Virus record (IMG/VR): IMGVR_UViG_3300010885_054390
Coordinates: 16,255 to 80,254 of that record
Source: a virus
Length of the DNA stretch: 64,000 nt
Strand: one strand, 5' to 3'
Part shown: one piece after another, positions 1 to 64,000 of the stretch
How positions within the stretch are numbered: the stretch's first letter is position 1
How the letters are laid out: each line of letters opens with the position of its first letter
The notes under the pieces: model-generated
Seen by the model: only the letters and a program-made list of their open reading frames with translations
The model's database searches: none
Told to the model about the DNA's origin: nothing
Translations under genes and position numbers: made by a program

Positions 1-294
1 AACGCTTTGCGTTTTTCCGAGGAGTATAACGGCAAGCGTTATGGATTGGCGATGTGGACACTTCGTGGTTCCGCATACAAATCCGCAAAGCAAATCTTCA
101 CCAGTATGCGTTCCGTTCTGCGGAATGGCTTAGAGGCTGGCAAATGGGAGTGTGTTTCGAAGTATGTTTCGAAGGACACTAAACAGAGCTGGTACGAGCC
201 AAGCATGAGGCTTTTGGGTCTCCACGACGCGAAGTTCACGGAGTGGGCCAAGAAGATCAAAGAAGGCATTGCGACGACACCCTCGGCAGAGTAA
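1..294 (+). CDS. 5'-truncated replication-module protein (possibly ssDNA-binding-like)
   Basis: Frame is open from the window start to TAA at 292-294 and lies directly upstream of the replication genes; function is inferred from position only. Confidence 0.45.
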   Translation, partial: NALRFSEEYNGKRYGLAMWTLRGSAYKSAKQIFTSMRSVLRNGLEAGKWECVSKYVSKDTKQSWYEPSMRLLGLHDAKFTEWAKKIKEGIATTPSAE

Positions 295-300
295 CTAGTC

Positions 301-603
301 GTGGCAGAAACCTACCCCAGCCCGGAGGAAGTAGCTTGCGTTGCGAGCGAAACCATTCTTGCTTTGATGACTCGAGGAGGCACAGCTTCTTCGGGCTCAG
401 ACAAGTCCGGGCCGGGGGATTGGTTTTGGCGAGATAACTTTCGGTATAATACTGACAGAATTATTTCTCACTTGTCGGCAGCTACCCAAATGATTGACGG
501 CAATAAGAATATGGATGCAGAGGGACCCGAGGGACATCTAGCTAGAGCCTTATGTAGAGCAGCTTTCGTTTTTATTAAATTCAAGAAAGGAAAAATTAAA
601 TGA
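301..603 (+). CDS. dATP/dGTP diphosphohydrolase-like protein (DUF5664-like)
   Basis: W...Y..DR..SHL....DG....D.EG...HLARALCRAAF matches the DUF5664 W/HL/D-E/HLA pattern; lies next to the DNA polymerase. Confidence 0.65.
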   Translation: MAETYPSPEEVACVASETILALMTRGGTASSGSDKSGPGDWFWRDNFRYNTDRIISHLSAATQMIDGNKNMDAEGPEGHLARALCRAAFVFIKFKKGKIK

Positions 604-845
604 GTGCTACTGTAGAAATTAAATTCTTAGAAAAAACTGATGAACCCGGAAATGTAAAAATTGAGGTCTATACCTCTAAGTTTGAGCCCAGTCAGGCAGA
701 ACTTACAATGGCCAGAGCCTTTCATACTTCGGTTGTCGACTGCATAGATGATGTGGTTAAACGGACAAACGAACAAAAATCTACAACCCAAGACACTGAG
801 GTTAAAAAAGATGCTCCCAGAATCATTACGCCCGACAGCTATTGA
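600..845 (+). CDS. hypothetical protein
   Basis: 81-aa ORF with ATGA overlap to the upstream gene. Confidence 0.6.
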   Translation: MSATVEIKFLEKTDEPGNVKIEVYTSKFEPSQAELTMARAFHTSVVDCIDDVVKRTNEQKSTTQDTEVKKDAPRIITPDSY

Positions 846-2580
846 CTTTGAAAGTTACTACGACGACCAACTCAGCATTGGGATACAAGGACAAGAAAAG
901 TACTTAGAGCAAACTGATGTCTATATGGTGGCTATCGCCTCCGATGACGTCAATTATTGCGGCCCAGTTGAGAAGGCTCCGTGGGAGAAGATTGATGGGC
1001 GCCTATGGTTAGCCCATAACTACAGCTTCGACGGTTGTGTGGTGGAGGTTCTCCGTAGAAAGGGAATTATCCGAAACAGTAAGGCGGGGGCACAGTTTTG
1101 TACCTCTAACTTAGCTGCCTACCTACAGTGTCCGAGAAGCTTGGCAGACGCCTCCCATTTCTTGCTCAACAGAAGCATATCTAAGGACCCTCGAAAGTTT
1201 ATGAAGGGGAAGCATTGGAAGGATGTAGAGGAGGAAAAGAAAAAAGAGATTATCCAATACGCAGAGGCAGACGCGAAGACTTGCTTGGAGCTGTTTAATA
1301 AATACTCTGCGAAGATGCCTGCTCACGAAGTAGAGCTAGCGAACCACACTACTGAGATGGGGTGGAAGGGCTTGGCCATCGATAAAGAAAAAGTAAAGCA
1401 AGGCATCGAGAAGTTGGAGTGGGCGATGATTAAGGCCGAAAGAGAAATTCCTTGGGCCCAAGAAGATCTCCCCCCACTGAGTCTTGTTGAATTAGCGAAG
1501 TGGTGCCGAGATAAGGGCATTGAGCCGCCTGTCACTACCAATGAGGACAGCCCCGAGTGCATTGAGTGGGAGGAGAAATACGGGGAGAAATATCCTGTGG
1601 TTGCAGCTATGCGAACCTACCGCAAGGCCAATACTATTCTTTCCAAGATTAAAATCCTCGAGACAAGAATGCGACCCGACGGAACCTTCCCCTACGGCCT
1701 TCGATATTGCGGAGCCTTCACGGGAAGATTTTCCGGAGACAGTCGCTTTAATATGCAGAATCTTCCGAGGGGAGAAATTCTCGGCGTAGATCTTCGTAGT
1801 TGCATTATTCCAAGGCCCGGAAAAATATTTGTCATTGCGGACTTCGCGCAGATTGAGCCGCGAGTACTTGCCTACATTGCAGGCAACGAAAAACTTCTTG
1901 AGGCGATGCGGGAGGGCTACGGAATCTATGAAGCCTTTGCCGCCGGCGCCTTAGGATGGCAGGGAAAACCCGGAACCTTTAAGAAAACTGATCCCGCTGG
2001 ATATATGCTAGCGAAGGCATCCGTCTTGGGGCTGGGTTATGGCGCAGGGTGGAAGAAGTTCAAGCAAATTGCAGCGATGCAATATGGCTTAAAATTAAAT
2101 GATGAAGAGGCGTCGAAAACGGTTGACAACTTCCGTACACGGAACAGACAGATAGTTAACCTATGGCAGAAACTCGAAGCTGGGCTAAAGAAATCGCACA
2201 AGACGGACTTCGAGGTGGAGCTTCCGAGCGGAAGGAGTCTGGTGTATCGGGGGGTGGACGACTCCCTCCGGAATCCCTATGGGAGACCTGCTTGGGGCGC
2301 TTCTCAGGGGTATGCGAAGGAGAAAGTGACATTATGGGGTGGGAAGCTCTGCGAGAATGTTATCCAAGCTACAGCAAGGGACATCTTAGCGGAGTCAGTT
2401 CTACGCCTAGAAAAGAGTGGATTTCCAGTGGTATGCCATATACATGACGAAGTCATCGTAGAATGCGACCCGGATACCAACATCGAAGACATCAAACAAC
2501 TTTTATGTAAGGCGCCCGAATGGATGGAGGGTCTTCCCATCGACGTCGAGGCCGAGAAAGCGGAGTTCTATAAAAAATGA
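811..2580 (+). CDS. polA: phage DNA polymerase, family A, with 3'-5' exonuclease
   Basis: Exo motifs AIDFESY, AHNYSFD, YAEADA; motif A ADFAQIEPRVLA, motif B AKASVLGLGYG, motif C HIHDEV; ATG 811 preferred over 748. Confidence 0.95.
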   Translation: MLPESLRPTAIDFESYYDDQLSIGIQGQEKYLEQTDVYMVAIASDDVNYCGPVEKAPWEKIDGRLWLAHNYSFDGCVVEVLRRKGIIRNSKAGAQFCTSNLAAYLQCPRSLADASHFLLNRSISKDPRKFMKGKHWKDVEEEKKKEIIQYAEADAKTCLELFNKYSAKMPAHEVELANHTTEMGWKGLAIDKEKVKQGIEKLEWAMIKAEREIPWAQEDLPPLSLVELAKWCRDKGIEPPVTTNEDSPECIEWEEKYGEKYPVVAAMRTYRKANTILSKIKILETRMRPDGTFPYGLRYCGAFTGRFSGDSRFNMQNLPRGEILGVDLRSCIIPRPGKIFVIADFAQIEPRVLAYIAGNEKLLEAMREGYGIYEAFAAGALGWQGKPGTFKKTDPAGYMLAKASVLGLGYGAGWKKFKQIAAMQYGLKLNDEEASKTVDNFRTRNRQIVNLWQKLEAGLKKSHKTDFEVELPSGRSLVYRGVDDSLRNPYGRPAWGASQGYAKEKVTLWGGKLCENVIQATARDILAESVLRLEKSGFPVVCHIHDEVIVECDPDTNIEDIKQLLCKAPEWMEGLPIDVEAEKAEFYKK

Positions 2581-4745
2581 AATCGACAACGTTATTCAAG
2601 CTACCGTCCCTTTTGGGACATGAAGTAAGTCCATGCGTGCCTTGGGAGGAGAAACACCCATCTTGGAAGACGCCGAAGAACAAGCAGGAGGCGGATGCAG
2701 CCGCTAGCGACCCTCACTATGACGGATGTTATATTTCCGCCTACGAGGGTCTAACGCCGGGTCTTCGGGTAACCGCCACTAACAAGCCTTTTAAGATGCA
2801 CGGCATTATCGCCGACTTCGATTGCTTAGTTAGACCGGAGGATATGGAGGAAACCTTTAAGAATATGCGGGATGAGAACCGCCCAACGGCCTACCATAAC
2901 ACTATGTCGGGGGGTGTGCGGGCTATTTGGATGTTTGAGACCCCCATTCCAATCTATGGAGAGGCTCACGATACAGTTGTTAGTCATTTGTTAGATGTCC
3001 TTCATATCAAGAAGCTTTTCCCGAGGCTTGACCCTTGTGTGAAGCAGGCCAATCAGTATTACATTTGGAGCCCACACAATCTAACAGTTACTAAGAACTT
3101 ATTGGCCTCGGAGCGGTTAAACGCCATTGTCTTCGACGCCTTGGATCGTAAGAAGAACTTTAAGGGCAACGGAGATGTGGAAATACCCCTCGAGGAGGTT
3201 AAGAAGAGGGTGGAGGAGCTTTATCCGGGTGGATGGACTGGCTCCTTCGAGCCGAAGAGCCGTGGTAATCCTTTCTGGAACCCCAGCCGTAATTCCCCAC
3301 GGGCAGCGATGGTTACGCCGACGGGAATGGTGGCCTTTGGTGAGGAGAAAGGTTTCTTCACTTGGGGAGAACTCCTTGGAAGAGATTGGGTAGAGGGCTT
3401 TGAGCAGGCGAGATTTGGTAGGCCTTCCTCCGAGTGGTTCTTCAACACCGATAGGTATTGGAAAAAAGATAACCACGGAGCTTGGAGATCCTATGCGAAG
3501 GAAGACGCCAGATTGGAAATCCAACACCGCTATAGGCTCTCGAAGCGACCACGCAATCCCGACGACCTAAGTGAAGTTGACCGCGCCTTGGTCCACATCC
3601 GAGAGGTGAACACCGTCGAGGGAGTTATTCCGCTCCCCTTCCATCCAGAAGATGTAGTTTACTTGGAGGACATCGGGAAGGTCATTAACACCTCGAAGGT
3701 TCGTCCGATGGAGCACGCAGAAAAGGCCGGAGAGTGGGGGGAACACTTTCCATTCCTAGCCAAGTTCTTTACGGGCTTCTTCGAGGACGAAGACTCCGTC
3801 GACCCTCTCCCGTATTTTCTTGCTTGGATTAAGCGCTTTTACGTAGGTGGCCTACATAAGAAGCCGAATCAGGGTCAGGCAATCTTTTTGGCCGGAGGCG
3901 TAGGTACGGGCAAGACTCTATTGGGTCAGGTTATCCTTGGGTACATTATTGGGGGCTTTAGTGATGCCTCTGCGTATCTTTGCGGTTCTACAAGCTGGAA
4001 CGGGCATTTGCTTCGCGTTCCATTGTGGAGCGTCGACGATACAATGGCAGCCGTAAGCTACGACAAGCACGCGGCCTTCAGTAATATGATTAAGCGAGGA
4101 GTAGCCAACGTCACGCACGTCTACGAGGAGAAATATGCTCCCACGGTTAAGATGACTTGGAAGGGTAGGATTGTCGTGACGATGAACGATGATGCCGAGA
4201 GCATTAACGCCATCCCGCTTCCAGACGGGAGCATCCTCGACAAGATTATGTTGTTCAAGGTCGCTCACCGTAGATTTCCCTTCCCGAAGGGAGATGTGCT
4301 GGAATACACCATTAAACAAGAGCTGCCACATTTGCTAGCGTGGCTTATGAAGTGGGAAATACCAGAGGAAGTAATTTCAAAGGATGAGCGCTTCGGGGTG
4401 CGGAGCTACCATCATCCAACCCTTCTTGCGGGAGCCAAAGTGCAGACCCGTGGAAATATGATGTCGGAGCTCATCGACCTTTGGGTAGAGACCAAGAGGG
4501 AGAAAGAGGAATCTGTTTGGGACGGGACGGCTACCGACCTGTTCCTAGATATGTCAGTGAATGACAGGCTTACCTCTGTTATCCGAAGCTATATCCCTTC
4601 TGCGGACGCCCTTGGGAGGCGTATGTCGATCCTATTGAACATTCGAGAGGACATCAAGAGAGCCATAACCAAGGGTAGGGCAAAGTACTTTATAACCATC
4701 CCAGCCTTGGATAAGCCAAAGGAAGGGGTTAAACTGAAGCTATGA
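2577..4745 (+). CDS. primase-helicase (N-terminal primase-like domain, C-terminal DUF5906/D5-like P-loop NTPase)
   Basis: N-terminal ADFD and T.SGG.RAIW motifs; Walker A GGVGTGKT, Walker B WSVDD; ATGA-coupled to polA. Confidence 0.85.
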   Translation: MKSTTLFKLPSLLGHEVSPCVPWEEKHPSWKTPKNKQEADAAASDPHYDGCYISAYEGLTPGLRVTATNKPFKMHGIIADFDCLVRPEDMEETFKNMRDENRPTAYHNTMSGGVRAIWMFETPIPIYGEAHDTVVSHLLDVLHIKKLFPRLDPCVKQANQYYIWSPHNLTVTKNLLASERLNAIVFDALDRKKNFKGNGDVEIPLEEVKKRVEELYPGGWTGSFEPKSRGNPFWNPSRNSPRAAMVTPTGMVAFGEEKGFFTWGELLGRDWVEGFEQARFGRPSSEWFFNTDRYWKKDNHGAWRSYAKEDARLEIQHRYRLSKRPRNPDDLSEVDRALVHIREVNTVEGVIPLPFHPEDVVYLEDIGKVINTSKVRPMEHAEKAGEWGEHFPFLAKFFTGFFEDEDSVDPLPYFLAWIKRFYVGGLHKKPNQGQAIFLAGGVGTGKTLLGQVILGYIIGGFSDASAYLCGSTSWNGHLLRVPLWSVDDTMAAVSYDKHAAFSNMIKRGVANVTHVYEEKYAPTVKMTWKGRIVVTMNDDAESINAIPLPDGSILDKIMLFKVAHRRFPFPKGDVLEYTIKQELPHLLAWLMKWEIPEEVISKDERFGVRSYHHPTLLAGAKVQTRGNMMSELIDLWVETKREKEESVWDGTATDLFLDMSVNDRLTSVIRSYIPSADALGRRMSILLNIREDIKRAITKGRAKYFITIPALDKPKEGVKLKL

Positions 4746-4942
4746 TCTCTAATATGGAGGTAATTGCGTCGATTGCACTAACATTGCTGTATTGGGTATT
4801 TATGTACATATTATTGCCAGTTGTGTGCGTTACCCTTGCAATTTTACTGCTAATAGTAAGTATTGCCTTTGCTTTAGTGGTTAAGAATAGGTACAAAGGG
4901 CCAAACTGGTTCCTGCGGAAACCAAGGCGCCCATTCCCATAA
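4742..4942 (+). CDS. small membrane protein
   Basis: About 40 hydrophobic residues followed by a basic tail; ATGA overlap. Confidence 0.55.
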   Translation: MISNMEVIASIALTLLYWVFMYILLPVVCVTLAILLLIVSIAFALVVKNRYKGPNWFLRKPRRPFP

Positions 4943-4943
4943 C

Positions 4944-5026
4944 GGGCAGATACCGAAGCGGTTAAACGGGGAAGACTGTAAATCTTCTGGCTTACGCCTT
5001 CAGTGGTTCGAATCCACTTCTGCCCA
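4944..5026 (+). tRNA. tRNA-Tyr(GTA)
   Basis: Acceptor GGGCAGA/TCTGCCC, anticodon arm GAAGA-CTGTAAA-TCTTC, long variable arm, T arm AGTGG-TTCGAAT-CCACT, discriminator A; CCA not encoded. Confidence 0.95.
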
Positions 5027-5037
5027 ATCCTTTAAAC

Positions 5038-5251
5038 ACCCCTTTGGGGTGGTCTTGTACCCCGGGGGTGGACTTAAATAGGCTTGGTTTTTGATTTGTA
5101 AGTCGTTGATGGCCAGAGCCGGGGTGGACTTAAATATACTTACTTAACTTCAAAAAGAGTTTATTATAGTATGTATATGTGTTTTGCTCAGAGCCACGGC
5201 CCCTCCTGCCGGAAAGTCTTTGGGGGTACTTACTAAGTCCGAAGTCCACCC
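5038..5251. repeat. iterated GGGGTGG(A/T)CTT boxes around an AT-rich core; candidate replication origin
   Basis: GGGGTGGACTTAAATA at 5065 and 5121, GGGGTGGTCTT at 5046, inverted AAGTCCACCC at 5242; intergenic, just after primase-helicase and tRNA. Confidence 0.5.
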
Positions 5252-5296
5252 TAAGTTTTTCTTTGCATTTTGCAACGAAACCTGTACAACTTGCAA

Positions 5297-5701
5297 ATGG
5301 ACAACGAACAACCACCAAAAGACATCGCTAAGAACGGCGTTCTACTATTAACTTCTTTTGTTGCAGCTCAGAATCAATTCCGTATTTACCATTGGCAGAC
5401 TAGATCTTTCTCGCAGCACGAAGCCTTCGGGAAAACCTATGAATCCCTTTCCGAGCACGTAGACGAGTTTATAGAAGTATTTATGGGCAAGTACGGCAGG
5501 ATTATTGCCGATACGGCTTTTAATTTTACTCTTCAAAATTATTCAGAGGCTGCATTGGTTTACGCTGACAGATTTGAAGAATTTCTTGTTGATATGGTTC
5601 CAGCTATGTTGGACCCCACTGACGACACAGACCTATTAAATATTCGAGACGAGATTCTTGCAGCGGTAAACAAGCTTCAATATCTCCTGACCCTCAGTTA
5701 A
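5297..5701 (+). CDS. ferritin/Dps-like protein (DUF5856-like)
   Basis: HWQTRSFSQHEAFG.YE.L...VDEFIE and DLLNIRDEI....KLQYLLTL four-helix-bundle signature. Confidence 0.8.
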   Translation: MDNEQPPKDIAKNGVLLLTSFVAAQNQFRIYHWQTRSFSQHEAFGKTYESLSEHVDEFIEVFMGKYGRIIADTAFNFTLQNYSEAALVYADRFEEFLVDMVPAMLDPTDDTDLLNIRDEILAAVNKLQYLLTLS

Positions 5702-5709
5702 ACGTTTTA

Positions 5710-5934
5710 ATGACGTTTCTACCCATTGAGAGGTGGGTGCAAACACCCTTAGGTCAGGCTCTATGGATTGCCGTTATTGACTACGGCCTAAGCCACAATC
5801 CCGTATACCTTGTAGAAATTTGCTCGACCGGAGAGCATCGCTGTATAGATATGAGAGAGATCCGAGGAATGGAAAATCAAACCTATGATATGCCAAGGCC
5901 CAAGCAACCCGAAGCACGAGACCCGATGATATGA
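5710..5934 (+). CDS. hypothetical protein
   Basis: 74-aa ORF in a tightly packed operon. Confidence 0.6.
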   Translation: MTFLPIERWVQTPLGQALWIAVIDYGLSHNPVYLVEICSTGEHRCIDMREIRGMENQTYDMPRPKQPEARDPMI

Positions 5935-6203
5935 AAACTCTATCTCGAAGCGCGAAACGCGAAGCAATAGCCGAGCTTAACGAAGACGCTATGTTTGCAG
6001 ACGATCACGACAACGCTCTTATTGGTTTCATGGAACACTTTTCAGTTGGGCCAGTTGCAACGTACGACAAAGCAATTGTCCTTAAGAACCTTTGCGAACG
6101 AGACGGGATGAGCGAAGAAGATGCGGAGGAGTGGTTTTACTACAACATCCTTGGCTCGTATGTTGGCAGCGGAACCCCGGCCTTTTTGACTTTTTTGAAA
6201 TGA
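5931..6203 (+). CDS. conserved phage hypothetical protein
   Basis: AD..D.ALIG...YD...DGMSEEDAEEWFYYNILGSYVG..TP pattern common in aquatic phages. Confidence 0.7.
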   Translation: MKTLSRSAKREAIAELNEDAMFADDHDNALIGFMEHFSVGPVATYDKAIVLKNLCERDGMSEEDAEEWFYYNILGSYVGSGTPAFLTFLK

Positions 6204-6382
6204 TCTTTGAAGATGAAGATTCCATTCGGATTCTATCTACGGGCGAAATTATACCCGTCGGCAAATGGATTGGCCGCTATGAGCCGGACGATGATTATAT
6301 TGTTTACTACACTTCCTCAAACGGTTTAATGTTTGGGACCCAATCGTCGGACATTGAAATAATAAAACGCAAAGGATCTTGA
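6200..6382 (+). CDS. hypothetical protein
   Basis: ATGA overlap at 6200. Confidence 0.55.
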   Translation: MIFEDEDSIRILSTGEIIPVGKWIGRYEPDDDYIVYYTSSNGLMFGTQSSDIEIIKRKGS

Positions 6383-6385
6383 CCC

Positions 6386-6673
6386 ATGAGCGATACAATC
6401 AATAATTCAAATAAGCACTGGCCTCAAACTGAAATGAAGAAAGATTTCTCGTTGGAGCGAGAGTTGGATAAACTTCATAAGTTTTACGGCAAAATCGTGG
6501 AGCACTGCGAAATGTACCATAAAGAAGTTAAAAGCCTTACCGCACGCCTAGACGAAAGTTGGTCTATGGTTAAATCCAGTAACGACACCATTCTTAAACT
6601 TCAGGAAGAAGTAAAAGCCCTACAAGCGAAGATGGACGCACACTCAAATGATTTCAAAAGCCTCCCCCAGTAA
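6386..6673 (+). CDS. coiled-coil hypothetical protein
   Basis: 95-aa ORF with heptad-like character. Confidence 0.6.
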   Translation: MSDTINNSNKHWPQTEMKKDFSLERELDKLHKFYGKIVEHCEMYHKEVKSLTARLDESWSMVKSSNDTILKLQEEVKALQAKMDAHSNDFKSLPQ

Positions 6674-6920
6674 AGAGTTTCTTTTTAAGATCCGGAATAC
6701 CCGGAAGATAGACATGGTCGAGCTGGACATCGACTGCGCCCCCCATGTTATTGACGGGCTTGTGGCCTACGGTATGAATTTAATTAAAGATGACAAAGAA
6801 GCCCTTTTCAACTACGCCTTTAACGCGGCCCTCAAAGAATACCTCAAAGACAAAAAAGCCAGTGGGCCGGCTCGAAAAAGCCTTACAAAAAAAGATTCGA
6901 AGCGGCGAAAAAGCTCTTGA
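6648..6920 (+). CDS. hypothetical protein
   Basis: 90-aa ORF with basic C-terminus. Confidence 0.55.
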   Translation: MISKASPSKEFLFKIRNTRKIDMVELDIDCAPHVIDGLVAYGMNLIKDDKEALFNYAFNAALKEYLKDKKASGPARKSLTKKDSKRRKSS

Positions 6921-7126
6921 TAAGTATTTGGCGATCCGTACCAAGCGGCTTGGTAAGTAAGCTTCTGCTTCTACCTTCTTTAGCTTTCTACCTTCTCGGC
7001 GATCTAGTTAGCCGAACCCTTCTCCGTATTGGCTTTGGTTACCGGCTGTACAGCACTCTTATGGAGTGGTCGCTGGTCTTAGACAGAGAAGACCGAATCT
7101 GGAAACCCGTAGATACTGTAAAATAG
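6917..7126 (+). CDS. small hydrophobic hypothetical protein
   Basis: TTG start overlapping the upstream stop; hydrophobic segment. Confidence 0.45.
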   Translation: MISIWRSVPSGLVSKLLLLPSLAFYLLGDLVSRTLLRIGFGYRLYSTLMEWSLVLDREDRIWKPVDTVK

Positions 7127-7261
7127 TCGAGGGGTGTTAAGGATAGAAGCGTGGGCTGTCTCCCTTTCGGGGTTCCCAATTTTCGTCCGGAGTTTTCCTC
7201 CGACTCTAATCCCCTCATTATATATACGCCGTTTCCGGGGGCCAAAATCAACCAAAAATAA

Positions 7262-7326
7262 TTTTTTTTTTTTGTAAGAGAGTCAATAATTAGCGAACGC
7301 GGGGCGGGGGTGGGGGCGGGAGGGGG
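7262..7326. other. T12 tract followed by a G-quadruplex-like tract
   Basis: T run 7262-7273; GGGG-C-GGGGG-T-GGGGG-C-GGG-A-GGGGG at 7301-7326. Confidence 0.7.
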
Positions 7327-7443
7327 CGTGTCTGAAGTCTGACGCCTGCGTCTGAAGACAGGGGTGCCCCCGTCATCCGATAAGTCGCACAATAGACAGT
7401 GTATCAACTACGTTGATATCTGTCTAACAATCAACGCAGTTGT

Positions 7444-8004
7444 TTAACTGCCTTCGGCAGGCTTAACCGACGTTTCGATTGCTATCGAATCCCGAATCTG
7501 ATTCGGATTCGACTTCAAATTGGGATTCGAAGCGAGGAAAGCGACATTGATAATCGGACGATTATCACCTTTAACTTGCTGTGCTTCAATACCATAGACT
7601 GACTTCGCCACACTATGAACCTTGTTCATAGCGTTAAAAGTAGTGTCGACCTCTGAAACTGATACCATTGAACTCTGTTCAATAGCAACGAGGCCTCGGT
7701 CAACCTGTTTCTGCACCCTTTCAAGGTATCGTTTCTGTAAATTAGTAACATTGTCTTCGACAATCGACTGCTGTATTGCAATGGCTCTATTGGCTGTTTG
7801 CTCTAGTATTGCATCTCTCTCCTCGAACCATTTACCTCTTGATACCCAAGAGTTAATGGTTCCCAACTTGAGACCATACTTCTCTGCCAACTGATTGTTA
7901 GTGAGTCTAGTGGTCATGTAAGCAATCTTGACCTGCTCTTTAACGTTCTTCCCAACTCTATAACGTTTCCCGTTATTAGAGTTGCTCTGCTCTGTTAAGC
8001 TCAT
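7444..8004 (-). CDS. small-terminase-like HTH protein
   Basis: N-terminal HTH (TNNQLAEKYGLKLGTINSWVSRGKW), helical middle, C-terminal beta strand IINVAFL; isolated gene opposite the early region. Confidence 0.6.
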   Translation of the reverse strand: MSLTEQSNSNNGKRYRVGKNVKEQVKIAYMTTRLTNNQLAEKYGLKLGTINSWVSRGKWFEERDAILEQTANRAIAIQQSIVEDNVTNLQKRYLERVQKQVDRGLVAIEQSSMVSVSEVDTTFNAMNKVHSVAKSVYGIEAQQVKGDNRPIINVAFLASNPNLKSNPNQIRDSIAIETSVKPAEGS

Positions 8005-8073
8005 CTTCAATCTATGCTACAAAGAGTTAGAACAATAGCAATACCGAAGCACGTTGAATCTTACGCGAGCCTT

Positions 8074-8237
8074 TTAATAGTGTATTGCATTGCAATACTC
8101 TATTAACCCTTGTCAACGAAGCACTTTCCTCTGTAGCAATTACCCCGTTTATATATGACTATTCAGATAGTCATATTTAAACGACTCTGAAAAGCGACGC
8201 CGTTTACCCTTGGATCCTTTAGATCCAAGGATAAACG
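8074..8237. repeat. three long inverted repeats (16-17 bp arms)
   Basis: 8074-8106, 8146-8183 and 8201-8237, each with a single mismatch. Confidence 0.85.
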
Positions 8238-8346
8238 AACAGAATCCTACAGAGAGGCGAACCTATGTCTGCACCAGCTTGCAAGCACCTAGTACGCAAA
8301 AAAGCGTACGTCATAGCGTACACATAACGCGACTTCTCACCTTCGG

Positions 8347-8376
8347 TGTCACCGCCGTTTAACCGACCTCAACCTA
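8347..8376 (+). promoter_or_regulatory. phage-specific bipartite promoter-like motif, copy 1
   Basis: TGTCACC-N15-TCAACCTA, upstream of the first early gene. Confidence 0.75.
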
Positions 8377-8442
8377 TTTAGCGACATCGAAACTTGCCGT
8401 TGGCGAGATCGGCGTCGAACCCAAAAAAGGAAAATCAATAAC

Positions 8443-8541
8443 ATGACAACATACGAACAAGCCTACACGGAACTCTGCGAACTCTTCGGAGTCGACAGCG
8501 ACGAAACCCTTGCCATCAACCCCCCGTACCTAGTGGACTAG
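8443..8541 (+). CDS. small acidic early protein
   Basis: 32-aa ORF MTTYEQAYTELCELFG with AAGGA upstream. Confidence 0.45.
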   Translation: MTTYEQAYTELCELFGVDSDETLAINPPYLVD

Positions 8542-8566
8542 TCCACTACACAAGGAGACCACCACG

Positions 8567-8875
8567 ATGAACCTACCCACCTACAGCGAAGCCGTAGCCA
8601 CGGAGATCAGCACGCTCCGTAAGCGTTTGGAAGTGCTCGAGCAAACCCTTTGCCTCCCTCCGAGGAAAGCCAAAAGCTCCCTCCCAAGCTGGCTGAATGA
8701 CAAAGACCTCCGCTCCCACGAACAGAGGAGAGCCGAGTCCGTTCACTCTGCGACGAAGCTCCGCATAGAGTCTGCCTACGTTGCCATCCTCGAAGGACGC
8801 TCGGCGTCACTCAAGGATTGTGCAAGGGAGCATCGAGTGAGTCGCTCAACCCTAAAAACTGCCTTCAAAAGCTGA
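8567..8875 (+). CDS. early protein with C-terminal HTH-like motif
   Basis: AAGGAG RBS; SLKDCAREHRVSRSTLK HTH-like segment. Confidence 0.6.
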   Translation: MNLPTYSEAVATEISTLRKRLEVLEQTLCLPPRKAKSSLPSWLNDKDLRSHEQRRAESVHSATKLRIESAYVAILEGRSASLKDCAREHRVSRSTLKTAFKS

Positions 8876-8894
8876 ACCAAAGGAGAACATACAC

Positions 8895-8990
8895 ATGACA
8901 CCCGAAGCCCTCGACATCCTAGACACCATCGTAAGAGTAGCGATACCCGTAGTCGTAACTGGCCTATTCGTAGCCTGCTTCCACAGGTGA
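8895..8990 (+). CDS. small membrane peptide
   Basis: AAGGAG RBS; 31 aa with a hydrophobic segment. Confidence 0.45.
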   Translation: MTPEALDILDTIVRVAIPVVVTGLFVACFHR

Positions 8991-9025
8991 AGAAAAGCCC
9001 GAAGCCTTCGACCACCCCATAGGGG

Positions 9026-9055
9026 TGTCACCGAAAGTTTAAACGGCTCAACCTA
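9026..9055 (+). promoter_or_regulatory. bipartite promoter-like motif, copy 2
   Basis: TGTCACC-N15-TCAACCTA; ATG follows after a 6-nt gap. Confidence 0.75.
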
Positions 9056-9061
9056 ATTACC

Positions 9062-9229
9062 ATGAACAACGAAACCGCAACCATCCTCGACGAACTCGAG
9101 CAACGAGTCTCTGATATGTATGTCAGCGACTTGTCTACTGGCGAGAACAAAGGTGCATCACCCTTGGACTACGTCCGCTGGGCAATCGAGGAGATCGAAG
9201 CAAACCACCAACCCATCCTGAAAGGATAA
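9062..9229 (+). CDS. small acidic early protein
   Basis: 55-aa ORF directly after motif copy 2. Confidence 0.55.
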   Translation: MNNETATILDELEQRVSDMYVSDLSTGENKGASPLDYVRWAIEEIEANHQPILKG

Positions 9230-9236
9230 AAAAACC

Positions 9237-9824
9237 ATGAACAAAACCCGCGAACAATGGCTACAGAAGGCAGTCGAAGCACTCGACTCGAAGCTCTTCA
9301 AGCCTAAAAACCTCTCGCTACCCAAACGCATCCGAGTATCCGTCGGATGGCCAGGGGGGCGTGCAGACAGGAGCAAAGCTGTCGGTCAACACTGGAAGCC
9401 AACTGCCTCCTCTGACAACCACCACGAAATCTTCATCTCTCCGAAGATCGCCTCGAACGGACTGGAAGTCCTGTCCACCTTGGCACATGAGCTTGTCCAT
9501 GCACAAGTCTTCGCCGAGTACCCCGACGAAGGCCACGGGAAGAACTTTCGCCGAGTGGCCAACGCCATCGGCCTCGAAGGCGACCCGAAGGTGTGTGGTG
9601 CAGGTGAAAAGCTCCGCAACGGCTTACTCAAGGACTTCATCCTTCTCGAAGGCGATTTCCCCTCGGGAAGCATCGACTTCTCACAGCGGAAGAAGGACAG
9701 CACTCGTCTCATCAAGGCAGAGTGTAAGGCTTGCGGATTCGTAATCCGTACGTCCCGCAAGTGGATTGAGGACATCGGCCTGCCCATCTGCAAGTGTGGC
9801 GGAGATTTCCACGAACCCAAATAA
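9237..9824 (+). CDS. SprT-like zinc metalloprotease
   Basis: TLAHELVH zincin motif, downstream GHGKNF, C-terminal CKAC...CKC zinc ribbon. Confidence 0.8.
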   Translation: MNKTREQWLQKAVEALDSKLFKPKNLSLPKRIRVSVGWPGGRADRSKAVGQHWKPTASSDNHHEIFISPKIASNGLEVLSTLAHELVHAQVFAEYPDEGHGKNFRRVANAIGLEGDPKVCGAGEKLRNGLLKDFILLEGDFPSGSIDFSQRKKDSTRLIKAECKACGFVIRTSRKWIEDIGLPICKCGGDFHEPK

Positions 9825-9837
9825 CCACCCTAAAGGG

Positions 9838-9867
9838 TGTCACCGAAAGTTTAAACGACTCAACCTA
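9838..9867 (+). promoter_or_regulatory. bipartite promoter-like motif, copy 3
   Basis: TGTCACC-N15-TCAACCTA, intergenic. Confidence 0.75.
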
Positions 9868-9896
9868 ATTGGCCAACCGAAAGGAAAACAACGACC

Positions 9897-10985
9897 ATGA
9901 ACCCATACAACCTCACACTCAACCAACTTCGCCAAGAATGTGCGAAGCGTGGCATCGGCTCCCCCAAATGGAGAGCCAACGCCATCGTCGACGAGCTCCG
10001 CTCTGCCCTGCAAACCGCAGATCGTGATACTGGCGACTACACACCCACCCCAACCCCACAGGAGGACACACCATTGAAGACCGAAACCCCCACACCTACA
10101 CCTAGCGGTGACGCATTGGCAAGCACACTGCTCCAAGCCCTGCTCCCTCACCTTCCACAGCAAGGCATCCAAGAGGCTCGAGTACGGCAAATCGTCGCCG
10201 AGATCATCGAAGCACGAAGCCCGAGGGAGGTTCGAGTTGAGCTCCCCTCTGGTGAGAAGGTTGACGTTGGAATTGTGCATCAATCGTTTAACCGCATCCT
10301 GCAAGCTGTCTCCGCAAACATCAGCGGTGGCATCCTGCTCGTCGGCGGTGCTGGTGCAGGGAAGACAACGACCTGCCACAAGGTGGCCGACGCCTTGAAG
10401 CTCCCCTTCCGCACCATCAGTGTGTGTAAGCAAACCACCCTCTCTCACCTCGTCGGCTTTATCAACGTAAGCGGGGAGTATGTAAGCACACCCTTCCGTG
10501 AAGCCTACGAAAAAGGTGGAGTATTCCTCCTCGACGAGTTCGACGCTGGCAATGAGAACGTGGTGCTGGCTCTCAATTCAGCCCTTGCCAACGGCATCTG
10601 CGAGTTCCCCGACAAGCAGATCGAGCGACACAAGGACTTCCGTTGCCTTGCATCGGCCAACACCTACGGCACTGGTGCAACCCTGCAATTCGTCGGTAGG
10701 AATAAGCTCGACGGAGCAACCCTCGACCGCTTCGTGGTCATCGAGCATGACTACGACTCGAAGCTCGAGATCGCCCTTTGCGGGAATGACAAGTGGGCAG
10801 AGCGTGTGGTGAGCATCCGCAAGTCCATCGACAAGCTGGGCATCCGCCACATCGTCAGCCCTCGGGCATCCATCAACGGAGCCAAGCTACTCGCCATCGG
10901 TTGGAAGCAGGCCGAGGTGGAGCAGGCGGTCATCTGGAAGGGCTTGGACAAGAGCGAGGTACAGCGAGTGCTGGCCACCCTCTAA
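9897..10985 (+). CDS. MoxR/CbbQ/CobS-like AAA+ ATPase
   Basis: Walker A GGAGAGKTT, Walker B LLDEFD, ASANT sensor, LDGATLDRF arginine finger. Confidence 0.9.
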   Translation: MNPYNLTLNQLRQECAKRGIGSPKWRANAIVDELRSALQTADRDTGDYTPTPTPQEDTPLKTETPTPTPSGDALASTLLQALLPHLPQQGIQEARVRQIVAEIIEARSPREVRVELPSGEKVDVGIVHQSFNRILQAVSANISGGILLVGGAGAGKTTTCHKVADALKLPFRTISVCKQTTLSHLVGFINVSGEYVSTPFREAYEKGGVFLLDEFDAGNENVVLALNSALANGICEFPDKQIERHKDFRCLASANTYGTGATLQFVGRNKLDGATLDRFVVIEHDYDSKLEIALCGNDKWAERVVSIRKSIDKLGIRHIVSPRASINGAKLLAIGWKQAEVEQAVIWKGLDKSEVQRVLATL

Positions 10986-10988
10986 AGA

Positions 10989-11018
10989 GGTCACCCATCC
11001 ACAACCTACGTCAACCTA
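10989..11018 (+). promoter_or_regulatory. bipartite promoter-like motif, copy 4
   Basis: GGTCACC-N15-TCAACCTA, intergenic. Confidence 0.7.
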
Positions 11019-11046
11019 ACTGCCAACCGAAAGGACAAACCTACCC

Positions 11047-11940
11047 ATGACAACCAAACGTTCCAACGCCTCGGACTCCTCCAAGGCAACACAAGTATTC
11101 CCGCTAACCTTCGAGAAGTTCCTCGAGATTGCGGGAGACCCCGACCCCGACCACAACAGCCGTTACAAGTCTGCGAACCAACAGCCCACGTCCAAGACAT
11201 GGGCAGACGGAGTCGACTACTTCGAGAGCGTAAGGCGTCTCAAGATCGGCTGGCCAGAGGGCGTGAAGAAAGCCCGTGAGTTAAGCTCGAAGCTCTATTC
11301 ACGTTTAAACGCCGAGTACAGCTTCCAACGTGACATCAAGTTCGACACGACTGGTGACTGGTTCGACATCGGACGAGTGCTTGAAGGTGAGCCCGATTGC
11401 TGGGGTTCCGAGATCGAGCTTGACGACGAGTTCTCCAATGACAAGCGTGGGAAGATCGTTCGAGTGGCAGTGAATGTCGGGGCGTCCTGCTCCTATAGCT
11501 CGGAGCAAATCCTCCAACGGGGAGTGTATGCCCTCGCCATCGTCGACCTACTCGAACGACTGGGCAAGAGCGTCGAGCTCACGGCCTCATGCAAGGTGGA
11601 GAAGAACGGCAAAATCTGGGGCTGGGAATTGCCCTTGAAGCAAGCGGGAGAAGAGCTCTCCCTTGACCGAGTGGCACACATCCTCGGTAGCCCTGCTGGC
11701 TTTCGCCGAAGCTGGTTCCGAGTCATCGAGCACACTGACTACCCCGATTGCGGAAGCGGTCTCGGATGCCCTACAGACTGGACGGAGAGCGAGCTCAAGC
11801 AACGTCAGGTGGACATCTACATCGGAGCGTTGTTCTCGGGGAACACCCCTTGGCAGGGCAAGACGGACACGAAGTTCATCATCGAGCAACTGGCCAAGGC
11901 GGGCATCAAGTTAGAGCGTGAGGAGGATGCGAAGGCATAA
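11047..11940 (+). CDS. vWA-like partner of the MoxR-type ATPase (degenerate MIDAS)
   Basis: G.WFDIGRVLEGEPDCW, VRVAVNVGASCS, ALAIVDLLERLG.SVEL; position directly after the AAA+ gene. Confidence 0.65.
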   Translation: MTTKRSNASDSSKATQVFPLTFEKFLEIAGDPDPDHNSRYKSANQQPTSKTWADGVDYFESVRRLKIGWPEGVKKARELSSKLYSRLNAEYSFQRDIKFDTTGDWFDIGRVLEGEPDCWGSEIELDDEFSNDKRGKIVRVAVNVGASCSYSSEQILQRGVYALAIVDLLERLGKSVELTASCKVEKNGKIWGWELPLKQAGEELSLDRVAHILGSPAGFRRSWFRVIEHTDYPDCGSGLGCPTDWTESELKQRQVDIYIGALFSGNTPWQGKTDTKFIIEQLAKAGIKLEREEDAKA

Positions 11941-11994
11941 CGGATTTGGGCAGTGGGTACTGGTGCTCGTGAGGTTCGAATCCTCACGGCATCG
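11926..11994 (+). ncRNA. degenerate tRNA-like element
   Basis: Perfect T arm GTGAGG-TTCGAAT-CCTCAC and partial acceptor GATGC/GCATC; no canonical D or anticodon arm. Confidence 0.35.
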
Positions 11995-12028
11995 GTTAAA
12001 CGAAACACGAAACATAGGAGCACGAACA

Positions 12029-12298
12029 ATGAAAAGTTTTGCATCATTCGAAAAACAATACAAGCCGACCAAGCGTACGCCGACAGCGGACGACCCTAGC
12101 GACGACATCCTCTTCGAAACCTACGGAGAGGACGAACAGCTAGTGCGGAGGACGAACCCGAAGCACGTTTGGACACTGCTCGACGGCGAGCACGAAACAA
12201 TCATCTGTGCTGGTATGCACTTCTGCAACCGCATCAACTACCTCATAACGGAGACCGCATGGGACGATAAAAACCTATGCTTCCGCTATGTCGACTAA
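12029..12298 (+). CDS. conserved phage hypothetical protein
   Basis: AGGAG RBS; FETYGED...VWTLLDG....AGMHF.NRINYLITE pattern. Confidence 0.7.
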   Translation: MKSFASFEKQYKPTKRTPTADDPSDDILFETYGEDEQLVRRTNPKHVWTLLDGEHETIICAGMHFCNRINYLITETAWDDKNLCFRYVD

Positions 12299-12311
12299 AG
12301 GAGAACGAACA

Positions 12312-12521
12312 ATGGACAAATCAATCTACTCACTTGCGGACATTCAAAACATCTGCGACACCCACGAGTGGTCAGCACTCGTAAACATAGGCGGGGGACA
12401 AATAGAGGTGAGCGTTTACGACGATAGCGATGGCTTCGGCGTATTCACCCCCACTGAAATCGATGCGGAGACGTACACCTTTAGGTTGTATGACTGCCCA
12501 TCAAAAGGAGAAAACAAATGA
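12312..12521 (+). CDS. small acidic hypothetical protein
   Basis: AAGGAG RBS. Confidence 0.6.
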   Translation: MDKSIYSLADIQNICDTHEWSALVNIGGGQIEVSVYDDSDGFGVFTPTEIDAETYTFRLYDCPSKGENK

Positions 12522-12676
12522 CACGAGGCGACACACTGCGAAAGATTAGAAAGTTGACGTCATTCAAATCCGACATCGGGTTTGCAAACCTTGGACACGG
12601 AGAGGCAATCAGCCTCATCGAATGCGTCAACAAACTGGCTACACAAGCCCTACAGAAAGGAAAAAAGAAAAAATGA
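12518..12676 (+). CDS. hypothetical protein
   Basis: AAGGAG RBS; ATGA overlaps at both ends. Confidence 0.55.
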   Translation: MTRGDTLRKIRKLTSFKSDIGFANLGHGEAISLIECVNKLATQALQKGKKKK

Positions 12677-13067
12677 AACGAACCATTGAGATCGAAGACA
12701 CCCTCGAGGAGCGGGTGGCGAATGCCATCGAAAGCGTACAAGACGAACTCAAGTCCTACGTCGAACAGAATCCCGAGACTGAAGAGCTCCCATGTTTAAA
12801 CAACGACTTGGACTACAGCGGTGCCATCCATGAGATCGTCGACGGAGCGGTGCCCATCTACACCTACGAGATCGAAACCACATGGTTCCTCCATGCAAGA
12901 GAGCTCGAGAGTGCCTACGAGAATGCGGGGCTCGGAGACAACCCCCGAGAGAACAACGGCATGAGTGCCATCTACTGCTACATCATGGAGCAAGTGCAGG
13001 AATGGTACCACAAACACGGCGAGGAATACTTCGAAAAGCTCCCGAAAGGAAAAAAGAAAAAATGAAA
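12655..13067 (+). repeat. 24-bp direct repeat flanking the ocr-like gene
   Basis: GAAAGGAAAAAAGAAAAAATGAAA at 12655-12678 and 13044-13067. Confidence 0.8.
12673..13065 (+). CDS. ocr: Ocr-like (T7 gp0.3) anti-restriction DNA mimic
   Basis: AIHEIVDGAVPIYTYEI versus T7 Ocr AIHMAADNAVPHYYADI; YENAGL versus FEDSGL; IMEQV versus IYEQL; very acidic. Confidence 0.8.
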   Translation: MKRTIEIEDTLEERVANAIESVQDELKSYVEQNPETEELPCLNNDLDYSGAIHEIVDGAVPIYTYEIETTWFLHARELESAYENAGLGDNPRENNGMSAIYCYIMEQVQEWYHKHGEEYFEKLPKGKKKK

Positions 13068-13220
13068 GACGCAACCCAAATCATCGAGGAGATCGAGGCA
13101 CGACTCCTTGAGTACACAAACCTCGGCATCGATCATGCGAACGACCAGAACGCAGTGAACGAGCTCGAGAGTGCCGTAAACGAACTCCAACACCTACTCG
13201 AATGGATAAAACAAAAATGA
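13062..13220 (+). CDS. hypothetical protein
   Basis: ATGA overlap; acidic, helical. Confidence 0.55.
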   Translation: MKDATQIIEEIEARLLEYTNLGIDHANDQNAVNELESAVNELQHLLEWIKQK

Positions 13221-13435
13221 ATACTATCACGAAATCTGTTCAAGCGTACATCGACCACCGCATCGGAGAAATTAACCGAGAGGTGGCCACGAAGCACGAA
13301 GAAGCGAAGCGTTCACAAGGTGAGCAACTCGGCTACATCCTCGGATGGATAGGCGATTGCCAAGCGAGACGCAGTGAATTGCACGCCGTACAGAGCTTCC
13401 TCCGAAAACTAAACCCTAACCAAGAAAGCGTTTAA
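13217..13435 (+). CDS. hypothetical protein
   Basis: ATGA overlap. Confidence 0.55.
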   Translation: MNTITKSVQAYIDHRIGEINREVATKHEEAKRSQGEQLGYILGWIGDCQARRSELHAVQSFLRKLNPNQESV

Positions 13436-13440
13436 CCACT

Positions 13441-13779
13441 ATGGCTAATGCTAAAACATACAAACTGATGGACGGAGAGAAACGGAATCAGGCGAACCCT
13501 GACACCTTCTCCATCCCCGAACTCAACGAACGAAACAACCTAGCCCTCGACGAGTGCTATGCGAAGCTCGGCTTCGTCATGCCACGGCGAAAAAATAGGG
13601 TATCCGCAGAAAGAATGTGGGTACGAGTGAAGACGAAAGATGCGAAGGGCACCTACACTGGTGAGCTTGCCAACGAGCCAGCCTTCGTACCAAATCTATT
13701 TTTCGGAACGCCCGTCCGCTTCAAGGCGAAGCACGTACTCGACATTCAGATGGTGAAAGAGGAGGACAGCGATGAATAA
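13441..13779 (+). CDS. DUF2314-like protein
   Basis: PDTFSIP...ERMWVRV....G.YTGELANEP motif. Confidence 0.6.
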   Translation: MANAKTYKLMDGEKRNQANPDTFSIPELNERNNLALDECYAKLGFVMPRRKNRVSAERMWVRVKTKDAKGTYTGELANEPAFVPNLFFGTPVRFKAKHVLDIQMVKEEDSDE

Positions 13780-13957
13780 GACCTACACTGACGAACAAGT
13801 AAACGCGATCTGCGAGGAGTGGGGATGGAGTGCCTGCGAATGCTCGAACGAATACGAGAACAGCATTCAAGTATGCACCCATCGTCACGACGACTACTTC
13901 GGCAGATTCAATAAAATCACTGACGGAACCTACAACTTCGAACTAAAGGACGTTTAA
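13772..13957 (+). CDS. hypothetical protein
   Basis: GAGGA RBS; resembles the 12312 ORF in pattern. Confidence 0.55.
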   Translation: MNKTYTDEQVNAICEEWGWSACECSNEYENSIQVCTHRHDDYFGRFNKITDGTYNFELKDV

Positions 13958-13959
13958 CC

Positions 13960-14145
13960 ATGAACAAACCAGTCAACAGATACCTCATCGACTTGGTAAA
14001 GTTTACCGAGCGACTTCGGGAACTGCGGGACAGCGATGCGAACCCTTGTAACGAGGAGAACGCAGAGGGCTTGTGCCCCTGCCACACCTTCGACCAAGCC
14101 ATCGATCAACTCGAGAACGTGCAAAGCATTCTCAAAACTCTGTAA
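13960..14145 (+). CDS. hypothetical protein
   Basis: AAGGA RBS. Confidence 0.55.
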   Translation: MNKPVNRYLIDLVKFTERLRELRDSDANPCNEENAEGLCPCHTFDQAIDQLENVQSILKTL

Positions 14146-14157
14146 AAAAAATCACCT

Positions 14158-14391
14158 ATGATGATATACACACAGGGAAACGCAAAGACTTCGGACGGAA
14201 CACCAGCCTCCGTGCTTACTCGCCCCAAGCCACACGGCTTCGGCATACCACCCGAGCATTTGGCCAAGGCCGACCGCTATGTGGTGCTGGTAACAGACAT
14301 CCGCGACCGCGAACCTCCGCATTCACTATGTGAGCTGTACGAGGCCGAAGCGTTTAAACCTTATTACTCGGAACGCATCGATCAACACTAA
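14158..14391 (+). CDS. hypothetical protein
   Basis: 77-aa ORF in the early operon. Confidence 0.5.
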   Translation: MMIYTQGNAKTSDGTPASVLTRPKPHGFGIPPEHLAKADRYVVLVTDIRDREPPHSLCELYEAEAFKPYYSERIDQH

Positions 14392-14440
14392 CAACTTTTC
14401 GTGGGACAAGACGTTGCAAATCAACGCAAAACCCCCCGAA

Positions 14441-14470
14441 TGTCACCGAAACTAAACACACCTCAACCTA
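14441..14470 (+). promoter_or_regulatory. bipartite promoter-like motif, copy 5
   Basis: TGTCACC-N15-TCAACCTA, then AAGGA and ATG at 14481. Confidence 0.75.
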
Positions 14471-14480
14471 AAGGACAACC

Positions 14481-14987
14481 ATGAGCAACAACGAAAAACC
14501 AAACAACGACGAAACAAACGAAGCACAGAGACAAGCACGCCTCGAGGAGATCGGGAAGTGCATCACCGACTTCGTGAACGATGACCGCACTCCCGCCATA
14601 CTCAAGTGGGGCTTACAGATTCTCTTCATCGCTACGTCCGATGACGACACGAAGAGCGGAGTAGTAGGCGGTTTGCTGGCCTGCGGGCACAGAGCCTTCG
14701 ACAACGCAATCTCCAAATCGCGAGAGGAGGGCAACGAAGCCTTGGCCAAGAAGCTCGAGAAAGATAAGAACGACATGATTAAGCTCGCCCTTCAAGTCGA
14801 CTTCCGTGGTGCGGTAACCTCCGTACTGCGAACGAAGCTGGGCGAGATTGCAGACGATGGCGAGGAGGCCGAGGAGGCACCCTCCCCGAAGGTGATAGTA
14901 GTCGAGCAAAAGAAACCAGTATCGGAGGACAACGTACTGCTACCCAAGCAGAAGAAGGAACCAAATCCCTTTGCAGGGAGGAACTAA
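14481..14987 (+). CDS. hypothetical protein
   Basis: 168-aa ORF with RBS. Confidence 0.7.
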   Translation: MSNNEKPNNDETNEAQRQARLEEIGKCITDFVNDDRTPAILKWGLQILFIATSDDDTKSGVVGGLLACGHRAFDNAISKSREEGNEALAKKLEKDKNDMIKLALQVDFRGAVTSVLRTKLGEIADDGEEAEEAPSPKVIVVEQKKPVSEDNVLLPKQKKEPNPFAGRN

Positions 14988-14988
14988 C

Positions 14989-15204
14989 ATGAGATTACAG
15001 ACAAAAGAACAAATCCAAGACTGGCTCAAGAGCTACAAGAAGAACGATTCATTTGCGATTCTCTTTTGGACAAAGGACGAGATAGAAGAAAACCTTGGAC
15101 GTAAGATCAAGGAGACGGAGTGGAAAAGAGCGGTCAATGCCGTTGACTCCGACAGCGAAGAGCAGGTGCTCGGGGAAAACATCGAAGAGCACTTGAGCGT
15201 CTAA
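14989..15204 (+). CDS. hypothetical protein
   Basis: GGAGG RBS. Confidence 0.6.
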   Translation: MRLQTKEQIQDWLKSYKKNDSFAILFWTKDEIEENLGRKIKETEWKRAVNAVDSDSEEQVLGENIEEHLSV

Positions 15205-15316
15205 CGAGATGACGAGTGGGCAGACATCATTTGCGATGGCTGAAAAGGTTGGTTGCGATGTAACCTCCGCAATCAATCGTTCCCTACTTGTCGTTTAACC
15301 GAGAGGAAACACTAAC

Positions 15317-15493
15317 ATGAAGTACATTGTATTTGCCGAGAACACGACCTACTACTCGATGGAGGTAGAGGCCAATAGTGCGGATGAAGCAAACAAGATT
15401 GCCGAGCAGAGCGACGGAGCCGACTGGACGGAAGACTCCACAGGCAAATGGATTGTAAGCGACGAGCTCACTTGTAGGAAACCAAACAACTAG
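15317..15493 (+). CDS. small acidic protein (DpnD/PcfM-like VEA.S.DEA motif)
   Basis: GAGGA RBS; MKY.V....Y.MEVEANSADEA. Confidence 0.5.
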   Translation: MKYIVFAENTTYYSMEVEANSADEANKIAEQSDGADWTEDSTGKWIVSDELTCRKPNN

Positions 15494-15506
15494 GAAAATA
15501 AAAACT

Positions 15507-15716
15507 ATGCAAATTATACGCAAATCACCAGTCAGTCTCAAAATCCAATCGATGCACCTCGACATCAGCGAGCTTCAATGGACTCGGTACCTGCGAGGAG
15601 ATGGTTTGATTCAAGATATATTTCCAAACTTAACCGCCGATGAGCGGGAGTTTATTAAATCAGGCATAACCAACGAGGAGTGGAAAATCCTCTTTGAACC
15701 AACGGAGGAAAGTTAA
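15507..15716 (+). CDS. conserved phage hypothetical protein
   Basis: LIQDIFPNLTADEREFIKSGIT.EEW motif. Confidence 0.65.
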   Translation: MQIIRKSPVSLKIQSMHLDISELQWTRYLRGDGLIQDIFPNLTADEREFIKSGITNEEWKILFEPTEES

Positions 15717-15717
15717 A

Positions 15718-15918
15718 ATGATATTCGAACGTGGAGAATATAAAGGCAACCCAACACTAATCATCAAGCGAGACGAGCGGGACAGATTTCCCTTTAGTCT
15801 CGGACTACGGAAGGCGGAGATGCTCCTCCAAACAGAGGTGCAAAACCAACTCGAGAAGTTTGTGCTTGAACACAAGGTTGACGATGGGCTTGAGAACAAT
15901 GATGGCGAACACGCATGA
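15718..15918 (+). CDS. conserved hypothetical protein
   Basis: EYKGNPTL.....DRFPFSLGLRKA motif; GGAGG RBS. Confidence 0.6.
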   Translation: MIFERGEYKGNPTLIIKRDERDRFPFSLGLRKAEMLLQTEVQNQLEKFVLEHKVDDGLENNDGEHA

Positions 15919-16136
15919 GTAGCCTCATAAACAAGCGGATGTTCAAGACGTACTTGCTTTCGCTATCGAAGGTAAATGCGGACAAACGCAACGAGGCTCG
16001 AAGGGAGATGGGGATACTTGCCAACCTAAAGCCCCACTCCCGAGTCTCAAAGGAAACCTACGACAACGCAACCGCCCATCTAATCAACTGGATGAAGGCA
16101 CACATCATCGAAAAGAAAAAAGGAAAAACATTATGA
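15915..16136 (+). CDS. hypothetical protein
   Basis: ATGA overlaps. Confidence 0.55.
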   Translation: MSSLINKRMFKTYLLSLSKVNADKRNEARREMGILANLKPHSRVSKETYDNATAHLINWMKAHIIEKKKGKTL

Positions 16137-16699
16137 ATAAAACACCTACAACCGAATCACGAAAGCACAAGGGCATATCACCCGACCAAAAGAAAGCCAT
16201 CGAAACCTACGAAAAACTTTGTTCGGAGAAAGACAAGGGCGAACTCTCCTTCGAAACCTCCAACAAAGCAAGAGAGTTTCTATACAAGTACAACCAAGAA
16301 TGCTTGTTTAAACACTTCCGCAAGATCAAGGCCAAGCAGGCCGAGATAACCTTCGATGGCTCGGGAGACAGCGGGCAGATCGAAAGCTCCTCCATCGATG
16401 GGAAGCACTTCATCAAGAACTCCAAGAAAAGCGGGATTGTAGAGGGCTTTATTAGCCACACTTGCACCACCTTTCTTGAAGAAGGTGGACTGCAACACGG
16501 ATGGAATACAAAGGTATGCCTTTACGAAGCCATCGAAGACTACTGCTACAACATCCTTGAGAGCGAACACGGAGGCTGGGAGATCAACGCAGGTTCCTTT
16601 GGAGAGTTTGTTCTCGACGCCCGAGGAGATGAACTTGTAACAAAGCTCACCATGAACGAACGCTACGAAGACGTAACAACTTCGGAGGAGACCTACTAA
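16133..16699 (+). CDS. DUF6878-like protein
   Basis: ITFDGSGDSGQIE and GGWEINAGSFGEF motifs. Confidence 0.75.
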   Translation: MNKTPTTESRKHKGISPDQKKAIETYEKLCSEKDKGELSFETSNKAREFLYKYNQECLFKHFRKIKAKQAEITFDGSGDSGQIESSSIDGKHFIKNSKKSGIVEGFISHTCTTFLEEGGLQHGWNTKVCLYEAIEDYCYNILESEHGGWEINAGSFGEFVLDARGDELVTKLTMNERYEDVTTSEETY

Positions 16700-17124
16700 T
16701 GGCCAATCCCTACCACCACGCAGTAAGCTCCGCAAAGAAGTGGGGCGGGAAGCCCGAGGACTACCAGAAAATCCACGACTGGTTTGACGAATCAAAGATG
16801 ATGATGGCGGACTTCCGACATCGTGCCTTGCGTCACCACGCCGAGGGATGCTTCATGGCGGAACGAATCTTCGGGAACACCATCACCAACAGCGATGGAC
16901 GGAAGGTTCCGACTCGGTGGGTAGCCGAGCAACACGTCAAGGAAGACCTTGGGCGTATCCCTTCTATGCAAGACTGGTTTGTGCACATATCAGCCAAGCC
17001 TTGGATGGGGGCTACGCAGAAGCTGGACGCCGAAAAGATTGGCTCGGGCGTTCCGCATAGCTTAATCGGGCATACCTTTGTATGCCTACCACCAACAAAA
17101 AAAGGAAGAGGGAAAAGAAAATGA
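16699..17124 (+). CDS. DUF6915-like protein
   Basis: MANPYHHAVSSAKKWGG.PEDY..IHDWFDESK...RHRALRHH; usual neighbour of DUF6878. Confidence 0.8.
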   Translation: MANPYHHAVSSAKKWGGKPEDYQKIHDWFDESKMMMADFRHRALRHHAEGCFMAERIFGNTITNSDGRKVPTRWVAEQHVKEDLGRIPSMQDWFVHISAKPWMGATQKLDAEKIGSGVPHSLIGHTFVCLPPTKKGRGKRK

Positions 17125-17579
17125 ACATCAAAACATTCTTAAATAAACATCTATCGAAGAGACTCAAGGCCGAGTGCAACCGCTTGGGCGAACGTTACCG
17201 CAAGCTGGAAGCCAAGGACGAAGAAACGGGCTCTGACTCTTTCCACGGCTCCGATGAGCCAAGCGAAATCAGAGATCGGATTATCAATATGATGGCTCCT
17301 TCGGTTAAACGCTACGCCAAAAACCTGTTCAACAATCCAGTCGACAAGGACGAAGATAGCTTTGAGTTCTTTGACTCCTTGGGCAATGACCAGCTAGAAG
17401 TCTTCTGCATCAGGCGTGGCAAAAAAGGATGGGTGGCAAGCGTTTCAACTAACTACTGGGACGCCCCCGCAGATACCTGCGACGACTCCACCTGCGTGCC
17501 TACACCAGCGGAAGCCTTCGAGTGGGGCTTTGGCGACGCAATGGCTTACCACTTCATCAACGAGAAAGTAGGAAGATAA
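17121..17579 (+). CDS. hypothetical protein
   Basis: ATGA overlap. Confidence 0.6.
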   Translation: MNIKTFLNKHLSKRLKAECNRLGERYRKLEAKDEETGSDSFHGSDEPSEIRDRIINMMAPSVKRYAKNLFNNPVDKDEDSFEFFDSLGNDQLEVFCIRRGKKGWVASVSTNYWDAPADTCDDSTCVPTPAEAFEWGFGDAMAYHFINEKVGR

Positions 17580-17582
17580 TAT

Positions 17583-17840
17583 ATGAGCAAAACATTACTT
17601 GGCCGAGAGTTTAAAAACATCCCGACTGGCGACCTAGTCAAGCTAGTGCATGACAAGCATCAGGAGCTTAACAAGTACCCGAACAGCACCCGCATTCGAA
17701 TGGAGTTTAACTTCTCAACGCAAGAGCTGTGGAAGCGAGGCTGGAAACTCGAATACGTTACGACCCTTAAACTGCACCCGCCCCGCAAGGAACGCAGCGA
17801 AAGGTTTGTGACGTTTAAACAAAAGGAGGCCGTGGCATGA
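17583..17840 (+). CDS. hypothetical protein
   Basis: ORF in operon. Confidence 0.6.
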   Translation: MSKTLLGREFKNIPTGDLVKLVHDKHQELNKYPNSTRIRMEFNFSTQELWKRGWKLEYVTTLKLHPPRKERSERFVTFKQKEAVA

Positions 17841-18238
17841 ACAGCAAAGACTTCAACCTAAAGTTTCGAAAGGAAATCCAGACCCTCAACTTCGTATACC
17901 GAAGCACGTTCTTTGTTCACTGGTTCCTTCGCAGGTTCATCTTCGAAGGCGTCTTCGCGGGGAACGCTGACTTTAACGGCAACTCCGTAAGCGTAATCAG
18001 CGTGCCCGTTTTAAGGTTTTTCCTAGCCGACCTCGAGCGTCTTGTCATAAACTTGCACGACGAGATAGCTCGCATGAACAACTCACTCCCAAAGAAAATG
18101 CGTATACCTTTGAAGCTCCCCATCTACGAGAGCTACGCCAAGCTCAAGGCAAAGTCCGAGGCGAAGGCACGGCGGAACTCCAAAGTTTTAGTATCGTTTA
18201 ACCATGAGACCAGCGACGGAACAGGCATGAATGACTGA
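17837..18238 (+). CDS. hypothetical protein
   Basis: AGGAGG RBS; ATGA overlap. Confidence 0.6.
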   Translation: MNSKDFNLKFRKEIQTLNFVYRSTFFVHWFLRRFIFEGVFAGNADFNGNSVSVISVPVLRFFLADLERLVINLHDEIARMNNSLPKKMRIPLKLPIYESYAKLKAKSEAKARRNSKVLVSFNHETSDGTGMND

Positions 18239-18500
18239 CCTCGAACCTATCCCCTCGAGAAAGAGATGCCCCTCCTGCCAGCAGGAAACACTGGAAGGCG
18301 GAATAATAGACGACTACGTTGCCAACATCCGAGGCTTTGAGATCGTAATCCGAAACATAGAAAGAGACCGATGCTCTAACTGCGGGGAGCAGTGCTACGC
18401 TTGGAGCCAATGCCTCAAGATCGACCAAGCAATCAGAGACGCTAGGAAAGCGGGGGTACGGCACGACATCGGGCTGTACGACTTTCGTTTGGACGACTAA
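18231..18500 (+). CDS. YgiT/MqsA-type zinc-finger protein (no HTH)
   Basis: CPSC...IVIRNI....CSNCGE. Confidence 0.65.
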   Translation: MTDLEPIPSRKRCPSCQQETLEGGIIDDYVANIRGFEIVIRNIERDRCSNCGEQCYAWSQCLKIDQAIRDARKAGVRHDIGLYDFRLDD

Positions 18501-18544
18501 AAATAATCGTTGTCCTTTGCAGAATACGTGATAGTAATCGATTC

Positions 18545-18742
18545 ATGGCACAGCACAAACACTACGAAGTAAGGGTTCCTCGGAGCCACGTTGAAGTCCA
18601 CAAGGTTGTGGCGGAAGACGAAGCACACGCCAAGCGTTGTGTGCTGAACGGCGAGTCGCAAGACGTAAACGTTGAGCTTGCCCCCTACAAGTCCGCCGAC
18701 GAAACCAGCACCTCCGATTGGTCAGTATCCGAAGTATTGTGA
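18545..18742 (+). CDS. hypothetical protein
   Basis: 65-aa ORF with V.AEDE..A motif. Confidence 0.55.
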   Translation: MAQHKHYEVRVPRSHVEVHKVVAEDEAHAKRCVLNGESQDVNVELAPYKSADETSTSDWSVSEVL

Positions 18743-18980
18743 AGCAACTTCGTTTGGAGTTCTGCGAAAGCCTAAAGTGCTGGGTTGTTAAAAACGGCAA
18801 GTGGCGTTTTGGGCACAGAGTATTTAGAGATAAAGCCAAAGCCGAAAAGTTTCTCAAAGAAATTACCCTTAAAAAATAACTCCGCTGCTGCGTTTAGACG
18901 CTGTTTCTTTGGCATCCCGAAACAAGTTTTGCTCAAAAATCAACCGCAAGTCTTTGTGTATCAATTTAAAACCCTCGAAA

Positions 18981-19010
18981 TGTCACCGAAACACGGGCGA
19001 CCTCAACCTA
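18981..19010 (+). promoter_or_regulatory. bipartite promoter-like motif, copy 6
   Basis: TGTCACC-N15-TCAACCTA; ATG follows after a 6-nt gap. Confidence 0.75.
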
Positions 19011-19016
19011 TGTGGC

Positions 19017-19301
19017 ATGGCAACCGAAGGTAAACTAAAGTCCGCAAGGCTCGCCGAGACCACCCGCTCTATGGCCAAGCTAATTCAACTCGCCCTAGTT
19101 CGCCTTGGGGCTGACCCCAGTGCCCTTGTCGCAAGAAAGACTGACCTTCGAGGCTCGAAGGGCGGGCTCACCTTCGGCGAGCTCATGTACTGGTTAGCCT
19201 TTTCAATAAATGCCCTCGAGTTTAAATGCAAAAAGATTTTACCAGCAAACGAAGCCATACAAAGAATCCAGAGATGGAAGAAAGTGAAAACAATACTATG
19301 A
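19017..19301 (+). CDS. hypothetical basic protein
   Basis: ATG 19017 directly after motif copy 6. Confidence 0.55.
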   Translation: MATEGKLKSARLAETTRSMAKLIQLALVRLGADPSALVARKTDLRGSKGGLTFGELMYWLAFSINALEFKCKKILPANEAIQRIQRWKKVKTIL

Positions 19302-19615
19302 AAACAGCACACGCAACCGCAGAAGAACAACAAGCACAGAATATACTTGATATGCAAAAGGCAAGCCAGTTCCTCAACTGCCATCGGGGACGCTACATCA
19401 TCGGACGGGCTCTCTACGAGACGTACCAAAAGGTGAAGGACGAGGAGCCCTCGGACGCAGCGGACATGAAGTTTCTCGGGGAGACTTTGTTCCAAATCGG
19501 CTGGCTCTCCGCCTTTGTGATGAAGGATAGAAACGTCATCAAGCAACAAATGGATAGCATTCGCAAGCACCTCAAAACAGCGGGGAAACGGAAAACTAAA
19601 ATTGGAAAGGCATAA
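19298..19615 (+). CDS. hypothetical protein
   Basis: ATGA overlap. Confidence 0.6.
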   Translation: MKTAHATAEEQQAQNILDMQKASQFLNCHRGRYIIGRALYETYQKVKDEEPSDAADMKFLGETLFQIGWLSAFVMKDRNVIKQQMDSIRKHLKTAGKRKTKIGKA

Positions 19616-19619
19616 TTTT

Positions 19620-19865
19620 ATGGTACCTAAATTAGACTTGCTGAAAGAAGCCTGCGGACACTACCTTTCCTCTTGGACTGGAACCAAGACTGGCGAGGAG
19701 ATTCTTGAGGCCGTTACCAAGGGCAACTCGGAGGTAGAGGTTTGGCAACCCTTCGAAAACTGGTCGCCCGAAAACTTGGCCGAACAGATCGAAGTTACCG
19801 CAGAATCACTCACCAACCTCTACAAAGAAGCCTATGAACATGGAAAGGAGTCCGCAACCAAATGA
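19620..19865 (+). CDS. hypothetical protein
   Basis: ORF in operon. Confidence 0.55.
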   Translation: MVPKLDLLKEACGHYLSSWTGTKTGEEILEAVTKGNSEVEVWQPFENWSPENLAEQIEVTAESLTNLYKEAYEHGKESATK

Positions 19866-20131
19866 ATAAAGCGATCTTACTATTACTAGCCATCGGAGCC
19901 TCGGCGAAAGCAAACCCGCCGACCATTATCGGGCAGGGCGGAGAATACTTGGGCACACTATCCGCTAACCCCTTTGAGCCCTCGAGCACATCTAATCCCT
20001 ACGGATTATATGGGAGCGAATACAGCCCAGTCAGCTTGAGTGACCCCTTCGGAGCCTTCGGGAGCCCCTACAGCACCGAGTCCGCTACCAACGAATACTT
20101 GGTCAGCGAAACATTGGAGCTCGATAAATGA
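19862..20131 (+). CDS. secreted protein with (N/D)P(Y/F)G..GS.YS repeats
   Basis: Signal peptide ending ASAKA; NPYGLYGSEYS and DPFGAFGSPYS repeats. Confidence 0.65.
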   Translation: MNKAILLLLAIGASAKANPPTIIGQGGEYLGTLSANPFEPSSTSNPYGLYGSEYSPVSLSDPFGAFGSPYSTESATNEYLVSETLELDK

Positions 20132-20559
20132 AGGGTAAAAAAACGAAGCTCGAAGCAATTCTAGTTGACCCCGTTGAAAGAAGCATAAGCCTTGTTCCGC
20201 ATGGCGAGGACTTGGACGAGGTGTATGCAACCATAGGCTGCGATACCATCTGTGCCACACAAATGCCGTTTAACCACACAATGTTCTTGGACGACAACGG
20301 ACTTTGCCGACCCTTGAAAGAGATTAACCAACGTGGCCTCTTTTATATGGATGGAGCAAAACAGCCCTTCGCGGGCAAGGGACTGATTTTTCATTCCACC
20401 GCTGACGGAGGATTGGAATCGTGCTTCCTGCTTGTCGAGCAAGTGGAAGAGTTGATTCGTTGGAGGCCGAAGAGCCAACCAATGACAGAATCCGAGAAAC
20501 GGATTGCAACTCAAATACAAATCATCCCCTTTGGAGGTATTAGAAATCCTAATGAATAA
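20128..20559 (+). CDS. DUF3846-like protein
   Basis: AILVDP...IGCDTI...FLDDNGL...PFAGKGL pattern. Confidence 0.55.
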   Translation: MKGKKTKLEAILVDPVERSISLVPHGEDLDEVYATIGCDTICATQMPFNHTMFLDDNGLCRPLKEINQRGLFYMDGAKQPFAGKGLIFHSTADGGLESCFLLVEQVEELIRWRPKSQPMTESEKRIATQIQIIPFGGIRNPNE

Positions 20560-21001
20560 TAGACTACTCAAATTGAAGCGTAACTGGCTCAAAGCGGACA
20601 AAGTTGCCAAAACTCTTACCCGCAAGAAATGGGCTATCTACCGCAAGACAAGTTCTGCCTATAACAAAGTGACCTCAATAGAGAGCGCCTACCAAGACTT
20701 GTTTGTTAAAAGCCTAGTCAAAACCGAAGAGCCGACAACTTCCGATAGGCTACGTGAAATCGGGCGACTACTCACAGCTAATAAGCTGGCTTGGTCGGTT
20801 TTCCGCAAGACCGACAGCGAAAGAGGCTCTCATTATCGTATAACCATTCGAGGAAACAAAAACGTCTCGAGAATTACGAAAAGTTTTCTCGGGGTACAGC
20901 TATCCGCCTTTGCGGATGATGAAATCCAACGTTGCCTCGATGAGGAGAAGGCTACGCTCACTTACATTGTTGGAATCTATGAGGAGGTTGAAAATGAATA
21001 A
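20552..21001 (+). CDS. hypothetical protein
   Basis: ORF in operon. Confidence 0.6.
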   Translation: MNNRLLKLKRNWLKADKVAKTLTRKKWAIYRKTSSAYNKVTSIESAYQDLFVKSLVKTEEPTTSDRLREIGRLLTANKLAWSVFRKTDSERGSHYRITIRGNKNVSRITKSFLGVQLSAFADDEIQRCLDEEKATLTYIVGIYEEVENE

Positions 21002-21353
21002 TAGAGACGAATACGAAGATGATCTAAGGGAGCAGTGTAAGTGGGACGAGTTCAGGGCTAGACAACTAGACAGGGAGGACAGGGCGAATCAGACAGGCGA
21101 CTACGCCCCAAAGGACGCCGAAGGAAAAGGCTGGACTCCGTCTTACTCGGACATAGAGTGGACTAAACAGCTAATAAACAGCCTAAAAGAAGGGGGCACA
21201 TGGCTTGTCCCCGCCAACAAGTCTATTTGGACTTTTCGGCAAGAGGCCAAGGAAGCCCACCTAACATCAGGGGACGCCAATGAAGAAACAAACTCCCGCA
21301 TCAAAACAATCCTTCAAGAATACTTGGGGTACAACATCTTGGTATCTCAGTGA
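20994..21353 (+). CDS. hypothetical protein
   Basis: GAGGAGG RBS. Confidence 0.6.
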   Translation: MNNRDEYEDDLREQCKWDEFRARQLDREDRANQTGDYAPKDAEGKGWTPSYSDIEWTKQLINSLKEGGTWLVPANKSIWTFRQEAKEAHLTSGDANEETNSRIKTILQEYLGYNILVSQ

Positions 21354-21571
21354 GCAACTTAGGTTCCCCCGTACTTCTTCGGCACAAGGCCAAGGCTTGT
21401 CTCGAGGAGTCCGAGATGTCTTTGGCTCTGGAAAGCCTATCGGGTCTTCAACAGAGACACAAAATGCTGGAAGAAAACCTACAACTTACTCAGAAACTGC
21501 TTTTCAGCTACCTTTCGACCACTCGAAAGCTGGCCGAGGAGATAGCCGTCCTCCGAAAAAACAGACGATAG
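21350..21571 (+). CDS. coiled-coil hypothetical protein
   Basis: GTGA overlap; heptad pattern. Confidence 0.5.
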   Translation: MSNLGSPVLLRHKAKACLEESEMSLALESLSGLQQRHKMLEENLQLTQKLLFSYLSTTRKLAEEIAVLRKNRR

Positions 21572-21990
21572 CCTTCCTTGTTTCGCTTGTAGCCTTGCTC
21601 TTCTACCCTTCTTTTGCCACCACAAAGGAAAGCATTCCCGTAGAAGCAGTTAAACAGGTCAAAAGACCCCGGGCAGTAAAACATCGTTTAACCGTTTATT
21701 ACCCCGGGGAAGATCAATGGACTTCAAAGTGCCAAAGTTCTAGCGGGTATACCTTAAAAAATGGGGTCAGCATTGCCACCGATCAGAAGCTCTATGACTA
21801 TGGGGATAAGGTGTTTATCGAAGGCTTGGGCGAAAGGATTGTGCACGACACGGGCACAGCCGTACGCGAACGCAGAGCTAGTGGTGGCAGGTACCCGATC
21901 ATTGACGTTTTCTTTAAATCAAAGGCCGAGGCCATTCGCTTTTCGAATCAGGTAAAATACGCAAACGTCTACCTTGTTGACAATAAGTGA
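21550..21990 (+). CDS. 3D-domain (MltA-like) peptidoglycan lytic protein; start uncertain
   Basis: LTVYY...SIATD....YG.KVFIEGLGERIVHDTG.AV...IIDVFF; hydrophobic leader IAFLVSLVALLF; frame is open from 21280 but that part overlaps other genes. Confidence 0.7.
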   Translation, partial: PPKKQTIAFLVSLVALLFYPSFATTKESIPVEAVKQVKRPRAVKHRLTVYYPGEDQWTSKCQSSSGYTLKNGVSIATDQKLYDYGDKVFIEGLGERIVHDTGTAVRERRASGGRYPIIDVFFKSKAEAIRFSNQVKYANVYLVDNK

Positions 21991-22041
21991 TAGTATAAAT
22001 GCCTTGACCATTTGGAGGTTACACAGCAAAGTAATCGCCCA

Positions 22042-22824
22042 ATGACCACCATAGAGTATTACAACTCCTACGCGGACAAATTCAAATCTAGATTCCCAAC
22101 CTTATTTGAATTTTCCGCCCCACTCAATGAGCGGAATCTGCCTATGGCCAACACGGTAAATTATTTGCTTCCCAAGATAGCCCCCGAGTCTTCTTTTTTA
22201 GATGTGGGCTGCGGGTGGGGAGCCTTCTCCGATTACCTACCTTCTTCAGTAAAATATACTGGCATTGATAACTCGAAGGCCATGCTTTCTTTTGCTACAC
22301 CGAAGGAAAACGCAACCTTCATTCAAGACGACCTTCACGTCCTACCCTTCGAAGACAACAGCTTTGATTACATTCTTGCAAACGAAAGTTTAAACTACGC
22401 AAACGTTGAAAATGCCCACCGGGAAATTCACCGGGTACTGAAGCCCGAAGGAAAGTTTTACAGCAAAATGTGGTTGTTTCGAAAGCCCGCAGAAGAAGCA
22501 TTGGCATTTAATAAAAATATAGTTTCCTCAATAATCGGGATTGAAAATGATTTAAACGTCTTTGGCATTCAGGACTTGGGATTGTACCAAGAGGAGCTGA
22601 ACAAGTTTTTTAACCATAAGTCAGAAGCTCCCTTGGGATTCACCCCGCACAGCCTAGATGTTTTATCTCTTTTTAAAGTTTCTGAAGACGGCACAAAGTT
22701 GGAGTGGGAATCAAGTTTTTCAGAAGAAGAGGCCAAGGAGTTTCGCAGGACAGCCTTTAAGGTCTTTGCCCCAGTTTTTTGCGGGTGGAGTCCCGATTCG
22801 TTCTTTGTATGCACAAAAAAGTGA
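22042..22824 (+). CDS. class I SAM-dependent methyltransferase
   Basis: FLDVGCGWG, YTGID, LPFEDNSFD, EIHRVLKPEG. Confidence 0.9.
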   Translation: MTTIEYYNSYADKFKSRFPTLFEFSAPLNERNLPMANTVNYLLPKIAPESSFLDVGCGWGAFSDYLPSSVKYTGIDNSKAMLSFATPKENATFIQDDLHVLPFEDNSFDYILANESLNYANVENAHREIHRVLKPEGKFYSKMWLFRKPAEEALAFNKNIVSSIIGIENDLNVFGIQDLGLYQEELNKFFNHKSEAPLGFTPHSLDVLSLFKVSEDGTKLEWESSFSEEEAKEFRRTAFKVFAPVFCGWSPDSFFVCTKK

Positions 22825-23144
22825 AGAAAGTATATATTTCGGGGCCGATGACTGGCCTACCAAACCTTAATTACCCAGCCTTCCACAAAAGAGCCACCGA
22901 ACTTCGCGAGAAAGGCTTCTGGGTCGCCAATCCAGCAGAGCACTTCGACGGCCAACAAGACATCGACAGGAAGGTATGCCTTCGCACCGACCTGAAGGCC
23001 TTGCTTGATTGCGACTACGTAACCTTCTTAGATGGCTTTGAGACTAGCGCGGGAGCTCTCTTGGAAGCTTACGTAGCCAGAGAGTGTGGGGTTGGAGTCC
23101 TCGATAAATTTGGAGAAGTAGAGTCCATTTGTGAGCCCGTTTAA
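22821..23144 (+). CDS. DUF4406 (nucleoside 2-deoxyribosyltransferase-like) protein
   Basis: VYISGPMTGLP..NYPAF...NPAE...D...LLDCD....L.G...SAGA.LE. Confidence 0.85.
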   Translation: MKKVYISGPMTGLPNLNYPAFHKRATELREKGFWVANPAEHFDGQQDIDRKVCLRTDLKALLDCDYVTFLDGFETSAGALLEAYVARECGVGVLDKFGEVESICEPV

Positions 23145-23916
23145 ATACACACCTCCACTCGGCATCCCAACTTGCCACAAGATATTCCCTCTCGGCATAT
23201 ACGAGAATCAAGTCTCTTGCCACGCCGAAACAAAGAGCGCCATCTTACACAACTACGAGTCCGAAAAGTTTCCCGTTAAATGCTCTTCTCCCATGAAACT
23301 ACCCGACGGAAGAATTGTGCAGGCCGACATAAGCAAGTTTACGGGAGAGGCTCACGGCTTGGCCACCTTCCACAAGAACCCCCAGTACAAAGTATTCTTT
23401 TCCGAGCTTGCCTGCCACGCAAACGCCTACCTTCGTATGCTTGGGGTTGATGAGCAGAAGACCGAAATTTATGTTATGAAGAGCTGGCTGGTTATTCACG
23501 ATGACTACACCGACTCGATGCCCTTTCACGTTCACCCAGAATCAAACATCTCCTTTGTTTATTACGCCCAAACGCTTCCCTGCTCGCAGGCGATTGTTTT
23601 CCGCAATGACTCTCATCAGAACGACATATCTCCTGATATTTTTTACAGCGATGTAAACTCTTCTAACAGCCTTGTTACAGAAGAAACCTGTTTAAACAAA
23701 ACGGAGTTCCCGCTCGGTGTTCGGGAGGGTATGCTCGTCATGTTCCCCGGTTGGAGAACGAACCACGGAACACGAATGACGAAGCCCGAGGCCTTCGACA
23801 AGGATACCTTTGTCCCGAGACTTGCGATTGCAGGCGATCTAAAGGTTGTGCTGAAGCCCGACAGGCTCGCCACCATGACCTTGTCCTCGTCTCTTGAGCA
23901 TTGGGAGAAGTTGTGA
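23131..23916 (+). CDS. 2OG-Fe(II) oxygenase-like protein (TIGR02466-like)
   Basis: HVHP.S.ISFVYY, LVMFPG...HG, RLAIAG. Confidence 0.75.
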   Translation: MSPFKYTPPLGIPTCHKIFPLGIYENQVSCHAETKSAILHNYESEKFPVKCSSPMKLPDGRIVQADISKFTGEAHGLATFHKNPQYKVFFSELACHANAYLRMLGVDEQKTEIYVMKSWLVIHDDYTDSMPFHVHPESNISFVYYAQTLPCSQAIVFRNDSHQNDISPDIFYSDVNSSNSLVTEETCLNKTEFPLGVREGMLVMFPGWRTNHGTRMTKPEAFDKDTFVPRLAIAGDLKVVLKPDRLATMTLSSSLEHWEKL

Positions 23917-23918
23917 GC

Positions 23919-24473
23919 ATGAGCGTAGCTGTTGATGACTACATAAAGTCTCCCGAGATACTGAACAGCCAAGAATTTAAAGATAAAAACTTTTGGGTAG
24001 ACCCGAAGAGCTATTGGCTGCCCGTCGACTTTAAGCCGAAGACACGCAAGCAAAAGTTAGTCTTCGAGCTTTGGCGTCCTTTCATTTCTAACGAAGAAAT
24101 AAAGTTTGCTGGCTTTGAGTATTGGAGCAATGTCCTCGAAGGCGGACGCTCTCTTGACGCCCACAAAGACCGAGACGAAAAGCTATTTGAGGATACCGGA
24201 GAGAACGTCCACCCTTTGGTTGGCTCCGTTTACTACCCAATCATCGATGCAGTAGTCGGCGGTCAGCTTATGATCTACAAAGACGGCCTAGAAGCAGAGC
24301 CCACTGAGACTATCCCGCCGGTTCAAAATCGAATGGTTTTCTTCGAGGCTGGAAGACTTTGGCATAAGGTGGCTCCCGTCATCTCGGGAACACGGGCGCA
24401 TTTTGCAGTAAACGTTTGGGAAAAAGAACCTTATGGGGTCGGCAAAGAAGGTGGGATGCTTCTTGAAAATTGA
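23919..24473 (+). CDS. 2OG-Fe(II) oxygenase (prolyl-hydroxylase-like)
   Basis: HKD...GG.L...NRMVFF....WHKV.PV.SG.R. Confidence 0.8.
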   Translation: MSVAVDDYIKSPEILNSQEFKDKNFWVDPKSYWLPVDFKPKTRKQKLVFELWRPFISNEEIKFAGFEYWSNVLEGGRSLDAHKDRDEKLFEDTGENVHPLVGSVYYPIIDAVVGGQLMIYKDGLEAEPTETIPPVQNRMVFFEAGRLWHKVAPVISGTRAHFAVNVWEKEPYGVGKEGGMLLEN

Positions 24474-24544
24474 TTTTGTCGGCCTTCTTTTGCTTATTTG
24501 CCGAGCCCTTTTCTTTGCTTTATGGGTTGTCAGTTCCGTTTTTC

Positions 24545-24766
24545 TTATAGGTTTGTCGGTTTATTTTGTTCGCTGGCTACGGGATCATTGGAAAGACTTG
24601 TAGGTGCCACTAGGATCTTGGCCCCAAAGACAAACAAATTGTTTAAACGCTCTCTACGTTCCGCGCACGCCGCACAGGTTTGCAACGAAGTCCGAAACAC
24701 CATATCAATAGCCTTGGCTACTGGTTGAGCCACGACATGAACAGCGTCACCTAGTTTCAAGATCAT
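24545..24766 (-). CDS. hypothetical protein with CxxC
   Basis: LGD.V..VAQPVAKAID....CAACAERRERLN. Confidence 0.6.
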   Translation of the reverse strand: MILKLGDAVHVVAQPVAKAIDMVFRTSLQTCAACAERRERLNNLFVFGAKILVAPTSLSNDPVASEQNKPTNL

Positions 24767-25025
24767 CTACTCCATCGTTATCGGCATCTTTATACTGAAG
24801 TGGGTCTCTCGAGAAAATATTCTCCGAACGCATAAACTTTTCAATTGTTTCTGTTTCTTCTTCTGCAAATAGCCCACTTTTTCCGTTATGCTTTGGGGAG
24901 AACCATCTAACAATATCTCTAGTGAACCTTAAAGTTAGGAAGAAGACCGCCGACACAAAACCTGCAATTAAAAATGCAGCAACAATCACCAAAACAGTTC
25001 CTATGGCGAGCAGAAGATCTTTCAC
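24747..25025 (-). CDS. membrane protein
   Basis: Long N-terminal hydrophobic segment. Confidence 0.6.
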   Translation of the reverse strand: MKDLLLAIGTVLVIVAAFLIAGFVSAVFFLTLRFTRDIVRWFSPKHNGKSGLFAEEETETIEKFMRSENIFSRDPLQYKDADNDGVDDLETR

Positions 25026-25273
25026 TATTTTCCCAGCCCCCTTTTATTCCTCGAGCGGTTTGCGCTCTTCGAGGCAATCCGAAGGTTGCTTAGGGAGTTG
25101 TTTGATGTGTTGTGATCTTTGTGGTCGATGTCTTTTCCTTTAATTGCCTGCTTGCCATGCTTCTTTTCCATGACTCTACGAGCAGAGTTACGTTGGGATC
25201 TACGCTTAATCTGCTCTGGCGTACCTTGGTAGTTTTCGTACTCTTTTTTATAATTGCGTTTTCCAAGTGGCAT
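25025..25273 (-). CDS. HNH-motif small basic protein
   Basis: RNYKKEY...GKDIDHKD.N..NN..SNLR......NRSRN. Confidence 0.75.
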   Translation of the reverse strand: MPLGKRNYKKEYENYQGTPEQIKRRSQRNSARRVMEKKHGKQAIKGKDIDHKDHNTSNNSLSNLRIASKSANRSRNKRGLGK

Positions 25274-25274
25274 A

Positions 25275-25535
25275 TTAACAACTCCAAAGGACTTTTCTAG
25301 CCCAGTAATTTGCGCCCATCTTACCCTTAGTTCCGCCAATTCCACCGCTCCTAGCACAATAACTCTTACGCCGTTTTTCGCTGTGATGCTGACGATAGTC
25401 TTTCATTGAGCTATCCCCAAAATGAATTAGCTTTTCTTTCCCACCCTCGCAGGCCTTCACCATCATTTTCTTTCCCGGCCTATCGCTACGGCGAGGCTTA
25501 TTGCAGGGCATTGAAGCTTTTTTTCCGAGCGGCAT
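25275..25535 (-). CDS. DUF5754-like basic protein
   Basis: KK.MV...LIHFGD..M.DY......RRKSYCAR...ANYWARKVLW. Confidence 0.65.
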   Translation of the reverse strand: MPLGKKASMPCNKPRRSDRPGKKMMVKACEGGKEKLIHFGDSSMKDYRQHHSEKRRKSYCARSGGIGGTKGKMGANYWARKVLWSC

Positions 25536-25544
25536 ATTGACTTT

Positions 25545-25572
25545 AGTGTAAAATCGAGAATACTAGTGTCAA
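25545..25572 (-). promoter_or_regulatory. sigma70-type promoter
   Basis: TTGACA-16-TACACT on the - strand, 10 nt before ATG 25535. Confidence 0.55.
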
Positions 25573-25626
25573 TCGTGAAAGAAAAAGGACTAGGAAAAGC
25601 AAAACAAAACCCTTGCTGGAAAAACT

Positions 25627-25950
25627 ATGAAATGGTCGGTACTAAAACAAAAGCTGGCAAAACTGTCCCAAATTGCGTCCCAAAAGGCAAATCTAGAAAA
25701 TCACGAGGGCTCGGTAAAAGATCTAAATAAAGCAATCGAAGACGAGAATATCGTCGAAATACCCGAACAACTTTACGTATTCTTCCTTATGGAAAGGAAG
25801 TATCTTTTGGCTAACCTTGACGCCATGCAAAAAGTTATAGCCGCAGCCAAAAATTACAGCTCGGATGAGGTCGGGGAGTGTTGCTTTAAGGACTATATTC
25901 AGTCTTTAGATGAGCTTTACAAGTTTTATACCGAAGTCGGACTTCTCTAA
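25627..25950 (+). CDS. hypothetical protein
   Basis: 107-aa ORF convergent with the giant gene. Confidence 0.55.
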   Translation: MKWSVLKQKLAKLSQIASQKANLENHEGSVKDLNKAIEDENIVEIPEQLYVFFLMERKYLLANLDAMQKVIAAAKNYSSDEVGECCFKDYIQSLDELYKFYTEVGLL

Positions 25951-28900
25951 TTCTTCTGCCTGCTTAGCTCTTCATTGTAAGCCTTGCTTACGCCCATAAT
26001 AATCTCTTTTTGCCTGTCTTTTAGAGCTTTGATTTCGGCGGAGCGATCATCGCCACCCTCCTCGGATTGCTTCTGAATAGCTTTGAGTTGTTGCTTAACC
26101 TTCTGAAGCTGGCCGCTAGCGCTTCTAACAATCGGATAAACGTTAATTTCCGCAGCGTATTTTTCTGACGCTTTTTGCGCTCCTTCGGTATCGCCCCGTC
26201 CACCGAGTAGTTTCTGCTCTTCAATGGCAGTGTAGGCAGCCTGTCGAATTGCCGAAAATCTTTCGTAGTCAGCGTAGCTTGGTTGTTCGCCTACGAACCT
26301 GCGGAGGATCGGGATGTCGTTTAACCCAAGGCTCTCATTCGGATTGAGAATTTTCTCCGGTAGCGAAGCCACACGAAGGATGGTCGATCCAACTGCACCG
26401 GTCAGATAGCCCGCAAAGTAGTCCATATATTCTGGCGAGAACGACAAAGCTCCCTCGCGAACTTCATTGCCGCCGGAGATTTCGTTCATAAACTTTGTTA
26501 AGTGTTTAAACGCAGGAGTTACACTGTTGAAGTATTTCTCTGAAGCCGGCGTGGGTGAGGCGTCGCCGGGGAAGTCGGAGGGCGTGATTGGCCTGCCCGC
26601 CCAGTCTTGGTTTAAATAAATATCTGTCAAAGGCTGGAAAACTGTGGGCGTAAGTGATGATAGTAGGTTTCTAGCCCCGCCGATGGGGTTAAAGCTCTCC
26701 ATAAGAGTTTCGGCCATTCGAACTGCCGTATTCCCGTTTGTCTTCTTACCTAGCACCAAGTCGGACAGAATGTTTCCAGTGTGCCAAAAAGTGTTGTACC
26801 CGTAAGGCAACGGGAGGGATACGTACCTTCCCTTGGTTCCGGGGAGCATAATAATGATGTTTGTACGCTTTTTAAACTCGGGAACCTTTGACCAAAAGCT
26901 TTCGCCATCCTCATCATCTCCACCCGAAGCCTCGTTAAACATACTGGCCAACAACCCAGAGGTCACCGCCCCAACTGCTAACTTCCGAACCTTCGGAGAG
27001 GTTGCCACCGACTGCACCAGTCTGGCCGAGCCCTGTAGGGAGGCATTAAAGAACAAATAGATGCTGTTAAACACCGGCCCAGCCTCGCCCTTCTTCGTAA
27101 AGTTTACGGTAGCGTTTCTGGCAATCGCAGCGGCCTGCTGATCGGTGGCTCCCAATTCTCTTGCGTGATGAAAGACGGCTAAACGAGTGGCATTTTCTAC
27201 GCCCCCGTTCATTTTTTCAATCCAATTAGATGATGCCTTTAGAAACTTTTGAGCTGAGTTGGGGTCTTTCCCGTCCACAATCTTTTGAATGTCTTTTATC
27301 TGTGTTTCAATGTCCCCGGTAACCCATCCAATTAGCTTTCCGCCGGCCTTCAAGAAAGCTCTGTAGCTGTCGCCCCACTCATCTTGAGTAGAGTTGGGGT
27401 TAAATTCTTCCGCCAGCGAAGTCCGAAGCGGTTTTAGCGAAAGCACTGACTTCACTACCCTACCGGATAAATCTTTATACTGTTCCGCAGATAAGTTGAA
27501 GGCTGCGGTCTGTAAGTCTCGGATCGGATTAGTAAAGAAGAACTCCGGGCTAAGGCCAGTCCGGGTAATTGAAAGCAAACGGTTAAACGTTGCCAAGGCC
27601 CCCACTACTTTGCTCGACCAATTCTCGCTATTGATGCCCCCGTTTTTAAGATTTCGAACAAGATCGGGGTTTTTAATCCGGATAAACTTGGTCTCCCCGT
27701 TAATTTTTGTAGCAAAAATATCGTCTTGGTTCATCCAAGTTGGGTCAATAAAGTCTCTGGCGTATTGGAAGGCCTCTCCTGATTCTGGATCTTTTCTGGT
27801 TACTAGCCTCCGAACTGTCTGGGGCTTCGCAATCTCCCATAGATCGCTGTCGGGGTATGCCTGCACCAACTCATAAAGGGCATTTCCGAGAACGTTCTTT
27901 TCCGCTCTGACGATACCCGCTGCGGCACTATTCATTGCATAGGCTAGAATATTTTCTGCCCTGCTCAGACGACCTAAGGTCGGCTTAACTTCTTCACCAC
28001 GGATATTAAATCCTTTTCCAGTGGCTTGCCCGCTAGTAGCGATTTCTTCCGCCGTGGCTCCGGGGATTCCCTTTAGCGGAACATAATCTTTATACCTGTC
28101 GGTAAGAGCCTCGAATAAGGGTCGGGAGATCAATCCTTCGTCTAAACGTTGTCGGAGGGCCCCGTCAATCATTTGCCGGATCATCTGGCGGGACTCCTCA
28201 AGCTGAGTGGCTCTATCGTCAGCCTTGTACTTGGCGATCAAATCGTCTGCCTCTGCGTCGGTCATTCCCGAGCCTCTTTCGTGAAGTTGTTCTATGTATT
28301 CTTTGTTCTTCTTGGCCTTGTTGTATTTGGCGAGCTCTTCTGGTGTTGCGTCCTCTCCGGGGAAATAGGGCTCTGGGGGCATGGGATTGATAAGTCGGAT
28401 ACGTGCGTTCCGCTCTTTCGCGTGCAGGGCGTACATAAACTCCTCAATCTCGGCTGTCGAGATTCCCGAGCTCCTAAGCTTTTGAAGAATGGGCTCGACT
28501 ATGTTTTCGTTGAAGTCAGTTAGGCGTGCTCCGACCTTTCCGTGGTAGAGCTCCTCAAGTTGATAGGCGTTTAAACTGTCTGGCAGCGGCTCGCCAATTT
28601 GTTTCTCAATGGATTCTTGGATCTTCTTTAAGTCAATAAACCTATCTTGCCAAAATCTTCTCAGGCCGAGGATTTTGTCTGCATTCGTCACATACTTCCC
28701 GAGAAGCTCTCTAGCAAATCTCGGCAAGAAAGGAACTTTGCTTTCGTCAAAGAACACTTTGTTTTCCGGTTGGTACTTGAATCCACCAATAGGGGCCGCG
28801 CCTAAAATGTCGGGCGAAGAAGTGAAGTCCGAGTTCAGTCCATTTGCGAGCTTTAGCTGGTCTGCATTGAAAACGACAAACCTTGAGTTCTGTGCTTTAT

Positions 28901-31900
28901 CATCCGTATTGGCTTCTCCTAGTTCAATGGAGTCAAAGCCAAAACCTTTGAGCACCCCTTGGAAAAATGTATTCGCGAAGGCTGTGGAGTCTGCCAAGTG
29001 CGGGTAGCTTTGCTCCTCAATCGCATCGGCTGTAGTTTTAATTCTTTCGGAAACTTCAGATAGCTTCATTCCAGTTTGATCTGCAATAGCCTTCGAAAGC
29101 ATTGGGACAATCGCCTCTTTAATGAATACCGAGCCATCAAAGACGTGCTCTGGAACCGAAGCCATTCGCAACGGATTCTCCGCCCTTACAAAAACAGGCG
29201 TTTTCATTCTTGGCTTGCCGTCTTTTTGATAGGCCTGCGCTACGGAGAATTGAACGTCATCTGCCCTGACCTGATCTCGGCTATATGTCAACGCCCCGCC
29301 CGGGGTGCTTAGAGTATTAGGGGCTCTAATATCGGAGGTTGCTACGTAGTATTGAACTGCGGGGCTTCCGTCTGGTCGAGTCACCTTGCTGTTCCCGAAC
29401 CAGTCTTTAAATTCTTTGAGCTTTGTAACTAAGTTTAAAACTTCGGAATCGGGAGTTGCCTTCAAAAAGTAAGGTAGGCGACTCGCAATAAAATCTCTTG
29501 ACGCTGGGGAAATCGACGGGAAGACCTCATGGGTCAAGACAGCCGTAAGAGCTGGCACCGAATCTCCTTTAAAAATTGTACGTAGGCGGTCGAAGGTGCC
29601 CCTATCTAACCCCTCTTCTTGGAAGTCAGCGACAACTTTCTCCATTGTATTGTTGAAGGCCTCGGCTGAATTCCTGAACTTCTCAATTTGTTTAAACAGA
29701 TCGTAGTTCCTGCGGCGGAAGTCGGGGTTGTCCAATAAGCCAACACGATAGTTTCCGTTTTCGTCTATTTGGTCGTCAGCCTCTAAATATGATTCTTCGA
29801 TTCGGCGTACGAAAGAATCAATAAAAGCATTCTTACGGATAGCTTTTTTATAATCAAAGGCCTTCCCGTTAAGGAAAACCGGTTTCTTTGCGTAGCCAAC
29901 AACCTTTGCCAACTGCATCTGCTGTTCGTCTGTCGGCTCTTTCGGCCCAGTAACCTTCAGGCCAGCGTCAGAGACCTCAACCTGAAGCCAGTTTTTCTTA
30001 AAGTTAGAAAGGTCTTTCTTGGAGAACAGCTCTGTTTCGGAAATTGAATCGAAGTTTCCGCCCTCAATTAAAGCTCCCTTTGCGGTCATCAGACCGCTCA
30101 CCGGGTTCTCTGGGTTAAACGTTGTGGCTCCAATTTCAGTAAGTTCTATTTCGCTCGGCTCAATTGGAGTAATCCTCGCAGCATGAAGCCTGTCTCCGTA
30201 AACAATCTCTTTTGCGTCTTCAAAGGTAGCTCCGTTTGCCGTCTGCAAGAACCTCACTAAATCCTCCGACGGAACATACTTCGCAACAAAAGATGCTGCG
30301 TCTTTCAGGATTTCAGGGGAACCATTAAAGCGATAGGCTTCCGCCAGCTTTTTGTAGGCATCATCAAACAAGACTCTTTCGGCTGTTCCGTTTTTGGGGA
30401 CTTGCGGTAGCCTGCCGCTCGCAAATTTATTCGCGTCTAAACGATTTGCGGCCATGTAGCCTTCGTCCGGACTTAGCTTTGCTGTCTCTACATAGGTAAA
30501 CTTTCCATTGCTCTCCATCAAAGCCAAATTACCGCCAACTCCGGGCATCATAACAAATGCCTCGCCGGCCTTGGTACGCATTAACGGAACCTTGAACATC
30601 GAAGCAGTCGCGGCGAGAACTCGATCTTTGTTCTCTGAAGAGGCGTTAATTGCCCTTAGCAAATTGGTCTGAAAGCTTTCTTTCGTAGAAGCGCTAAAGC
30701 TCCCCAATAGGTCGTTCCAAAAATCAAGGACTGCCGTATTATTTTCAAAGACGCTAAAATCAGATATTACATTTTGAAGAGTCCTATTTTTTTCGTTTAC
30801 GTCAGTCCAATAGTTTTCACTCTCCATCTTTCTAGCAAAGGACATCTTCTGGAAACCCTTCATGCGTCGCAATGGGAAATTAAATCCCGCTACCGACCTC
30901 AAAAGCTGTTGGGATGGAGATGCGGCCCCAATGGTTGTATCTTGCTTGGGAGCTTCGACTTCCCAAGGAGCAGGTTCGTTTCTTCGGATCTCCGCTAGTC
31001 TCTTCTGTTCGGCTAAATACTTTTCATCGTCTTTCTTTACACCGGAGTAATTCAATTTCTTTTCCGGGTACATCATCTCCGGAAGAAGCTCAATTTCTTG
31101 TGCAGTCATACCCGGAAGTCGCTTGCCAGTAATCGGGTCGTACTCAGGTGCGCTACGCTTTGCGTAGGTTTTCGCCATAATAACAAGCTCAACTTCGGGT
31201 ATTCTTTGCCACTTCGTAAATTCTTCCGGAAGAAGAGCTACTTTTTGCTTTGCGTACGGGGCCGTTCCTTTTTCCGATTTAATATCTGAGTTGAGCAAGG
31301 AGTATCTGTGCGGGCCAAAGTTAAACCAACTATTCTGCCCCCTTGTTTCCGTTGTCAAAGCCCTCTGTGCATTGTCGGAAAACATCTGAGAATGCTTGAT
31401 CCAAGCATTTTCTTCCCCTCGGGGCCCGAAGCCGTAACCCTCTGCGGCGTGACCAAATAGGTCGTGAATTGCACGCAGTTTCTCGTTTAAACTTACTCCG
31501 TTTTCGTCTCGCTTTCCGAGGTAGGGGTGAGATTCTCCGCCAGTAAAATAGAACAACCGATTGTTGGAGCGAACATCCTTCCGCATTTCGGAAGAAGTTT
31601 CGTAGGGCTGACCTTCTTTTGTCCAAGGCTCAAAACGCATCCCCATCTTTTCTGTGGCAAACTTCCATTGCTCTTCAATCTCAGAAGCTAAAGATTCGTA
31701 GGCTTTTTTAACTTCTTCGGAAGGATCAAAGTCTGGAAGGTTTTCGTAGGCTTCCGCAATCTTAGTTGCCTCCTCTTTTCTGACTGGAACCCAAATGTGA
31801 TCCACCATAATCGGGCCACGGCGGGATGCCTCTTTGGCCTGTCTAAGTAGTCTGGCGCTGGATTGCGCCTTGCTCCAACCCCTTACGCGCCGATTGGCTT

Positions 31901-34900
31901 GCGGCGAGGCCGATTCTCCAACTGATCCTCCTCCGATAGCGGCCCGACTGACTCCGAGATGATAAGCCGCGAGCCCTTTGGTGAAATCGTCGGGGATGTC
32001 TTGTAGCCGATTCCCAAGTTGCTCAAGAAGTCCGGAGTAATCTTGTTGCTCGATGACTTGGATTTGTCCGAGCTCACTACGGGCTTCTTTGATGAGACCT
32101 TTGTAGGCTTCGAAGAACTTAGTGATTCTGTCTTGAGTTTGTTCATTTTGTTGTACTCCTAAGTAGAGGGTATTAGAGGCGGTGTCAATTCCGAACCCGT
32201 CTTCGAAGCCAAGCTTTCTAGCGTTGGCCACAAACTTGTTTAAACCGGATCGGTCTTTAAAGACAATCTCGTGCTCTACATCTGTGGGGTTAGTTACGTT
32301 AGTGTCGAAAATATAGACCGCCCTTTGAACTTCGGGGGTAGAAAACGGATTGGAGGCAAGCAAGGCCGCAAGGGGCTTGGGATCGCCCTCCGGAAGAGTG
32401 AATACAACTGACGGCTCCAATTGTAGCCCAACGTCTGGATTGTCCCATCCACCAACAGTATTTGTTGGGTCAGTTATGTTGTAGCCGAAGATCGAAGCAA
32501 GTTTCATTAGGTTCTTGCCACGCTTGGCAAACCTAGTTTCCGCCAAATTGTCTGCATTCTTCAGGCTCTTAAAGTTCCTATCGCGCATTGCAGCGACGGC
32601 GACCTTGGCGGCCCCAAAGATGTCCATCTCTCCGACGACATTCGAGATCTGGCCGGGAGTAAGCGGTTTAAACAGCGTTTTGCTTTTTGCGGGCCACCTA
32701 TCGTGAACTACGCCAAGCTCTAAGGAAATTGCTTTTTGAATCAATAGATCGATTTGGTCTCTACCGGGCTTGCCCTCCAAGAGAATATTGTTTCCGTCAT
32801 TCGTCATGCGGAGCCATCCACGGCTAAACATTTCATTGTTCACATTCTTGCCGAGGCTGTATCCGTATTTCTGCTGAAGGTCTTTATAAATTTCAGGCTC
32901 GTTCTCTTGGAGCCACATAATCATTTCGCCGGCGTGACTATCCATAGAATCCATTCCCTCGTAGCGAATTGCGGAGCTTTCTACTGGAATAATCTCGCCC
33001 TTTGGCCCCATCCAATAAGGATCGAAGTCGGGAAGTTTATCAATGGCTTTTGTGTTTGGCTCAGGGGTGATCTTAGCTGCGCCGAGAACGTCTCCCAAGC
33101 GATAGCGCTTCAGGCCAAGTTTCTTTAAAATTCCGGGGCTGGCATTTGCAAAACGAAGTGTTCCGATTTCTTTTATCATCGAAGGCCGAAGCGTTTCCGA
33201 CATCCACTTTTCAACTCGTTCCCTAGCCCTTTGCCTTCTTTTCTTTTCCCCCGAAGAAAGATTCCTAGTTCTGGTAGCATCCTTTTCGGACTCAAAGTAC
33301 CCTGTGATCTCAATCTTCTGTGAGTAGGGATTAAACTTTGCCTGTAGGTTTCCACGAAAGACGTTGTCGAAGATTTCTTTTTCGGCTCCCGTAAAAGGAG
33401 CTTCCGCAATAATCTTGTTTAGCTTTTGCCCTACGCTTTCTTTGCTTTCGCGACTAATTTTATCAAGGATCTCCGGCTCAACAGAAAGCACCGCTTGTCC
33501 ATTTTCATCGAAGGCTGCGTCCGTATACTCCGGAACTTCTTGCGATTCGATTGTATCTGGTACCTGCTCCCCCAGCCTATCGCCCCAGTTTGCCGTTACA
33601 GCCGTTTTAGCCTGCCCTGTTTCAGGATTTATGCTCGCTACCTTTTGGCTTTCATCCATTGAGTCAGTAAACGTCGGGGCATTGGGGTCTTCATCTGGGA
33701 GTACGGTGGCTTGGTCTTCGACGGAAGCGTCTATTTGAGGGGTTACGTCTTCCTCCATTTGGGGGTCGCTCTGCTCGTCAACTTGCTGTTGAATCGGCGT
33801 TTCGGTTTTATCTGACGGGCCTTTTTTCAGCTTTTGCTCTAATTCAGTGCTGATTAAACGCGAAAGTTTGTTCTTGATGGAGCGGAACACGGCTGTTTTT
33901 TGTTCCTCCTTACTGCCATTCTCTGGGAAATTTGTCTCTCGGGATGCGGTCATCAAATAGATAAGAGCTTCGTTTGCAACTTCGGAAGGGGTCTTAATGC
34001 CCATTCTCTCTAGCTCAAACTTGAACACCGGATTATTTCGAATGTATCCCGCAAAATACTTAACGGTTTCATTCACCATCTCCGGGTCATTAATGAGCGA
34101 GTCCAAGATCTTGTCGGCGTTCGGGTTTACATCCTCACCCATCTTGCTGTTTACGGTTACATCAATAGAATTGAAGTATTGCCCCTGTGCCGCTTCCTGA
34201 CCTCTCGGCGTCTCTCTTGTAACGGGAGCCGCGCCTAATGTCTCTTCATCCTCTGGAATAGACAAGGTTGGCTCGTCGGGCATTTGAGCTTTTTGTTCTT
34301 GAGGCTTTGATTTACCAACAAAAGCCTCGAAGGATGGAATAGGTACTTCGTCACCTTCTTTTGCCTTCACAATACTGTCACGAATCATCTGCCGGTACTC
34401 TGTTAGCTTCTGCGAGGCCTGCACCGGATCGCCAAGTATCTTTTTTGCAACTAAATTGCGGATTGTAGTCTCTCGTTTTTGAAGAGTTGCTGAGTCTTTC
34501 TTGCGGTCTTTCCCATCCCGACGCCTACCAGAATCATAGGCATCCGCGCTATTTTGATCTGGGAATACCAACCTAACGCTCCCGTACTTTCCGCGAGCCT
34601 GAAAGCGTTTAAGCGAAGAAGGGTTTACCTTTGCCGGAGTTTCTTTTTTTGCTGGCTTTGGAACTGGTGTCGCTTTTGCCTTCGGAGCTGGCGCCTTAAT
34701 CTTTTCGGCTTCTATTTCTTTCCGAATGTTGTCCCTAACAACGTTTAAAGCATCGAGCTGACGGTATCTGTCTTGCTCCAATTCCACTTCGTCAGGAACT
34801 GGGGACGCTTCAATCTCGGCAATCTTGTTTGAGGTTTCGTCAAACTTTGCTTGAAGCGTTGCAAGCCTTGAGGGCTGTTGCGGCTCTAATGTAGCAGGGA

Positions 34901-37334
34901 CAGCTTCTGAACCTTGCGTAGAAGCGTCTGGTTGAAGGGTCTCGAGAGGAGTGGCAGTTTCTTGAGGTTGGCCCTCTCCTTTTGTTTCGACGGGCGCGAC
35001 TGCGGCTGTAGCTGTTGTTGCTGCTTTTTTTGAGCTTTTCTGGAAAATTTTCTCAGCTTTTTGTTTTTCATCTAGCAAACTATTAATAGCCTTTAAATGC
35101 TCCTTTACAACAGGCGAGTCTTTTGAGAGCCCGCGAACCGCACGTTGCCAGTAATCCTTCGCTGAAAGAAGGGACTCCTCCAAGATTCCGGCCTTCTGTT
35201 TGTCCATGTCTTTTCTGTTTTGCCAAGTATCTTCTGTGGTGACTCCAATCTTTTTCCTTTGAATCAACTGGCGAACAAACTCGCTGTAAAGATTGTTGCC
35301 GCTAAGATTCTCGTCACCGTATTGAGCGCGGGTGTCGCGGATTTCTTTTTCTGTCATCTGCGAGGCACCCTTTTCACCAAACTCTTTTCTCCACTGGCTA
35401 AAGGAAGTTTTATTTGGGTCTACCTCTCCGCGATTGATGGCCTGCTGATAAAGGTTTGCCCTTGCCTTTGTCATGTCTGTGTCGTGAATCAACTCTTCTG
35501 CCATTGCAGATATTAGATACGTTTGTCGCCTTTTTTCGGCTAGCTGTGCGTTACCACCCTTTTCTCCCTTAACTTTTTGGTCAATGCCTGAAAGCTCTTG
35601 CTTGAGAAGATCTAGGTTTATTTGAACTGTATTTTCTTCATTGGTATCAATAGAGAAAGCCCTGTTATTGTCAGAAAACTTAATTGTGATCGGCTTGTCT
35701 GGGTTTGCTCCGAGCACATTGTAAGCTTCCTTCATTGCCATCCCGGTAAGCCTTTTTGCGCGGTTAAACGCGGACTCTTTTTGGGTGTTGTCTAGGCCGC
35801 TATGTAGGCTGTCAAAAGACTCCCTATCAAAAGTAAATGGGTTGTTGGCTTGTTCCTGCTCATCCCCCATTAGCTTAGTCATCAAGTTACTTTGATTCCG
35901 GAAATCTTGCATGGCCAAAGCCATTGATGTCTTGGGCGCGAAGTTGCGAAGCCTTTCAGCGACTAAGTCCGCCCTAGAAGATCCTCTCGCTGCTGCGATA
36001 ACCGGTGCTCCACCTCCGACCTCCAAAGCGCCCTCCATAGCGATTGCATTTGGGTCTGTAATGTCTCCGTAGGCCAACTGCTGGCTAAGCGCCTCTCCAC
36101 CCATTCCGCCCGTAACCTCAGTTAAAAATAAACCGCCAGTTTCAGCTACCTTCCGAAGCCTGCTTACCCCTTTTAGGCCAGCCTTTACAGCGGTGCTCTC
36201 GAAGGCGGAGGATAGCCCAAAGGTGGCAAGAGCCGTTAGCCCGTCAACAACGCCCACCGGAACGCCCTTTTCATTTGCGGCCTGCTTAACCTTGCCCATC
36301 AGCTCTTCGTTCTGCATTGCTGCGACAAGTTGCTCGGGGTCGTTTACGTTAATCCCGTCAAAGCCGGGTGTGGGATCTTTTAAAGGCTCCTTGCCATTCT
36401 TTACCCGCTCAATGTTCTTAGCCCGAATATCCTTTTGAATCTCGCCACTCAAAAGCCCCATTAACGTCCCCGAATATTCCAGCTCGTAGGAGCTCTTTCC
36501 TGTAGCGGTGGCTACGCCCGTCCTGAAGCCCTGCTTTGCGCCTTGAATGGCCCCCGGAATCGCGCCCACACCGTCAAAGGCGACTCCCACCCCAGCACCA
36601 ATTCCCGCCCCAGCAAGGGTCTGCCCCACAATGGCGTCTGCATTAGTGGCAATCTTTGGGGTAAGCATCGAGAGCTGCTCGACCATAGCCCCAGCAAAAT
36701 TGGGTAGAACCGACTTCGACAAAAAGATGTCCCCAACTGTTTCCTTTGGCGGGGCCAGTTTTGAGATCTCTTCGTTTAAACGCTTAACATCTGAGGCGGC
36801 TTTTTCCATGCCGCTTTGATCTTTTTCAGCCGCAGCTTTTTCCAAGGCTTCGGTGGCCTCGGACAATTGGTACTGCTTAAATCCGTAGGTTCCGCGCTCA
36901 AAAAGTTCTGGGCCATTAAAAACGTATTTCTCCAAGACGTTTCTGTCGGGCCTGTCCAACTGGAAGGCCTTCTCAATCTGTTTAAACTGATCGTTAAGTT
37001 GTTTTCTGCCTGTTGCCGTTTGGAGGGCTCCCGTTGGCTCAACGGCTTGAAGAGTTTTTCCGCGCCAAGTGTCAAAGAGTTCTTTTTTCTTTTCGAAGTC
37101 AGCCTTATCAAAGTTTGAGGCTACCTGATAATCGTTCCAGCTTTGAGGCCCGTTTTGTTGAGCCGGCTCTGTCGCAACCTGTTCTGCTGGGACCTCTTGC
37201 GAGGCTTCTTCCGCTGTAGCTAGCGATGAAAGTTTTTGATTTATCTCCGGTGTAAGCTTGTCGAGCTCTTCTTGAGTTATGTCTTCGGGGAGGTCAAGGT
37301 TCACTTGCCCCCTACCGGGGATGTCTACTAACAT
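25947..37334 (-). CDS. giant polyvalent internal virion/ejection protein (3795 aa): peptidase-like, sigma-like, HD-GH, degenerate ART and LPD38-like modules
   Basis: Last gene of the virion module; C-terminal LPD38-like motif (FWSKVPEF.K..N......SLPLPYGY), FKDWFGNSKV ART-PolyVal-like start, AEELIH, sigma-like segment aa ~1037-1416. Confidence 0.85.
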   Translation of the reverse strand: MLVDIPGRGQVNLDLPEDITQEELDKLTPEINQKLSSLATAEEASQEVPAEQVATEPAQQNGPQSWNDYQVASNFDKADFEKKKELFDTWRGKTLQAVEPTGALQTATGRKQLNDQFKQIEKAFQLDRPDRNVLEKYVFNGPELFERGTYGFKQYQLSEATEALEKAAAEKDQSGMEKAASDVKRLNEEISKLAPPKETVGDIFLSKSVLPNFAGAMVEQLSMLTPKIATNADAIVGQTLAGAGIGAGVGVAFDGVGAIPGAIQGAKQGFRTGVATATGKSSYELEYSGTLMGLLSGEIQKDIRAKNIERVKNGKEPLKDPTPGFDGINVNDPEQLVAAMQNEELMGKVKQAANEKGVPVGVVDGLTALATFGLSSAFESTAVKAGLKGVSRLRKVAETGGLFLTEVTGGMGGEALSQQLAYGDITDPNAIAMEGALEVGGGAPVIAAARGSSRADLVAERLRNFAPKTSMALAMQDFRNQSNLMTKLMGDEQEQANNPFTFDRESFDSLHSGLDNTQKESAFNRAKRLTGMAMKEAYNVLGANPDKPITIKFSDNNRAFSIDTNEENTVQINLDLLKQELSGIDQKVKGEKGGNAQLAEKRRQTYLISAMAEELIHDTDMTKARANLYQQAINRGEVDPNKTSFSQWRKEFGEKGASQMTEKEIRDTRAQYGDENLSGNNLYSEFVRQLIQRKKIGVTTEDTWQNRKDMDKQKAGILEESLLSAKDYWQRAVRGLSKDSPVVKEHLKAINSLLDEKQKAEKIFQKSSKKAATTATAAVAPVETKGEGQPQETATPLETLQPDASTQGSEAVPATLEPQQPSRLATLQAKFDETSNKIAEIEASPVPDEVELEQDRYRQLDALNVVRDNIRKEIEAEKIKAPAPKAKATPVPKPAKKETPAKVNPSSLKRFQARGKYGSVRLVFPDQNSADAYDSGRRRDGKDRKKDSATLQKRETTIRNLVAKKILGDPVQASQKLTEYRQMIRDSIVKAKEGDEVPIPSFEAFVGKSKPQEQKAQMPDEPTLSIPEDEETLGAAPVTRETPRGQEAAQGQYFNSIDVTVNSKMGEDVNPNADKILDSLINDPEMVNETVKYFAGYIRNNPVFKFELERMGIKTPSEVANEALIYLMTASRETNFPENGSKEEQKTAVFRSIKNKLSRLISTELEQKLKKGPSDKTETPIQQQVDEQSDPQMEEDVTPQIDASVEDQATVLPDEDPNAPTFTDSMDESQKVASINPETGQAKTAVTANWGDRLGEQVPDTIESQEVPEYTDAAFDENGQAVLSVEPEILDKISRESKESVGQKLNKIIAEAPFTGAEKEIFDNVFRGNLQAKFNPYSQKIEITGYFESEKDATRTRNLSSGEKKRRQRARERVEKWMSETLRPSMIKEIGTLRFANASPGILKKLGLKRYRLGDVLGAAKITPEPNTKAIDKLPDFDPYWMGPKGEIIPVESSAIRYEGMDSMDSHAGEMIMWLQENEPEIYKDLQQKYGYSLGKNVNNEMFSRGWLRMTNDGNNILLEGKPGRDQIDLLIQKAISLELGVVHDRWPAKSKTLFKPLTPGQISNVVGEMDIFGAAKVAVAAMRDRNFKSLKNADNLAETRFAKRGKNLMKLASIFGYNITDPTNTVGGWDNPDVGLQLEPSVVFTLPEGDPKPLAALLASNPFSTPEVQRAVYIFDTNVTNPTDVEHEIVFKDRSGLNKFVANARKLGFEDGFGIDTASNTLYLGVQQNEQTQDRITKFFEAYKGLIKEARSELGQIQVIEQQDYSGLLEQLGNRLQDIPDDFTKGLAAYHLGVSRAAIGGGSVGESASPQANRRVRGWSKAQSSARLLRQAKEASRRGPIMVDHIWVPVRKEEATKIAEAYENLPDFDPSEEVKKAYESLASEIEEQWKFATEKMGMRFEPWTKEGQPYETSSEMRKDVRSNNRLFYFTGGESHPYLGKRDENGVSLNEKLRAIHDLFGHAAEGYGFGPRGEENAWIKHSQMFSDNAQRALTTETRGQNSWFNFGPHRYSLLNSDIKSEKGTAPYAKQKVALLPEEFTKWQRIPEVELVIMAKTYAKRSAPEYDPITGKRLPGMTAQEIELLPEMMYPEKKLNYSGVKKDDEKYLAEQKRLAEIRRNEPAPWEVEAPKQDTTIGAASPSQQLLRSVAGFNFPLRRMKGFQKMSFARKMESENYWTDVNEKNRTLQNVISDFSVFENNTAVLDFWNDLLGSFSASTKESFQTNLLRAINASSENKDRVLAATASMFKVPLMRTKAGEAFVMMPGVGGNLALMESNGKFTYVETAKLSPDEGYMAANRLDANKFASGRLPQVPKNGTAERVLFDDAYKKLAEAYRFNGSPEILKDAASFVAKYVPSEDLVRFLQTANGATFEDAKEIVYGDRLHAARITPIEPSEIELTEIGATTFNPENPVSGLMTAKGALIEGGNFDSISETELFSKKDLSNFKKNWLQVEVSDAGLKVTGPKEPTDEQQMQLAKVVGYAKKPVFLNGKAFDYKKAIRKNAFIDSFVRRIEESYLEADDQIDENGNYRVGLLDNPDFRRRNYDLFKQIEKFRNSAEAFNNTMEKVVADFQEEGLDRGTFDRLRTIFKGDSVPALTAVLTHEVFPSISPASRDFIASRLPYFLKATPDSEVLNLVTKLKEFKDWFGNSKVTRPDGSPAVQYYVATSDIRAPNTLSTPGGALTYSRDQVRADDVQFSVAQAYQKDGKPRMKTPVFVRAENPLRMASVPEHVFDGSVFIKEAIVPMLSKAIADQTGMKLSEVSERIKTTADAIEEQSYPHLADSTAFANTFFQGVLKGFGFDSIELGEANTDDKAQNSRFVVFNADQLKLANGLNSDFTSSPDILGAAPIGGFKYQPENKVFFDESKVPFLPRFARELLGKYVTNADKILGLRRFWQDRFIDLKKIQESIEKQIGEPLPDSLNAYQLEELYHGKVGARLTDFNENIVEPILQKLRSSGISTAEIEEFMYALHAKERNARIRLINPMPPEPYFPGEDATPEELAKYNKAKKNKEYIEQLHERGSGMTDAEADDLIAKYKADDRATQLEESRQMIRQMIDGALRQRLDEGLISRPLFEALTDRYKDYVPLKGIPGATAEEIATSGQATGKGFNIRGEEVKPTLGRLSRAENILAYAMNSAAAGIVRAEKNVLGNALYELVQAYPDSDLWEIAKPQTVRRLVTRKDPESGEAFQYARDFIDPTWMNQDDIFATKINGETKFIRIKNPDLVRNLKNGGINSENWSSKVVGALATFNRLLSITRTGLSPEFFFTNPIRDLQTAAFNLSAEQYKDLSGRVVKSVLSLKPLRTSLAEEFNPNSTQDEWGDSYRAFLKAGGKLIGWVTGDIETQIKDIQKIVDGKDPNSAQKFLKASSNWIEKMNGGVENATRLAVFHHARELGATDQQAAAIARNATVNFTKKGEAGPVFNSIYLFFNASLQGSARLVQSVATSPKVRKLAVGAVTSGLLASMFNEASGGDDEDGESFWSKVPEFKKRTNIIIMLPGTKGRYVSLPLPYGYNTFWHTGNILSDLVLGKKTNGNTAVRMAETLMESFNPIGGARNLLSSLTPTVFQPLTDIYLNQDWAGRPITPSDFPGDASPTPASEKYFNSVTPAFKHLTKFMNEISGGNEVREGALSFSPEYMDYFAGYLTGAVGSTILRVASLPEKILNPNESLGLNDIPILRRFVGEQPSYADYERFSAIRQAAYTAIEEQKLLGGRGDTEGAQKASEKYAAEINVYPIVRSASGQLQKVKQQLKAIQKQSEEGGDDRSAEIKALKDRQKEIIMGVSKAYNEELSRQKN

Positions 37335-37340
37335 GACGTT

Positions 37341-39041
37341 TTATCCCACTCCGTAACCTTCAAGGGTAACGTCTACCATTCTAACTCCCTTTCGAGTAGT
37401 AACTTTTCTAAAAACTTTTCCGTCGATAACTTGCAGGTTGGGGTCGTTAGCAATCTTCACATCACTAGGATTAGAGAAACCGCTTGGGCTATACAATATT
37501 TTTCCTTTAGTTGAGCCAAGATCATTTGTTTCCTTTTTTGGGGTTGGCCTTACGGGAGCTACTGCATCTTGGCCCGCCTCAACTGCAACTACTGTTCCGT
37601 CTTCCTTGCGAACAAACTTTAATGAAGGAGTAGTGGAGCTGCTTGATTTTTTGGGGGCCGGCTGTTGTTGTGGTGCGGGAGTTGCTGGCTGGGCCTGTTG
37701 TTGCTTCGGTGCTGGCGCACCCGAAATTACATTCGGAACCGCTCCCCCGGTCTTCTTGGCTCCCTTTGCTGCCATAATCCGCTCGTAGCCGACTGTCTTT
37801 GGCAGGTTCGGATTAGAGTTTAGTTTATCAACGTAGTCGCTTTCGTACGAAGCAAGTTTTCCCTCAAGTTGTTTTTCGGTTACCGCTACTTGAGTTTTTG
37901 GGTCTGTATAGGTAGTCACGCCTGCTGACTTCATTGCTGCGAGCTGTGCGTTTACTTCCGATATATTTTTTTCAATATCGTCTAAGCTTTTTTTATCTTC
38001 AATGGCCATCTTTCCGGCAAAGCTTTCTCCCGTGGATACGCCAGTCGGAACTGTTCCCTCAACTTCAACACCTTTCGGGCCAGTAGTAATTTTGGAAGTC
38101 TTGATTCCGACGGCCATGTTATTAGACACTCCTTCACGAAGCAGTTTTCTTTGTTTAAACGTATCGGGATTAAACTGGCTGGCCTCGTAAACAAGTTGCC
38201 CAATTTCCTCTGGATCTGGCTTGTTGTGATCCATGTTCAGGAAATACTTTTGCATTTTGTTCTTAAGCATAAATGCTTTTTCAAATTCTTGCTGACTCAT
38301 GTCTTCTCGGAAGCTTAGGGCGGCATTAAGGTTCATTCTTGAATCGGAAAACTCTTTAATCGTTGATTCTTTGGCCTGATACAAATCTGTTGCTCGCGCT
38401 TCTTTTCTTGCGTCATCCAAAACTTTTTCAAAGGCAGAAGACATTTCCGGACTGTATCGGGTTTGACCGGTTGCGTCAGTAAATTGAGACATTGACGGAT
38501 CGGCCCTCATTGTTTCCAATTCTTTATAGGCAAGAGCTCCGTCTTCACCTCCGCTTTTAACTCGCGCTACCAAAGAGCCGAGTCTGTCCTTAAAGTCCAT
38601 TAGCTTTGGCGTTCCAACTCTTGCGGCTGCGTATTGGTCGACCGCCTCTGCTGTTTTTAAAGAGTTTAGCTGAGACTGGTTGCGAAGATTCTCGGTTGCA
38701 ACCACTTGCTGGGTGTAGCTTTGAGCAGTTTTGAGGGCTTCGATCTGACGAAGGTTCGCGAAGAAGTTATTCCCACTTCCGTCGTTTACTGGATACAGAA
38801 TGTTGTTTATACGATCTTCTTCCGCTGATCTGCGAATATCCTGCATTTGCTTCATTGCTTGGAGCTGTTGCATTTGATTCTGTTGATAAGCGCCCTGAAG
38901 CTGGACGGCTCCAAGGGTAGACTGGTTTTGACGAATTTGCTGATCGGTATAAAGATTCGGATCTCCGTACTTGTCCCACCCTTGTTCGCGAAGTCGGAAA
39001 GCTTCTTGTAAAAATCCTGAGTTGAAGTTAGCGTCTGGCAT
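37341..39041 (-). CDS. internal virion (ejection) protein
   Basis: Gln-rich helical protein directly upstream of the giant gene, the typical podovirus ejection-protein position. Confidence 0.6.
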   Translation of the reverse strand: MPDANFNSGFLQEAFRLREQGWDKYGDPNLYTDQQIRQNQSTLGAVQLQGAYQQNQMQQLQAMKQMQDIRRSAEEDRINNILYPVNDGSGNNFFANLRQIEALKTAQSYTQQVVATENLRNQSQLNSLKTAEAVDQYAAARVGTPKLMDFKDRLGSLVARVKSGGEDGALAYKELETMRADPSMSQFTDATGQTRYSPEMSSAFEKVLDDARKEARATDLYQAKESTIKEFSDSRMNLNAALSFREDMSQQEFEKAFMLKNKMQKYFLNMDHNKPDPEEIGQLVYEASQFNPDTFKQRKLLREGVSNNMAVGIKTSKITTGPKGVEVEGTVPTGVSTGESFAGKMAIEDKKSLDDIEKNISEVNAQLAAMKSAGVTTYTDPKTQVAVTEKQLEGKLASYESDYVDKLNSNPNLPKTVGYERIMAAKGAKKTGGAVPNVISGAPAPKQQQAQPATPAPQQQPAPKKSSSSTTPSLKFVRKEDGTVVAVEAGQDAVAPVRPTPKKETNDLGSTKGKILYSPSGFSNPSDVKIANDPNLQVIDGKVFRKVTTRKGVRMVDVTLEGYGVG

Positions 39042-39053
39042 AATTAAAACCCT

Positions 39054-40259
39054 TTAGTTGGCCCCGCCGAACAAAGAGCCGGCGAGAGATCTACTACTTG
39101 TACCGAACATTCCACCCAAAAAATCTCCGTAGGCGCTGAACATATTGCCCATATTTGCAGACTTTCTTGACCCACCCAAGCCACCCGCTGATCCGTAATA
39201 ACCTGAAAGTCCCGGGTCGTAATAGTTCCCGCCAGTCCCGCCCCCTTGAGTCCCAACAAATACTGGCATTGTAGAAGCTCCCGTCGGGGCTGTGGTCAGA
39301 TACTTTTGCTGATTGCCTGCAATCATTGTTGGGTTTGAGGCCGCAACCGAAGTAGGCACTATATTTGCATTCGACATTGCCTGCATATTAGGCCCAGCTC
39401 CTAGCATTTGGTAAGTTGGATTCTGAAACTGAGGCATAGACATCATTTGCTGCGGGGCAGCGTTTGTTCCACCTCCGTAGCCACCGTACCCGCCGCCAGC
39501 GCTTCCAAGTCCAGTGGAGCCGCCCATTCCCAAAGCGTTTAAACCTTGCTGTGCCATTCCGCCTGCGAGTCCACCGGCAAACATATTTGCGGCTCCGCTA
39601 ATTGCATTAAATGGAGCTGTTACAACCGAACTTACCATATTAAATGGAGCCGATACAATTGATCCGATGGTATTGCTAACCAAGTTCTCAAAGGGGCTCT
39701 TGAGCTGAGAGTTGTAGTACGCAATCTGCTTGTTCTGATTATTAATGTTATTGTTGTAGTAAGTCTCTTGGTCAATTCGGTTAGCCAAAGTCCCAAAGTC
39801 TACGCGATACTGGGAGCCGGAACCCTCGGGCGTTAGAGCCCTGCCAAAATCTAACATTTGACTTGTATAGTTTTGGCCCTGCTGTTGAAGGTTTAAACGT
39901 TGTAGGCCTAAGTTTTGGAGCAAGTCAAACTGCGTCATTTCTCCGGCAGCCGTACCTCTTCCGCTTAGCCCAGCGTAAGCGGCATCTTTTTGAAGTCCGT
40001 ACAAAGTGTCGGCTGGTAGTTCCCCTTTTTGGAAGGATTGAGCTATTTCGCCAAACCGGCCCATGTTAGATTCCAGACCGGGAACCGCACTATAGACGTT
40101 ACTTTGGTAGGCTTTGTTAAAGTCATCGGCAAGCTTTTGATACCTACCCCAAGGTTGGGCCAAGTATTCGCTGTTTATAAGGTCTGAATTTGGTCGTATT
40201 TGAACGGGGCTGTACGACGGCATTGAAGGCGGTTTACTGAAAAAGTCAAAAAAGCCCAT
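39054..40259 (-). CDS. Gly-rich internal virion/DNA transfer protein
   Basis: Gly/Ala/Met-rich amphipathic segments; position in the ejection cluster. Confidence 0.6.
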   Translation of the reverse strand: MGFFDFFSKPPSMPSYSPVQIRPNSDLINSEYLAQPWGRYQKLADDFNKAYQSNVYSAVPGLESNMGRFGEIAQSFQKGELPADTLYGLQKDAAYAGLSGRGTAAGEMTQFDLLQNLGLQRLNLQQQGQNYTSQMLDFGRALTPEGSGSQYRVDFGTLANRIDQETYYNNNINNQNKQIAYYNSQLKSPFENLVSNTIGSIVSAPFNMVSSVVTAPFNAISGAANMFAGGLAGGMAQQGLNALGMGGSTGLGSAGGGYGGYGGGTNAAPQQMMSMPQFQNPTYQMLGAGPNMQAMSNANIVPTSVAASNPTMIAGNQQKYLTTAPTGASTMPVFVGTQGGGTGGNYYDPGLSGYYGSAGGLGGSRKSANMGNMFSAYGDFLGGMFGTSSRSLAGSLFGGAN

Positions 40260-40305
40260 ATAGGTATTTCTATGTTAAGGTTTTATCGAGTCAATTCGCA
40301 TTTGT

Positions 40306-43300
40306 TTAAATGGGGGTACCCCAGTTTAGGCCGCTAAATGTACCCGTGCGAAGGGAGCTGAAGAGAGTTCCGAGCTGAGCGGAGTTCATTACGTCATCTA
40401 CCTGCCCCACCATCGCTATGTCCATTGGGCAGGCCACCCTAAATTTTTCGTAACTATATGGCACATAAACGTTATTGACGTATCCGTTGTACCATCCGTT
40501 TTGCAAATTATATATTGTGTCGTTATTGTGAGTTAACCCTACGCCAAGCCTTCTCCCAAATCGGTTTGAGTAAGACCCTCTCTTTTTTGTGGCGCGGATT
40601 ATCTTTAGACTGTTTGATCCCGGCGTAAGCGAGACCACACCGCTTGTCCCGACACCCGCATAAAAATTTATTGTTGTGGGTCGCATATTGTCAATGCTTG
40701 AGCTTGTAGGCAAGTACGCACCATATCCTGCCGGATAAGCATTTGGCGTAAGGGTAGACGTGTAGCTAGCGTCCATATCTGAATTTGAAATTAGATTATT
40801 CGAAGCATCCCGAGTCTCAAAGGTAAATGCTAAGAAATAAAATAAACCCGGAGCCAATGTTTTTGTTAAAGCTAATTCTTGTGAGAAGCCAAGTTTTCTT
40901 GTTGGTGCACTATATTTTACACCCCAAGAAGTTGTGTCGCACAGCTCATTCCAAGGGCCGGGATTTGTGAAATAAAGTGTTCTGTTGGAATTATCAAAGC
41001 CTTTGGTGTAAAGTAGCCACCCCAAACCGTTGTCGGTGTAGTAATTTGTGCTTGCGCCCCCAAACGGCAGAGTGCTTATTGTTTCCCAATCCGCACCTTG
41101 TGAGGCAATTACTTGTGGCGTAGTGGCTCCTGAAATTGCATCGGGTTGCGTCTCGGCCCAGTCTGGCCGAATTCTAAAAACCATAAAAAAGGTTGCCGCG
41201 TTAGTTGGCATGAGGGTGTCGGTGTCTAGATCCGTATTAGACGTATTTTGATAAGCACCGATCCCATTGTATGCGCTTCGAAAAGGTTGACTTGGGGTAA
41301 TCGAGCGATCCTCTTTTGTGTAGTATGTAAAAGTTGAGGAGGGCATAGTTTCGTAGTACGCGTTTAAACTTACATTTGACGCCTCATTCGCATTCTTTGA
41401 TAGCCTATTTGACGCCATCCAGTATTCTTTAGTCGGCATAACATTCGCATATTGGTTAGCATAGTTAGTTGAAAAATTTCTAATTAAAGGCTGAAACAAT
41501 TCCCCAAAAAACACATTTGTTGTGTTGGTGGAGCTTTTCCAATCCCCGCCTTTTTGAAAAGTAAATGTATTTCCTGTTGTGTAAAATTTATCTAAGGATA
41601 CAATTGCTGTTTGCGTTAGCTCCGTTTGCTTGCTGATAAAGCTTTGTTCGTACCGAAAGACTTGATCTTCTAAGGAAACTGCTGGCAAATAGCAAGTCTC
41701 TCCGCCTACCTTTAATTGAAAAAGATGCGTTAGATCTTTTTCTTTATTGAAGTATTGATAGTAAGGGCTGGCTGTTGAGGCTCCCGACAAAGATGTTGGG
41801 TATTGTGATAGTACTGCGGTTGTGTTGAAATTAATTTGCTGCCTTACTTCCAAAGATCCATTGACTTGCACTTGGCCGGGAAACGAAAGCCCCAATACAA
41901 CATCTGCTGCATTTGATGTGGTTCTATTCCAAAAAGACTTTGTGGAGGTACTTAAAATATTTCCCCTTGAAAAAGAAGGTGATTTCGGAGTTGCAAAGCC
42001 GCGAATAAATTGCCTTGCTGTAAATACCTTTGAAGACCCCTTTAGGGATGAGGAAGCAAAATTAGTTATAAATGCCGCCTGCCGATAACCCCATCCGCCC
42101 AATGGTGAGTCAAAATAATAATTTGCCATAATATAATCTTGCTCGTTTTTTCCGTATAAATAAAAGCCTTTTCTAGAACCTACGTTATAAGTATCCCCAA
42201 CAATCATGTCCGTATAGTGATCTACTACAGAGTTGTTGCCGGTGCGTAAAAAAGTCATAGAAACGGCATCCCCCGAAGAGAATTGAGTTGTATAAAAAGG
42301 CTCGATAGAAATTTCTATTGAAGGAGTTGTAAAGGTAGAGGTTGTGGGTGAAGCAGATGAAAAGTTATTGTAAGTTATAGTTCTTGTTTTTCTGTTCACC
42401 GAAAGAACGGAATAAGCTCCCGCAAAGTCCGACAGAGAACCCGTAGCGCGAACAACAAGGGGCTGATTTTTAACAACTCTTTCGTCAGAAATATCGGTTG
42501 AAGCTAAGTCGACGTTCCCCAACCAATTAGTGCCGTCCTTTAAAACAATAGTTGTTACATTACTGGTTCTTTTAATTGAGGCTATATCCGACGAACCAAT
42601 AACATAATTTGTTACACATATAAACTTTCGCTCCTGCTTTTTTATGATTGTGCAGCTCACATTCTGAGCGCTTGCGGCTAGCAACGAAGCAAAAGTATCC
42701 CCTGATCCGCGACACATTTTGAGAACATAAGCAAATCTGCCGCTCCCGGTATCTGTTTTTCTAAATTCGCCGGAGTAATCTTCTGTAGCATAAAACGGCC
42801 CAGCAATTTGCATATCAGAACGTTTTTTTGTGACTCCGCCGACCCCGTTTACAGCCCCCTCAACCCATTGAATAGTGACGACGTCAAAATCGTAAATAGC
42901 TTCTGCGGGACCAGTTTTAGTTTCGGGCCTATAAATTCCGTTGCCTAATGAAATGTAGTTTGAATATCCATTTGAAGTTCCTAAGTCAAGCAGGCACTCA
43001 GTAGCTGATATTGGCGTAAATTTAATTGGGTCTTTGACAAATGTGGAGAGCTGATTGCCGTTGGCGTCGTATTGATACAATAGTTTTTCTTTTAATTGCA
43101 GGTCGGAAAGAGAGCCATTGGCGGGCATAATCATAGCGACTGTTGATTTTGCAATTGAGCTAGGGAAAAGGGAAGACAGCAAATTTTTGATTGCTGTTAT
43201 TTTTACCTGAAATGCGTCAATTTGAGCTTGAAGAGCAGAGCGAATGTTCCGCAAGGAATACATATCTCTGGCGACCAGCTTGTATCCGTCAGAATCCTGA

Positions 43301-43455
43301 CCCATTAAATCTGGTGAGGCAATAGCTTTTAAAGAAGAAAAAATATACGAAGGTTTTCCTAAGTTAACTAAGGCCTTGGTCTTGCCCACAATTCCGCCCG
43401 GAAGATCGGCCAAGAAAGACTTGATTGCTAATCCTAGAAGTGATGTTGAGGCCAT
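40306..43455 (-). CDS. tail/virion structural protein (1049 aa)
   Basis: Ser/Thr-rich beta protein with a lectin-like C-terminal region. Confidence 0.6.
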   Translation of the reverse strand: MASTSLLGLAIKSFLADLPGGIVGKTKALVNLGKPSYIFSSLKAIASPDLMGQDSDGYKLVARDMYSLRNIRSALQAQIDAFQVKITAIKNLLSSLFPSSIAKSTVAMIMPANGSLSDLQLKEKLLYQYDANGNQLSTFVKDPIKFTPISATECLLDLGTSNGYSNYISLGNGIYRPETKTGPAEAIYDFDVVTIQWVEGAVNGVGGVTKKRSDMQIAGPFYATEDYSGEFRKTDTGSGRFAYVLKMCRGSGDTFASLLAASAQNVSCTIIKKQERKFICVTNYVIGSSDIASIKRTSNVTTIVLKDGTNWLGNVDLASTDISDERVVKNQPLVVRATGSLSDFAGAYSVLSVNRKTRTITYNNFSSASPTTSTFTTPSIEISIEPFYTTQFSSGDAVSMTFLRTGNNSVVDHYTDMIVGDTYNVGSRKGFYLYGKNEQDYIMANYYFDSPLGGWGYRQAAFITNFASSSLKGSSKVFTARQFIRGFATPKSPSFSRGNILSTSTKSFWNRTTSNAADVVLGLSFPGQVQVNGSLEVRQQINFNTTAVLSQYPTSLSGASTASPYYQYFNKEKDLTHLFQLKVGGETCYLPAVSLEDQVFRYEQSFISKQTELTQTAIVSLDKFYTTGNTFTFQKGGDWKSSTNTTNVFFGELFQPLIRNFSTNYANQYANVMPTKEYWMASNRLSKNANEASNVSLNAYYETMPSSTFTYYTKEDRSITPSQPFRSAYNGIGAYQNTSNTDLDTDTLMPTNAATFFMVFRIRPDWAETQPDAISGATTPQVIASQGADWETISTLPFGGASTNYYTDNGLGWLLYTKGFDNSNRTLYFTNPGPWNELCDTTSWGVKYSAPTRKLGFSQELALTKTLAPGLFYFLAFTFETRDASNNLISNSDMDASYTSTLTPNAYPAGYGAYLPTSSSIDNMRPTTINFYAGVGTSGVVSLTPGSNSLKIIRATKKRGSYSNRFGRRLGVGLTHNNDTIYNLQNGWYNGYVNNVYVPYSYEKFRVACPMDIAMVGQVDDVMNSAQLGTLFSSLRTGTFSGLNWGTPI

Positions 43456-43461
43456 AAATTT

Positions 43462-44418
43462 TTAAGGTTTGTAGACTGGAAGTTTAACGGCAATATCCCC
43501 TACGGCAATATTGTAATGTTTAATTTTAGCGGAAGGAGAGTTTTCACAAACAGTTTTTACAGTTGTAAAATTAGCTGTGCCTTTTGCAAAGTAAGTATTC
43601 GCAACGGTAATGCCATTAGCCACGGTGAGAGACCCTTCAATTAAAACTGTATTTCTTCCGGTCGGAGGAGTTATCTGTATTTTATCTCCGTCTCCTTCAA
43701 TCTGTGACCATTGAACTTGCCCCGTTGCTAAATCTAAGCTCTCCGATGGGGTTATTTCTGCCGCTGTCGCAAATGACCCCCTCCAAAATGTTGTCGCTAT
43801 AAAAACTCCGGGGGAAGTAATATTGTTTTCCGGCTCTTGCGTGTTTGTAAGTTTTACTGTTATAGAGCTGTTAATCGAAGTTACTAGGGCTGTTGCGGAA
43901 TCTATTTGAGCCTGTACATCGTTTTCGGAGGCAGTTTTGTTTTTAGAAAAACCAACAATTCCCATAAAATCATTTCTAATGAAAGGCGGGTTTTCTTCGG
44001 ATACAGCCTGCAATATAGGAAGCATATCGGGGTCTATGTTTAGATTTCTTTGAGCTTCTTTTTGCAAATCCGCAGACTCCGCTAGCTCCGAAAGATAGTT
44101 TTCCGATGTAAAACCGCGTTTTCTTACGGCTAACTCTAAGTCAACGTAATCTTTTCCGTAGTCGTTGTAGGCAGTAATTCGATAGTAAAAAACCCCCGAT
44201 ACCGTTACAAGCCCGCTAAGCTTTCCGCTTAAACGATCAAAGGTAAGATTTGGAAGCGGGTTTTCACTTATTGTAAAATACTTTGGCGTTCCGGATCTTG
44301 GCGAAATTCGAGTCTCGTAATTAAAGTTCTTGCCCGTCAGGGTTACGATAGAATCCCTTTTATTGAGCGTGTCCCCTCCTTTGGGGATTACAATTGGGGC
44401 ATTAGATATTAAGGCCAT
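43462..44418 (-). CDS. virion protein with He_PIG Ig-like domain
   Basis: LPNLTFDRLSGKLSG....G.FYYRITAYNDYG. Confidence 0.65.
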   Translation of the reverse strand: MALISNAPIVIPKGGDTLNKRDSIVTLTGKNFNYETRISPRSGTPKYFTISENPLPNLTFDRLSGKLSGLVTVSGVFYYRITAYNDYGKDYVDLELAVRKRGFTSENYLSELAESADLQKEAQRNLNIDPDMLPILQAVSEENPPFIRNDFMGIVGFSKNKTASENDVQAQIDSATALVTSINSSITVKLTNTQEPENNITSPGVFIATTFWRGSFATAAEITPSESLDLATGQVQWSQIEGDGDKIQITPPTGRNTVLIEGSLTVANGITVANTYFAKGTANFTTVKTVCENSPSAKIKHYNIAVGDIAVKLPVYKP

Positions 44419-44419
44419 A

Positions 44420-45520
44420 TTAGTTTAATTTCTCTGTCTTAACGTAGAATTTCCTACCCGGCTCGCTGTCTGCGTTGAGCACAATCATGTATCCGGTATC
44501 AGAGGAAACGTTTGCAGGTATTCTATTTTGTAGGCCACCCTGCCCAGAGTTTGAGTCTACGGCAATATTAAAAGTTGTTCCTACACGAAGATAATCTACC
44601 GAAACATTAACGGGCTCAAATACTTGACCCGGAATTGGCTGCTTGTATGGCTTTACGACTTGATTGCTGGCTCCCGTAGATGTGGTTGAGTAATCTCCAA
44701 CAGTCCAGTATCCGAAGGTATCTTGTTTAATCGCCACCGGTTCGGCGCCCGTTTTGTCTTTTATATAAAATTCATTCGCATAAGCAGGGCCAAACATAGC
44801 ATACGGAGTTGGGAAAACTGGGGAGGCTTTGTTAAGAGAATTGGTAGCTCTTTGCGTAAAAGAAGAAAACTCTGATTTTAATTGACTTAGAACAGATGAT
44901 ATTTTGCCCTTAAACCCTTTTACATATTGAAATACTGTTAGGGATAAATATGAAGAAGCCTTCGGAAATGTTGCGTCCGACAAACCACCAACCATAAAAT
45001 CGGGAGCCTCTACAAGCTGAGCTACTGCATATACGTCATCCGGATGAGTTGCTGTATCCGGATACGCACCGTCTTTTTCTGTTACCCCAAGAAGTAAATT
45101 TTTTAAAGCCGTCCATTGGTAGGCGAAACCCGATAAAAGAAATTCTTTAAAAGCAAGATCAACGCGAAGACCGCGAGCCGTTTGCCGAAGAGCTTGAGAT
45201 GGAGTCCCAACGGTTAAAGGGGCGGGGTCTGCGGATTGCTCGGAAGCATTTCTAGCGAACAATTTGACGTAGTACGTTGTATTGGGTAGAAGATTTGTAA
45301 CTTCCCATCGAGTGCCGGAAATTACCTTCCCGTTGTAGCCGGGGTGAAAATTAGAAAGCACGTTCAGAAAAGTACTTGTATTTGTATCAGATACTTCTGT
45401 GTTTGTTCGAGCAACATACAAAAGATACTCAGAGGCATTCAGCACGGAAGACCACTCAAGCACAAAAGAAGTAGCCGTAAGAGATGTAACCGGCTTTAAA
45501 ATAGGAATAGAAAGAGCCAT
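44420..45520 (-). CDS. virion protein with N-terminal fibronectin type III domain
   Basis: TATSFVLEWS.V.NA.EY.L...VTNLLPNTTYYVKLFARN. Confidence 0.7.
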   Translation of the reverse strand: MALSIPILKPVTSLTATSFVLEWSSVLNASEYLLYVARTNTEVSDTNTSTFLNVLSNFHPGYNGKVISGTRWEVTNLLPNTTYYVKLFARNASEQSADPAPLTVGTPSQALRQTARGLRVDLAFKEFLLSGFAYQWTALKNLLLGVTEKDGAYPDTATHPDDVYAVAQLVEAPDFMVGGLSDATFPKASSYLSLTVFQYVKGFKGKISSVLSQLKSEFSSFTQRATNSLNKASPVFPTPYAMFGPAYANEFYIKDKTGAEPVAIKQDTFGYWTVGDYSTTSTGASNQVVKPYKQPIPGQVFEPVNVSVDYLRVGTTFNIAVDSNSGQGGLQNRIPANVSSDTGYMIVLNADSEPGRKFYVKTEKLN

Positions 45521-45528
45521 AAATTACT

Positions 45529-48500
45529 TTATCCTTCCTCGCATTGAACGCTAGCTGTAACCGTAATTGGCAACCCAGAGTTTTCGACGCTAGTCATATT
45601 TTTTGCCGTAACAAAGAATGTGTAATCTCCCGGCCCACGAATTGCGGTTCCGTTGTATGAGAAGAAATTTGAGAGGTCAAAATTAAACGGCTTTATGAAA
45701 TTTGTTCCGGTTTGCCTATTAGCACTTATAAAGAACGACCCGAGCAATTCAAACTTGCTCGTGTCAAGTTTTTGCGTGCAGTCCGTATCTACCAATATAC
45801 CGCTGTTTTCGTTCTGATCTCGGAAGGTAACCGGCAATCTGACGGAACTTCCGGAAACTTGCGCCTCAATTCCGGGTCGACCCCAAGAAAAATTATTTTC
45901 CGCCGATAAAAGTGGTATGCGTTTTATCCACTCATAAGCTGTCTCATTAGCGCGACGTGCCGGGAATTGAGTTCCTGAGCCAATAAGACTTTTGCCGTAA
46001 ATTTTTTGAAGAACCTGATGTGCAGCAGTTCCCGCATACAACGAGTCTGGTTGACCTAAGAATCTCACAGCTCTTTGCTCAATATCGTTGGTGCTTGGAT
46101 TGGTTGAAATAGTTACATTTTTAATTGAAGACCCGGGGGACAAAAGAAACACGAGATGCACGCCGCTTGCGGCTGGATTTCGAATGTAGTTTTGACTTTC
46201 CATGCCTCTAGAGGCGCCCCCAATAATTCGTGTAAATGAAGTGTTGTACAGTAACGAGCTTGGGAGATTATCGAAGGTGTACTTAGTTGCTGAGAAATCT
46301 TGGTTAGTATAGGTCCTGCCTTCGGTGCCTTCAGAAAAAAATCCGTAGGCTCCGTGAAGTGAATACGGGGTAAAATAGAGCGGCCACATTCCTTCTACTA
46401 GTTCAGAGGCTACAAAATTAGCCCAGCTTGAAGAATTCATAATTGCAGATGCTTGTCCGGAGGGAAGGCTTGTTTTGTGGTAATAAAAACCAGCGTATAC
46501 ATTTCCGGATACCTCGTAGCTAAAATTGAAAAACGGATCAAAGATTGGATCGCTCATCATTACCATGTCGGTGTGTTTAAAATTGAGAGTATACCCAACC
46601 TTTGCGAGTTCGGCTGTATCTGGGGATAGGTTAAAGTTATAAAAATACGGATCGCGCAAAGAAGAAAACGGATCTGGACTAAGAGCGCCTGCGTCAGCTA
46701 CTCGCATAGCGAAAAAATTGGGATCTTTGTCAGTAGAAACTCCCGAAACAAGTCCGCCCCTTAGGTACACGTTTGGCGAAGTGTCCGCGCCCAAAAGATA
46801 CCGCCTTCTCGCAGGATCTACGGAAGTTGGTCTGGTGGGGCAATTGTCTTCTTCCTCGGGAAGATTGAAAGTTCCGTTAGAGGGCTGCGACCAATCGGGT
46901 GCCAAGTAGCAAGGCGGGACATAGGACCACCAAGGAGTATTAGAATTCTTTTTAAAGAAAAAGTTTTTGGAATTGTTAGCGTCTGGGAACAGTCCGCTAA
47001 GCGAATAATTGTAGCCGTCTGGGTAGGATATAACCTTCCCAATTGTACTTTGAGTATCGGAAACTCCTGAGGCAGTCCACATATCTACTCGAAGCGGATA
47101 ATTATTTGTAGTGCTGCTTGATGTCGCTGAAATAGAAAGTCTTTTTGGAACAATTACTTTGTAGTTTCTGGTATCTGTGGCAGCCCCCGGAATTGAGTCT
47201 GCGGTTAAACGTTTTTTCATCTTCGTTTTGTAACGAGTAGCTATAACTGGAAACACGTCGGAGCTGCTTATTTTTTCCATTCCAGAATCCTTAGACTGAA
47301 TGGTGCAAGGGCAGCCAAATTCATTTGCGGGCCATGTCCCAACAAAAGCCCAAGCTGCTCCGGGTGAGGCTGTTCCGGAGGCTCCCGTAATAGTCGCGGT
47401 AAGGCCGCCATTAAAGACAATTTCGTAGTTAGAGGGGTTAGCTTGTATAGCTGGCCCCCAAGCCGGATTCCCGAGGCCAACGGTAACTGAGTTAGTGGAA
47501 ACAGCGGATTGGCCCGAGAAATTCATTAGATTTGGTATAATCAAAGTGCGGGCTTGCGAGTTAAAAGCGGGTATTGTTTTAACTCCGCCGGAGACATCTG
47601 TGATTTGAGGGGAGTTAGGATTTCCGCCATCAATGTAAACGCTAACGCCGTATTTGCTAAGAGAAAGCATACCTTGATCGTTGACAGTTCCGTTTGCCGA
47701 GACTAGCCGGTAGAAGACCTTGAACCAAGGCGTCGATAGAGTTGGATAGCGCTTACTCTTAAGATCTGCTGGCGTGTTTGGCTCGGAGTCGCTTTGTGGT
47801 GGGCCAAAGTCGTGAATCCTAACCCACTTTGCAGCTTTATTGCCTACAGGCACATAAGCATACAATCTTGCGCCTACACCACCATACCACCCGTACTCAA
47901 TCTTAAACATCGTAACTGTGTCCCACTTCATAACATATCCGCTGTCGCCAAAGCCGTTGAGATTGTCGCCATTAAACGATCCTTGATTTACAGTTTCAGT
48001 TCGATAAGTAGACCACCTTTTTGTAAAGGGATTAAAATAGTTAAATCTTGATCTTACAATTGACCAAGTTCCGTTGTTTAAACGAAAAAACATTGCATTT
48101 TCGTCATTTTCAATGCCCCAACTAACTTCGCTAGAGCTGCCGACGTATTCGGGAGGGCAGGCTCGAACGCCAAAGGTGAAGCCAGTAATGCGACCGGGTT
48201 GGTAGGCAAAGTACTGCCTAGAGGTAAGTTCAGCGGAAGAAGTTACCCCAGTAGTTCGTGGCGTTCCGTACGGTGGGAACGTTATATTTGTGCTATTCCA
48301 TTTTCCTTTTGCTACGTCATAGGCTGTCTGGCCGTAAGCGCTATATCGGTGCCAAGGAAAGCTAGATGGGGGAACTCTGCAATAAAGATTAATACCTGAA
48401 TTTTGAATATCCGACTCAACTCGTACGGCAGTTTCGTAGGGAAGCGCTCCCTCTGGCACTTGAAGATCTGGGTTATTTCTAACGGAATAAGAATCAAACC

Positions 48501-49731
48501 ATCCTTGCGGTTCAACCGAATCATATTGATAGCTTGTCTTGGCTATCCACCTCGTCGTGTCTAAGCCAATTTTGTTGATGTCTTCAAAAAGATTTAGTGA
48601 TGTCTCTTCTCTTGGGATGCCTAAAAGGCCCGTAGAAACAGGAGTTACGGCAATACTTTCGCGTTTAACCGGTACTGGTGCAACGTTGTCCGCGAGAAAC
48701 ATATCGGGGTTTACGACAACCGGCACGCTTTTTTCGCCAAAGGCATCAAGAACTGGCTTTCCGCTCACAAGATCATCGCCCGACGTAAAAATAGTTTTTG
48801 GGCCAGAACTTCTGTATAAAGTAAACCAAAACTGCCAATCCAAGTAATAGCTAAAACTAAAAGGGAGTGAATTGTATCCACCAATAGTAAAGGCGTCTAC
48901 AATTGACTTTGGCATCATAACAACAAAACCTTCAGCGGAGCCAATAGAAATAAACTCTAAGCTTTGGCCATCTTTTGGTAGAAATCTAAGGTTCGTGAAG
49001 TTATTAGTAACTGGATCGGCATCGTACTGTATCCAACCGGATTTTTCAGTTAAAGACATTGGAATACAGGCGCCTGTATTTAATCCGCCAGATCTTTGAA
49101 GTGGGAGCCAATCGCTACGGACTACTGGCGCATAGTCGTACCAAGTGCCAAGAGGAGAATACCGGTAAGAGCCAAGAACAAATACGGGAATATACGCGGA
49201 GCCTTTGTTGTGGTAACCGGAAATAAAAGGATAAATTCCGGATGGATCTACGTTAATAAACTTGTAGATGTCAACCAAGTATCGACCTTGTTGATCTACA
49301 AGCTGAAGAACATCTTCATTTGCAAACGGTGTTTGCTCCGATACAAAAGGAGTAAACTTAGCTTTATTTGTTACAAAAGAATTACAGCGCCAATTTCCAA
49401 TCGGTATCTCAAAGCGGTACTTGGTGCAAAGATTTCTTGTGCCGTCATTTAGTCTGAAAAAACAATTAGCGCAATTCCACCCAACGGGATCAAAGTTAGA
49501 CGGAATTGTGGTTGCGGTGCCTTGATAGGGGTTGTAAGCCCGCCAGCTAGGCACTAAAGACGGAATGTCTTTTTGAAAGTACCCAATGTTCTTGGAGGGG
49601 AGTTTAAACGCTGGATCTGACGGCTGATTTGCGCGAATAGGGTAATCTACCCAATAATCCGAAGAAGGATTTGTGAAGATGTCGGCAGAGTCCGAGCCCG
49701 TCGAACTCGAACCTGTCGTAGAATCGGGCAT
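45529..49731 (-). CDS. large virion structural/tail appendage protein (paralog of the 49747 gene)
   Basis: LLGIPREET, LTSRQYFAYQPGR, TMFKIEYGWYG, KYG.SVYIDGG motifs. Confidence 0.7.
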   Translation of the reverse strand: MPDSTTGSSSTGSDSADIFTNPSSDYWVDYPIRANQPSDPAFKLPSKNIGYFQKDIPSLVPSWRAYNPYQGTATTIPSNFDPVGWNCANCFFRLNDGTRNLCTKYRFEIPIGNWRCNSFVTNKAKFTPFVSEQTPFANEDVLQLVDQQGRYLVDIYKFINVDPSGIYPFISGYHNKGSAYIPVFVLGSYRYSPLGTWYDYAPVVRSDWLPLQRSGGLNTGACIPMSLTEKSGWIQYDADPVTNNFTNLRFLPKDGQSLEFISIGSAEGFVVMMPKSIVDAFTIGGYNSLPFSFSYYLDWQFWFTLYRSSGPKTIFTSGDDLVSGKPVLDAFGEKSVPVVVNPDMFLADNVAPVPVKRESIAVTPVSTGLLGIPREETSLNLFEDINKIGLDTTRWIAKTSYQYDSVEPQGWFDSYSVRNNPDLQVPEGALPYETAVRVESDIQNSGINLYCRVPPSSFPWHRYSAYGQTAYDVAKGKWNSTNITFPPYGTPRTTGVTSSAELTSRQYFAYQPGRITGFTFGVRACPPEYVGSSSEVSWGIENDENAMFFRLNNGTWSIVRSRFNYFNPFTKRWSTYRTETVNQGSFNGDNLNGFGDSGYVMKWDTVTMFKIEYGWYGGVGARLYAYVPVGNKAAKWVRIHDFGPPQSDSEPNTPADLKSKRYPTLSTPWFKVFYRLVSANGTVNDQGMLSLSKYGVSVYIDGGNPNSPQITDVSGGVKTIPAFNSQARTLIIPNLMNFSGQSAVSTNSVTVGLGNPAWGPAIQANPSNYEIVFNGGLTATITGASGTASPGAAWAFVGTWPANEFGCPCTIQSKDSGMEKISSSDVFPVIATRYKTKMKKRLTADSIPGAATDTRNYKVIVPKRLSISATSSSTTNNYPLRVDMWTASGVSDTQSTIGKVISYPDGYNYSLSGLFPDANNSKNFFFKKNSNTPWWSYVPPCYLAPDWSQPSNGTFNLPEEEDNCPTRPTSVDPARRRYLLGADTSPNVYLRGGLVSGVSTDKDPNFFAMRVADAGALSPDPFSSLRDPYFYNFNLSPDTAELAKVGYTLNFKHTDMVMMSDPIFDPFFNFSYEVSGNVYAGFYYHKTSLPSGQASAIMNSSSWANFVASELVEGMWPLYFTPYSLHGAYGFFSEGTEGRTYTNQDFSATKYTFDNLPSSLLYNTSFTRIIGGASRGMESQNYIRNPAASGVHLVFLLSPGSSIKNVTISTNPSTNDIEQRAVRFLGQPDSLYAGTAAHQVLQKIYGKSLIGSGTQFPARRANETAYEWIKRIPLLSAENNFSWGRPGIEAQVSGSSVRLPVTFRDQNENSGILVDTDCTQKLDTSKFELLGSFFISANRQTGTNFIKPFNFDLSNFFSYNGTAIRGPGDYTFFVTAKNMTSVENSGLPITVTASVQCEEG

Positions 49732-49746
49732 AGCCTTCGATTGTAA

Positions 49747-52700
49747 TTATTGCTCTTCCCAAGTCAAGGTAGCTAATACCTGAGCGGTTGTGGATGTAAT
49801 CGGTTCTGCGGTAAGGTATAGGGAGTCTCCGCCTCCACGCTCAACAAGCGGATAAGAAAGATATTCTTTATTGTACGAGAAGTACGGACTTAGATCAAAG
49901 TCATTCCCGCCATTTCCGGTGGTAAACGTAGCAATAGTTGTACCGGTGCTAGGTATGATTGCGCGGTCTTCTTGAGTGTCGTAGGCCACTGCTGAGAATT
50001 TTACATACCCAGTAAACGCCCCAGCCCTTGGATATCGGTTGCTTGTCGTGGCTGGAAGAGTTCCTGAGTCCGGCAAGAAGCTGCCGGCTGGAATAAATGT
50101 GCGATAGGCGTTATAGGCTGTCTGTGTGTTCGATGTAGAACCTACTGCGTCTAGGAATGCGGTGCTGCCAGAATTGACTCTATCGCCAAAAACAAAAGTG
50201 AAATCAAAGTCGTCACCAGATTTTTGCCGAGCAAAATAAACATTACTACCATCTCTTCGGAGGGTTCCTTTGATGCCAGCAAACGACCCAAAGACTTCAG
50301 TTGTCGTAGCGCCAAAGTAAGCATCTAAGCCCCTAGCGGTTGTCGCGGAATCTAAGGAAAGAAGAGTCTCTTCTGTGCTGCCGGATAGATAGTGAAGGCC
50401 TGTGCTTTTTGTAAGAGTTACGTCTTTGTTGTAGCCTTTTTTAAGGTCTGCAAAAGAAACCTGCGCAATTCGGAACAAAGCATTAACGGATTGAGCTCCA
50501 TAGTTAGCGTACTGAAATCCAGTTGGAAGCGTTAGACTGCCAAACTCTGGATTTTTAATGAGCCTGAGAACACAGGGGACATCCGTATAAACGCCCAAAC
50601 GAGTAGGATAAACCTGTGCTCTGTTCCTAGCGTAAAGACCTTCGGAATTTTGAATGTACTCAAGTAACTTAATTCCTAAAATAGGAGAACCGTTGCCTAA
50701 ATAAACAGTAATTGGATCGCCGGTCACATACTGAGGGATAGTGCTCGCCAAATAAATTTGCGATTGATTGGGGTCAATGTTTTTAATTGAAGTTCCAAAT
50801 TTGCTGTCGGAGCCGACAACTACTCGGGAGCCAATAAAAGAAGGCAGGAATGGAAAAAGACTTGTGTTGGCGTCGACTCGAGTTGCGCCAGTCCAGTTGT
50901 TTGCCGAAGAGGCGATAGACCCCGTAACAAGATCACTGCCATTCGTAGTTTTTACATTTGAGGGGGTAACTGAAACTTGAGATTTGTAGGCAGTCCTAGC
51001 TAGATCGGTAGTGGCGGAATTAATCTTAACCGTGCCTTTGTCTCCTCCGTCTATGAGATACGATGTTCCGTACTTGCAAATGTCCTGACGAGCCGTAGAG
51101 CCGCCAGCCCAAGTTACATATCGGAATGGGAGAGTGGGATTGCCGAGAGAAGGAGTGCTTAGCTGATTAGAGCAACGGATGTGGTGAATGGAGACCCATT
51201 TTGCGCCACCAGTAGAATCGGGAACGTATGCAAAAAATTGAGCTCCAACGGCTCCGTACCAGCTATACTCGATCTTGTACATGGTGACTCTGGTGAAATC
51301 AATATTGTGGACAGAGGAGTCGGTTGTCGGTGCGTTATCAAGATCGCGCACCCAATCACCTTCGGAGTACTGACGGCCATTATATTTATAGGAGTCGGAA
51401 GAGTAGCGGTAAAAAGTGGAGGCTCCGTGAAGGGGATCGCCATTAAAGTAGCGTCGTGGAATCCTTTGTTCGTAAACCTTTGCATACTGCGAAGGAACGT
51501 AAATATCGGTATCAGAGCCGGTGCCGGGGTAATTAAAACCAAACAACCCTTTTAAGTTTGCGGTTGTGCCATCGGTGCCCGTGTAGGCCTGATTAGCCGT
51601 TGCGGCAACGTGTTTGTTCCACCCTGTGGGAACTGTTGAATCGGTAGGTCTGCGGAGGCAAATCGCCCCGGGAGTGGTGGAGCTGCAACGTAAAGTAGCG
51701 TCAAATAGGGCGGCATGGCAAAGTCTACGATTATCGCGAACAATAAACATATCGTAAGTGGCAACATTCGATAGAAGCCCGCCAGCTAGGCCAAATTCGC
51801 CGTTAGCTGTATTTGGGTCACTATTGACGCTAGTAAACCTGCGAACGCACCAAAACTTCAAATCTTGAACTGTGGGCGCCGACATTCCTCCGTCCCCGAC
51901 AATTTCAAAATAATATCCGTTGTAGTTGTCGAACATACCCCATTTCTTATGAGTGTCTTGTTTGTGGGATGGGACTATTGTTTCGGGGGCTCCGAGAGTG
52001 CCGTCAACCGCAGGTGCAGTTACTTCGAAAGTAGTATTGCTGATTGCGGAGGTAGTAGTCATGCGAACGCCAAAGGTTGCGGAGCTTACCCGACCCGGCT
52101 GGTATCTAAAAAATCTTTTACTCGTCAGAACGGCATACTTCGGTACAAAAGTAGAGCTTGTTTGGTTTTCTGAGAGCTCTCCGGGCGCAGAGACATACGC
52201 CGCACTTTCCGTAGGCTCGTGCCTAACGCCCCAGCCAATTTTATTAGCGCCGACAGTTACAGTTGTGTACTTTGTAGGGTAAAAAGCCCACTCTGTTTCG
52301 TTTACATTATAGGTGTTAACGTCGCCAAAAATACCCAAAGCAGTTTCGCTGCGAGGAATTCCAAGCAATGAAAGAGAGACTTCGGTGGCAACTTTCTGCT
52401 GTTCGATTACAGGAATGGCGCCTTGATCGGTGGCGAGCACAACAGGAACGGATTCGGCGGCACGCTTTTTACCGAGGGCAACTGCGGTTCCCCCTGCGGG
52501 GCCAACCAAGTATGGGTTATTAACAATATAGTCAACAATCGGAGCGTACTGTGCGCTCCCAGACGGAACGCCCAAATTAATTAAAGAACTTAGCGAAATC
52601 GCAGCCGCTGAATCTCCGGGCAGAACAAAATCAAAGTACTCTCCCGAAGGCAATGTGCAACGATACTGGGCGGAAGTAGAGGAAAGACTGTTTCTCCAAA

Positions 52701-52887
52701 GAGCCGTATTAAAGTTACCGCTGTCATCGGTAAGAACAGAAACCCCGCCCTGCGGGTAAATGCTGGTGGGAGTGACTCCAAAGGGACGAAGAGTAAAAGT
52801 AATTAAAGCGTTAGCTTGGGGCTGCCCGTCGACGTTGCGAAGAGTTCCGAAAACAACCCGTGTGGAGCCTAAGTTAAGATCGGCCAT
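49747..52887 (-). CDS. large virion structural/tail appendage protein with N-terminal Ig-like anchor
   Basis: LLGIPRSET, LTSKRFFRYQPGR, TMYKIEYSWYG, KYG.SYLIDGG motifs; N-terminal GTLRNVDGQP...TDDSG. Confidence 0.7.
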   Translation of the reverse strand: MADLNLGSTRVVFGTLRNVDGQPQANALITFTLRPFGVTPTSIYPQGGVSVLTDDSGNFNTALWRNSLSSTSAQYRCTLPSGEYFDFVLPGDSAAAISLSSLINLGVPSGSAQYAPIVDYIVNNPYLVGPAGGTAVALGKKRAAESVPVVLATDQGAIPVIEQQKVATEVSLSLLGIPRSETALGIFGDVNTYNVNETEWAFYPTKYTTVTVGANKIGWGVRHEPTESAAYVSAPGELSENQTSSTFVPKYAVLTSKRFFRYQPGRVSSATFGVRMTTTSAISNTTFEVTAPAVDGTLGAPETIVPSHKQDTHKKWGMFDNYNGYYFEIVGDGGMSAPTVQDLKFWCVRRFTSVNSDPNTANGEFGLAGGLLSNVATYDMFIVRDNRRLCHAALFDATLRCSSTTPGAICLRRPTDSTVPTGWNKHVAATANQAYTGTDGTTANLKGLFGFNYPGTGSDTDIYVPSQYAKVYEQRIPRRYFNGDPLHGASTFYRYSSDSYKYNGRQYSEGDWVRDLDNAPTTDSSVHNIDFTRVTMYKIEYSWYGAVGAQFFAYVPDSTGGAKWVSIHHIRCSNQLSTPSLGNPTLPFRYVTWAGGSTARQDICKYGTSYLIDGGDKGTVKINSATTDLARTAYKSQVSVTPSNVKTTNGSDLVTGSIASSANNWTGATRVDANTSLFPFLPSFIGSRVVVGSDSKFGTSIKNIDPNQSQIYLASTIPQYVTGDPITVYLGNGSPILGIKLLEYIQNSEGLYARNRAQVYPTRLGVYTDVPCVLRLIKNPEFGSLTLPTGFQYANYGAQSVNALFRIAQVSFADLKKGYNKDVTLTKSTGLHYLSGSTEETLLSLDSATTARGLDAYFGATTTEVFGSFAGIKGTLRRDGSNVYFARQKSGDDFDFTFVFGDRVNSGSTAFLDAVGSTSNTQTAYNAYRTFIPAGSFLPDSGTLPATTSNRYPRAGAFTGYVKFSAVAYDTQEDRAIIPSTGTTIATFTTGNGGNDFDLSPYFSYNKEYLSYPLVERGGGDSLYLTAEPITSTTAQVLATLTWEEQ

Positions 52888-52929
52888 AAGATTTACCTAT
52901 ACTCGGTTAAACCTACTAGTCGTCAAGCA

Positions 52930-55167
52930 CTAAAGACTGGCGTCTATGGCTCCCATGGCCCACGCATCAAGCTGGATTGTCGGGCGGATAATCCTGCCGC
53001 CGCGTTTCTCTTTCAATTGCTGGTTAAGAAGGTTTTGTGCCATAGCCATTCTTGAAGTGAGCTGCTCTTGATCGCCGCTAAGAACCCCGAAGGTAACCTC
53101 TCGAAGGGCGGAGAAATGATCGATAATCATAGCTTCTCGTGGGTTAACATACGACTTCGGCTTAAGTTTATAGATAAAGCGAATTAGGCTTCCGGAGGAT
53201 ATGTTGCGCAAATAAACTTTCATGCGACGGCCTTTTGCGGCAGTTGCCTTAATTCCTATAAGATAATTACTTACAATGTTGGGAGCGGCGGAGTCTTGGA
53301 TCCAGCTAGCTGAGTAAAGCAAAACAGGTTCAATCTTTGTGTCCGAAAGATTGCCAGCAATTGTAACAGAGTAGGAATTCCCAAACGCAAGGCTATCAAT
53401 TTCAAGAAAGGCCAAGGATTGGGTGGTTTCAAGAAACGTTGTGGAGCCTGTTTTTACAGTGATAGTATAGTCTTTGTACTCCGTGTTAAGGGGCCAACTT
53501 AACGAGGCTACGGTGCCGGAAACTCCTGAGACGATTTCGGCTGCAATCTTTCCGGTTAAACGACCTGTTTTGCTGTCTAGACTAAGAGAGGACGGGCCAG
53601 ATAGTTTAAACGATGAGGAGAAATTGGGTACCCCGCCGCCAAGGCTAAGGTCAATGTTTTGATTTGCCAGAATTTTAAATGATTGCCCATTGTAAGCATT
53701 GCTTAAGACATCCGTTATCGGAGAGATTAAAGGGTACGGTAAAATTGAAAAGCTTCGAGCATTCTGATCTGTGGTCAGCGTAATAGTTGAATTGGGGGAA
53801 GTGATCTCCTGAACTACAGTTGTGTAGCCGCGATCAATCGCCAAGCTTACGCCGGAAGCCCCTATTCCCGGGCGAGTCCATCCGGGGCCATTTTCGTGAA
53901 AATCGTAATCCCTATCATAAATACTGACTGGTTTGTCTGCAAATCCAGCAAGAAGAATTGCATCTACGTAATCTGGTAGCGGGTACTCGCCTTCTCCGCC
54001 CATAGTTTGAAGCTCTAGTAAATCAATGGTCCCATTCCAGCGACCTGAGTTAATGATAAGCTCTTCTGCTTGCGCTACAGCCCTACGAATATGTTGAATA
54101 GGTTTCTGAAGAAGCTCTGAATTGTCCAAAGCCATTCGAGCGGAAACTTGAGATAAAGATCCTGAGGGTGCCGAGAAAAGCTCACCGTTGTAGGTATTTT
54201 TTCTACGAGAGATAATCTGCTCGTTAAAATCGCGTTCAATAAGCTCAAAGGCGCTTTTCTTTAAAGCGGAAGATTCTTCAATTTTTTTAGTCTGAGAAGA
54301 AAGCACCAAAAGACGATTAACTTCGTAAGAGGGTACGGCCAAGGAGGCGCCATCTAAAAACAATTCGCGGAACTCTAGTCTAGAAGAAGCATCCGGGTCT
54401 TGTCGGGCCAAGAAATTAAAATGTGCTACGGCGGCTTCCTGCGAGGAATTAATTAGCGTTGCCAGCTCGCTGTCATTAATTCTAGACAGGTCGGGCATCT
54501 CGCGGACGAGTCTCCCTCGGATATAACCCAAAGTCCCGTAAGGACTGCTTTCGTTTGAAGATTGATGCTGAAGCTTTTGAGCAACGTTTAAACTGGCATC
54601 TGTTTTATCTCGAAGGTATTTTATGGCTAGATCATTAAAAGCTTTAGCTTGCTCAAGCTGGTTATTTTCTTCTCGGTAAAGTGCCAAAAGCATCATTTTT
54701 AATGCGTCTAAGTCGTCAATCAAAAGCAAGTCGGAATTTGCGGACGCCTCGACAAGAGCTGCTTTCCCGACAACTTCAACCATTGTTGTATTAAGACTTC
54801 TGTCTAAAAGTTTAAACGTAGAGGGGCTTCCCGACACATACGCAATAGGCAGCAAAGAAGATGGATCTGAGACAAAAACGTCGGCTCCGTTGCTTAAAAA
54901 ACGATAGGCCTGAACAGAGGTAAGAGCTGTTCCTGAAAAGCGACTAACTCTCGCAACTGTTTCTAAGAGTGCTGGCTTTTCAAAGGTATTTGTCAAAGCG
55001 TCTACTTTTACAGCAAACGATTGGAGCGTCCCAAGATAAATACCCTGCGAGTGAATTCTTCGCTGAGCTTCATTAATTCTATCGATAGACCGGGAATCAG
55101 TGGAGCTTATTCCTAGCTCGATAATCTTGGAAAGCTTTTCTCTGGCAGTTTGTAGGGTTAGGGCCAT
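52930..55167 (-). CDS. head-tail adaptor/tail tubular protein A-like with internal repeats
   Basis: INEAQRR..SQG.YLGT, LINSSQE and AQAEELIINSGRWNGT repeats; position in the tail module. Confidence 0.55.
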   Translation of the reverse strand: MALTLQTAREKLSKIIELGISSTDSRSIDRINEAQRRIHSQGIYLGTLQSFAVKVDALTNTFEKPALLETVARVSRFSGTALTSVQAYRFLSNGADVFVSDPSSLLPIAYVSGSPSTFKLLDRSLNTTMVEVVGKAALVEASANSDLLLIDDLDALKMMLLALYREENNQLEQAKAFNDLAIKYLRDKTDASLNVAQKLQHQSSNESSPYGTLGYIRGRLVREMPDLSRINDSELATLINSSQEAAVAHFNFLARQDPDASSRLEFRELFLDGASLAVPSYEVNRLLVLSSQTKKIEESSALKKSAFELIERDFNEQIISRRKNTYNGELFSAPSGSLSQVSARMALDNSELLQKPIQHIRRAVAQAEELIINSGRWNGTIDLLELQTMGGEGEYPLPDYVDAILLAGFADKPVSIYDRDYDFHENGPGWTRPGIGASGVSLAIDRGYTTVVQEITSPNSTITLTTDQNARSFSILPYPLISPITDVLSNAYNGQSFKILANQNIDLSLGGGVPNFSSSFKLSGPSSLSLDSKTGRLTGKIAAEIVSGVSGTVASLSWPLNTEYKDYTITVKTGSTTFLETTQSLAFLEIDSLAFGNSYSVTIAGNLSDTKIEPVLLYSASWIQDSAAPNIVSNYLIGIKATAAKGRRMKVYLRNISSGSLIRFIYKLKPKSYVNPREAMIIDHFSALREVTFGVLSGDQEQLTSRMAMAQNLLNQQLKEKRGGRIIRPTIQLDAWAMGAIDASL

Positions 55168-55170
55168 AGC

Positions 55171-55992
55171 TTAGTATCCCACGTACATTTTCCAGTTCAA
55201 TACGATATATGGAGGTAAATTATTATGGACAAATTGACGAGGAGATGAGGTGGCGGACTCGCTAAAAGAAGTTATGTTGCCGGTCCAGCCAACCATAGAA
55301 GTAGTATAGCGTGGAACGGTATTTTTTTCCTGTGCTGTATTGGATTGAGGGTGCTGTCTTTGCTCGTTATAACAAGATCTACTTTTACCGCTGCCTTGGC
55401 ATACTTGAACACTGTAGTAGGAAACGGCTTGCCCGCCGGCAGTTATGTCTGCGGGGCTGCAATAAAAATGATCGTGAGCTGGGAGATGCTCTTCTTTAAG
55501 TTGAACAAGATCGGCTCCGGCTAGCGAAGTAATACTGACAGAAGAAATAGACTCGTGCATAAAGCCATTTGCCTCGGAAGTAGCGCCAGAATCAGAGCTA
55601 TCTGCGCCAATAAACCCGCGACCCTGTAAGTTTGGTGTAGCTATGCCGTTGTAGGTACCGCCGTCGCACAAGGCCCAAGGACGGGCTCCTGTATTACCGC
55701 TATAAGCAACATTTGATTGCGATTTTACACCGGGCGATCCGTAAAAAGGAACGATTGTGCCGACTCGATATGGGTACACTTTTAAGTAATCCCCGTTTCG
55801 ATAGAGCCACAAACTTTCATCTACGCGATAAATAAAGAGGCTGTCAGGACTGGAAAATGGAAAAGAATACCCATAAATAATCTGATTTGGGGTTCCCTCT
55901 AAGACAAGTTCGTAGTGCTCCACAAAGTCGCGGATCATTGTTTCCGGGGTTTCCCAAACTGTTTTAGTGAGTTCTCGTCGTACAATAGGCAT
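55171..55992 (-). CDS. tail fibre protein with collar domain
   Basis: GTIVPF...WALCDG...TPNLQGR..IG...HNNLPPY; ATG 55992 directly follows the upstream stop. Confidence 0.8.
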   Translation of the reverse strand: MPIVRRELTKTVWETPETMIRDFVEHYELVLEGTPNQIIYGYSFPFSSPDSLFIYRVDESLWLYRNGDYLKVYPYRVGTIVPFYGSPGVKSQSNVAYSGNTGARPWALCDGGTYNGIATPNLQGRGFIGADSSDSGATSEANGFMHESISSVSITSLAGADLVQLKEEHLPAHDHFYCSPADITAGGQAVSYYSVQVCQGSGKSRSCYNEQRQHPQSNTAQEKNTVPRYTTSMVGWTGNITSFSESATSSPRQFVHNNLPPYIVLNWKMYVGY

Positions 55993-55994
55993 AA

Positions 55995-56951
55995 TTAATC
56001 TCCGTACCCCACAAACATTTTGAAGCCGACGACAAAATAAGGGGGTAAGTTTTGGTGGGGGAGAACATTGTTTGGGGAAGGCCAAGCCAAACTGCTGCTT
56101 TTCGCGCCTTCCGTAAAAGTGGCATACGACTCGTAGGCAACCGGGTCGGTTAGGGCGTACCCAGTTGCATTGGAATTGGACGATGTCGGGACTGATGTAT
56201 TGCTGGCTTTATCGACAAAATTATGGCGATGGTTTGGAATCGCATCCATTTGATTCAAAGTTGCGCTCATTGAGCCTCCAAAAGAGCCAAGGCCGCCTTT
56301 CAGGGTTTCGGCTAGTCGTTCGTCGGCTACTGTTCCTTGTGCGCTGGCGGAACCTTTCCCAATAATCATTCGACAAATTAAATTCGGAACTTTGCCTATC
56401 CGCGAGCTTTGTTGCGTAAGTGTGGGGTGCGCGGAATAATTGTATCCGTCGCAGTAAACCCAAGGGCGGGTGACTACATTGTAAGTTGTGGCGCCGTCAC
56501 CGGTTGTAGTGTACGCAATTTTTCTCTCCCAATTATTGTAAGCGCACGCAACATCGTCGGGAAAATAATAATCGCTAGAAGAGACAGTAGGAACAGTTGA
56601 AGTTCCTCCGGAAGTTTTCCATAAAAAGGGAACAATATCCCCAAAGGATCTTCCGTGAAATTTGCGGTAACCCTTATTTGGCATAACATCGCGAAGTGAG
56701 GAAGTGAAGTTTGAGTCGGCGTAGAGAGCGCCACCTTTTCTCGGGTCGTACCAAAGGGCATCTCCATAATAGACGTCTCCTATCTTAGGAGGACCGTAGC
56801 CCGTGCTTGGTTGCCGAAGTTCGCCGTTATAAAACAAAGGAGTAGTAGTGGCGTCTTGGAAGGACATTGCTCCCGCCAAAGAATCTAAAAAAGATTGCGG
56901 GTCGGAATAGCAAGACGGGAATTTGGCTCCTTCAGGTACAAAAAATTGCAT
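55995..56951 (-). CDS. tail fibre protein with collar domain
   Basis: GDIVPF...WVYCDG...VPNL..R.IIG...HQNLPPY. Confidence 0.8.
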   Translation of the reverse strand: MQFFVPEGAKFPSCYSDPQSFLDSLAGAMSFQDATTTPLFYNGELRQPSTGYGPPKIGDVYYGDALWYDPRKGGALYADSNFTSSLRDVMPNKGYRKFHGRSFGDIVPFLWKTSGGTSTVPTVSSSDYYFPDDVACAYNNWERKIAYTTTGDGATTYNVVTRPWVYCDGYNYSAHPTLTQQSSRIGKVPNLICRMIIGKGSASAQGTVADERLAETLKGGLGSFGGSMSATLNQMDAIPNHRHNFVDKASNTSVPTSSNSNATGYALTDPVAYESYATFTEGAKSSSLAWPSPNNVLPHQNLPPYFVVGFKMFVGYGD

Positions 56952-56955
56952 AAAA

Positions 56956-57960
56956 TTAAGTCCCGTACCCTATGTACATTCGATAGGTTCCCGAACCTAT
57001 TGGTGGTAAGTTATCGTGCGCTCTGCCAAGAGTCTTTGCGGTAGAGGTTCCAGTGGCAAAAGTATTTGTAGTTGCGGTGGTAGCTTTAACATTAGTAGAT
57101 AGCGCGGCGTTTCCTGTTGAACCATAAACGCAACTTGCTCGGGTAGACCAAGTTTCCCAACCGTATTTGTGGTTATGATCTGGAACTTGATCGCGCTTTA
57201 AAAAAACTTTTCTAGCGCCTGCAACTGCCGAAAGAAGTGTTGAAGAAATAGTATTTTGACCGTGAACCATAAAGTTTGAGACGCTAGATTGAGGGTCTAA
57301 GAGAGGTACGGAAAGGGTTTCGGTTACGGCTGTATTTTTATAAGATGTAGAGGAACTACCGCTTTCGTAGTATTGACGAAGAGGCTTGAGAGCTGCAACC
57401 GAAACCTGCTTTTGAGCAGTTGATAAATCATCTGTTGAGGCCGAAGGCGCTGCGTCTTTTAAAGTCTGCATAATCTGAGTGGTTGCTGCGGAAGATACGC
57501 TTGGATTATTTGCGTAACCACCAAACAAGATCTTGCCAGTAAGATTGGGAGTGGTAATCCCGCCATAGGTTCCTCCGTCGCAAATCGCAAAAGGGCGATT
57601 GTTTGGGTACCCAGAGCGAGCGGTCTCGGTTTCATCGGAAGCTGTAAACGTAGAGAAGGAAAGATCAATATCCCCAATTGAGTACGAATAGTATTTACAC
57701 CAGCTAAAAATTGAAGCTGAAGAATATTTTTTAATATAAAAATAAATTTCTAGGCTGTTTGAAGAGGAATTGGCGGGTGTCTTTACCCAAATTGAATTTA
57801 CTGTAGCCGAGGAAGTGTCTGTTGGTTCCGCTTGACTGTAAAAAATAGTAGAGCTAGAGGTTGCAAGAACACTTAAAAATGCCAAAAACTGATCGTGAGA
57901 TTGATTAGGGGTGCTAAAACAAAAACCTTGGGGGAGCCTTAAGCTAGCTACGGATCCCAT
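56956..57960 (-). CDS. tail fibre protein with collar domain
   Basis: FAICDG...TPNLTGK...HDNLPP. Confidence 0.8.
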   Translation of the reverse strand: MGSVASLRLPQGFCFSTPNQSHDQFLAFLSVLATSSSTIFYSQAEPTDTSSATVNSIWVKTPANSSSNSLEIYFYIKKYSSASIFSWCKYYSYSIGDIDLSFSTFTASDETETARSGYPNNRPFAICDGGTYGGITTPNLTGKILFGGYANNPSVSSAATTQIMQTLKDAAPSASTDDLSTAQKQVSVAALKPLRQYYESGSSSTSYKNTAVTETLSVPLLDPQSSVSNFMVHGQNTISSTLLSAVAGARKVFLKRDQVPDHNHKYGWETWSTRASCVYGSTGNAALSTNVKATTATTNTFATGTSTAKTLGRAHDNLPPIGSGTYRMYIGYGT

Positions 57961-57968
57961 AAATATTG

Positions 57969-59387
57969 TTAAACTTTAGCAACTGTTTTAGTGAATAGCC
58001 CAGAGCTGCCGAAGGAAATTATTTTTGTAAGACCTGTATTTGCGTTATTGGGCAGATTTGCGCTAGAGGCAGACGGAATCCACAGGGCATCGGCAATTCC
58101 GGAGTATTGGAGGGTGACGGCAAGTTGATTTTTATACCAATTTTCAGTTCCGGCGTTAGCCCCGTCTAGGCCCGTAGCGAAGCTTGCGTTTATTGTTCGT
58201 AGCTGAGCAACCGTAGGGGTGTTTAAACGAACATATTTAACCCCGTTAGCAGTTGTTGTCGTCCAGCCCGTTCCGGAGGAAGTCATTACTTTGGTTACGG
58301 GATCTAAGGCGAACTCGTAGGTTGTTTGGATGGACTGAACTGAGCCCGCGTATCCGCCCCAAGAAAACTGGGTGGGCGAAACAAAAGCGGCTAAAGGAGT
58401 ATAAACGGCGTCAATCCGAAGTTTTGTCCAAATTCGGCTATCGGGACTTTCAGCGGGAGCTTGCAAAAGTGGACTTCTGAAAGTTCCGATTGTTCCGGAG
58501 TCAAGACCGTCGGCTAAGTCTAGACGATAATAATTATTAAGGGCGGGTGAAATTCCAGCCGAAGTCCAAGGGGAAGAATTGGAATCTCCGGGCGCAACTG
58601 GAATAAAATTAAAAACTCCGATATAAGGAGATCTGTGAGTAGTAAAAGTGTTGTCGGAGGCCCCAGCGTAACCGCTGGAAGAGCCGAGACCAAATTGACG
58701 AAGAGCGTAGGATAGAAGATTAACTCGGTCTAGGAGCTCAAATACAATTTTTTCGTGAGATCGAAAATTATTAAAAAGAAGCTTAAGAAAGTTGGTATAG
58801 TCGCTAAAATTGGAAGGCTGTAGGCTCTCAACCTGTGCTTGAAGCGTATAGGTAGAAGCGTCTATTTCTGGTGGGGAGACTGGTGAGCCTAAGCCAATCG
58901 CGGAGGTAGTTGCTATATAGTTAGTCCGTTGATTGTAGAGTCCGGCATCGTTTAAAAGCAAGCCATCGGTTAAATGCCCGCTTTTGTTTGCTTTGAAAGG
59001 TGGAATAATTGAAAAGTCGCCAGCAGAAAGTGGGAATCTTGTTTTGTGAGTGATGTACGGAGTGCCCTGATTAATTACTGTGCCGCCACCTTCAAAGTCC
59101 TGAGAATCAAGCTGAATTCCTTCAATGCGAACGGGCGTTCCGCCGCCTTCTGTTACAGCCGTAACTCGTCCGTAGACGTCAACTTTAATGCTGCTTGGGT
59201 TATTAAAAGTTAGTTCATCGGAGTTTCCGGCAACTGCTTGTTGAAGGACTTTTGGGATTAAAGTCTCCCGCATCTGCTGGAATTTTAATTTTTTAGTTTG
59301 GCCGCTTGAAACAACCGGCAAATATGCGTTGTCGAGCCCAATAAGCTCGCTAGTGGCTACTGAAGTTAGGGCTGTAATTGTTGGCAT
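57969..59387 (-). CDS. tail-associated structural protein
   Basis: ITALTS...PVV..G.TKK N-terminus; IKVDVYGRVTA fibre-like motif. Confidence 0.6.
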   Translation of the reverse strand: MPTITALTSVATSELIGLDNAYLPVVSSGQTKKLKFQQMRETLIPKVLQQAVAGNSDELTFNNPSSIKVDVYGRVTAVTEGGGTPVRIEGIQLDSQDFEGGGTVINQGTPYITHKTRFPLSAGDFSIIPPFKANKSGHLTDGLLLNDAGLYNQRTNYIATTSAIGLGSPVSPPEIDASTYTLQAQVESLQPSNFSDYTNFLKLLFNNFRSHEKIVFELLDRVNLLSYALRQFGLGSSSGYAGASDNTFTTHRSPYIGVFNFIPVAPGDSNSSPWTSAGISPALNNYYRLDLADGLDSGTIGTFRSPLLQAPAESPDSRIWTKLRIDAVYTPLAAFVSPTQFSWGGYAGSVQSIQTTYEFALDPVTKVMTSSGTGWTTTTANGVKYVRLNTPTVAQLRTINASFATGLDGANAGTENWYKNQLAVTLQYSGIADALWIPSASSANLPNNANTGLTKIISFGSSGLFTKTVAKV

Positions 59388-59395
59388 AGTGTTAG

Positions 59396-59578
59396 TTACT
59401 TAAGTTTGATAGGCTCGCCCGAGTATGGATCGGTCTGGATTTCAGTCAATAGAAAGTCGTTGATTTGAGCTCCCGCAATCTCTGTCAAAAGAAAGTTCAA
59501 AACTGTACCCACTTCGTAGCCCGTAAGGTTTGGGGGGCATGGGTCGCAAGTAAGATAGGTGGGAGTTTCAATGTTCAT
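59396..59578 (-). CDS. small virion-module protein
   Basis: Repeated FLLTEI; tightly packed. Confidence 0.5.
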   Translation of the reverse strand: MNIETPTYLTCDPCPPNLTGYEVGTVLNFLLTEIAGAQINDFLLTEIQTDPYSGEPIKLK

Positions 59579-59584
59579 ACTCTA

Positions 59585-61771
59585 TTAAAACTCCCCATTA
59601 ATCGGTTCTACCACGTCATCAGCGTGTATCAACACTTTGTCCAAAGAGGCGCAGCCAACCCATTCAATCCGCAATTGGAACTCGTAACCCATTCTAAATA
59701 AACGATTTGTAGATGGATCAACGGTATCGGGGGGAGTGGTTAAACGAATTTGTGGCCGGAACTGAGGGAGAGAGGTTGGGATCTTAGAAAGAAATTCTTC
59801 GGGAGTAGCGGGGCAATAGTTCATTTGTGCGTTCTTTTGAAAGTTTGTCCACTCAATCCAACAAGGAAATTTATCGGGTCGGAAGTATACCTTGAAGTCA
59901 ACTTGACCCTGAAGATTGCTAACCCAAAGATCGGCTCGGCTGAGCTTCTTTAAAGTATATGGTTTTTCAAATTCAAAGCTTCGAGTCTCTACAACTGCGC
60001 GAATTGGGGTAGTTACGCCAGAAGAGGAATCGTAAAAACGATCCGGGCGCAGCTCGTAAAGACTAAGCGTTCCAAAGTTGTCAACAAACCCAAAGGCCCT
60101 TTCTTTTTGGGAAAAAACACCTCGAATTAACTGGTAAAAATTAAGACCTGTCCAAGCTCCGTCATAGGCTGGCGAAACAACATTTGCTCGGTTATTTCTC
60201 TGCACAGGACCAAAATCTAAGGATAAAATAGAGGAGTAAACTGTTTGGGAGCCGATGTAATTCGGCTTTCCCCAAGCCGCTAAAAGATACCTAGAATCAA
60301 AGTATATCCCACTGGCTTCGGTGGCTTGTTTTGTGGAGTCAGCATTTAAAAATGTTCGGAGCTCGGCAGAAATACTATTTTGCCCGGGAGTGCCTTGAGT
60401 TGCGGAGGCATTTCGGTAGGAGCGAACACCATCATGGGAGCGAAAGAAAATATCCCCGTTCACATTTGTCACGGTTCTATCTCCGAGACAGCCAATGTCG
60501 GCAAGGGTAACTCTTTGAAAGGAATTAAGTTTCTTCCAAGAGGAGCGGGGTTGAGAGACAGCGAAAGAACAAACGCCGTTATCGCAGAAGGCTAAAAGAT
60601 CGCCTTGCCCGGCTGTAGTGTCAGCAATTGTGGGGAAGGCTAGGTTTTGAATTTTCCCCATTTGAGTTGGAGATGCTAAAACTCCACCTGTAGCAAGATA
60701 GTCGTCTTCTTGAAAGTTTAAGACGTCTGATTCTTGGCCGGAGAGAATAAAGGTAACATATCCGCCAGAACCTTTTAGATTTGTGGGAACAGTCGAAGTA
60801 TTTGTCGTCACGCCAGTCGCAGTAGATGTATATAGGCTCGGATTAGATTGCCGGACCAAGGATTCATAGCTTATTTTTCTAAGAGTAAATTTTCTAATTG
60901 TGCTGCTGGCTGTGGTGTCTCCAAAGGGGGAATCACTAGCCTCCATAGCATTCAATTTAATAATCTCGTCGTAGCTGTTATTTACTCCGATGTCTGTGCC
61001 GAGGCCAATAAAAGAGTGACCCTCTACAAGAATTGGCGCTCCGGTAGAGCTAGAGGTGCCAATTTGGGCTGGAATAGAAGAGAATCCGGAGGTTTCAACG
61101 TAAATATTTAAAGAATGGTCGGAGGCGACGTTAGGGTGAGCGGGGCCAATTCCGCTAGCAACAATTGGAAACTTTACAGCTCTGCCGCCATAAATAAGAT
61201 CGCCAGCTTTGATTTCAGAGTCATTTACAAGAACAAAAAGTCTTCCTTGCCCGTAGGCCATAACAGTTCCCTTGGGGACATCTGTGGAAGACTCTCCGGC
61301 TTCTGTGATTGAGCTACTGTTGTAAATTAACGGTTTGCTAAGTCCGTCTTGAATAATTAAATATCTTCCAGCCTGACAAAAATAATTCCTAGCGGTTGTG
61401 CTGCGAGTGGTAGCAGCGGATGGACCATTGGGGTATTTCTGAGAAACTACATTAGTGTCTAAGTCAATTTCGTAGATCTTTCCCTTAACCACGCATACAA
61501 GAACCGTCTTTCCGGTAGTCTTTAAATAAGCTGTGCCGCCTTGAAATCCATAATTTAAAAATTGTGCAATATCTGTGTTGGTAACCGAGTCGGCAGTAAG
61601 CGTTAGTTCAGACCAACCGCTCCGAGTCGAAATAGAGGAATTGCGACAAACTATGTTTAAACCTGTTGCAAAAGAATTAATCGGAATAAGGTTTGGGAAA
61701 CGGCTGCTATCCATACCGCCTTCAAAGGAAGCATTTCCGTCATAGAATCTATTTTGAATGGCAAGGCTCAT
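59585..61771 (-). CDS. tail tubular protein B/nozzle-like beta-propeller protein
   Basis: F.GGMDS...P, QAGRYLIIQDG, MAYGQGRL, NGDIFFRS.DG.RS; size and position fit a podovirus nozzle. Confidence 0.65.
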   Translation of the reverse strand: MSLAIQNRFYDGNASFEGGMDSSRFPNLIPINSFATGLNIVCRNSSISTRSGWSELTLTADSVTNTDIAQFLNYGFQGGTAYLKTTGKTVLVCVVKGKIYEIDLDTNVVSQKYPNGPSAATTRSTTARNYFCQAGRYLIIQDGLSKPLIYNSSSITEAGESSTDVPKGTVMAYGQGRLFVLVNDSEIKAGDLIYGGRAVKFPIVASGIGPAHPNVASDHSLNIYVETSGFSSIPAQIGTSSSTGAPILVEGHSFIGLGTDIGVNNSYDEIIKLNAMEASDSPFGDTTASSTIRKFTLRKISYESLVRQSNPSLYTSTATGVTTNTSTVPTNLKGSGGYVTFILSGQESDVLNFQEDDYLATGGVLASPTQMGKIQNLAFPTIADTTAGQGDLLAFCDNGVCSFAVSQPRSSWKKLNSFQRVTLADIGCLGDRTVTNVNGDIFFRSHDGVRSYRNASATQGTPGQNSISAELRTFLNADSTKQATEASGIYFDSRYLLAAWGKPNYIGSQTVYSSILSLDFGPVQRNNRANVVSPAYDGAWTGLNFYQLIRGVFSQKERAFGFVDNFGTLSLYELRPDRFYDSSSGVTTPIRAVVETRSFEFEKPYTLKKLSRADLWVSNLQGQVDFKVYFRPDKFPCWIEWTNFQKNAQMNYCPATPEEFLSKIPTSLPQFRPQIRLTTPPDTVDPSTNRLFRMGYEFQLRIEWVGCASLDKVLIHADDVVEPINGEF

Positions 61772-62172
61772 TTTGCTAAGATAAGGTTCCAGTTGTTAAA
61801 GTAGAAGTTTTTCTCAAACCTAAATTTTGCGCGAGCTTTTGAAACTGGCAAGACCCAGCAATCTTGGTAGTGCGTCATGTCGGCTACTATAATGAAATCA
61901 CATATATTGGGTAGGTAATTTTTATCGCATTTATTGGAGCCTTTCATCTTTGAGCCATTGCCAGCTCCGGAGCGAACTAAGTTAATAGAGTAGTTGCCAT
62001 TTGTAAGGCGCCAGCGGCTCTTAACTTGTACCTTTTGAGGGGGCGCATTCTCTGGGAGGACAACTAGATCGTAGCCACAATCGACTAATGGAAAGGCTAT
62101 ATTTGCACCCCTCCGCAGGAATTCATGGGCAACAAAGCCTACGGCAGCACCTCCGTAGTAATTGGTGGCCAT
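61768..62172 (-). CDS. PD-(D/E)XK endonuclease (homing-endonuclease-like)
   Basis: F...G.NI.FP....YDLVV....KVQVKS. Confidence 0.7.
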   Translation of the reverse strand: MATNYYGGAAVGFVAHEFLRRGANIAFPLVDCGYDLVVLPENAPPQKVQVKSRWRLTNGNYSINLVRSGAGNGSKMKGSNKCDKNYLPNICDFIIVADMTHYQDCWVLPVSKARAKFRFEKNFYFNNWNLILAK

Positions 62173-62248
62173 GGGGTTACTCTCTCCCTCGGGGGTAAGA
62201 TTGGAGCAGCCGTGGGCGATTACGCGATTGCGGAGGGAGGGCTTGAGT

Positions 62249-62743
62249 CTAGGCATTTGGCCACCTCACGAATCTTTGCCCATCGAGGGGGCGGATGCGT
62301 TTAAACACTCCAATGCCCTCCCGGCTGCCACCGTTGTTGGTGTTGCCTTCAATTGTGGAGATACTGCGAGGAGAGGGTCTTCCTGTGACAATGTAGATGT
62401 GGGCGTAACGGTTCATAGAGCCAAACCACACAAGCCCAAAGTCATTCCGAGCTGGGCTAGTAACTCGAAGGTTTGCCTTGTCCCAGCTAGGAACGTACGC
62501 ACCAGCTCCTTTTTGGCCCTTTTGAGCTAAGCACCACTGGACGAAGGCAGCACACCAAGGAGCGGGGTAATCTATTCCAGTAGTGGCAAGGTACTCTTTT
62601 ACCTTCGGACCCCAATTGCTGCCAATAGGGGACTCCATTACGCCGAGCTGGCTTTCCCCGATTGCCGCAACTTCAGATGAAAATGCGTAAAAAGGGGCCG
62701 CAAGCAAACACCCCAAGAATATGTTTAAACAAAAAGTTTTCAT
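62249..62743 (-). CDS. CHAP-domain endolysin with N-terminal signal sequence
   Basis: QLGV.E..GSN.GP.V..YL, PWCAAFV, AHIYIV, TIEGNT. Confidence 0.85.
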   Translation of the reverse strand: MKTFCLNIFLGCLLAAPFYAFSSEVAAIGESQLGVMESPIGSNWGPKVKEYLATTGIDYPAPWCAAFVQWCLAQKGQKGAGAYVPSWDKANLRVTSPARNDFGLVWFGSMNRYAHIYIVTGRPSPRSISTIEGNTNNGGSREGIGVFKRIRPLDGQRFVRWPNA

Positions 62744-62747
62744 AGGC

Positions 62748-63110
62748 TTAAAGGCAGAAGGCTATGATTATTCCGATAAAAATGCTTACGTAGTAGGCCA
62801 AAGCAATCGCGGGACGTTTTACATTTCCCTCAACCCAATCTACTTCAAATTGAGTCTTCCCGTGTCGATTAACGTCCTCAACGTACTTGGCTAAGGAAGG
62901 CGCGATCCAATGGTCGCTGTGAGCGCTAATCAAAGCGGCGCAAACAATGTAGAACAGCTTAACAATTGCGCGGCCAAGAAACTCGGGGGAAATACCTGTG
63001 TTAAAAAGCCCAAGAACTTTGTTAATCAAAACAAAGCCAACAAGAGAAAATATACCTGTAAAAAGTAAGTCTTTATTGCGTTTAAACCATCTGTAGTAGC
63101 GATAGGGCAT
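62748..63110 (-). CDS. holin-like membrane protein
   Basis: Three hydrophobic segments; adjacent to the endolysin. Confidence 0.55.
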   Translation of the reverse strand: MPYRYYRWFKRNKDLLFTGIFSLVGFVLINKVLGLFNTGISPEFLGRAIVKLFYIVCAALISAHSDHWIAPSLAKYVEDVNRHGKTQFEVDWVEGNVKRPAIALAYYVSIFIGIIIAFCL

Positions 63111-63221
63111 TTATTTGGCCTCGAATAAACAGGGTTCTCCGTCCTTAAAGCCCAAGCGAACGAAACCCTCGAGCAAAAGATAATGCAGGGCCGCGAGCAC
63201 TTCTTTTTCTTTTTTGTTCAT
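63111..63221 (-). CDS. small hypothetical protein (36 aa)
   Basis: Exactly fills the gap between two lysis genes. Confidence 0.45.
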   Translation of the reverse strand: MNKKEKEVLAALHYLLLEGFVRLGFKDGEPCLFEAK

Positions 63222-63610
63222 TAGAAAGGTATCCCAACAAATTTTCTAGCAACCCACATAATCGGGCCGCGAAGCGCAAATAATCCAACGGCAATCAATA
63301 GGCCGCGCCAAATCCAGATCTCCTTCAAGGCCTTTCTTTGCTTGGCCTTCCAGTACTCTACGTCCTTCAAGGCTTCGTTTTTATCTTTTACAACCTGCTC
63401 ATAGGCCTCGGAGGTAGCCTTACAATTCGCAACTGCCGACTCTAATTGTTTCTTGGCTTCTGTAAGATGTTTTTTTGTCTTCGGATCAGCTTCTTCGATG
63501 GCAGCGTCAAGGCGGGCGTCGACGCCGGAAAAATCAGCATATCGATAGGCTTTAGTGGTGGTGCAACCAGTTAACAAACAACTGACTACAAGAATGCGTC
63601 CAAGTTGCAT
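63221..63610 (-). CDS. lipoprotein with C-terminal TM segment; unimolecular spanin candidate
   Basis: Lipobox LLTGC at residue 16, coiled coil, C-terminal hydrophobic helix. Confidence 0.6.
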   Translation of the reverse strand: MQLGRILVVSCLLTGCTTTKAYRYADFSGVDARLDAAIEEADPKTKKHLTEAKKQLESAVANCKATSEAYEQVVKDKNEALKDVEYWKAKQRKALKEIWIWRGLLIAVGLFALRGPIMWVARKFVGIPF

Positions 63611-63643
63611 ACTAACAGTACTATCACGTACTTTTTTTCTGAG

Positions 63644-63883
63644 TCAACCTTTAAAAAGATTTCGGATGGTATCAATAAGCCAACTTGTAATTACAGATAA
63701 TAGAAAAGTACCTGTAGCAATTACAACAGTCATTTTATGGTAGAAAACTTCTAAGTGTTGAACTCTACGATTAATGTCTTGCGTGGTTTCATTAATCTCG
63801 GCCATAGAACTTTTTATGCCAACCTGACGCTCTTCAATGCGAGCAAGTCTCTCTTTAATCTCAATGGTTGTTGGCACGTCCAT
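63644..63883 (-). CDS. coiled-coil membrane protein (holin/XhlA-like)
   Basis: ERLARIEE coiled coil plus C-terminal TM segment. Confidence 0.55.
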   Translation of the reverse strand: MDVPTTIEIKERLARIEERQVGIKSSMAEINETTQDINRRVQHLEVFYHKMTVVIATGTFLLSVITSWLIDTIRNLFKG

Positions 63884-64000
63884 TTATTTACCTCTTGTCT
63901 TGCGTAGTTTTGAAATCTTTGCACGTAGCCTATCGGCCACTGCATCTACATTAACATCGGTAAGGCCCAGAGGCAATAACAGGTGCGGGATAATACTAAA

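Follow-up and report, generated by a model that had tools for sequence, protein, structure and literature searches.

Six bipartite plus-strand sites, a probable phage-specific promoter class, precede the accessory genes of an uncultivated phage

We analysed a window of 64,000 nt from an uncultivated phage (positions 16,255 to 80,254 of the IMG/VR record IMGVR_UViG_3300010885_054390) and found six copies of the bipartite motif GTCACC-N15-TCAACCTA, which probably represent a phage-specific promoter class with the layout of sigma70-family promoters, recognised by a non-housekeeping factor and driving a block of accessory genes. The bipartite consensus is new, and the kind of element to which it would belong, phage-specific sigma-type promoters, is already known. 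According to the proposed mechanism, the six sites would be read by the host core RNA polymerase in association with a specificity factor that is not the housekeeping sigma, and together they would drive a 17-kb rightward block as nested transcription units. GTCACC would occupy positions −35 to −30, and the invariant TCAACCTA would contain the −10 hexamer, for which there are two readings: AACCTA, spanning −12 to −7, and CAACCT, which provides A−11 and T−7. At the six sites, the distance from GTCACC is 17 bp to AACCTA or 16 bp to CAACCT, both of which fall within the 16–18 bp expected for this type of promoter. The sixth base after TCAACCTA is C at every site and the seventh is A in four of them, so they resemble a typical −1/+1 pair; transcription would start at this conserved C-A, approximately 6–7 nt past the box.

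An exact search of the window returned the motif six times, all on the plus strand, and no match was obtained in any of 100 dinucleotide-preserving shuffles (expected matches = 0). This search recovered the six plus-strand copies, the N15 spacer and the 8-nt box of the original prediction, but the coordinates of that prediction were displaced one base too far to the left. Those coordinates correspond to the T or G that precedes GTCACC, as in repeat family D1; this base is T in five sites (TGTCACC) and G in site 4. A scan of the whole phage, which had been proposed as a check, was carried out on the complete record (80,254 bp) and yielded the same six copies only, with no match on the reverse strand and none for a control pattern. 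TCAACCTA occurs seven times on the plus strand, and six of these occurrences are within the motif. In a position-weight scan, the six sites obtained 55–68 bits versus −9 for the next-best site; because of this gap, the motif class is considered discrete, without weak copies. None of the 14 box positions varies, and the length of the spacer is fixed; pairwise identity amounts to 1.00 for each box versus 0.44 for the spacer and 0.28–0.50 for the flanks, and it ranges from 23 to 50% when spacer and flanks are taken together. The spacer had been described as constant in length and variable in sequence; its length of 15 nt was the same at every copy, whereas its variability is only partial, given that four of the six spacers start with GAAA and a single base separates those of sites 2 and 3. 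The spacer of site 2 contains GTTTAAAC.

The six sites are located outside coding sequences, in intergenic gaps, 4–102 nt past the previous stop codon and 35–95 nt ahead of the next start codon, and all of them are oriented toward plus-strand genes. This is the placement of sigma70-family promoters, and it agrees with the earlier claim that the copies lie directly upstream of genes. Site 1 (P1, 8348..8376, plus strand) is the first of the block and ends 66 nt ahead of the ATG at 8443. Site 2 (P2, 9027..9055, plus strand) is followed after 6 nt by the ATG at 9062, with GTCACC starting at −35 from this codon, and the same arrangement is present at site 6 (P6, 18982..19010, plus strand; ATG at 19017, GTCACC at −35); the exact 6-nt distance previously noted for these two copies was thus confirmed. 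Site 3 (P3, 9839..9867, plus strand) is found 14 nt past the stop codon of a SprT-like gene and 29 nt before the ATG of an AAA ATPase gene (9897), and site 4 (P4, 10990..11018, plus strand) lies 4 nt past the stop codon of the latter and 28 nt before the ATG of a DUF7192 gene (11047). Site 5 (P5, 14442..14470, plus strand) is 10 nt ahead of the ATG at 14481, with GTCACC at −39. Given these distances, the mRNAs from sites 2 and 6 are predicted to be leaderless, starting on the ATG, and that from site 5 to have a leader of ~4 nt; the other three units would have leaders of 22–60 nt carrying the ribosome-binding site GAAAGGA. The 5' leader sequence CCAACCGAAAGGA is common to sites 3 and 4. According to gene callers, the 94-aa protein starts at the ATG located 6 nt past site 6, both here and in relatives with 85% identity; its homologues in related contigs have equal length and the same start. 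The relatives include one contig of 79.7 kb and another of 69 kb.

The surroundings of the sites show signs of duplication. Sites 2 and 3 share 91% identity over 43 nt, and sites 5 and 6 have 46 nt of upstream similarity in common. Judged from these similarities, the pairs 2/3 and 5/6 are recent duplicates and, therefore, the six copies do not represent six independent observations. Hairpins abut four of the six sites, including one with a 4-bp stem at site 1 (8338-8348), one with a 6-bp stem and an ATA loop that abuts the −35 box at site 2 (9013-9027), and one at site 3 (9826-9839); sites 5 and 6 have none, and those at the other sites are weak (z −0.2 to −1.9). These structures are upstream of the −35 box, ~45 nt before the predicted transcription start.

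The rightward block served by the six sites (8443..25950, plus strand) includes small ORFans, a 102-aa HTH protein, SprT-like, AAA (CobS-like), DUF7192 and Ocr-like proteins, as well as a methyltransferase, 2OG-Fe(II) oxygenases and a nucleoside deoxyribosyltransferase-like protein; neither structural nor replication genes were found in it. Because the block has Ocr-like and SprT-like genes and many ORFans and is devoid of structural and replication genes, it is plausible that these genes are early, and they probably are.

The housekeeping-type promoters of the phage provided an internal control. In the 120 nt preceding each of 87 gene starts, TTGAC was found 17 times in all, and in nine of these 17 cases it was positioned at −34 to −39 from the start codon. 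In these nine, TTGAC is followed by a −10 box resembling TAnnnT (TAATTT, TAGAAAT, TACAAT or TAGTACT), and then by 6–8 nt up to the start codon. From this geometry, they appear to be promoters of the sigma70 type from which leaderless mRNAs are made, so the phage would use promoters of the housekeeping type. The position of GTCACC at sites 2 and 6 (−35 from the ATG) reproduces the geometry of the TTGAC class. Together with the position, the orientation and the box-selective conservation of the sites, this control upholds the idea that the two boxes have the −35/−10 geometry of promoters. Within the accessory block, matches to housekeeping-type promoters were not enriched (14 found versus 13 expected); promoters of this type are on the structural genes and the private class is on the accessory block. 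This distribution is the opposite of the classical order. A housekeeping promoter-like sequence, TTGTCA-N18-TAGCAAT (8110..8140, plus strand), which was read directly from the sequence and was missed by the consensus promoter scan, lies upstream of site 1 and is oriented into the block; through this weak candidate, the block could start without a special factor.

A search for the gene of a possible reader was carried out with Pfam and NCBIfam sigma models in six frames, and no matches were obtained; no canonical sigma factor is encoded. The −10 box of the six sites did not fit any sigma specificity checked. No phage RNA polymerase was found either: PF00940, a model for which the control genomes cannot give a signal, had 0 matches in six frames, the DxDGD motif is absent from every large protein, and DxDxD produced two chance-like matches only, both outside the giant ORF. 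This ORF, of 3,795 aa, corresponds to a polyvalent virion protein (LPD38, E 3e-36; weak ART-PolyVal match). An N4-like phage, the first hypothesis, was rejected, given that this ORF is polyvalent and has no polymerase domain.

The original prediction attributed the sites to a non-housekeeping sigma, either delivered by the phage or a host ECF. That a host alternative sigma (ECF-type or group 3) active on infection is borrowed by the phage seems to us rather unlikely. In its favor, ECF promoters share this geometry, the phage has no recognisable sigma gene, and the TCAAC core of the box presumably resembles the −10 element of the RpoE type. In addition, TGTCACC, present in five of the six sites, is one base off the ECF41 −35 signature TGTCACA (PMC3426412). 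The usual ECF signatures were not recovered when the sites were compared with ECF promoters, however: the AAC core is missing from the −35 box, and CGTC occurs at the −10 box of site 4 only, the other sites reading CTCA. Moreover, the sites of a host regulon usually show degeneracy, in contrast to the invariant boxes and the lack of weak sites observed here; anti-sigmas normally keep ECF sigmas inactive, and the exact 19-base version of the motif gave one chance match, in a coding region, across 185,579 species genomes. Neither the block nor the rest of the genome gave a sigma-family match, and hence none of the sites precedes a sigma/anti-sigma operon, as autoregulated ECF promoters do. Because the 14 box positions are invariant and there are no weak copies, we are somewhat inclined to think that the factor is supplied by the phage rather than being a host alternative sigma. 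A candidate for this role is a cassette of the polyvalent protein (33084..34226, minus strand) whose first ~135 residues look sigma-2-like; possibly cut out at Gly-Ala-Ala junctions and injected with the DNA, it would bind the host core polymerase and read the six sites as immediate-early promoters, independently of host sigma. We consider this proposal tentative and of low probability. The giant ORF carries domains characteristic of polyvalent proteins, no other sigma is present in the genome, and the reversed order of promoters described above would be consistent with a factor delivered along with the DNA. Over residues 33-136, the cassette model can be aligned to many sigma-2 domains (5uxx_C, Z 6.2; 5zx2_F, 5.9; 6dv9_F, 5.5; 1h3l_B, 5.2), and the model also aligns to fragments of SigE, SigW, sigma28, SigI and RpoS; likewise, its language-model features point to viral Sigma70_r2 clusters (score 0.90, 19 of 30 hits). 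Nonetheless, all of the structural matches have Z ≤6.3, which is unremarkable for helical domains, and the model is of low confidence (mean pLDDT 50.6, three-sequence alignment); the sequence searches of Pfam and PDB gave nothing. The presence of a sigma-2-like domain in the polyvalent virion protein is thus weakly supported. Neither sigma-4 nor another DNA-binding fold was found in the C-terminal half of the cassette, and therefore the recognition of the −35 box is left without explanation.

An activator could instead assist the housekeeping holoenzyme on a weak −10 element, CAACCT, by sigma appropriation, as T4 MotA does at middle promoters, or the boxes could be repressor operators; we judge this distinctly improbable. 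A phage protein, such as the 102-aa HTH protein (8567-8875), would bind GTCACC and replace the −35 contact. The A−11 and T−7 of CAACCT agree with this possibility, and the promoter-like sequence at 8110-8140 could drive expression of the genes at the start of the block, that of the HTH protein among them. Against it, the eight bases of TCAACCTA are invariant, unlike what is expected from the sigma70 reading of a −10 element, and T−12 is absent; regulator sites are mostly palindromic or direct repeats and the two boxes are neither, and the HTH assignments have E values of 0.04-0.15 only. Very unlikely, in our opinion, is that the sites are promoters of an unrecognised phage RNA polymerase, or that they are not promoters but recombination joints of shuffled cassettes or an RNA processing signal. 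Several large virion proteins without annotation could accommodate such a polymerase, but the T7-type domain and the catalytic aspartate motif are absent from the large proteins, and promoters of single-subunit polymerases are contiguous, not bipartite. The hairpins at four sites and the flanks shared pairwise, as in duplicated cassettes, would suit a non-promoter role; nevertheless, hairpins are lacking at two sites and weak elsewhere, the two boxes are not mutually complementary, at two sites an RNA element would need to precede a start codon only 6 nt past the box, and the agreement with the geometry of the TTGAC class would be a coincidence.

The phage-specific promoter class that we propose has precedents in those that depend on phage sigma factors, such as the middle promoters of SPO1 (gp28), those of phiEco32 (gp36), and the late promoters of T4 (TATAAATA, read by gp55). 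Like these, the six sites show a near-invariant private consensus, repeated before one gene class, discrete and without weak copies, and they are predicted to be read by the host core polymerase together with a specificity factor of non-housekeeping type. Unlike them, the consensus is new, the genome has no recognisable sigma gene, and the private class is on the accessory, probably early, block, with the housekeeping type on the structural genes. N4 injects a polymerase, and T4 Alt is an injected polymerase modifier; were the cassette the reader of the sites, it would represent an injected sigma, and expression of the accessory genes would neither wait for a host sigma nor depend on one. If the reader is instead a host alternative sigma, the finding would be an ordinary one. 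For an uncultivated phage lineage without recognisable RNA polymerase or sigma, the six sites provide a promoter set that is clean and testable, and, together with the sigma-2-like domain of a probably injected protein, they make the idea of a virion-delivered sigma experimentally simple. As orthogonal bipartite promoters with an invariant consensus, they could also be useful parts for synthetic biology.

Other known promoters resemble the sites only in part. The T7 type, contiguous over ~20–23 bp and accompanied by a T7-like polymerase, was discarded, since conservation here is bipartite and PF00940, with the limit on its control genomes given above, had no match in six frames. T4 middle promoters have an activator box near −30 and TAnnnT, and involve MotA/AsiA-like proteins; here T−12 is lacking, and A−11 and T−7 are present if the hexamer is CAACCT. 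T4-type phages reportedly contain PeSL cassettes, formed by an early promoter and a stem-loop, in which the promoters are sigma70 early promoters; the sites are similar in having a short stem-loop followed by the promoter, between small early-region ORFans and with signs of duplication, and differ in their non-housekeeping boxes and in the presence of the stem-loop at only four of six sites. ECF41 promoters consist of TGTCACA-n16(±1)-CGTC beside the genes of the ECF41 sigma and its partner (Wecke et al. 2012, PMC3426412). The sites are also bipartite and have a similar −35 half; unlike ECF41 promoters, their −10 box is TCAACCTA and not CGTC, the distance from the 7-mer to the −10 core is 14-15 nt and not 16 ± 1, and no ECF41 sigma or partner gene adjoins them. 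This class was therefore rejected, because only the −35 half is alike. The early hairpin promoters of N4 are read by the injected virion RNA polymerase and have the hairpin at −12 (PMC4496689). The phage likewise has a giant virion-protein gene and repeated hairpins with 3-4-nt loops before early genes; in contrast, its hairpins are far upstream of the predicted start rather than at −12, and two sites have none, so that the N4 type, with a 5-7-bp stem and a 3-nt loop near −12 and a virion polymerase gene, does not describe these six sites.

The pattern GTCACC-N15-TCAACCTA, two boxes separated by a 15-nt spacer, was found six times in the window, always on the + strand, with starts at 8348, 9027, 9839, 10990, 14442 and 18982 (sites 1 to 6), and it did not appear in any of 100 dinucleotide-preserving shuffles. 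The copies described in the original prediction are therefore real, but their positions had been set one base too far left, because the T or G preceding GTCACC had been included. The same 30-nt unit, with this preceding base, constitutes repeat family D1. The complete record (80,254 bp, rated complete in IMG/VR), of which the window spans bases 16255-80254, contains only these six copies, and allowing three mismatches yielded just two extra sites, which is within chance. In a scan of the whole phage with a position-weight matrix derived from the sites, the six scored 55-68 bits, compared with -9 for the next best position, so that the motif has no tail of weaker copies. TCAACCTA by itself is present seven times on the + strand, six of them inside the motif. 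The expected difference between invariant boxes and a variable spacer was also observed, with a pairwise identity of 1.00 for the boxes versus 0.44 for the spacer; outside the motif (15-nt flanks and first downstream bases) this value was 0.28-0.50. The extended consensus is roughly a C-rich tract, TGTCACCGAaa, variable bases and acCTCAACCTAa; after the box there is a C at the sixth base and then an A at the seventh in four of the six sites. Similarity extends over 43 nt between sites 2 and 3 (91% identity) and over 46 nt between sites 5 and 6 (76%), and a 5' leader is common to sites 3 and 4, which indicates that some of the copies are recent duplicates.

All six sites are intergenic and directed towards a gene, 4-102 nt past the previous stop codon and 35-95 nt ahead of the next start codon. 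At sites 2 and 6 an ATG follows the downstream box after exactly 6 nt, as had been claimed; counted from this ATG, GTCACC lies at -35 to -30 and AACCTA at -12 to -7, which, judged by sequence, corresponds to the canonical layout of sigma70-family promoters with a 17-bp spacer. The ATG after site 6 is the one that gene callers select as the start of a 94-aa protein, both here and in relatives 85% identical to it. At three of the six sites the predicted leaders are 22-60 nt long and carry a GAAAGGA ribosome-binding site. A GAAAGGA-N11-ATG leader recurs before genes of the accessory block (repeat family D2; 9213-9241, 9873-9901, 11023-11051, 12649-12677 and 13038-13066). The wide spacing between GAAAGGA and the ATG is consistent with base pairing to the 3'-terminal nucleotides of 16S rRNA (UCCUUUC), as in many Gram-positive bacteria. 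Roughly half of the remaining genes, chiefly those of the structural class, lack a Shine-Dalgarno match.

As an internal control, we used the phage's own housekeeping-type (sigma70-like) promoters. The 120-nt regions upstream of 87 gene starts contain TTGAC 17 times in total; in nine cases it is 34-39 nt before the start codon, where approximately 0.9 would be expected for a 6-nt window. In these nine cases, located mostly in the structural block, TTGAC is followed by TAATTT, TAGAAAT, TACAAT or TAGTACT (TAnnnT-like), and then by 6-8 nt to the ATG. Four of them are on the - strand at 40289-40294, 49762-49767, 52921-52926 and 63642-63647; the class comprises five more gene fronts, three of which lie within the record's first 16 kb. 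The position of TTGAC together with the -10-like boxes indicates that the phage uses housekeeping-type promoters yielding leaderless mRNAs, and the presence of this set throughout the phage suggests that leaderless mRNA is translated well in the host. In the accessory block, a consensus scan for housekeeping-type promoters showed no enrichment (14 found, 13 expected).

The strongest support for reading the six sites as promoters comes from the TTGAC class, which shares their geometry but has other boxes. The two-box -35/-10 arrangement originally proposed agrees with this, as the sites are intergenic, gene-directed and at the same distance from the start codon as the TTGAC class. We consider it probable that the six sites are sigma-type promoters for the accessory block and form a new class private to this phage. 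Sigma-type phage promoters are a known kind; the new elements are the consensus and the absence of a recognisable sigma gene.

The genome is arranged in blocks of opposite direction. The structural block runs leftward from the large terminase to a 3,795-aa ORF (- strand, 25947-37334), and the replication block (helicase, exonuclease, family A DNA polymerase at 748-2580, primase-like protein and tRNA-Tyr at 4944) runs rightward. Two leftward genes follow, one of which encodes a small-terminase-like HTH protein of 188 aa (7444-8010), and then the rightward accessory block, at 8.4-25.9 kb, the first 10.7 kb of which contain all six sites. Its products include a SprT-like protein, an AAA (CobS-like) ATPase, DUF7192, a methyltransferase, 2OG-Fe(II) oxygenases, a nucleoside deoxyribosyltransferase-like protein and many ORFans, as well as a weak Ocr-like match (E 2.7e-4). 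This content fits a role in host takeover, the timing of which we infer to be early. In PHROGs the 3,795-aa ORF matches large families that are uncharacterised, and in Pfam it matches LPD38 (E 3e-36) and, weakly, ART-PolyVal; it was therefore assigned to the polyvalent proteins as described by Iyer et al. 2017 (PMC5512222). An N4-like phage with hairpin promoters, the first idea that this ORF had raised, was rejected: the ORF is polyvalent, searches of PHROGs, Pfam and PDB gave it no polymerase match, and the hairpins, absent from two sites, are weak and wrongly positioned.

By sequence comparison the phage seems to have no close cultured relative. Megablast of the region against cultured phages and tblastn of the large terminase gave no match, the DNA polymerase shares no more than 26% identity with any cultured sequence, and the nearest matches of the SprT-like protein are actinophage proteins (~40% identity). 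Homologues of the 94-aa protein after site 6 (85% identical) and of the polyvalent protein (55% identical) were found on contigs of 79.7 kb and 69 kb, respectively; the AAA ATPase, P0004 and P0006 as queries returned no relatives among the searchable IMG/VR records, from which near relatives may be missing. The 14-base box pattern gave single chance matches only across IMG/VR, and the exact 19-base pattern had no match in IMG/VR and one chance match in species genomes.

Concerning the enzyme that would read the sites, a T7-type or two-barrel phage polymerase was discarded. PF00940 had no match in the phage, the DxDGD catalytic motif is absent from all large proteins, and the looser DxDxD matched just twice, in a chance-like manner and outside the polyvalent protein. 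Since no phage RNA polymerase was found, the host core polymerase is the likely enzyme transcribing from the six sites. A canonical phage sigma was also rejected, as a six-frame search with Sigma70_r2, r4 and TIGR02937 had no match and the sole r4_2 match (E 0.015) falls in the HTH of the 188-aa small-terminase-like protein. It is possible that a host alternative sigma recognizes the sites: TGTCACC, present in five of the six, is one base off the -35 signature of ECF41 promoters, TGTCACA-n16-CGTC (PMC3426412), the only match in a literature search for the boxes. However, the likeness is limited to the -35 element, since neither the -10 box nor the spacing nor the gene context agrees, and 14 invariant positions without weak copies look more phage-private. 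Another possibility is an activator encoded by the first genes of the accessory block. A housekeeping-type candidate site, TTGTCA-N18-TAGCAAT (8110-8140), is directed into this block. Past site 1, the first gene of appreciable size (8567-8875, + strand) encodes a helical 102-aa protein with an HTH-like segment at its C-terminus; its HTH matches are weak (Pfam HTH_30, E 0.04; LacI, E 0.15), and we regard it as a candidate early regulator.

We think it unlikely that the reader is a sigma-like module delivered with the virion, for which the candidate is a segment of the polyvalent protein (33084-34226, - strand; residues 1037-1417), a protein with Gly-Ala-Ala junctions at which it might be cut. 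This cassette had no match in Pfam or PDB sequence searches, and HMMER, run in full against 1.84 billion cluster representatives, recovered only the protein itself and two relatives. The model obtained from the three-sequence alignment was poor (mean pLDDT 50.6); in it, residues 33-136 align to sigma-2 domains (5uxx_C, Z 6.2; 5zx2_F, 5.9; 6dv9_F, 5.5; 1h3l_B, 5.2; and about ten more), with Z scores in a range that the comparison tool calls unremarkable for helical domains. Independently of this, language-model features pointed to viral Sigma70_r2 clusters, with a score of 0.90 in 19 of 30 matches. A sigma-2-like module in the cassette is thus plausible at the level of predicted structure, but nothing accounts for reading of the -35 box. 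The C-terminal half, folded alone (pLDDT 61.8), best matched unrelated helical proteins (Z <=4.9), with sigma-H (3mzy) only at rank 34 (Z 3.7) and no sigma-4 or other DNA-binding fold among its structural matches.

Other elements were observed in the same sequence. The palindrome GTTTAAAC occurs 34 times in the genome (for example at 9037, 9849, 11303, 12794 and 14352). Two copies are exactly within the spacers of sites 2 and 3, so a protein binding GTTTAAAC could interfere with the promoters there; site 1 has GTTTAAC. In the 327-nt gap from tRNA-Tyr to a DUF5856 (Dps-like) gene, GGGTGGACTTAAATA is present in two exact copies (5066-5080 and 5122-5136, + strand), 56 nt apart, with an inverted partial copy near 5240; as a 3-mismatch family it was not significant. 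Between the terminase-like gene and site 1 there are a palindrome with an 18-bp stem (8200-8238) and a hairpin with a 7-bp stem (8304-8323), both with a T-run after them on the - strand; they resemble terminators of leftward transcription, or else a packaging site. A non-coding stretch (7255-7335) located downstream of the pair of leftward genes contains a run of 12 T and, ~30 nt later, a 30-nt G-rich tract (GGGGCGGGGGTGGGGGCGGGAGGGGG), and may be one end of the genome or a DNA element with a structural role.

Follow-up and report, generated by a model that had tools for sequence, protein, structure and literature searches.

A conserved junction peptide at the module borders of a giant phage polyvalent protein, a candidate protease cleavage site

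The T4 prohead protease gp21 cuts internal proteins and Alt at a short consensus. Ejection proteins of phiKZ and SPN3US are described in PMC10052503 and PMC5694885 as being cut by the prohead protease at a short consensus. The P1 proteins DarA and DdrB, as cited in PMC5512222, travel in the virion, counter host defence and undergo proteolytic processing before packaging or in the course of it. A polyvalent protein is believed to bring in many anti-defence enzymes at once, which raises the question of how one chain serves scattered targets. Iyer, Burroughs, Anand, de Souza and Aravind (2017; PMC5512222) proposed that these proteins are processed into functional units, by an enzyme that they identified with a zincin peptidase domain, the cleavage-site motif not being given. 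In the same paper, LPD38 was reported in phage-type members only and a zincin-like MPTase domain in approximately 36% of members, so that the latter is not obligatory. Giant LPD38 proteins include phi24B gp47 and Bcep22 gp75, the latter called 'DarB-like'. Proteomics found phi24B gp47 to be abundant in virions, but the capsid and tail density does not contain it, and it was proposed as an ejection protein; the preprint reports no gp47 fragments, and the phi24B capsid protein is unprocessed (10.64898/2026.04.10.717836). In the literature, no paper tying LGAA to phage protein cleavage and no report of LPD38 giant-protein processing were found.

The DNA analysed here, referred to as the window, is a stretch of 64,000 nt from the 80,254-bp genome of an uncultivated phage. 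The late (virion) operon ends with the following gene, and the virion, tail and lysis genes lie upstream of it on the same strand.

25947..37334, minus strand: gene of a giant polyvalent (ejection-type) protein of 3,795 aa, assigned from homologues and C-terminal homology

The product is a phage-type polyvalent protein: it has at least seven sections, its modules vary among relatives, and many unrelated domains are joined in one chain. Like the phage-type proteins of PMC5512222, it is a multi-module giant encoded in the virion gene block, with LPD38 above the cut-off and a weak ART-PolyVal match below it. That paper gives a zincin as the processing enzyme and no cleavage-site motif; here a precise junction peptide is defined and no recognisable peptidase domain was found. 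Its parts are as follows.

34239..37334, minus strand: N-terminal constant part (aa 1-1032), conserved in P0002-P0010
33087..34226, minus strand: module A (aa 1037-1416), confined to the clade of the window protein
32619..33074, minus strand: module B (aa 1421-1572), without known family
30933..32606, minus strand: module C (aa 1577-2134)
30189..30920, minus strand: module D (aa 2139-2382), weak D123-like Pfam match below the cut-off
28806..30176, minus strand: module E (aa 2387-2843), weak ART-PolyVal match at aa 2698-2837
25947..28793, minus strand: C-terminal constant part (aa 2848-3795), LPD38 and Stx-phage homology
26307-26894, minus strand: LPD38 (aa 3481-3676), PF18857, 125.6 bits (cut-off 27), E 3.2e-36

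By direct reading, aa ~229-274 and ~360-460 of the N-terminal part are hydrophobic and rich in Gly and Ala, and aa ~800-1030 form an Ala/Pro/Lys tract of low complexity; Pfam DUF6861 matches it at 26 bits, slightly below the cut-off. Module B is the best conserved of the middle modules (identity 0.56-0.87 in 15-aa blocks), and module C includes a domain of some 200 aa (aa ~1840-2045, PHROG 3170, without a Pfam family) that is very widespread. The ART-PolyVal match of module E (PF18760) scores 22.7 bits, short of the 31.2-bit cut-off, and a precomputed match to the same family is present in the relatives P0006 and P0007.

The C-terminal part matches PHROGs 14770 (E 1.3e-170) and 616. In tblastn, its approximately 900 aa proved homologous to giant proteins of Stx, Vibrio, Ralstonia and Burkholderia phages, with hits in 344 phage records, 327 of them at a query coverage of at least 80%; the hits showed ~32% identity over 94%, with E about 1e-125 (down to 1e-126). 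The window protein thus resembles the giant LPD38 proteins of 933W/phi24B-, Bcep22- and Ralstonia GP4-like short-tailed phages in this region. It also shares with the Stx-type giant LPD38 protein its place as the last late-operon gene and the lack of cysteine (none in 3,795 aa), and the latter fits a translocated protein. The capsid probably carries the giant protein, from which it would be ejected into the host cell. The N-terminal and middle parts of the window protein and the Stx2-86 protein have no detectable similarity; in the Stx2-86 protein, a canonical zincin motif, HEWFHSLD, is present and LGAA is not repeated, the junction peptide being specific to the clade of the window protein. 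No near-identical DNA was found in the phage collection, and no relatives were found among the IMG/VR viral contigs by single-segment and alignment queries; a metagenome scan yielded four loci of the giant-protein family, which added no new members.

The constant parts and the modules are separated by six short motifs.

34227..34238, minus strand: junction motif 1, LGAA (aa 1033-1036), context EET-LGAA-PV; coil in the AF2 model, block pLDDT about 25
33075..33086, minus strand: junction motif 2, LGAA (aa 1417-1420), context GDV-LGAA-KITP
32607..32618, minus strand: junction motif 3, FGAA (aa 1573-1576), context MDI-FGAA-KV
30921..30932, minus strand: junction motif 4, IGAA (aa 2135-2138), context DTT-IGAA-SP
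30177..30188, minus strand: junction motif 5, LHAA (aa 2383-2386), context GDR-LHAA-RITP; [LYF]HAA in all relatives
28794..28805, minus strand: junction motif 6, LGAA (aa 2844-2847), context PDI-LGAA-PI

All six had been listed in the initial annotation and were verified at their codons in the 3,795-aa ORF; the nucleotide ranges given there start at the motifs but, by a small slip, cover five residues (the motif and the one after it) where eight are quoted. The upstream acidic residue described there was confirmed (D or E at -2 or -3 in six of six copies), and the module sizes of 384, 156, 562, 248 and 461 aa agree with its estimates. The codons generally differ between copies, as had been stated, but sites 1 and 6 have TTAGGCGCGGC in common. 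Site 6 does lie just after the ART-like domain, the weak ART-PolyVal match ending at aa 2837, 7 residues before the site. The DIRYS/DIRFS-type motif that had been suggested for related proteins at this position is absent from the window protein and the Stx2-86 homologue, and it occurs at no junction of the other relatives. The junction consensus is [DNE]-[ILV]-[LFYI]-[GH]-A-[AGS]-[KR]-[VI], and sites 2 and 5 have a longer pattern, GDxL[GH]AA[KR]ITP, in common. The extended motif is found in no other long ORF of the window or of the whole genome.

Each of the five GAA tripeptides in the giant protein is preceded by L, I or F and, 2-3 positions upstream of this [LIF]GAA, by an acidic residue. 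The expected number of [LIF]GAA is 0.39, and a count of 5 was reached in none of 5,000 shuffles; the motif was nevertheless chosen post hoc, and other 4-mers of the protein likewise recur three times, so that the count within the protein is weak evidence by itself. In a long protein with 9.4% alanine, a short Ala-rich word might recur by chance. The evidence from relatives is stronger than such counts: the six copies are conserved at about 50% identity and lie on homology breakpoints, by which chance recurrence, to which we attach a negligible probability, is effectively refuted.

All sites are kept in nine relatives with 46-98% identity, and the variants tallied in P0003-P0010 (LGAS, LGAG, FGVA, YGAA and [LYF]HAA) are all conservative. 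Across the six sites in four divergent relatives, the identity of G-A-A is 0.92-0.96 versus 0.41-0.51 for the flanks. In composition, the flanks hardly exceed the average of the protein in linker-like character (0.60 versus 0.56). Moreover, extra or different modules in relatives carry extra LGAAK[VI] copies at their own borders; P0005, for example, has an insertion of ~760 aa between FGVAKI and LGAAKI. The position of module C holds unrelated sequence of 745-940 aa in P0007-P0010, and the homology of P0001 to these proteins ends at aa 1578 (site 3) and restarts at aa 2133-2138 (site 4). When the interior ends of BLAST segments were compared with the motif positions, 28 of 98 lay within 10 aa of a motif, compared to an expectation of 3.4 and no more than 11 in any of 2,000 randomisations, the sequence pairs being non-independent. 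Furthermore, a free-standing module C homologue of 476 aa, P0155, starts at the point that coincides with site 3. The proposal that the motifs fall at module boundaries is thereby well supported, as it is by their conservation in relatives at 46-60% identity. In 157 other polyvalent-type proteins, the extended motif occurs at ~1 per 28,000 aa versus ~1 per 630 aa here, which makes it ~40 times rarer outside the clade. These comparisons show that the junction peptide is conserved, is specific to the clade and marks the borders of modules, and that whole modules are swapped between phages exactly at it.

Searches for shorter proteins with modules A and B or D and E as split genes gave only ORFs truncated at internal Met codons or contig ends. 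An IGAA at a domain end in P0076, P0085, P0086 and P0101 was rejected as a junction copy, since it belongs to another conserved domain (ELNIGA...KLDQRA) and its alignment scores are weak.

A border marker of this kind might be read by no protein at all, being either a cap or first strand of the modules or a footprint of cassette exchange left because recombinants joined elsewhere are non-functional. The module swaps do stop at the motif, and the longer pattern of sites 2 and 5 could belong to a fold. However, the copies differ in codons, and 12 nt are too short for homologous recombination. The modules on both sides are unrelated folds, yet the same 8 residues are kept at 0.92-0.96 identity while the flanks drift, as would be expected if a single external reader selected for them. 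We consider such a structural or evolutionary seam improbable.

In two AF2 models, all six sites fell in blocks with a mean pLDDT of 24-34, five of them as coil, and the confident blocks contained none of the junction sites. Module A was partly helical (aa 1068-1160, pLDDT 72-80), and module D contained a folded block (aa 2162-2379, pLDDT 55-83). Site 3 was modelled as a helix, which again would suit a seam belonging to the fold. The comparison of AlphaFold domain boundaries with the motifs, suggested in the initial annotation, thus places all six sites outside confident blocks, but the models are of low confidence (mean pLDDT 46 and 40, built on a 9-sequence alignment), and the low pLDDT at the sites is therefore weak evidence for linkers. 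Foldseek searches of both models against the PDB gave no match at E <= 0.001, the models being too poor for fold names, and the family profile gave only spurious matches to 36-residue peptides among the PDB sequences. For module A, neither a sigma family in Pfam at E up to 5 nor a fold match was obtained, which leaves a sigma-70-like identity unsupported within the limits of the poor model.

We put at about even the chance that the junction peptides are protease cleavage sites. The chain consists of the constant N-terminal part, five cargo modules and the constant C-terminal LPD38 part with the same peptide at every joint, and a site-specific endopeptidase recognising it would release about seven pieces of ~114, 42, 17, 62, 27, 51 and 105 kDa. 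As G, A and A are small residues, the A-A bond or one adjacent to it may be the one that is cut; a cut ahead of Leu/Phe/Tyr would be an alternative that fits a zincin-type enzyme. Cutting could occur inside the capsid after packaging or following ejection, and several independent effectors would be delivered with one packaging and ejection signal. The likeness to T4, phiKZ and SPN3US lies in a short recurring motif on packaged, ejected proteins; there these are cut at it, the cargo entering the capsid as a precursor. In those phages, however, capsid and scaffold proteins bear the motif too and the genome encodes a prohead protease, neither of which was found here. The P1 proteins DarA and DdrB, unlike the window protein, are separate smaller proteins with single cuts and are not known to have a repeated junction code.

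The same peptide could also be an uncut linear motif, serving as a hinge or a docking site for one common partner (the capsid interior, the portal, a chaperone or the constant C-terminal part) in capsid organisation or in the pace of tail threading, the protein acting as a single chain. Conservation and border position suit any recognised linear motif, N4 virion RNA polymerase, ArdC and TraC1 are delivered uncut (PMC5512222), and the phi24B preprint treats gp47 as a single very large ejection protein (10.64898/2026.04.10.717836). Yet small residues flanked by hydrophobic ones, with position -2 always acidic and position +4 basic, form a typical endopeptidase-site pattern; a 420-kDa chain of unrelated enzymes with different targets is more easily explained by release, as argued in PMC5512222; and no candidate binding partner is known. 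We regard the uncut motif as rather unlikely, albeit less so than the seam.

The search for a protease, which found none, also speaks for an uncut motif. Pfam and PHROGs detected no peptidase family in the giant protein or the large ORFs of the genome, and no prohead protease was found among the late-operon ORFs of at least 240 aa with PHROGs and Pfam, which a divergent enzyme could escape. The junction motif was absent from capsid, scaffold and portal proteins and was found in the giant protein only. Since the motif is confined to this protein and the capsid protein of phi24B, the one relative examined, is unprocessed, an activity borne by the giant protein itself is likelier than a general head-maturation protease, and because the chain has no cysteine, a cysteine enzyme in cis is impossible as the reader of the peptide. 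One zincin-like pattern lies in the N-terminal part.

35475..35498, minus strand: EELIHDTD (aa 613-620), with E-E-x-x-H-D-x-D invariant in the family

Apart from Glu in place of the first His, the pattern is similar to the zincin motif HExxHxxD of phage-type peptidases, a possible relation. Three strands are predicted before EExxHxxD and a Glu-bearing helix after it. For aa ~545-700, Pfam gave no match at E up to 5, a family HMM of this region picked up nothing beyond the clade among 157 other polyvalent-type proteins and Stx2-86, and jackhmmer from the Stx HEWFH window reached just one relative. In hhalign against 59 HExxH windows, the probability was <=5.4%, with two alignments registering EELIH with HExxH, and the ESM Atlas matches of the region were unnamed viral clusters only. 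The zincin resemblance of aa ~545-700 is thus unproven, with no profile support from Pfam, HMM and hhalign.

Processing of polyvalent proteins had already been proposed (PMC5512222). The published answer, zincin self-processing, came without mapped sites, and the junction peptide makes fragment ends, sizes and point mutations testable. It also offers a practical rule for dividing giant proteins into functional units for annotation and expression. A tentative extension, which we hold somewhat less firmly than cleavage itself, is that this clade may package a true effector polyprotein with its own code, D-hydrophobic-L-G-A-A-K-V/I, cut by a peptidase beyond the known family models, the modules being traded as code-bounded cassettes. 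Because no known peptidase is present, the junction peptide may lead to a new type of protease.

The giant protein is encoded by a single open frame of 3,795 residues:

25947-37334, minus strand: giant-protein gene

The six junction motifs described in the initial annotation were all located as claimed, namely LGAA at aa 1033, 1417, and 2844 (sites 1, 2, and 6), FGAA at aa 1573 (site 3), IGAA at aa 2135 (site 4), and LHAA at aa 2383 (site 5), and each copy carries the reported acidic residue, an Asp or Glu at position -2 or -3. Exactly five GAA tripeptides occur in the giant protein, and these are the five [LIF]GAA sites. By shuffling, 0.39 copies of [LIF]GAA were expected, and none of 5,000 shuffles reached the five observed. 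Since the motif was picked post hoc and the giant protein has further four-letter words that occur three times, the case was not rested on the motif count. The motif was absent from the other long frames of the window and of the whole genome.

Among the sequence data, conservation in relatives is the decisive evidence for the motif. The nine full-length relatives (P0002-P0010; 3,795-4,628 aa) are 46-98% identical to the giant protein over query aa 1000-2900, and all six sites are retained in every one of them, with solely conservative variants (LGAS, LGAG, FGVA, YGAA, and [LYF]HAA). When the six sites were compared with those of four divergent relatives, the identity at G, A, and A was 0.96, 0.96, and 0.92, respectively, whereas the flanks reached 0.41 (17 residues upstream) and 0.51 (18 residues downstream). 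Recurrence of the motif by chance is excluded by these data. The junction peptide could also be nothing more than a structural or evolutionary seam; the contrast in conservation between motif and flanks speaks against this, as do the codons, which differ between the copies in general as had been stated, except that sites 1 and 6 have 11 bases in common. A consensus of [DNE]-[ILV]-[LFYI]-[GH]-A-[AGS]-[KR]-[VI], often followed by x-P, was pooled from 41 pattern matches, approximately 37 of them true junction copies. In 157 other search-derived proteins (276,864 residues), the extended motif was found 10 times, mostly without the Asp, a frequency approximately 40-fold below that in the family. 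No repeated copy of the motif was found in the homologue from Stx2 phage 86 (Stx2-86).

Two further stretches of the giant protein were noted. A possible seventh, weaker site, IAAA at aa ~446 (window 35997-36008, minus strand), lies in the Gly-rich N-terminal region and appears as IGAAK in P0002 and as VGAA in P0007-P0010; it has no upstream Asp and may simply be a piece of a glycine-zipper-like hydrophobic segment. After site 1 (aa 1033-1049, window 34190-34238, minus strand), all relatives keep the sequence GAA-x-x-x-R-[ED]-TPRGQEA almost unchanged. It appears to resemble the alphavirus nsP1/nsP2 cleavage junction (GA|A...ETPRG), a likeness that is probably a coincidence.

Whole modules are exchanged at the motifs. 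Between the giant protein and P0007-P0010, homology ends at aa 1578, two residues beyond site 3, is absent across module C (aa 1577-2134), and is back at aa 2133-2138, which is site 4. In place of module C, these relatives carry 745-940 unrelated residues, still with LGAAK[VI] at the borders, and P0005 has an insertion of ~760 residues bordered by FGVAKI and LGAAKI. Over all ordered pairs of six representatives, which are not independent pairs, 28 of the 98 interior BLAST segment ends lay within 10 residues of a motif, compared with 3.4 by chance and a maximum of 11 in 2,000 randomised trials. The remaining ends clustered in the low-complexity tract that precedes site 1 and at the borders of sub-modules within the variable region.

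When the whole library was searched by HMMER with aa 1001-2200, 4,676 matches were obtained, mostly to a widespread ~200-residue domain at aa ~1840-2045. The matches spanning the full module C begin at query residue 575-589, which is at site 3; one of these is P0155, a free-standing homologue of module C with 476 residues, whose first residues align with aa ~1572 of the giant protein. For module A (aa 1037-1416; window 33087-34226, minus strand), no homologue was found among shorter proteins except P0023, a truncated fragment of a clade member, and Pfam at E up to 5 showed no sigma family in this module. The ~200-residue domain (HDLFGH...GFGPRGEENAW; window about 31200-31817, minus strand) lies inside module C. 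Among representatives clustered at 50% identity, 4,676 relatives were counted at E <= 0.001; some are parts of giant proteins and others stand alone at a length of 200-350 aa. The domain matched no Pfam family, and its sole match was PHROG 3170, of 'unknown function'.

AlphaFold2 models were built from an alignment of nine sequences, and both were poor, with a mean pLDDT of 46 for aa 2101-3000 and 40 for aa 1001-2200. No motif lies inside any of the better-modelled blocks (aa 1068-1160, 1290-1390, 1470-1510, 1690-1750, and 2162-2379), of which the first, a helical block of module A, reached a pLDDT of 72-80 and the last, the best defined, stops 4 residues short of LHAA. Five of the six sites were modelled as coil, and site 3 was placed in a low-confidence helix. 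All six sites fell in ten-residue blocks with a mean pLDDT of 24-34. The placement of the motifs in these models agrees, weakly, with a linker position. Foldseek searches with both models gave no fold match. The last motif follows the putative ART-like domain, as had been claimed: a sub-threshold Pfam match to ART-PolyVal extends to aa 2837, leaving 7 residues to site 6.

LPD38 was found at aa 3481-3676, well over the Pfam cut-off, and PHROGs and tblastn showed aa 2893-3793 to be homologous to the C-terminal ~900 residues of giant proteins from short-tailed Stx phages, many Vibrio phages, and Ralstonia and Burkholderia phages (~32% identity over 94% of the query, E down to 1e-126 by tblastn). 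Since LPD38 is listed as phage-specific by Iyer et al. (PMC5512222), the giant protein is classed, on this domain and this homology, as a member of their phage-type polyvalent proteins. In Stx2 phage 86, the homologous giant protein (2,783 aa) is likewise encoded at the end of the late genes, directly ahead of the integrase, and the Bcep22-type homologue was named 'DarB-like' in the JC1 paper (PMC9144972). According to a 2026 preprint, the phi24B homologue gp47 (2,811 aa; LPD5, LPD1, LPD38, and a MuF-C metallopeptidase) is an abundant virion protein that cannot be seen in the capsid or tail density and is proposed as an ejection protein inside the capsid; the phi24B capsid protein is unprocessed (10.64898/2026.04.10.717836).

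The source is an uncultivated tailed phage, for which megablast against 50,697 phage records gave no match. The giant-protein gene is the final gene of a long minus-strand block with tail-fibre-like, virion-structural, and lysozyme/amidase-like genes. The window covers bases 16255-80254 of a single contig of 80,254 bp, in which no exact terminal repeat was found. Since the first 16 kb hold the large terminase subunit and more unannotated large late genes on the strand of the giant-protein gene, the late operon appears to wrap around the contig ends. Its course off the window end and onward at the contig start fits a circularly permuted or circular assembly.

Contig 11121-13130, minus strand: terminase, on the same strand as the late operon

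Cysteine is absent from the giant protein and from 21 of the 22 search matches (2,150-4,628 aa, giant protein included), the remaining match having two; the Stx2-86 homologue has none. By contrast, 5-13 cysteines are encoded in the replication genes of this phage. Two ORFs upstream of the giant-protein gene are also cysteine-free:

37341-39041, minus strand: cysteine-free ORF of 566 aa, no family, directly upstream of the giant-protein gene
39054-40259, minus strand: cysteine-free ORF of 401 aa, no family, upstream of the giant-protein gene

A cysteine-free giant chain would fit a translocated chain, and the lack of cysteine suggests that the giant protein and the two upstream ORF products are all translocated or ejected.

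A short linear peptide kept near-invariant between unrelated modules while its flanks drift is what a site recognised by a single external factor looks like, and an endopeptidase is considered the most likely reader. The order hydrophobic, small-small-small, basic, hydrophobic, with a fixed upstream acidic residue, resembles a protease subsite pattern, and whole-module swaps exactly at the peptide are expected if released pieces must stay intact. Moreover, the release of modules would resolve a stated difficulty, the differing targets of the domains within a single polyvalent chain (PMC5512222). Alternatively, the peptide could serve, uncut, for docking or as a hinge, in favour of which stand the uncut-delivery precedents cited in the same work (PMC5512222) and the failure to find a protease, no peptidase being detected by Pfam and PHROGs in the giant protein or in any large late ORF.

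For the preferred endopeptidase, a cut right after A-A would be less likely at the two sites with a following Pro. Ser-Lys-dyad and assemblin-type peptidases typically cleave at sites with Ala at P1 and a small residue at P1', and cleavage in front of Leu, Phe, or Tyr, which places a hydrophobic residue at P1', would suit a zincin. That prohead proteases cut packaged proteins at a short consensus is classical. Involvement of a general prohead protease is unlikely here, because no other protein carries the motif and the phi24B capsid protein is unprocessed; a cis activity of the giant protein would be the simpler assumption. The absence of cysteine from the giant protein excludes a cysteine protease acting in cis. 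An invariant E-E-x-x-H-D-x-D is present at aa 613-620, with all six sites downstream, and is preceded by short strand-like segments and followed by a conserved LYSEF helix. It recalls HEWFHSLD of the Stx2-86 protein and the HExxHxxD zincin variant of phage-type polyvalent proteins (PMC5512222), although the first His is here a Glu. Pfam and profile comparison gave no support for a zincin assignment, and this region is regarded as a candidate protease only. A second E-E-x-x-H motif, at aa 2923-2927 (window 28554-28568, minus strand), reads NAYQLEELYHGK here and NAYMAEELFHGK in the Stx2-86 giant protein (L001, aa 1921); it is common to the clade and the Stx phages and stands at the start of the common C-terminal module.

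Polyvalent proteins and the idea of their processing have already been published (PMC5512222). Full-text literature searches found no LPD38-type giant ejection protein for which a junction peptide had been defined, nor module exchange with such a peptide at its borders; as far as these searches show, both are unpublished. The proposed endopeptidase would cut the giant chain at the junction peptides to release separate intact modules, and selection for intact released pieces would lead to module exchange exactly at the peptide.

Follow-up and report, generated by a model that had tools for sequence, protein, structure and literature searches.

A predicted sigma domain 2-like bundle in a giant, probably ejected phage protein may seize host transcription at entry

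The giant protein and its cassette

The window analysed here is a 64,000-nucleotide stretch (positions 16,255 to 80,254) of the IMG/VR virus record IMGVR_UViG_3300010885_054390, the complete genome comprising 80,254 bp. Its minus strand carries a virion block that opens with TerL, holds virion and tail proteins and closes with the gene of a giant protein (Table 1). This protein is a member of the polyvalent proteins by its LPD38 domain, which is located at aa 3481–3676 and matches above the cut-off (Pfam, E 3e-36). Polyvalent proteins are giant, multi-domain and delivered with the DNA, LPD38 being phage-specific and the jump-starting of transcription one of their themes (PMC5512222). An ART-PolyVal domain, on record in two homologues, is matched weakly (Pfam, E 9e-4). 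The C-terminal ~900 residues are 32% identical, over 99% of the length, to giant proteins of short-tailed phages (Stx, Vibrio, Ralstonia), PHROGs 14770, 616 and 10691 match aa 2893–3793, and a scan of genome contigs with this C-terminal module found no match. The module is shared among the giant proteins of short-tailed Stx-converting, Vibrio, Ralstonia and Burkholderia phages, whose middle parts, in contrast, do not contain the cassette described below. Not one cysteine is present, where ~34 would be expected, and the nine full-length homologues are all cysteine-free as well. With its LPD38 domain, its lack of cysteine and its last place in the virion operon, the giant protein has the features of injected polyvalent proteins, and it is probably packaged and ejected into the host along with the DNA. 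A hidden N4-like or crAss-like polymerase was rejected, since RNA_pol families (including the T7-type PF00940) gave no match in the whole giant protein in a Pfam scan at E up to 1, and the DxDGD motif is absent from the whole genome.

Within this protein, an earlier note on the same DNA had read one segment as a sigma factor with its regions in the canonical order, bounded exactly by two L-G-A-A junctions. The segment, or cassette, contains every string quoted in support of that reading, and both junctions are where they had been placed: it begins directly after E-T-L-G-A-A and closes at D-V-L, followed by G-A-A, and the two junctions are kept in nine of nine homologues as L-G-A-[A/S/G]. These homologues (P0002–P0010) are 47–99% identical across the whole cassette. 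A phmmer search of 1.84 billion representatives with the cassette retrieved its own clade only, and one metagenome match was found (L119, 92% identical).

Our reading of the cassette has three parts: a sigma domain 2-like bundle (the N-domain), a long acidic linker, which is in part disordered and in part conserved, and a basic domain with no recognised fold. A net charge of −22 extends over aa 1171–1285. The conserved part of the linker is 60–67% identical to distant homologues, compared with a mean of 54–55% for the protein, and contains the sequence W-G-D-x-L-G-x-x-V-P-D. The C-terminal domain, with a net charge of +9, was modelled as two helices, a β-hairpin and a long helix rich in Arg and Lys (AF2 alone, pLDDT 62.6).

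Table 1. Features of the giant protein, its cassette and the promoter-like motifs (positions in the window)
Feature	Position	Strand	Residues (aa)	Remarks
Giant ORF	25947..37334	−	3795 in total	phage-type polyvalent, probable ejection protein; cysteine-free
Cassette	33084..34226	−	1037–1417	found in all homologues
Upstream junction L-G-A-A	34227..34238	−	1033–1036	L-G-A-[A/S] in all homologues
Downstream junction L-G-A-A	33075..33086	−	1417–1420	L-G-A-[A/G] in all homologues
Sigma domain 2-like helical bundle (predicted)	33822..34130	−	~1069–1171	segment residues 33–135
Strongly acidic disordered linker, variable	33618..33821	−	~1172–1239	pLDDT <40 (AF2); 22–33% identity to distant homologues
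Conserved acidic block	33489..33617	−	~1240–1282	'region 3.2' of the earlier note
Basic C-terminal domain	33084..33488	−	~1283–1417	'region 4' of the earlier note
Motif copy 1	8348..8376	+		
Motif copy 2	9027..9055	+		ATG at 9062, 7 nt past last base
Motif copy 3	9839..9867	+		upstream of AAA_5 ATPase gene
Motif copy 4	10990..11018	+		upstream of DUF7192 gene
Motif copy 5	14442..14470	+		
Motif copy 6	18982..19010	+		ATG at 19017, 7 nt past last base

Fold and profile signals in the cassette

At the sequence level, the likeness of the cassette to sigma factors is not above chance. No match was obtained in Pfam or NCBIfam at E up to 10, including Sigma70_r2 (PF04542); neither phmmer nor a profile search against the PDB retrieved a sigma factor, and our own sigma2 HMM gave negative scores on the cassette with the filters off. 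A tblastn search of 50,697 phage records with the cassette found no match, megablast retrieved no protein or genome outside the clade itself, and scans of viral contigs with the cassette, the promoter motif, P0008 and P0005 were likewise negative. Foldseek, run with the whole-cassette model against the PDB and BFVD, reported nothing at E ≤ 0.001.

The structural comparison points, if weakly, to a sigma domain 2. The AF2 model of the cassette, built on an alignment of only 10 sequences, has a pLDDT of 70–87 over segment residues 31–127, and the N-domain was searched against 48,161 PDB representatives by VIA. Sigma2 domains of ECF and other sigma factors occupy ranks 1, 4, 5, 8, 18, 22, 26, 30 and 36 and make up 9–10 of the 22 rows that concern this domain. 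The best match, 5uxx_C (Z 6.3, rmsd 3.3 Å, 81 residues aligned), covers residues 2–83 of that chain, and further matches include 5zx2_F (Z 5.9), residues 185–266 of AR9 gp226 (Z 5.6) and 8b3z_A, the SigE N-terminal domain (Z 5.1). All the sigma2 matches lie at Z 5–6.3, under the level that the tool regards as safe for helical bundles, and a four-helix protein that is not a sigma factor, Legionella NttA, equals them at Z 6.2; when the 22 rows of Foldseek were re-scored by VIA, NttA was the only one to stand out.

Two further kinds of method were applied to the N-domain. The three named clusters nearest to residues 28–135 by ESM features are all viral Sigma70_r2 (0.90, 0.90 and 0.89), a score of 0.90 being reached also by 4–10% of shuffled proteins. 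A sigma2-only profile derived from 36 sigma factors was then compared with 132 windows across the 4043-column alignment of the giant protein, and the three best-scoring windows were those of the N-domain (17.2, 17.0 and 16.7; the next scored 14.4). In the register of this comparison, V-A-[N/Q]-E-A-L pairs with region 2.2 and F-R-x-I-K-N-K-L with regions 2.3/2.4. It was the only profile comparison that survived the window control: a comparison by hhalign with the whole ECF profile, which gave P ~0.02 per domain in the expected register, was dropped because four other windows score higher. By our own reading of the model, its secondary-structure elements match regions 2.1–2.4 in order and in length.

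The same data may be read as a generic helical bundle unrelated to sigma factors, the cassette then being a structural or spacer part of the ejected protein, such as a piece of a trans-envelope conduit, with an acidic disordered tether. The uniformly negative sequence searches, the Z-scores of at most 6.3 with NttA tied, the whole-ECF hhalign scores lying within the range of other windows, and the shallow alignment beneath the model all agree with such a bundle, and we give it a substantial probability, well below even. It leaves unexplained, however, why three different kinds of method converge on one family and one sub-domain, why the aligned range in each sigma match is sigma2 itself, even in the divergent gp226, and why the predicted elements follow regions 2.1–2.4. 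For the N-terminal third of the cassette, a sigma domain 2 that has diverged very far is a plausible reading.

For the remainder of the cassette, the sigma reading is not supported. In the acidic block, which had been likened to region 3.2, neither structure nor profile comparisons pointed to a sigma finger. In the C-terminal domain, taken earlier for region 4, neither an HTH nor a sigma4 fold could be recognised by VIA, Foldseek or the sigma4 profile: VIA retrieved generic long-helix matches (best Z 5.1), with a single sigma row at rank 50 (7vpd_F, Z 4.1, which we take to be HrdB), Foldseek gave nothing at E ≤ 0.001 against the PDB, and the domain ranks only eighth among the giant-protein windows against the sigma4 profile. 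Of the sigma factor originally proposed, the region-2-like part alone is supported, by VIA, ESM and sigma2-profile signals that are all weak; no such support was obtained for the readings of regions 3.2 and 4.

Promoter-like motifs and the search for a reader

The early region of the genome had been credited with six bipartite promoter-like motifs, and all six were recovered: GTCACC-N15-TCAACCTA occurs in six copies, exclusively on the plus strand between 8348 and 19010, and none is expected in shuffles. The geometry is that of a sigma70-type promoter. With the last A as −7, GTCACC spans −35 to −30 and AACCTA spans −12 to −7, separated by a 17-bp spacer, which places +1 of copies 2 and 6 on the A of the ATG; these two copies would accordingly give leaderless mRNAs. 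The motif is confined to one block of the phage genome, the position of which matches that of a 14.4-kb zone without CCGG or GCGC. Scans for E. coli-type sigma70 promoters near 6900–9100 and in the divergent region between TerL and the helicase were uninformative.

The absence of a stand-alone sigma or RNA polymerase gene, noted before for the window, holds for the complete 80,254-bp genome: Sigma70_r2 and T7-type RNA polymerase gave no match (the PF00940 search being run without a positive control), and 651 stop-to-stop ORFs of at least 50 aa were compared with our own sigma HMMs, with no match. The presence of promoters with sigma70 geometry, yet of no sigma or RNA polymerase gene, is what makes the idea of an injected sigma factor coherent.

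The fullest form of this idea is that the cassette, cut at L-G-A-A, is a complete injected sigma factor, whose N-domain would read TCAACCTA as a −10-like element and whose basic C-terminal domain would read GTCACC as a −35-like element, so that host core RNA polymerase would transcribe the early block without phage protein synthesis. All the fold and profile signals for the N-domain apply to it, and so do the exact −35/17 bp/−10 geometry, the leaderless starts in two copies, the lack of any other sigma or polymerase in the 80-kb genome, and the junction motifs kept on both sides in all homologues. The motif block coincides with the CCGG- and GCGC-free zone, which is what one would expect of the first DNA to enter, and AR9 gp226 offers a precedent for a factor in which sigma2 is retained and sigma4 is replaced by a new DNA-binding domain (PMC9209446). 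Nevertheless, we regard a complete sigma factor as unlikely: the C-terminal domain shows no recognisable HTH or sigma4 fold, cleavage is unsupported, as no protease was assigned and the sole HExxH in the genome is in a SprT-like protein encoded in the motif-preceded plus-strand block, and nothing ties the domain to the motif.

The six promoters might instead be read by an alternative sigma of the host, by a primary sigma of the host with an unusual consensus, or by a small unrecognised phage factor, and the sigma2-like domain, if real, would strip sigma from the host RNA polymerase and so shut off host transcription. We consider this only a little less than evenly probable. Numerous small plus-strand ORFs are without assignment, which leaves room for another reader. 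The −10 box of E. coli sigmaE promoters is TCAAA, and the downstream box of the motif, TCAAC, resembles it. On the other hand, no resemblance to a sigma factor was seen in any of the 651 ORFs, and the motif is restricted to one block of the phage.

A proposed role at entry and its relation to known systems

The explanation that we prefer, by a small degree of confidence above even, combines a divergent sigma2-like bundle with a probably ejected cassette and a predicted docking on host RNA polymerase. The cassette would arrive in the host as part of the ejected, cysteine-free polyvalent protein, and on arrival the sigma2-like bundle would dock on the β′ clamp helices of host RNA polymerase. The phage would then have a ready grip on host transcription ahead of any expression of its own genes, and this grip would either steer the polymerase to the six promoters or merely capture or block it. 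The phage may thus seize host transcription at entry through a sigma2-like domain. In a more specific version, which appears doubtful to us, a phage that encodes neither a sigma factor nor an RNA polymerase would bring in a sigma-like specificity module within its injected polyvalent protein; the module, freed at L-G-A-A or uncut, would dock onto host core RNA polymerase and guide it to the six early promoters ahead of phage protein synthesis. Co-folding of the N-domain with residues 230–340 of E. coli β′ gave a score of 0.16, against a mark of 0.32, which the tool calls 'no answer' and which is evidence neither way.

Phage transcription is known to start in three ways, by the host holoenzyme on ordinary promoters, by an injected polymerase (N4, crAss-like and phiKZ-like phages) or by injected enzymes that modify the host polymerase (T4 Alt). 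A sigma-like module that is injected, if true, would add a strategy to these, the third beside injected single-subunit and multisubunit polymerases, and would explain how the first genes are transcribed in a phage whose promoters are odd and which has no sigma gene. It would also add a transcription-initiation domain to the cargo of polyvalent proteins, whose catalogue by Iyer et al. (2017) lists N4-type RNA polymerase, ADP-ribosyltransferases and others, and in which the word 'sigma' is absent (PMC5512222). No published case of a sigma-like domain in a giant virion protein was found. The signal behind the present claim is weak and lies at the level of the fold, and for now the claim is of value as a clearly testable hypothesis.

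Among known proteins, the domain 2 of ECF sigma factors (5uxx_C, 5zx2_F, 8b3z_A) has the helix order and lengths predicted for the N-domain, with Q-E-[A/G]-x-[I/L] of region 2.2 where the latter has [N/Q]-E-A-L. Unlike ECF sigmas, the N-domain does not contain the tryptophan of region 2.3 and has no detectable sequence homology, no sigma4 was recovered, and the domain is embedded in the giant protein, whereas ECF sigmas are free factors of 170–250 aa. The late sigma factor of T4, gp55, consists in essence of a sigma2-like domain, with which it reads an 8-bp box of the −10 type, the role of sigma4 being filled by another protein. The cassette is comparable in its predicted sigma2-like domain; gp55, however, is free-standing, is made after infection and is not packaged.

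A structural parallel to a divergent domain of this kind is AR9 gp226, a promoter-specificity subunit, whose sigma2-like domain at residues 184–264 has all but lost its sequence similarity; behind it come a linker resembling a finger and a C-terminal domain of a new kind, which touches the DNA around −35 (PMC9209446). This sigma2-like stretch is the part of gp226 that aligns to our N-domain model. The two differ in context, as gp226 is a free subunit of AR9's own non-virion RNA polymerase, while here no phage RNA polymerase was recognised and the domain is found in a probable virion protein. A sigma factor inside a virion has been hinted at in print, since purified particles of Salmonella phage Arash yielded 24 unique peptides of its sigma factor Gp010, at 100% coverage (PMC10585845); Gp010 is a canonical free sigma factor, rather than a domain of an ejection protein.

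Make-up of the giant protein and borders of the cassette

The giant protein is encoded by the last gene of a minus-strand block that opens with the large terminase and carries virion and tail proteins, in a viral record of 80,254 bp that is rated complete and of which the window represents bases 16255-80254. The strong Pfam match is LPD38 (aa 3481-3676, E 3e-36), accompanied by weak ones to ART-PolyVal and DUF6861, and PHROGs derived from giant phage proteins match the last 900 aa. This C-terminal module is common to the giant proteins of 344 phage records, short-tailed Stx-converting, Vibrio, Ralstonia and Burkholderia phages among them (32% identity over 99% of its length), and could form a structural core conserved in giant proteins of this kind. 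Cysteine is absent from the protein and from 9/9 full-length homologues (3795-4628 aa), versus about 34 residues predicted from the other long ORFs of the phage (0.9% Cys). We read this absence as the probable mark of a protein that has to traverse the tail, and infer that it is packaged.

The earlier note had described the segment at 33084-34226, aa 1037-1417 of this protein (the cassette), as sigma-factor-like and bounded by L-G-A-A junctions. The coordinates and all the strings quoted were found as described, with E-T-L-G-A-A directly before the start and D-V-L, followed by G-A-A, at the end; both junctions are conserved as L-G-A-[A/S/G] in 9/9 homologues. The observation itself (strings, junctions and motifs) is real. 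Further junctions of the form [L/I/F]-[G/H]-A-A are found at aa 1574, 2136, 2384 and 2845, their position being kept across homologues, while the cassettes between junctions differ in length (homologue P0005 has 4628 aa). The giant protein contains five GAA tripeptides (2.3 expected), all in a junction context.

Positions of the main features in the window
Feature	Position	Strand	Remark
Terminator-like hairpin and T-run	near 7240-7270		precedes motif block
18-bp hairpin	8200-8238
Promoter-like motif, six copies	8348 to 19010	+	copy 2, 9027..9055; copy 6, 18982..19010
SprT-like zinc metalloprotease	9237-9824	+	only HExxH among the genome's ORFs >150 aa; in motif-preceded block
AAA_5 ATPase and DUF7192 protein, adjacent	9897-11940	+	one promoter-like motif copy each
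Giant protein ORF	25947..37334	-	3795 aa
C-terminal ~900-aa module	25950-28655	-
Further junctions	28791-34238	-
Best helix-turn-helix / sigma4-like match	28965-29105	-	aa ~2744-2790
Cassette	33084-34226	-	aa 1037-1417

Sigma likeness of the N-domain

At the sequence level the cassette has no detectable sigma likeness. Neither Pfam nor NCBIfam returned a sigma match with an E-value cut-off of 10, phmmer recovered nothing outside the clade of the giant protein among 1.84 billion representatives, and sequence and profile searches of the PDB gave no match. We also built sigma HMMs, using 36-50 sigma factors from E. coli and from three further gammaproteobacteria; with these, the giant proteins have negative scores at this segment. 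When compared by hhalign with an ECF alignment, the N-part was matched to regions 2.2-2.4 and the C-part to region 4.2 (P ~0.02 in either case); this result alone is noise, because in a sliding-window control along the whole giant protein four other windows outscore the cassette.

AlphaFold2, run with a 10-sequence alignment, predicts a five-helix bundle at segment residues 31-127 (pLDDT 70-87), followed by an acidic stretch without order and by a C-terminal part of lower confidence. Foldseek gave no match for the segment model, whereas all-against-all alignment of the N-domain model (aa ~1069-1171) to 48,161 PDB representatives placed sigma domain 2 at ranks 1, 4, 5, 8, 18, 22, 26, 30 and 36. 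With Z scores that all lie under the level held safe for helical bundles by the structural-alignment tool, these matches include 5uxx_C as the best (Z 6.3, rmsd 3.3 Å, 81 residues, chain 2-83), 5zx2_F (Z 5.9), the SigE N-terminal domain 8b3z_A (Z 5.1), pro-sigmaK, sigma28 and SigI, while residues 185-266 in chain A of the AR9 non-virion RNAP align with Z 5.6 and NttA, a non-sigma bundle, reaches Z 6.2. Residues 184-264 of AR9 gp226 were termed a sigma2-like domain by the depositors, at ~10% identity to sigmaE (PMC9209446).

The three nearest named neighbours of segment residues 28-135 in language-model features are viral Sigma70_r2 clusters (0.90, 0.90 and 0.89), scores of 0.90 being reached by 4-10% of shuffled proteins; the features of the whole segment likewise point weakly to sigma. 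When 132 windows along the giant protein were scored against a sigma2-only profile, those of the N-domain, and no others, took the top three places (17.2-16.7, next best 14.4). The same sub-domain is named by three methods of different kinds: structural alignment, language model and sigma2-only profile. The proposed region 2 gains support from these three, and none from Pfam, NCBIfam, phmmer, PDB sequence searches or Foldseek; the low Z scores, the NttA match and the shuffled-protein scores speak against it. A sigma2-like fold of the N-domain is somewhat more likely than not, and the sigma2 likeness of the segment is plausible but weak.

The giant protein can be classed as a polyvalent protein, its cargo plausibly including a sigma2-like domain. 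The word "sigma" does not occur in the polyvalent-protein paper (Iyer et al.), and full-text literature searches turned up no sigma, whether injected or carried in the virion, as part of an ejection protein. The nearest published item, a sigma of canonical type found in Arash particles (PMC10585845), differs from the putative sigma2-like domain within a polyvalent protein described here.

Linker, acidic block and C-domain

The linker opens with 70 strongly acidic residues of variable sequence (22-33% identity to distant homologues); the next 43, bearing W-G-D-x-L-G-x-x-V-P-D, are the best-conserved part (60-67%). Their assignment to region 3.2 was not borne out, the block being tied to the sigma finger by appearance alone. 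The C-terminal 135 residues are basic and, folded alone (pLDDT 62.6), are predicted to form two helices and a beta hairpin, then a short helix and finally a long one rich in Arg and Lys. A region 4 may be present but is unsupported here, since structural searches gave generic long-helix matches, with 7vpd_F (presumably HrdB) as the sole sigma row at rank 50, and since the C-domain came eighth against a sigma4-only profile, behind two unrelated places in the giant protein. A C-domain without a sigma4 fold has a precedent in AR9 gp226, whose own sigma4 is replaced by a new DNA-binding domain (PMC9209446). Profile comparison by hhalign places the strongest helix-turn-helix / sigma4-like match of the giant protein (probability 65%, P 6e-5) within the weak ART-PolyVal match; a second is found near aa 3050-3130.

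Promoter-like motifs and their candidate reader

The motif GTCACC-N15-TCAACCTA occurs in six copies, as had been reported, and all are on the plus strand, none being expected in shuffles, and an ORF lies directly downstream of every copy (6/6). With its last A set at -7, GTCACC spans -35 to -30 and AACCTA -12 to -7, with a spacer of 17 bp, which in our reading would be a sigma70-family promoter geometry. On the same setting, +1 is the A of ATG in copies 2 and 6 (9062 and 19017), which would give leaderless mRNAs.

The motifs lie in a plus-strand block whose coding strand is strongly A-rich (AT skew 0.15-0.35) and which coincides with a 14,434-bp stretch, 7235-21669, devoid of CCGG; GCGC is absent from bins 8001-20000. 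Both sites are common elsewhere (192 and 115 in the window). The eleven larger plus-strand ORFs near the motifs have products other than sigma or RNAP, among them the SprT-like protein, the AAA_5 ATPase, a methyltransferase, DUF7192 and DUF6878. This block may enter and be read first, which would fit the stretch free of CCGG and GCGC and the preceding terminator-like hairpin.

Given this geometry and early-block context, a sigma-family specificity factor would be expected. The motifs may be read by a host alternative sigma or by an unrecognised small phage protein; in the phage genome no ORF of at least 50 aa resembles sigma, the DxDGD motif is absent, and, in agreement with the earlier note on the window, the whole genome gave no match to Sigma70_r2 or, in a search run without a positive control, to T7-type RNAP. 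The phage offers no sigma-like candidate besides the cassette; that the cassette is a complete injected sigma factor is a coherent reading, which we consider unlikely.

Several small elements accompany the motifs. The palindrome GTTTAAAC has 32 sites in the window (e.g. 9037 and 9849), all beyond the first 8 kb, and two copies lie inside the spacers of motifs 2 and 3. Short hairpins (4-6 bp, 3-4 nt loops) are found just upstream of copies 1-4, their 3' arm closing with the G that begins GTCACC; in their place, copies 5 and 6 have AAAACCC[C/T]CGAAAT in common.
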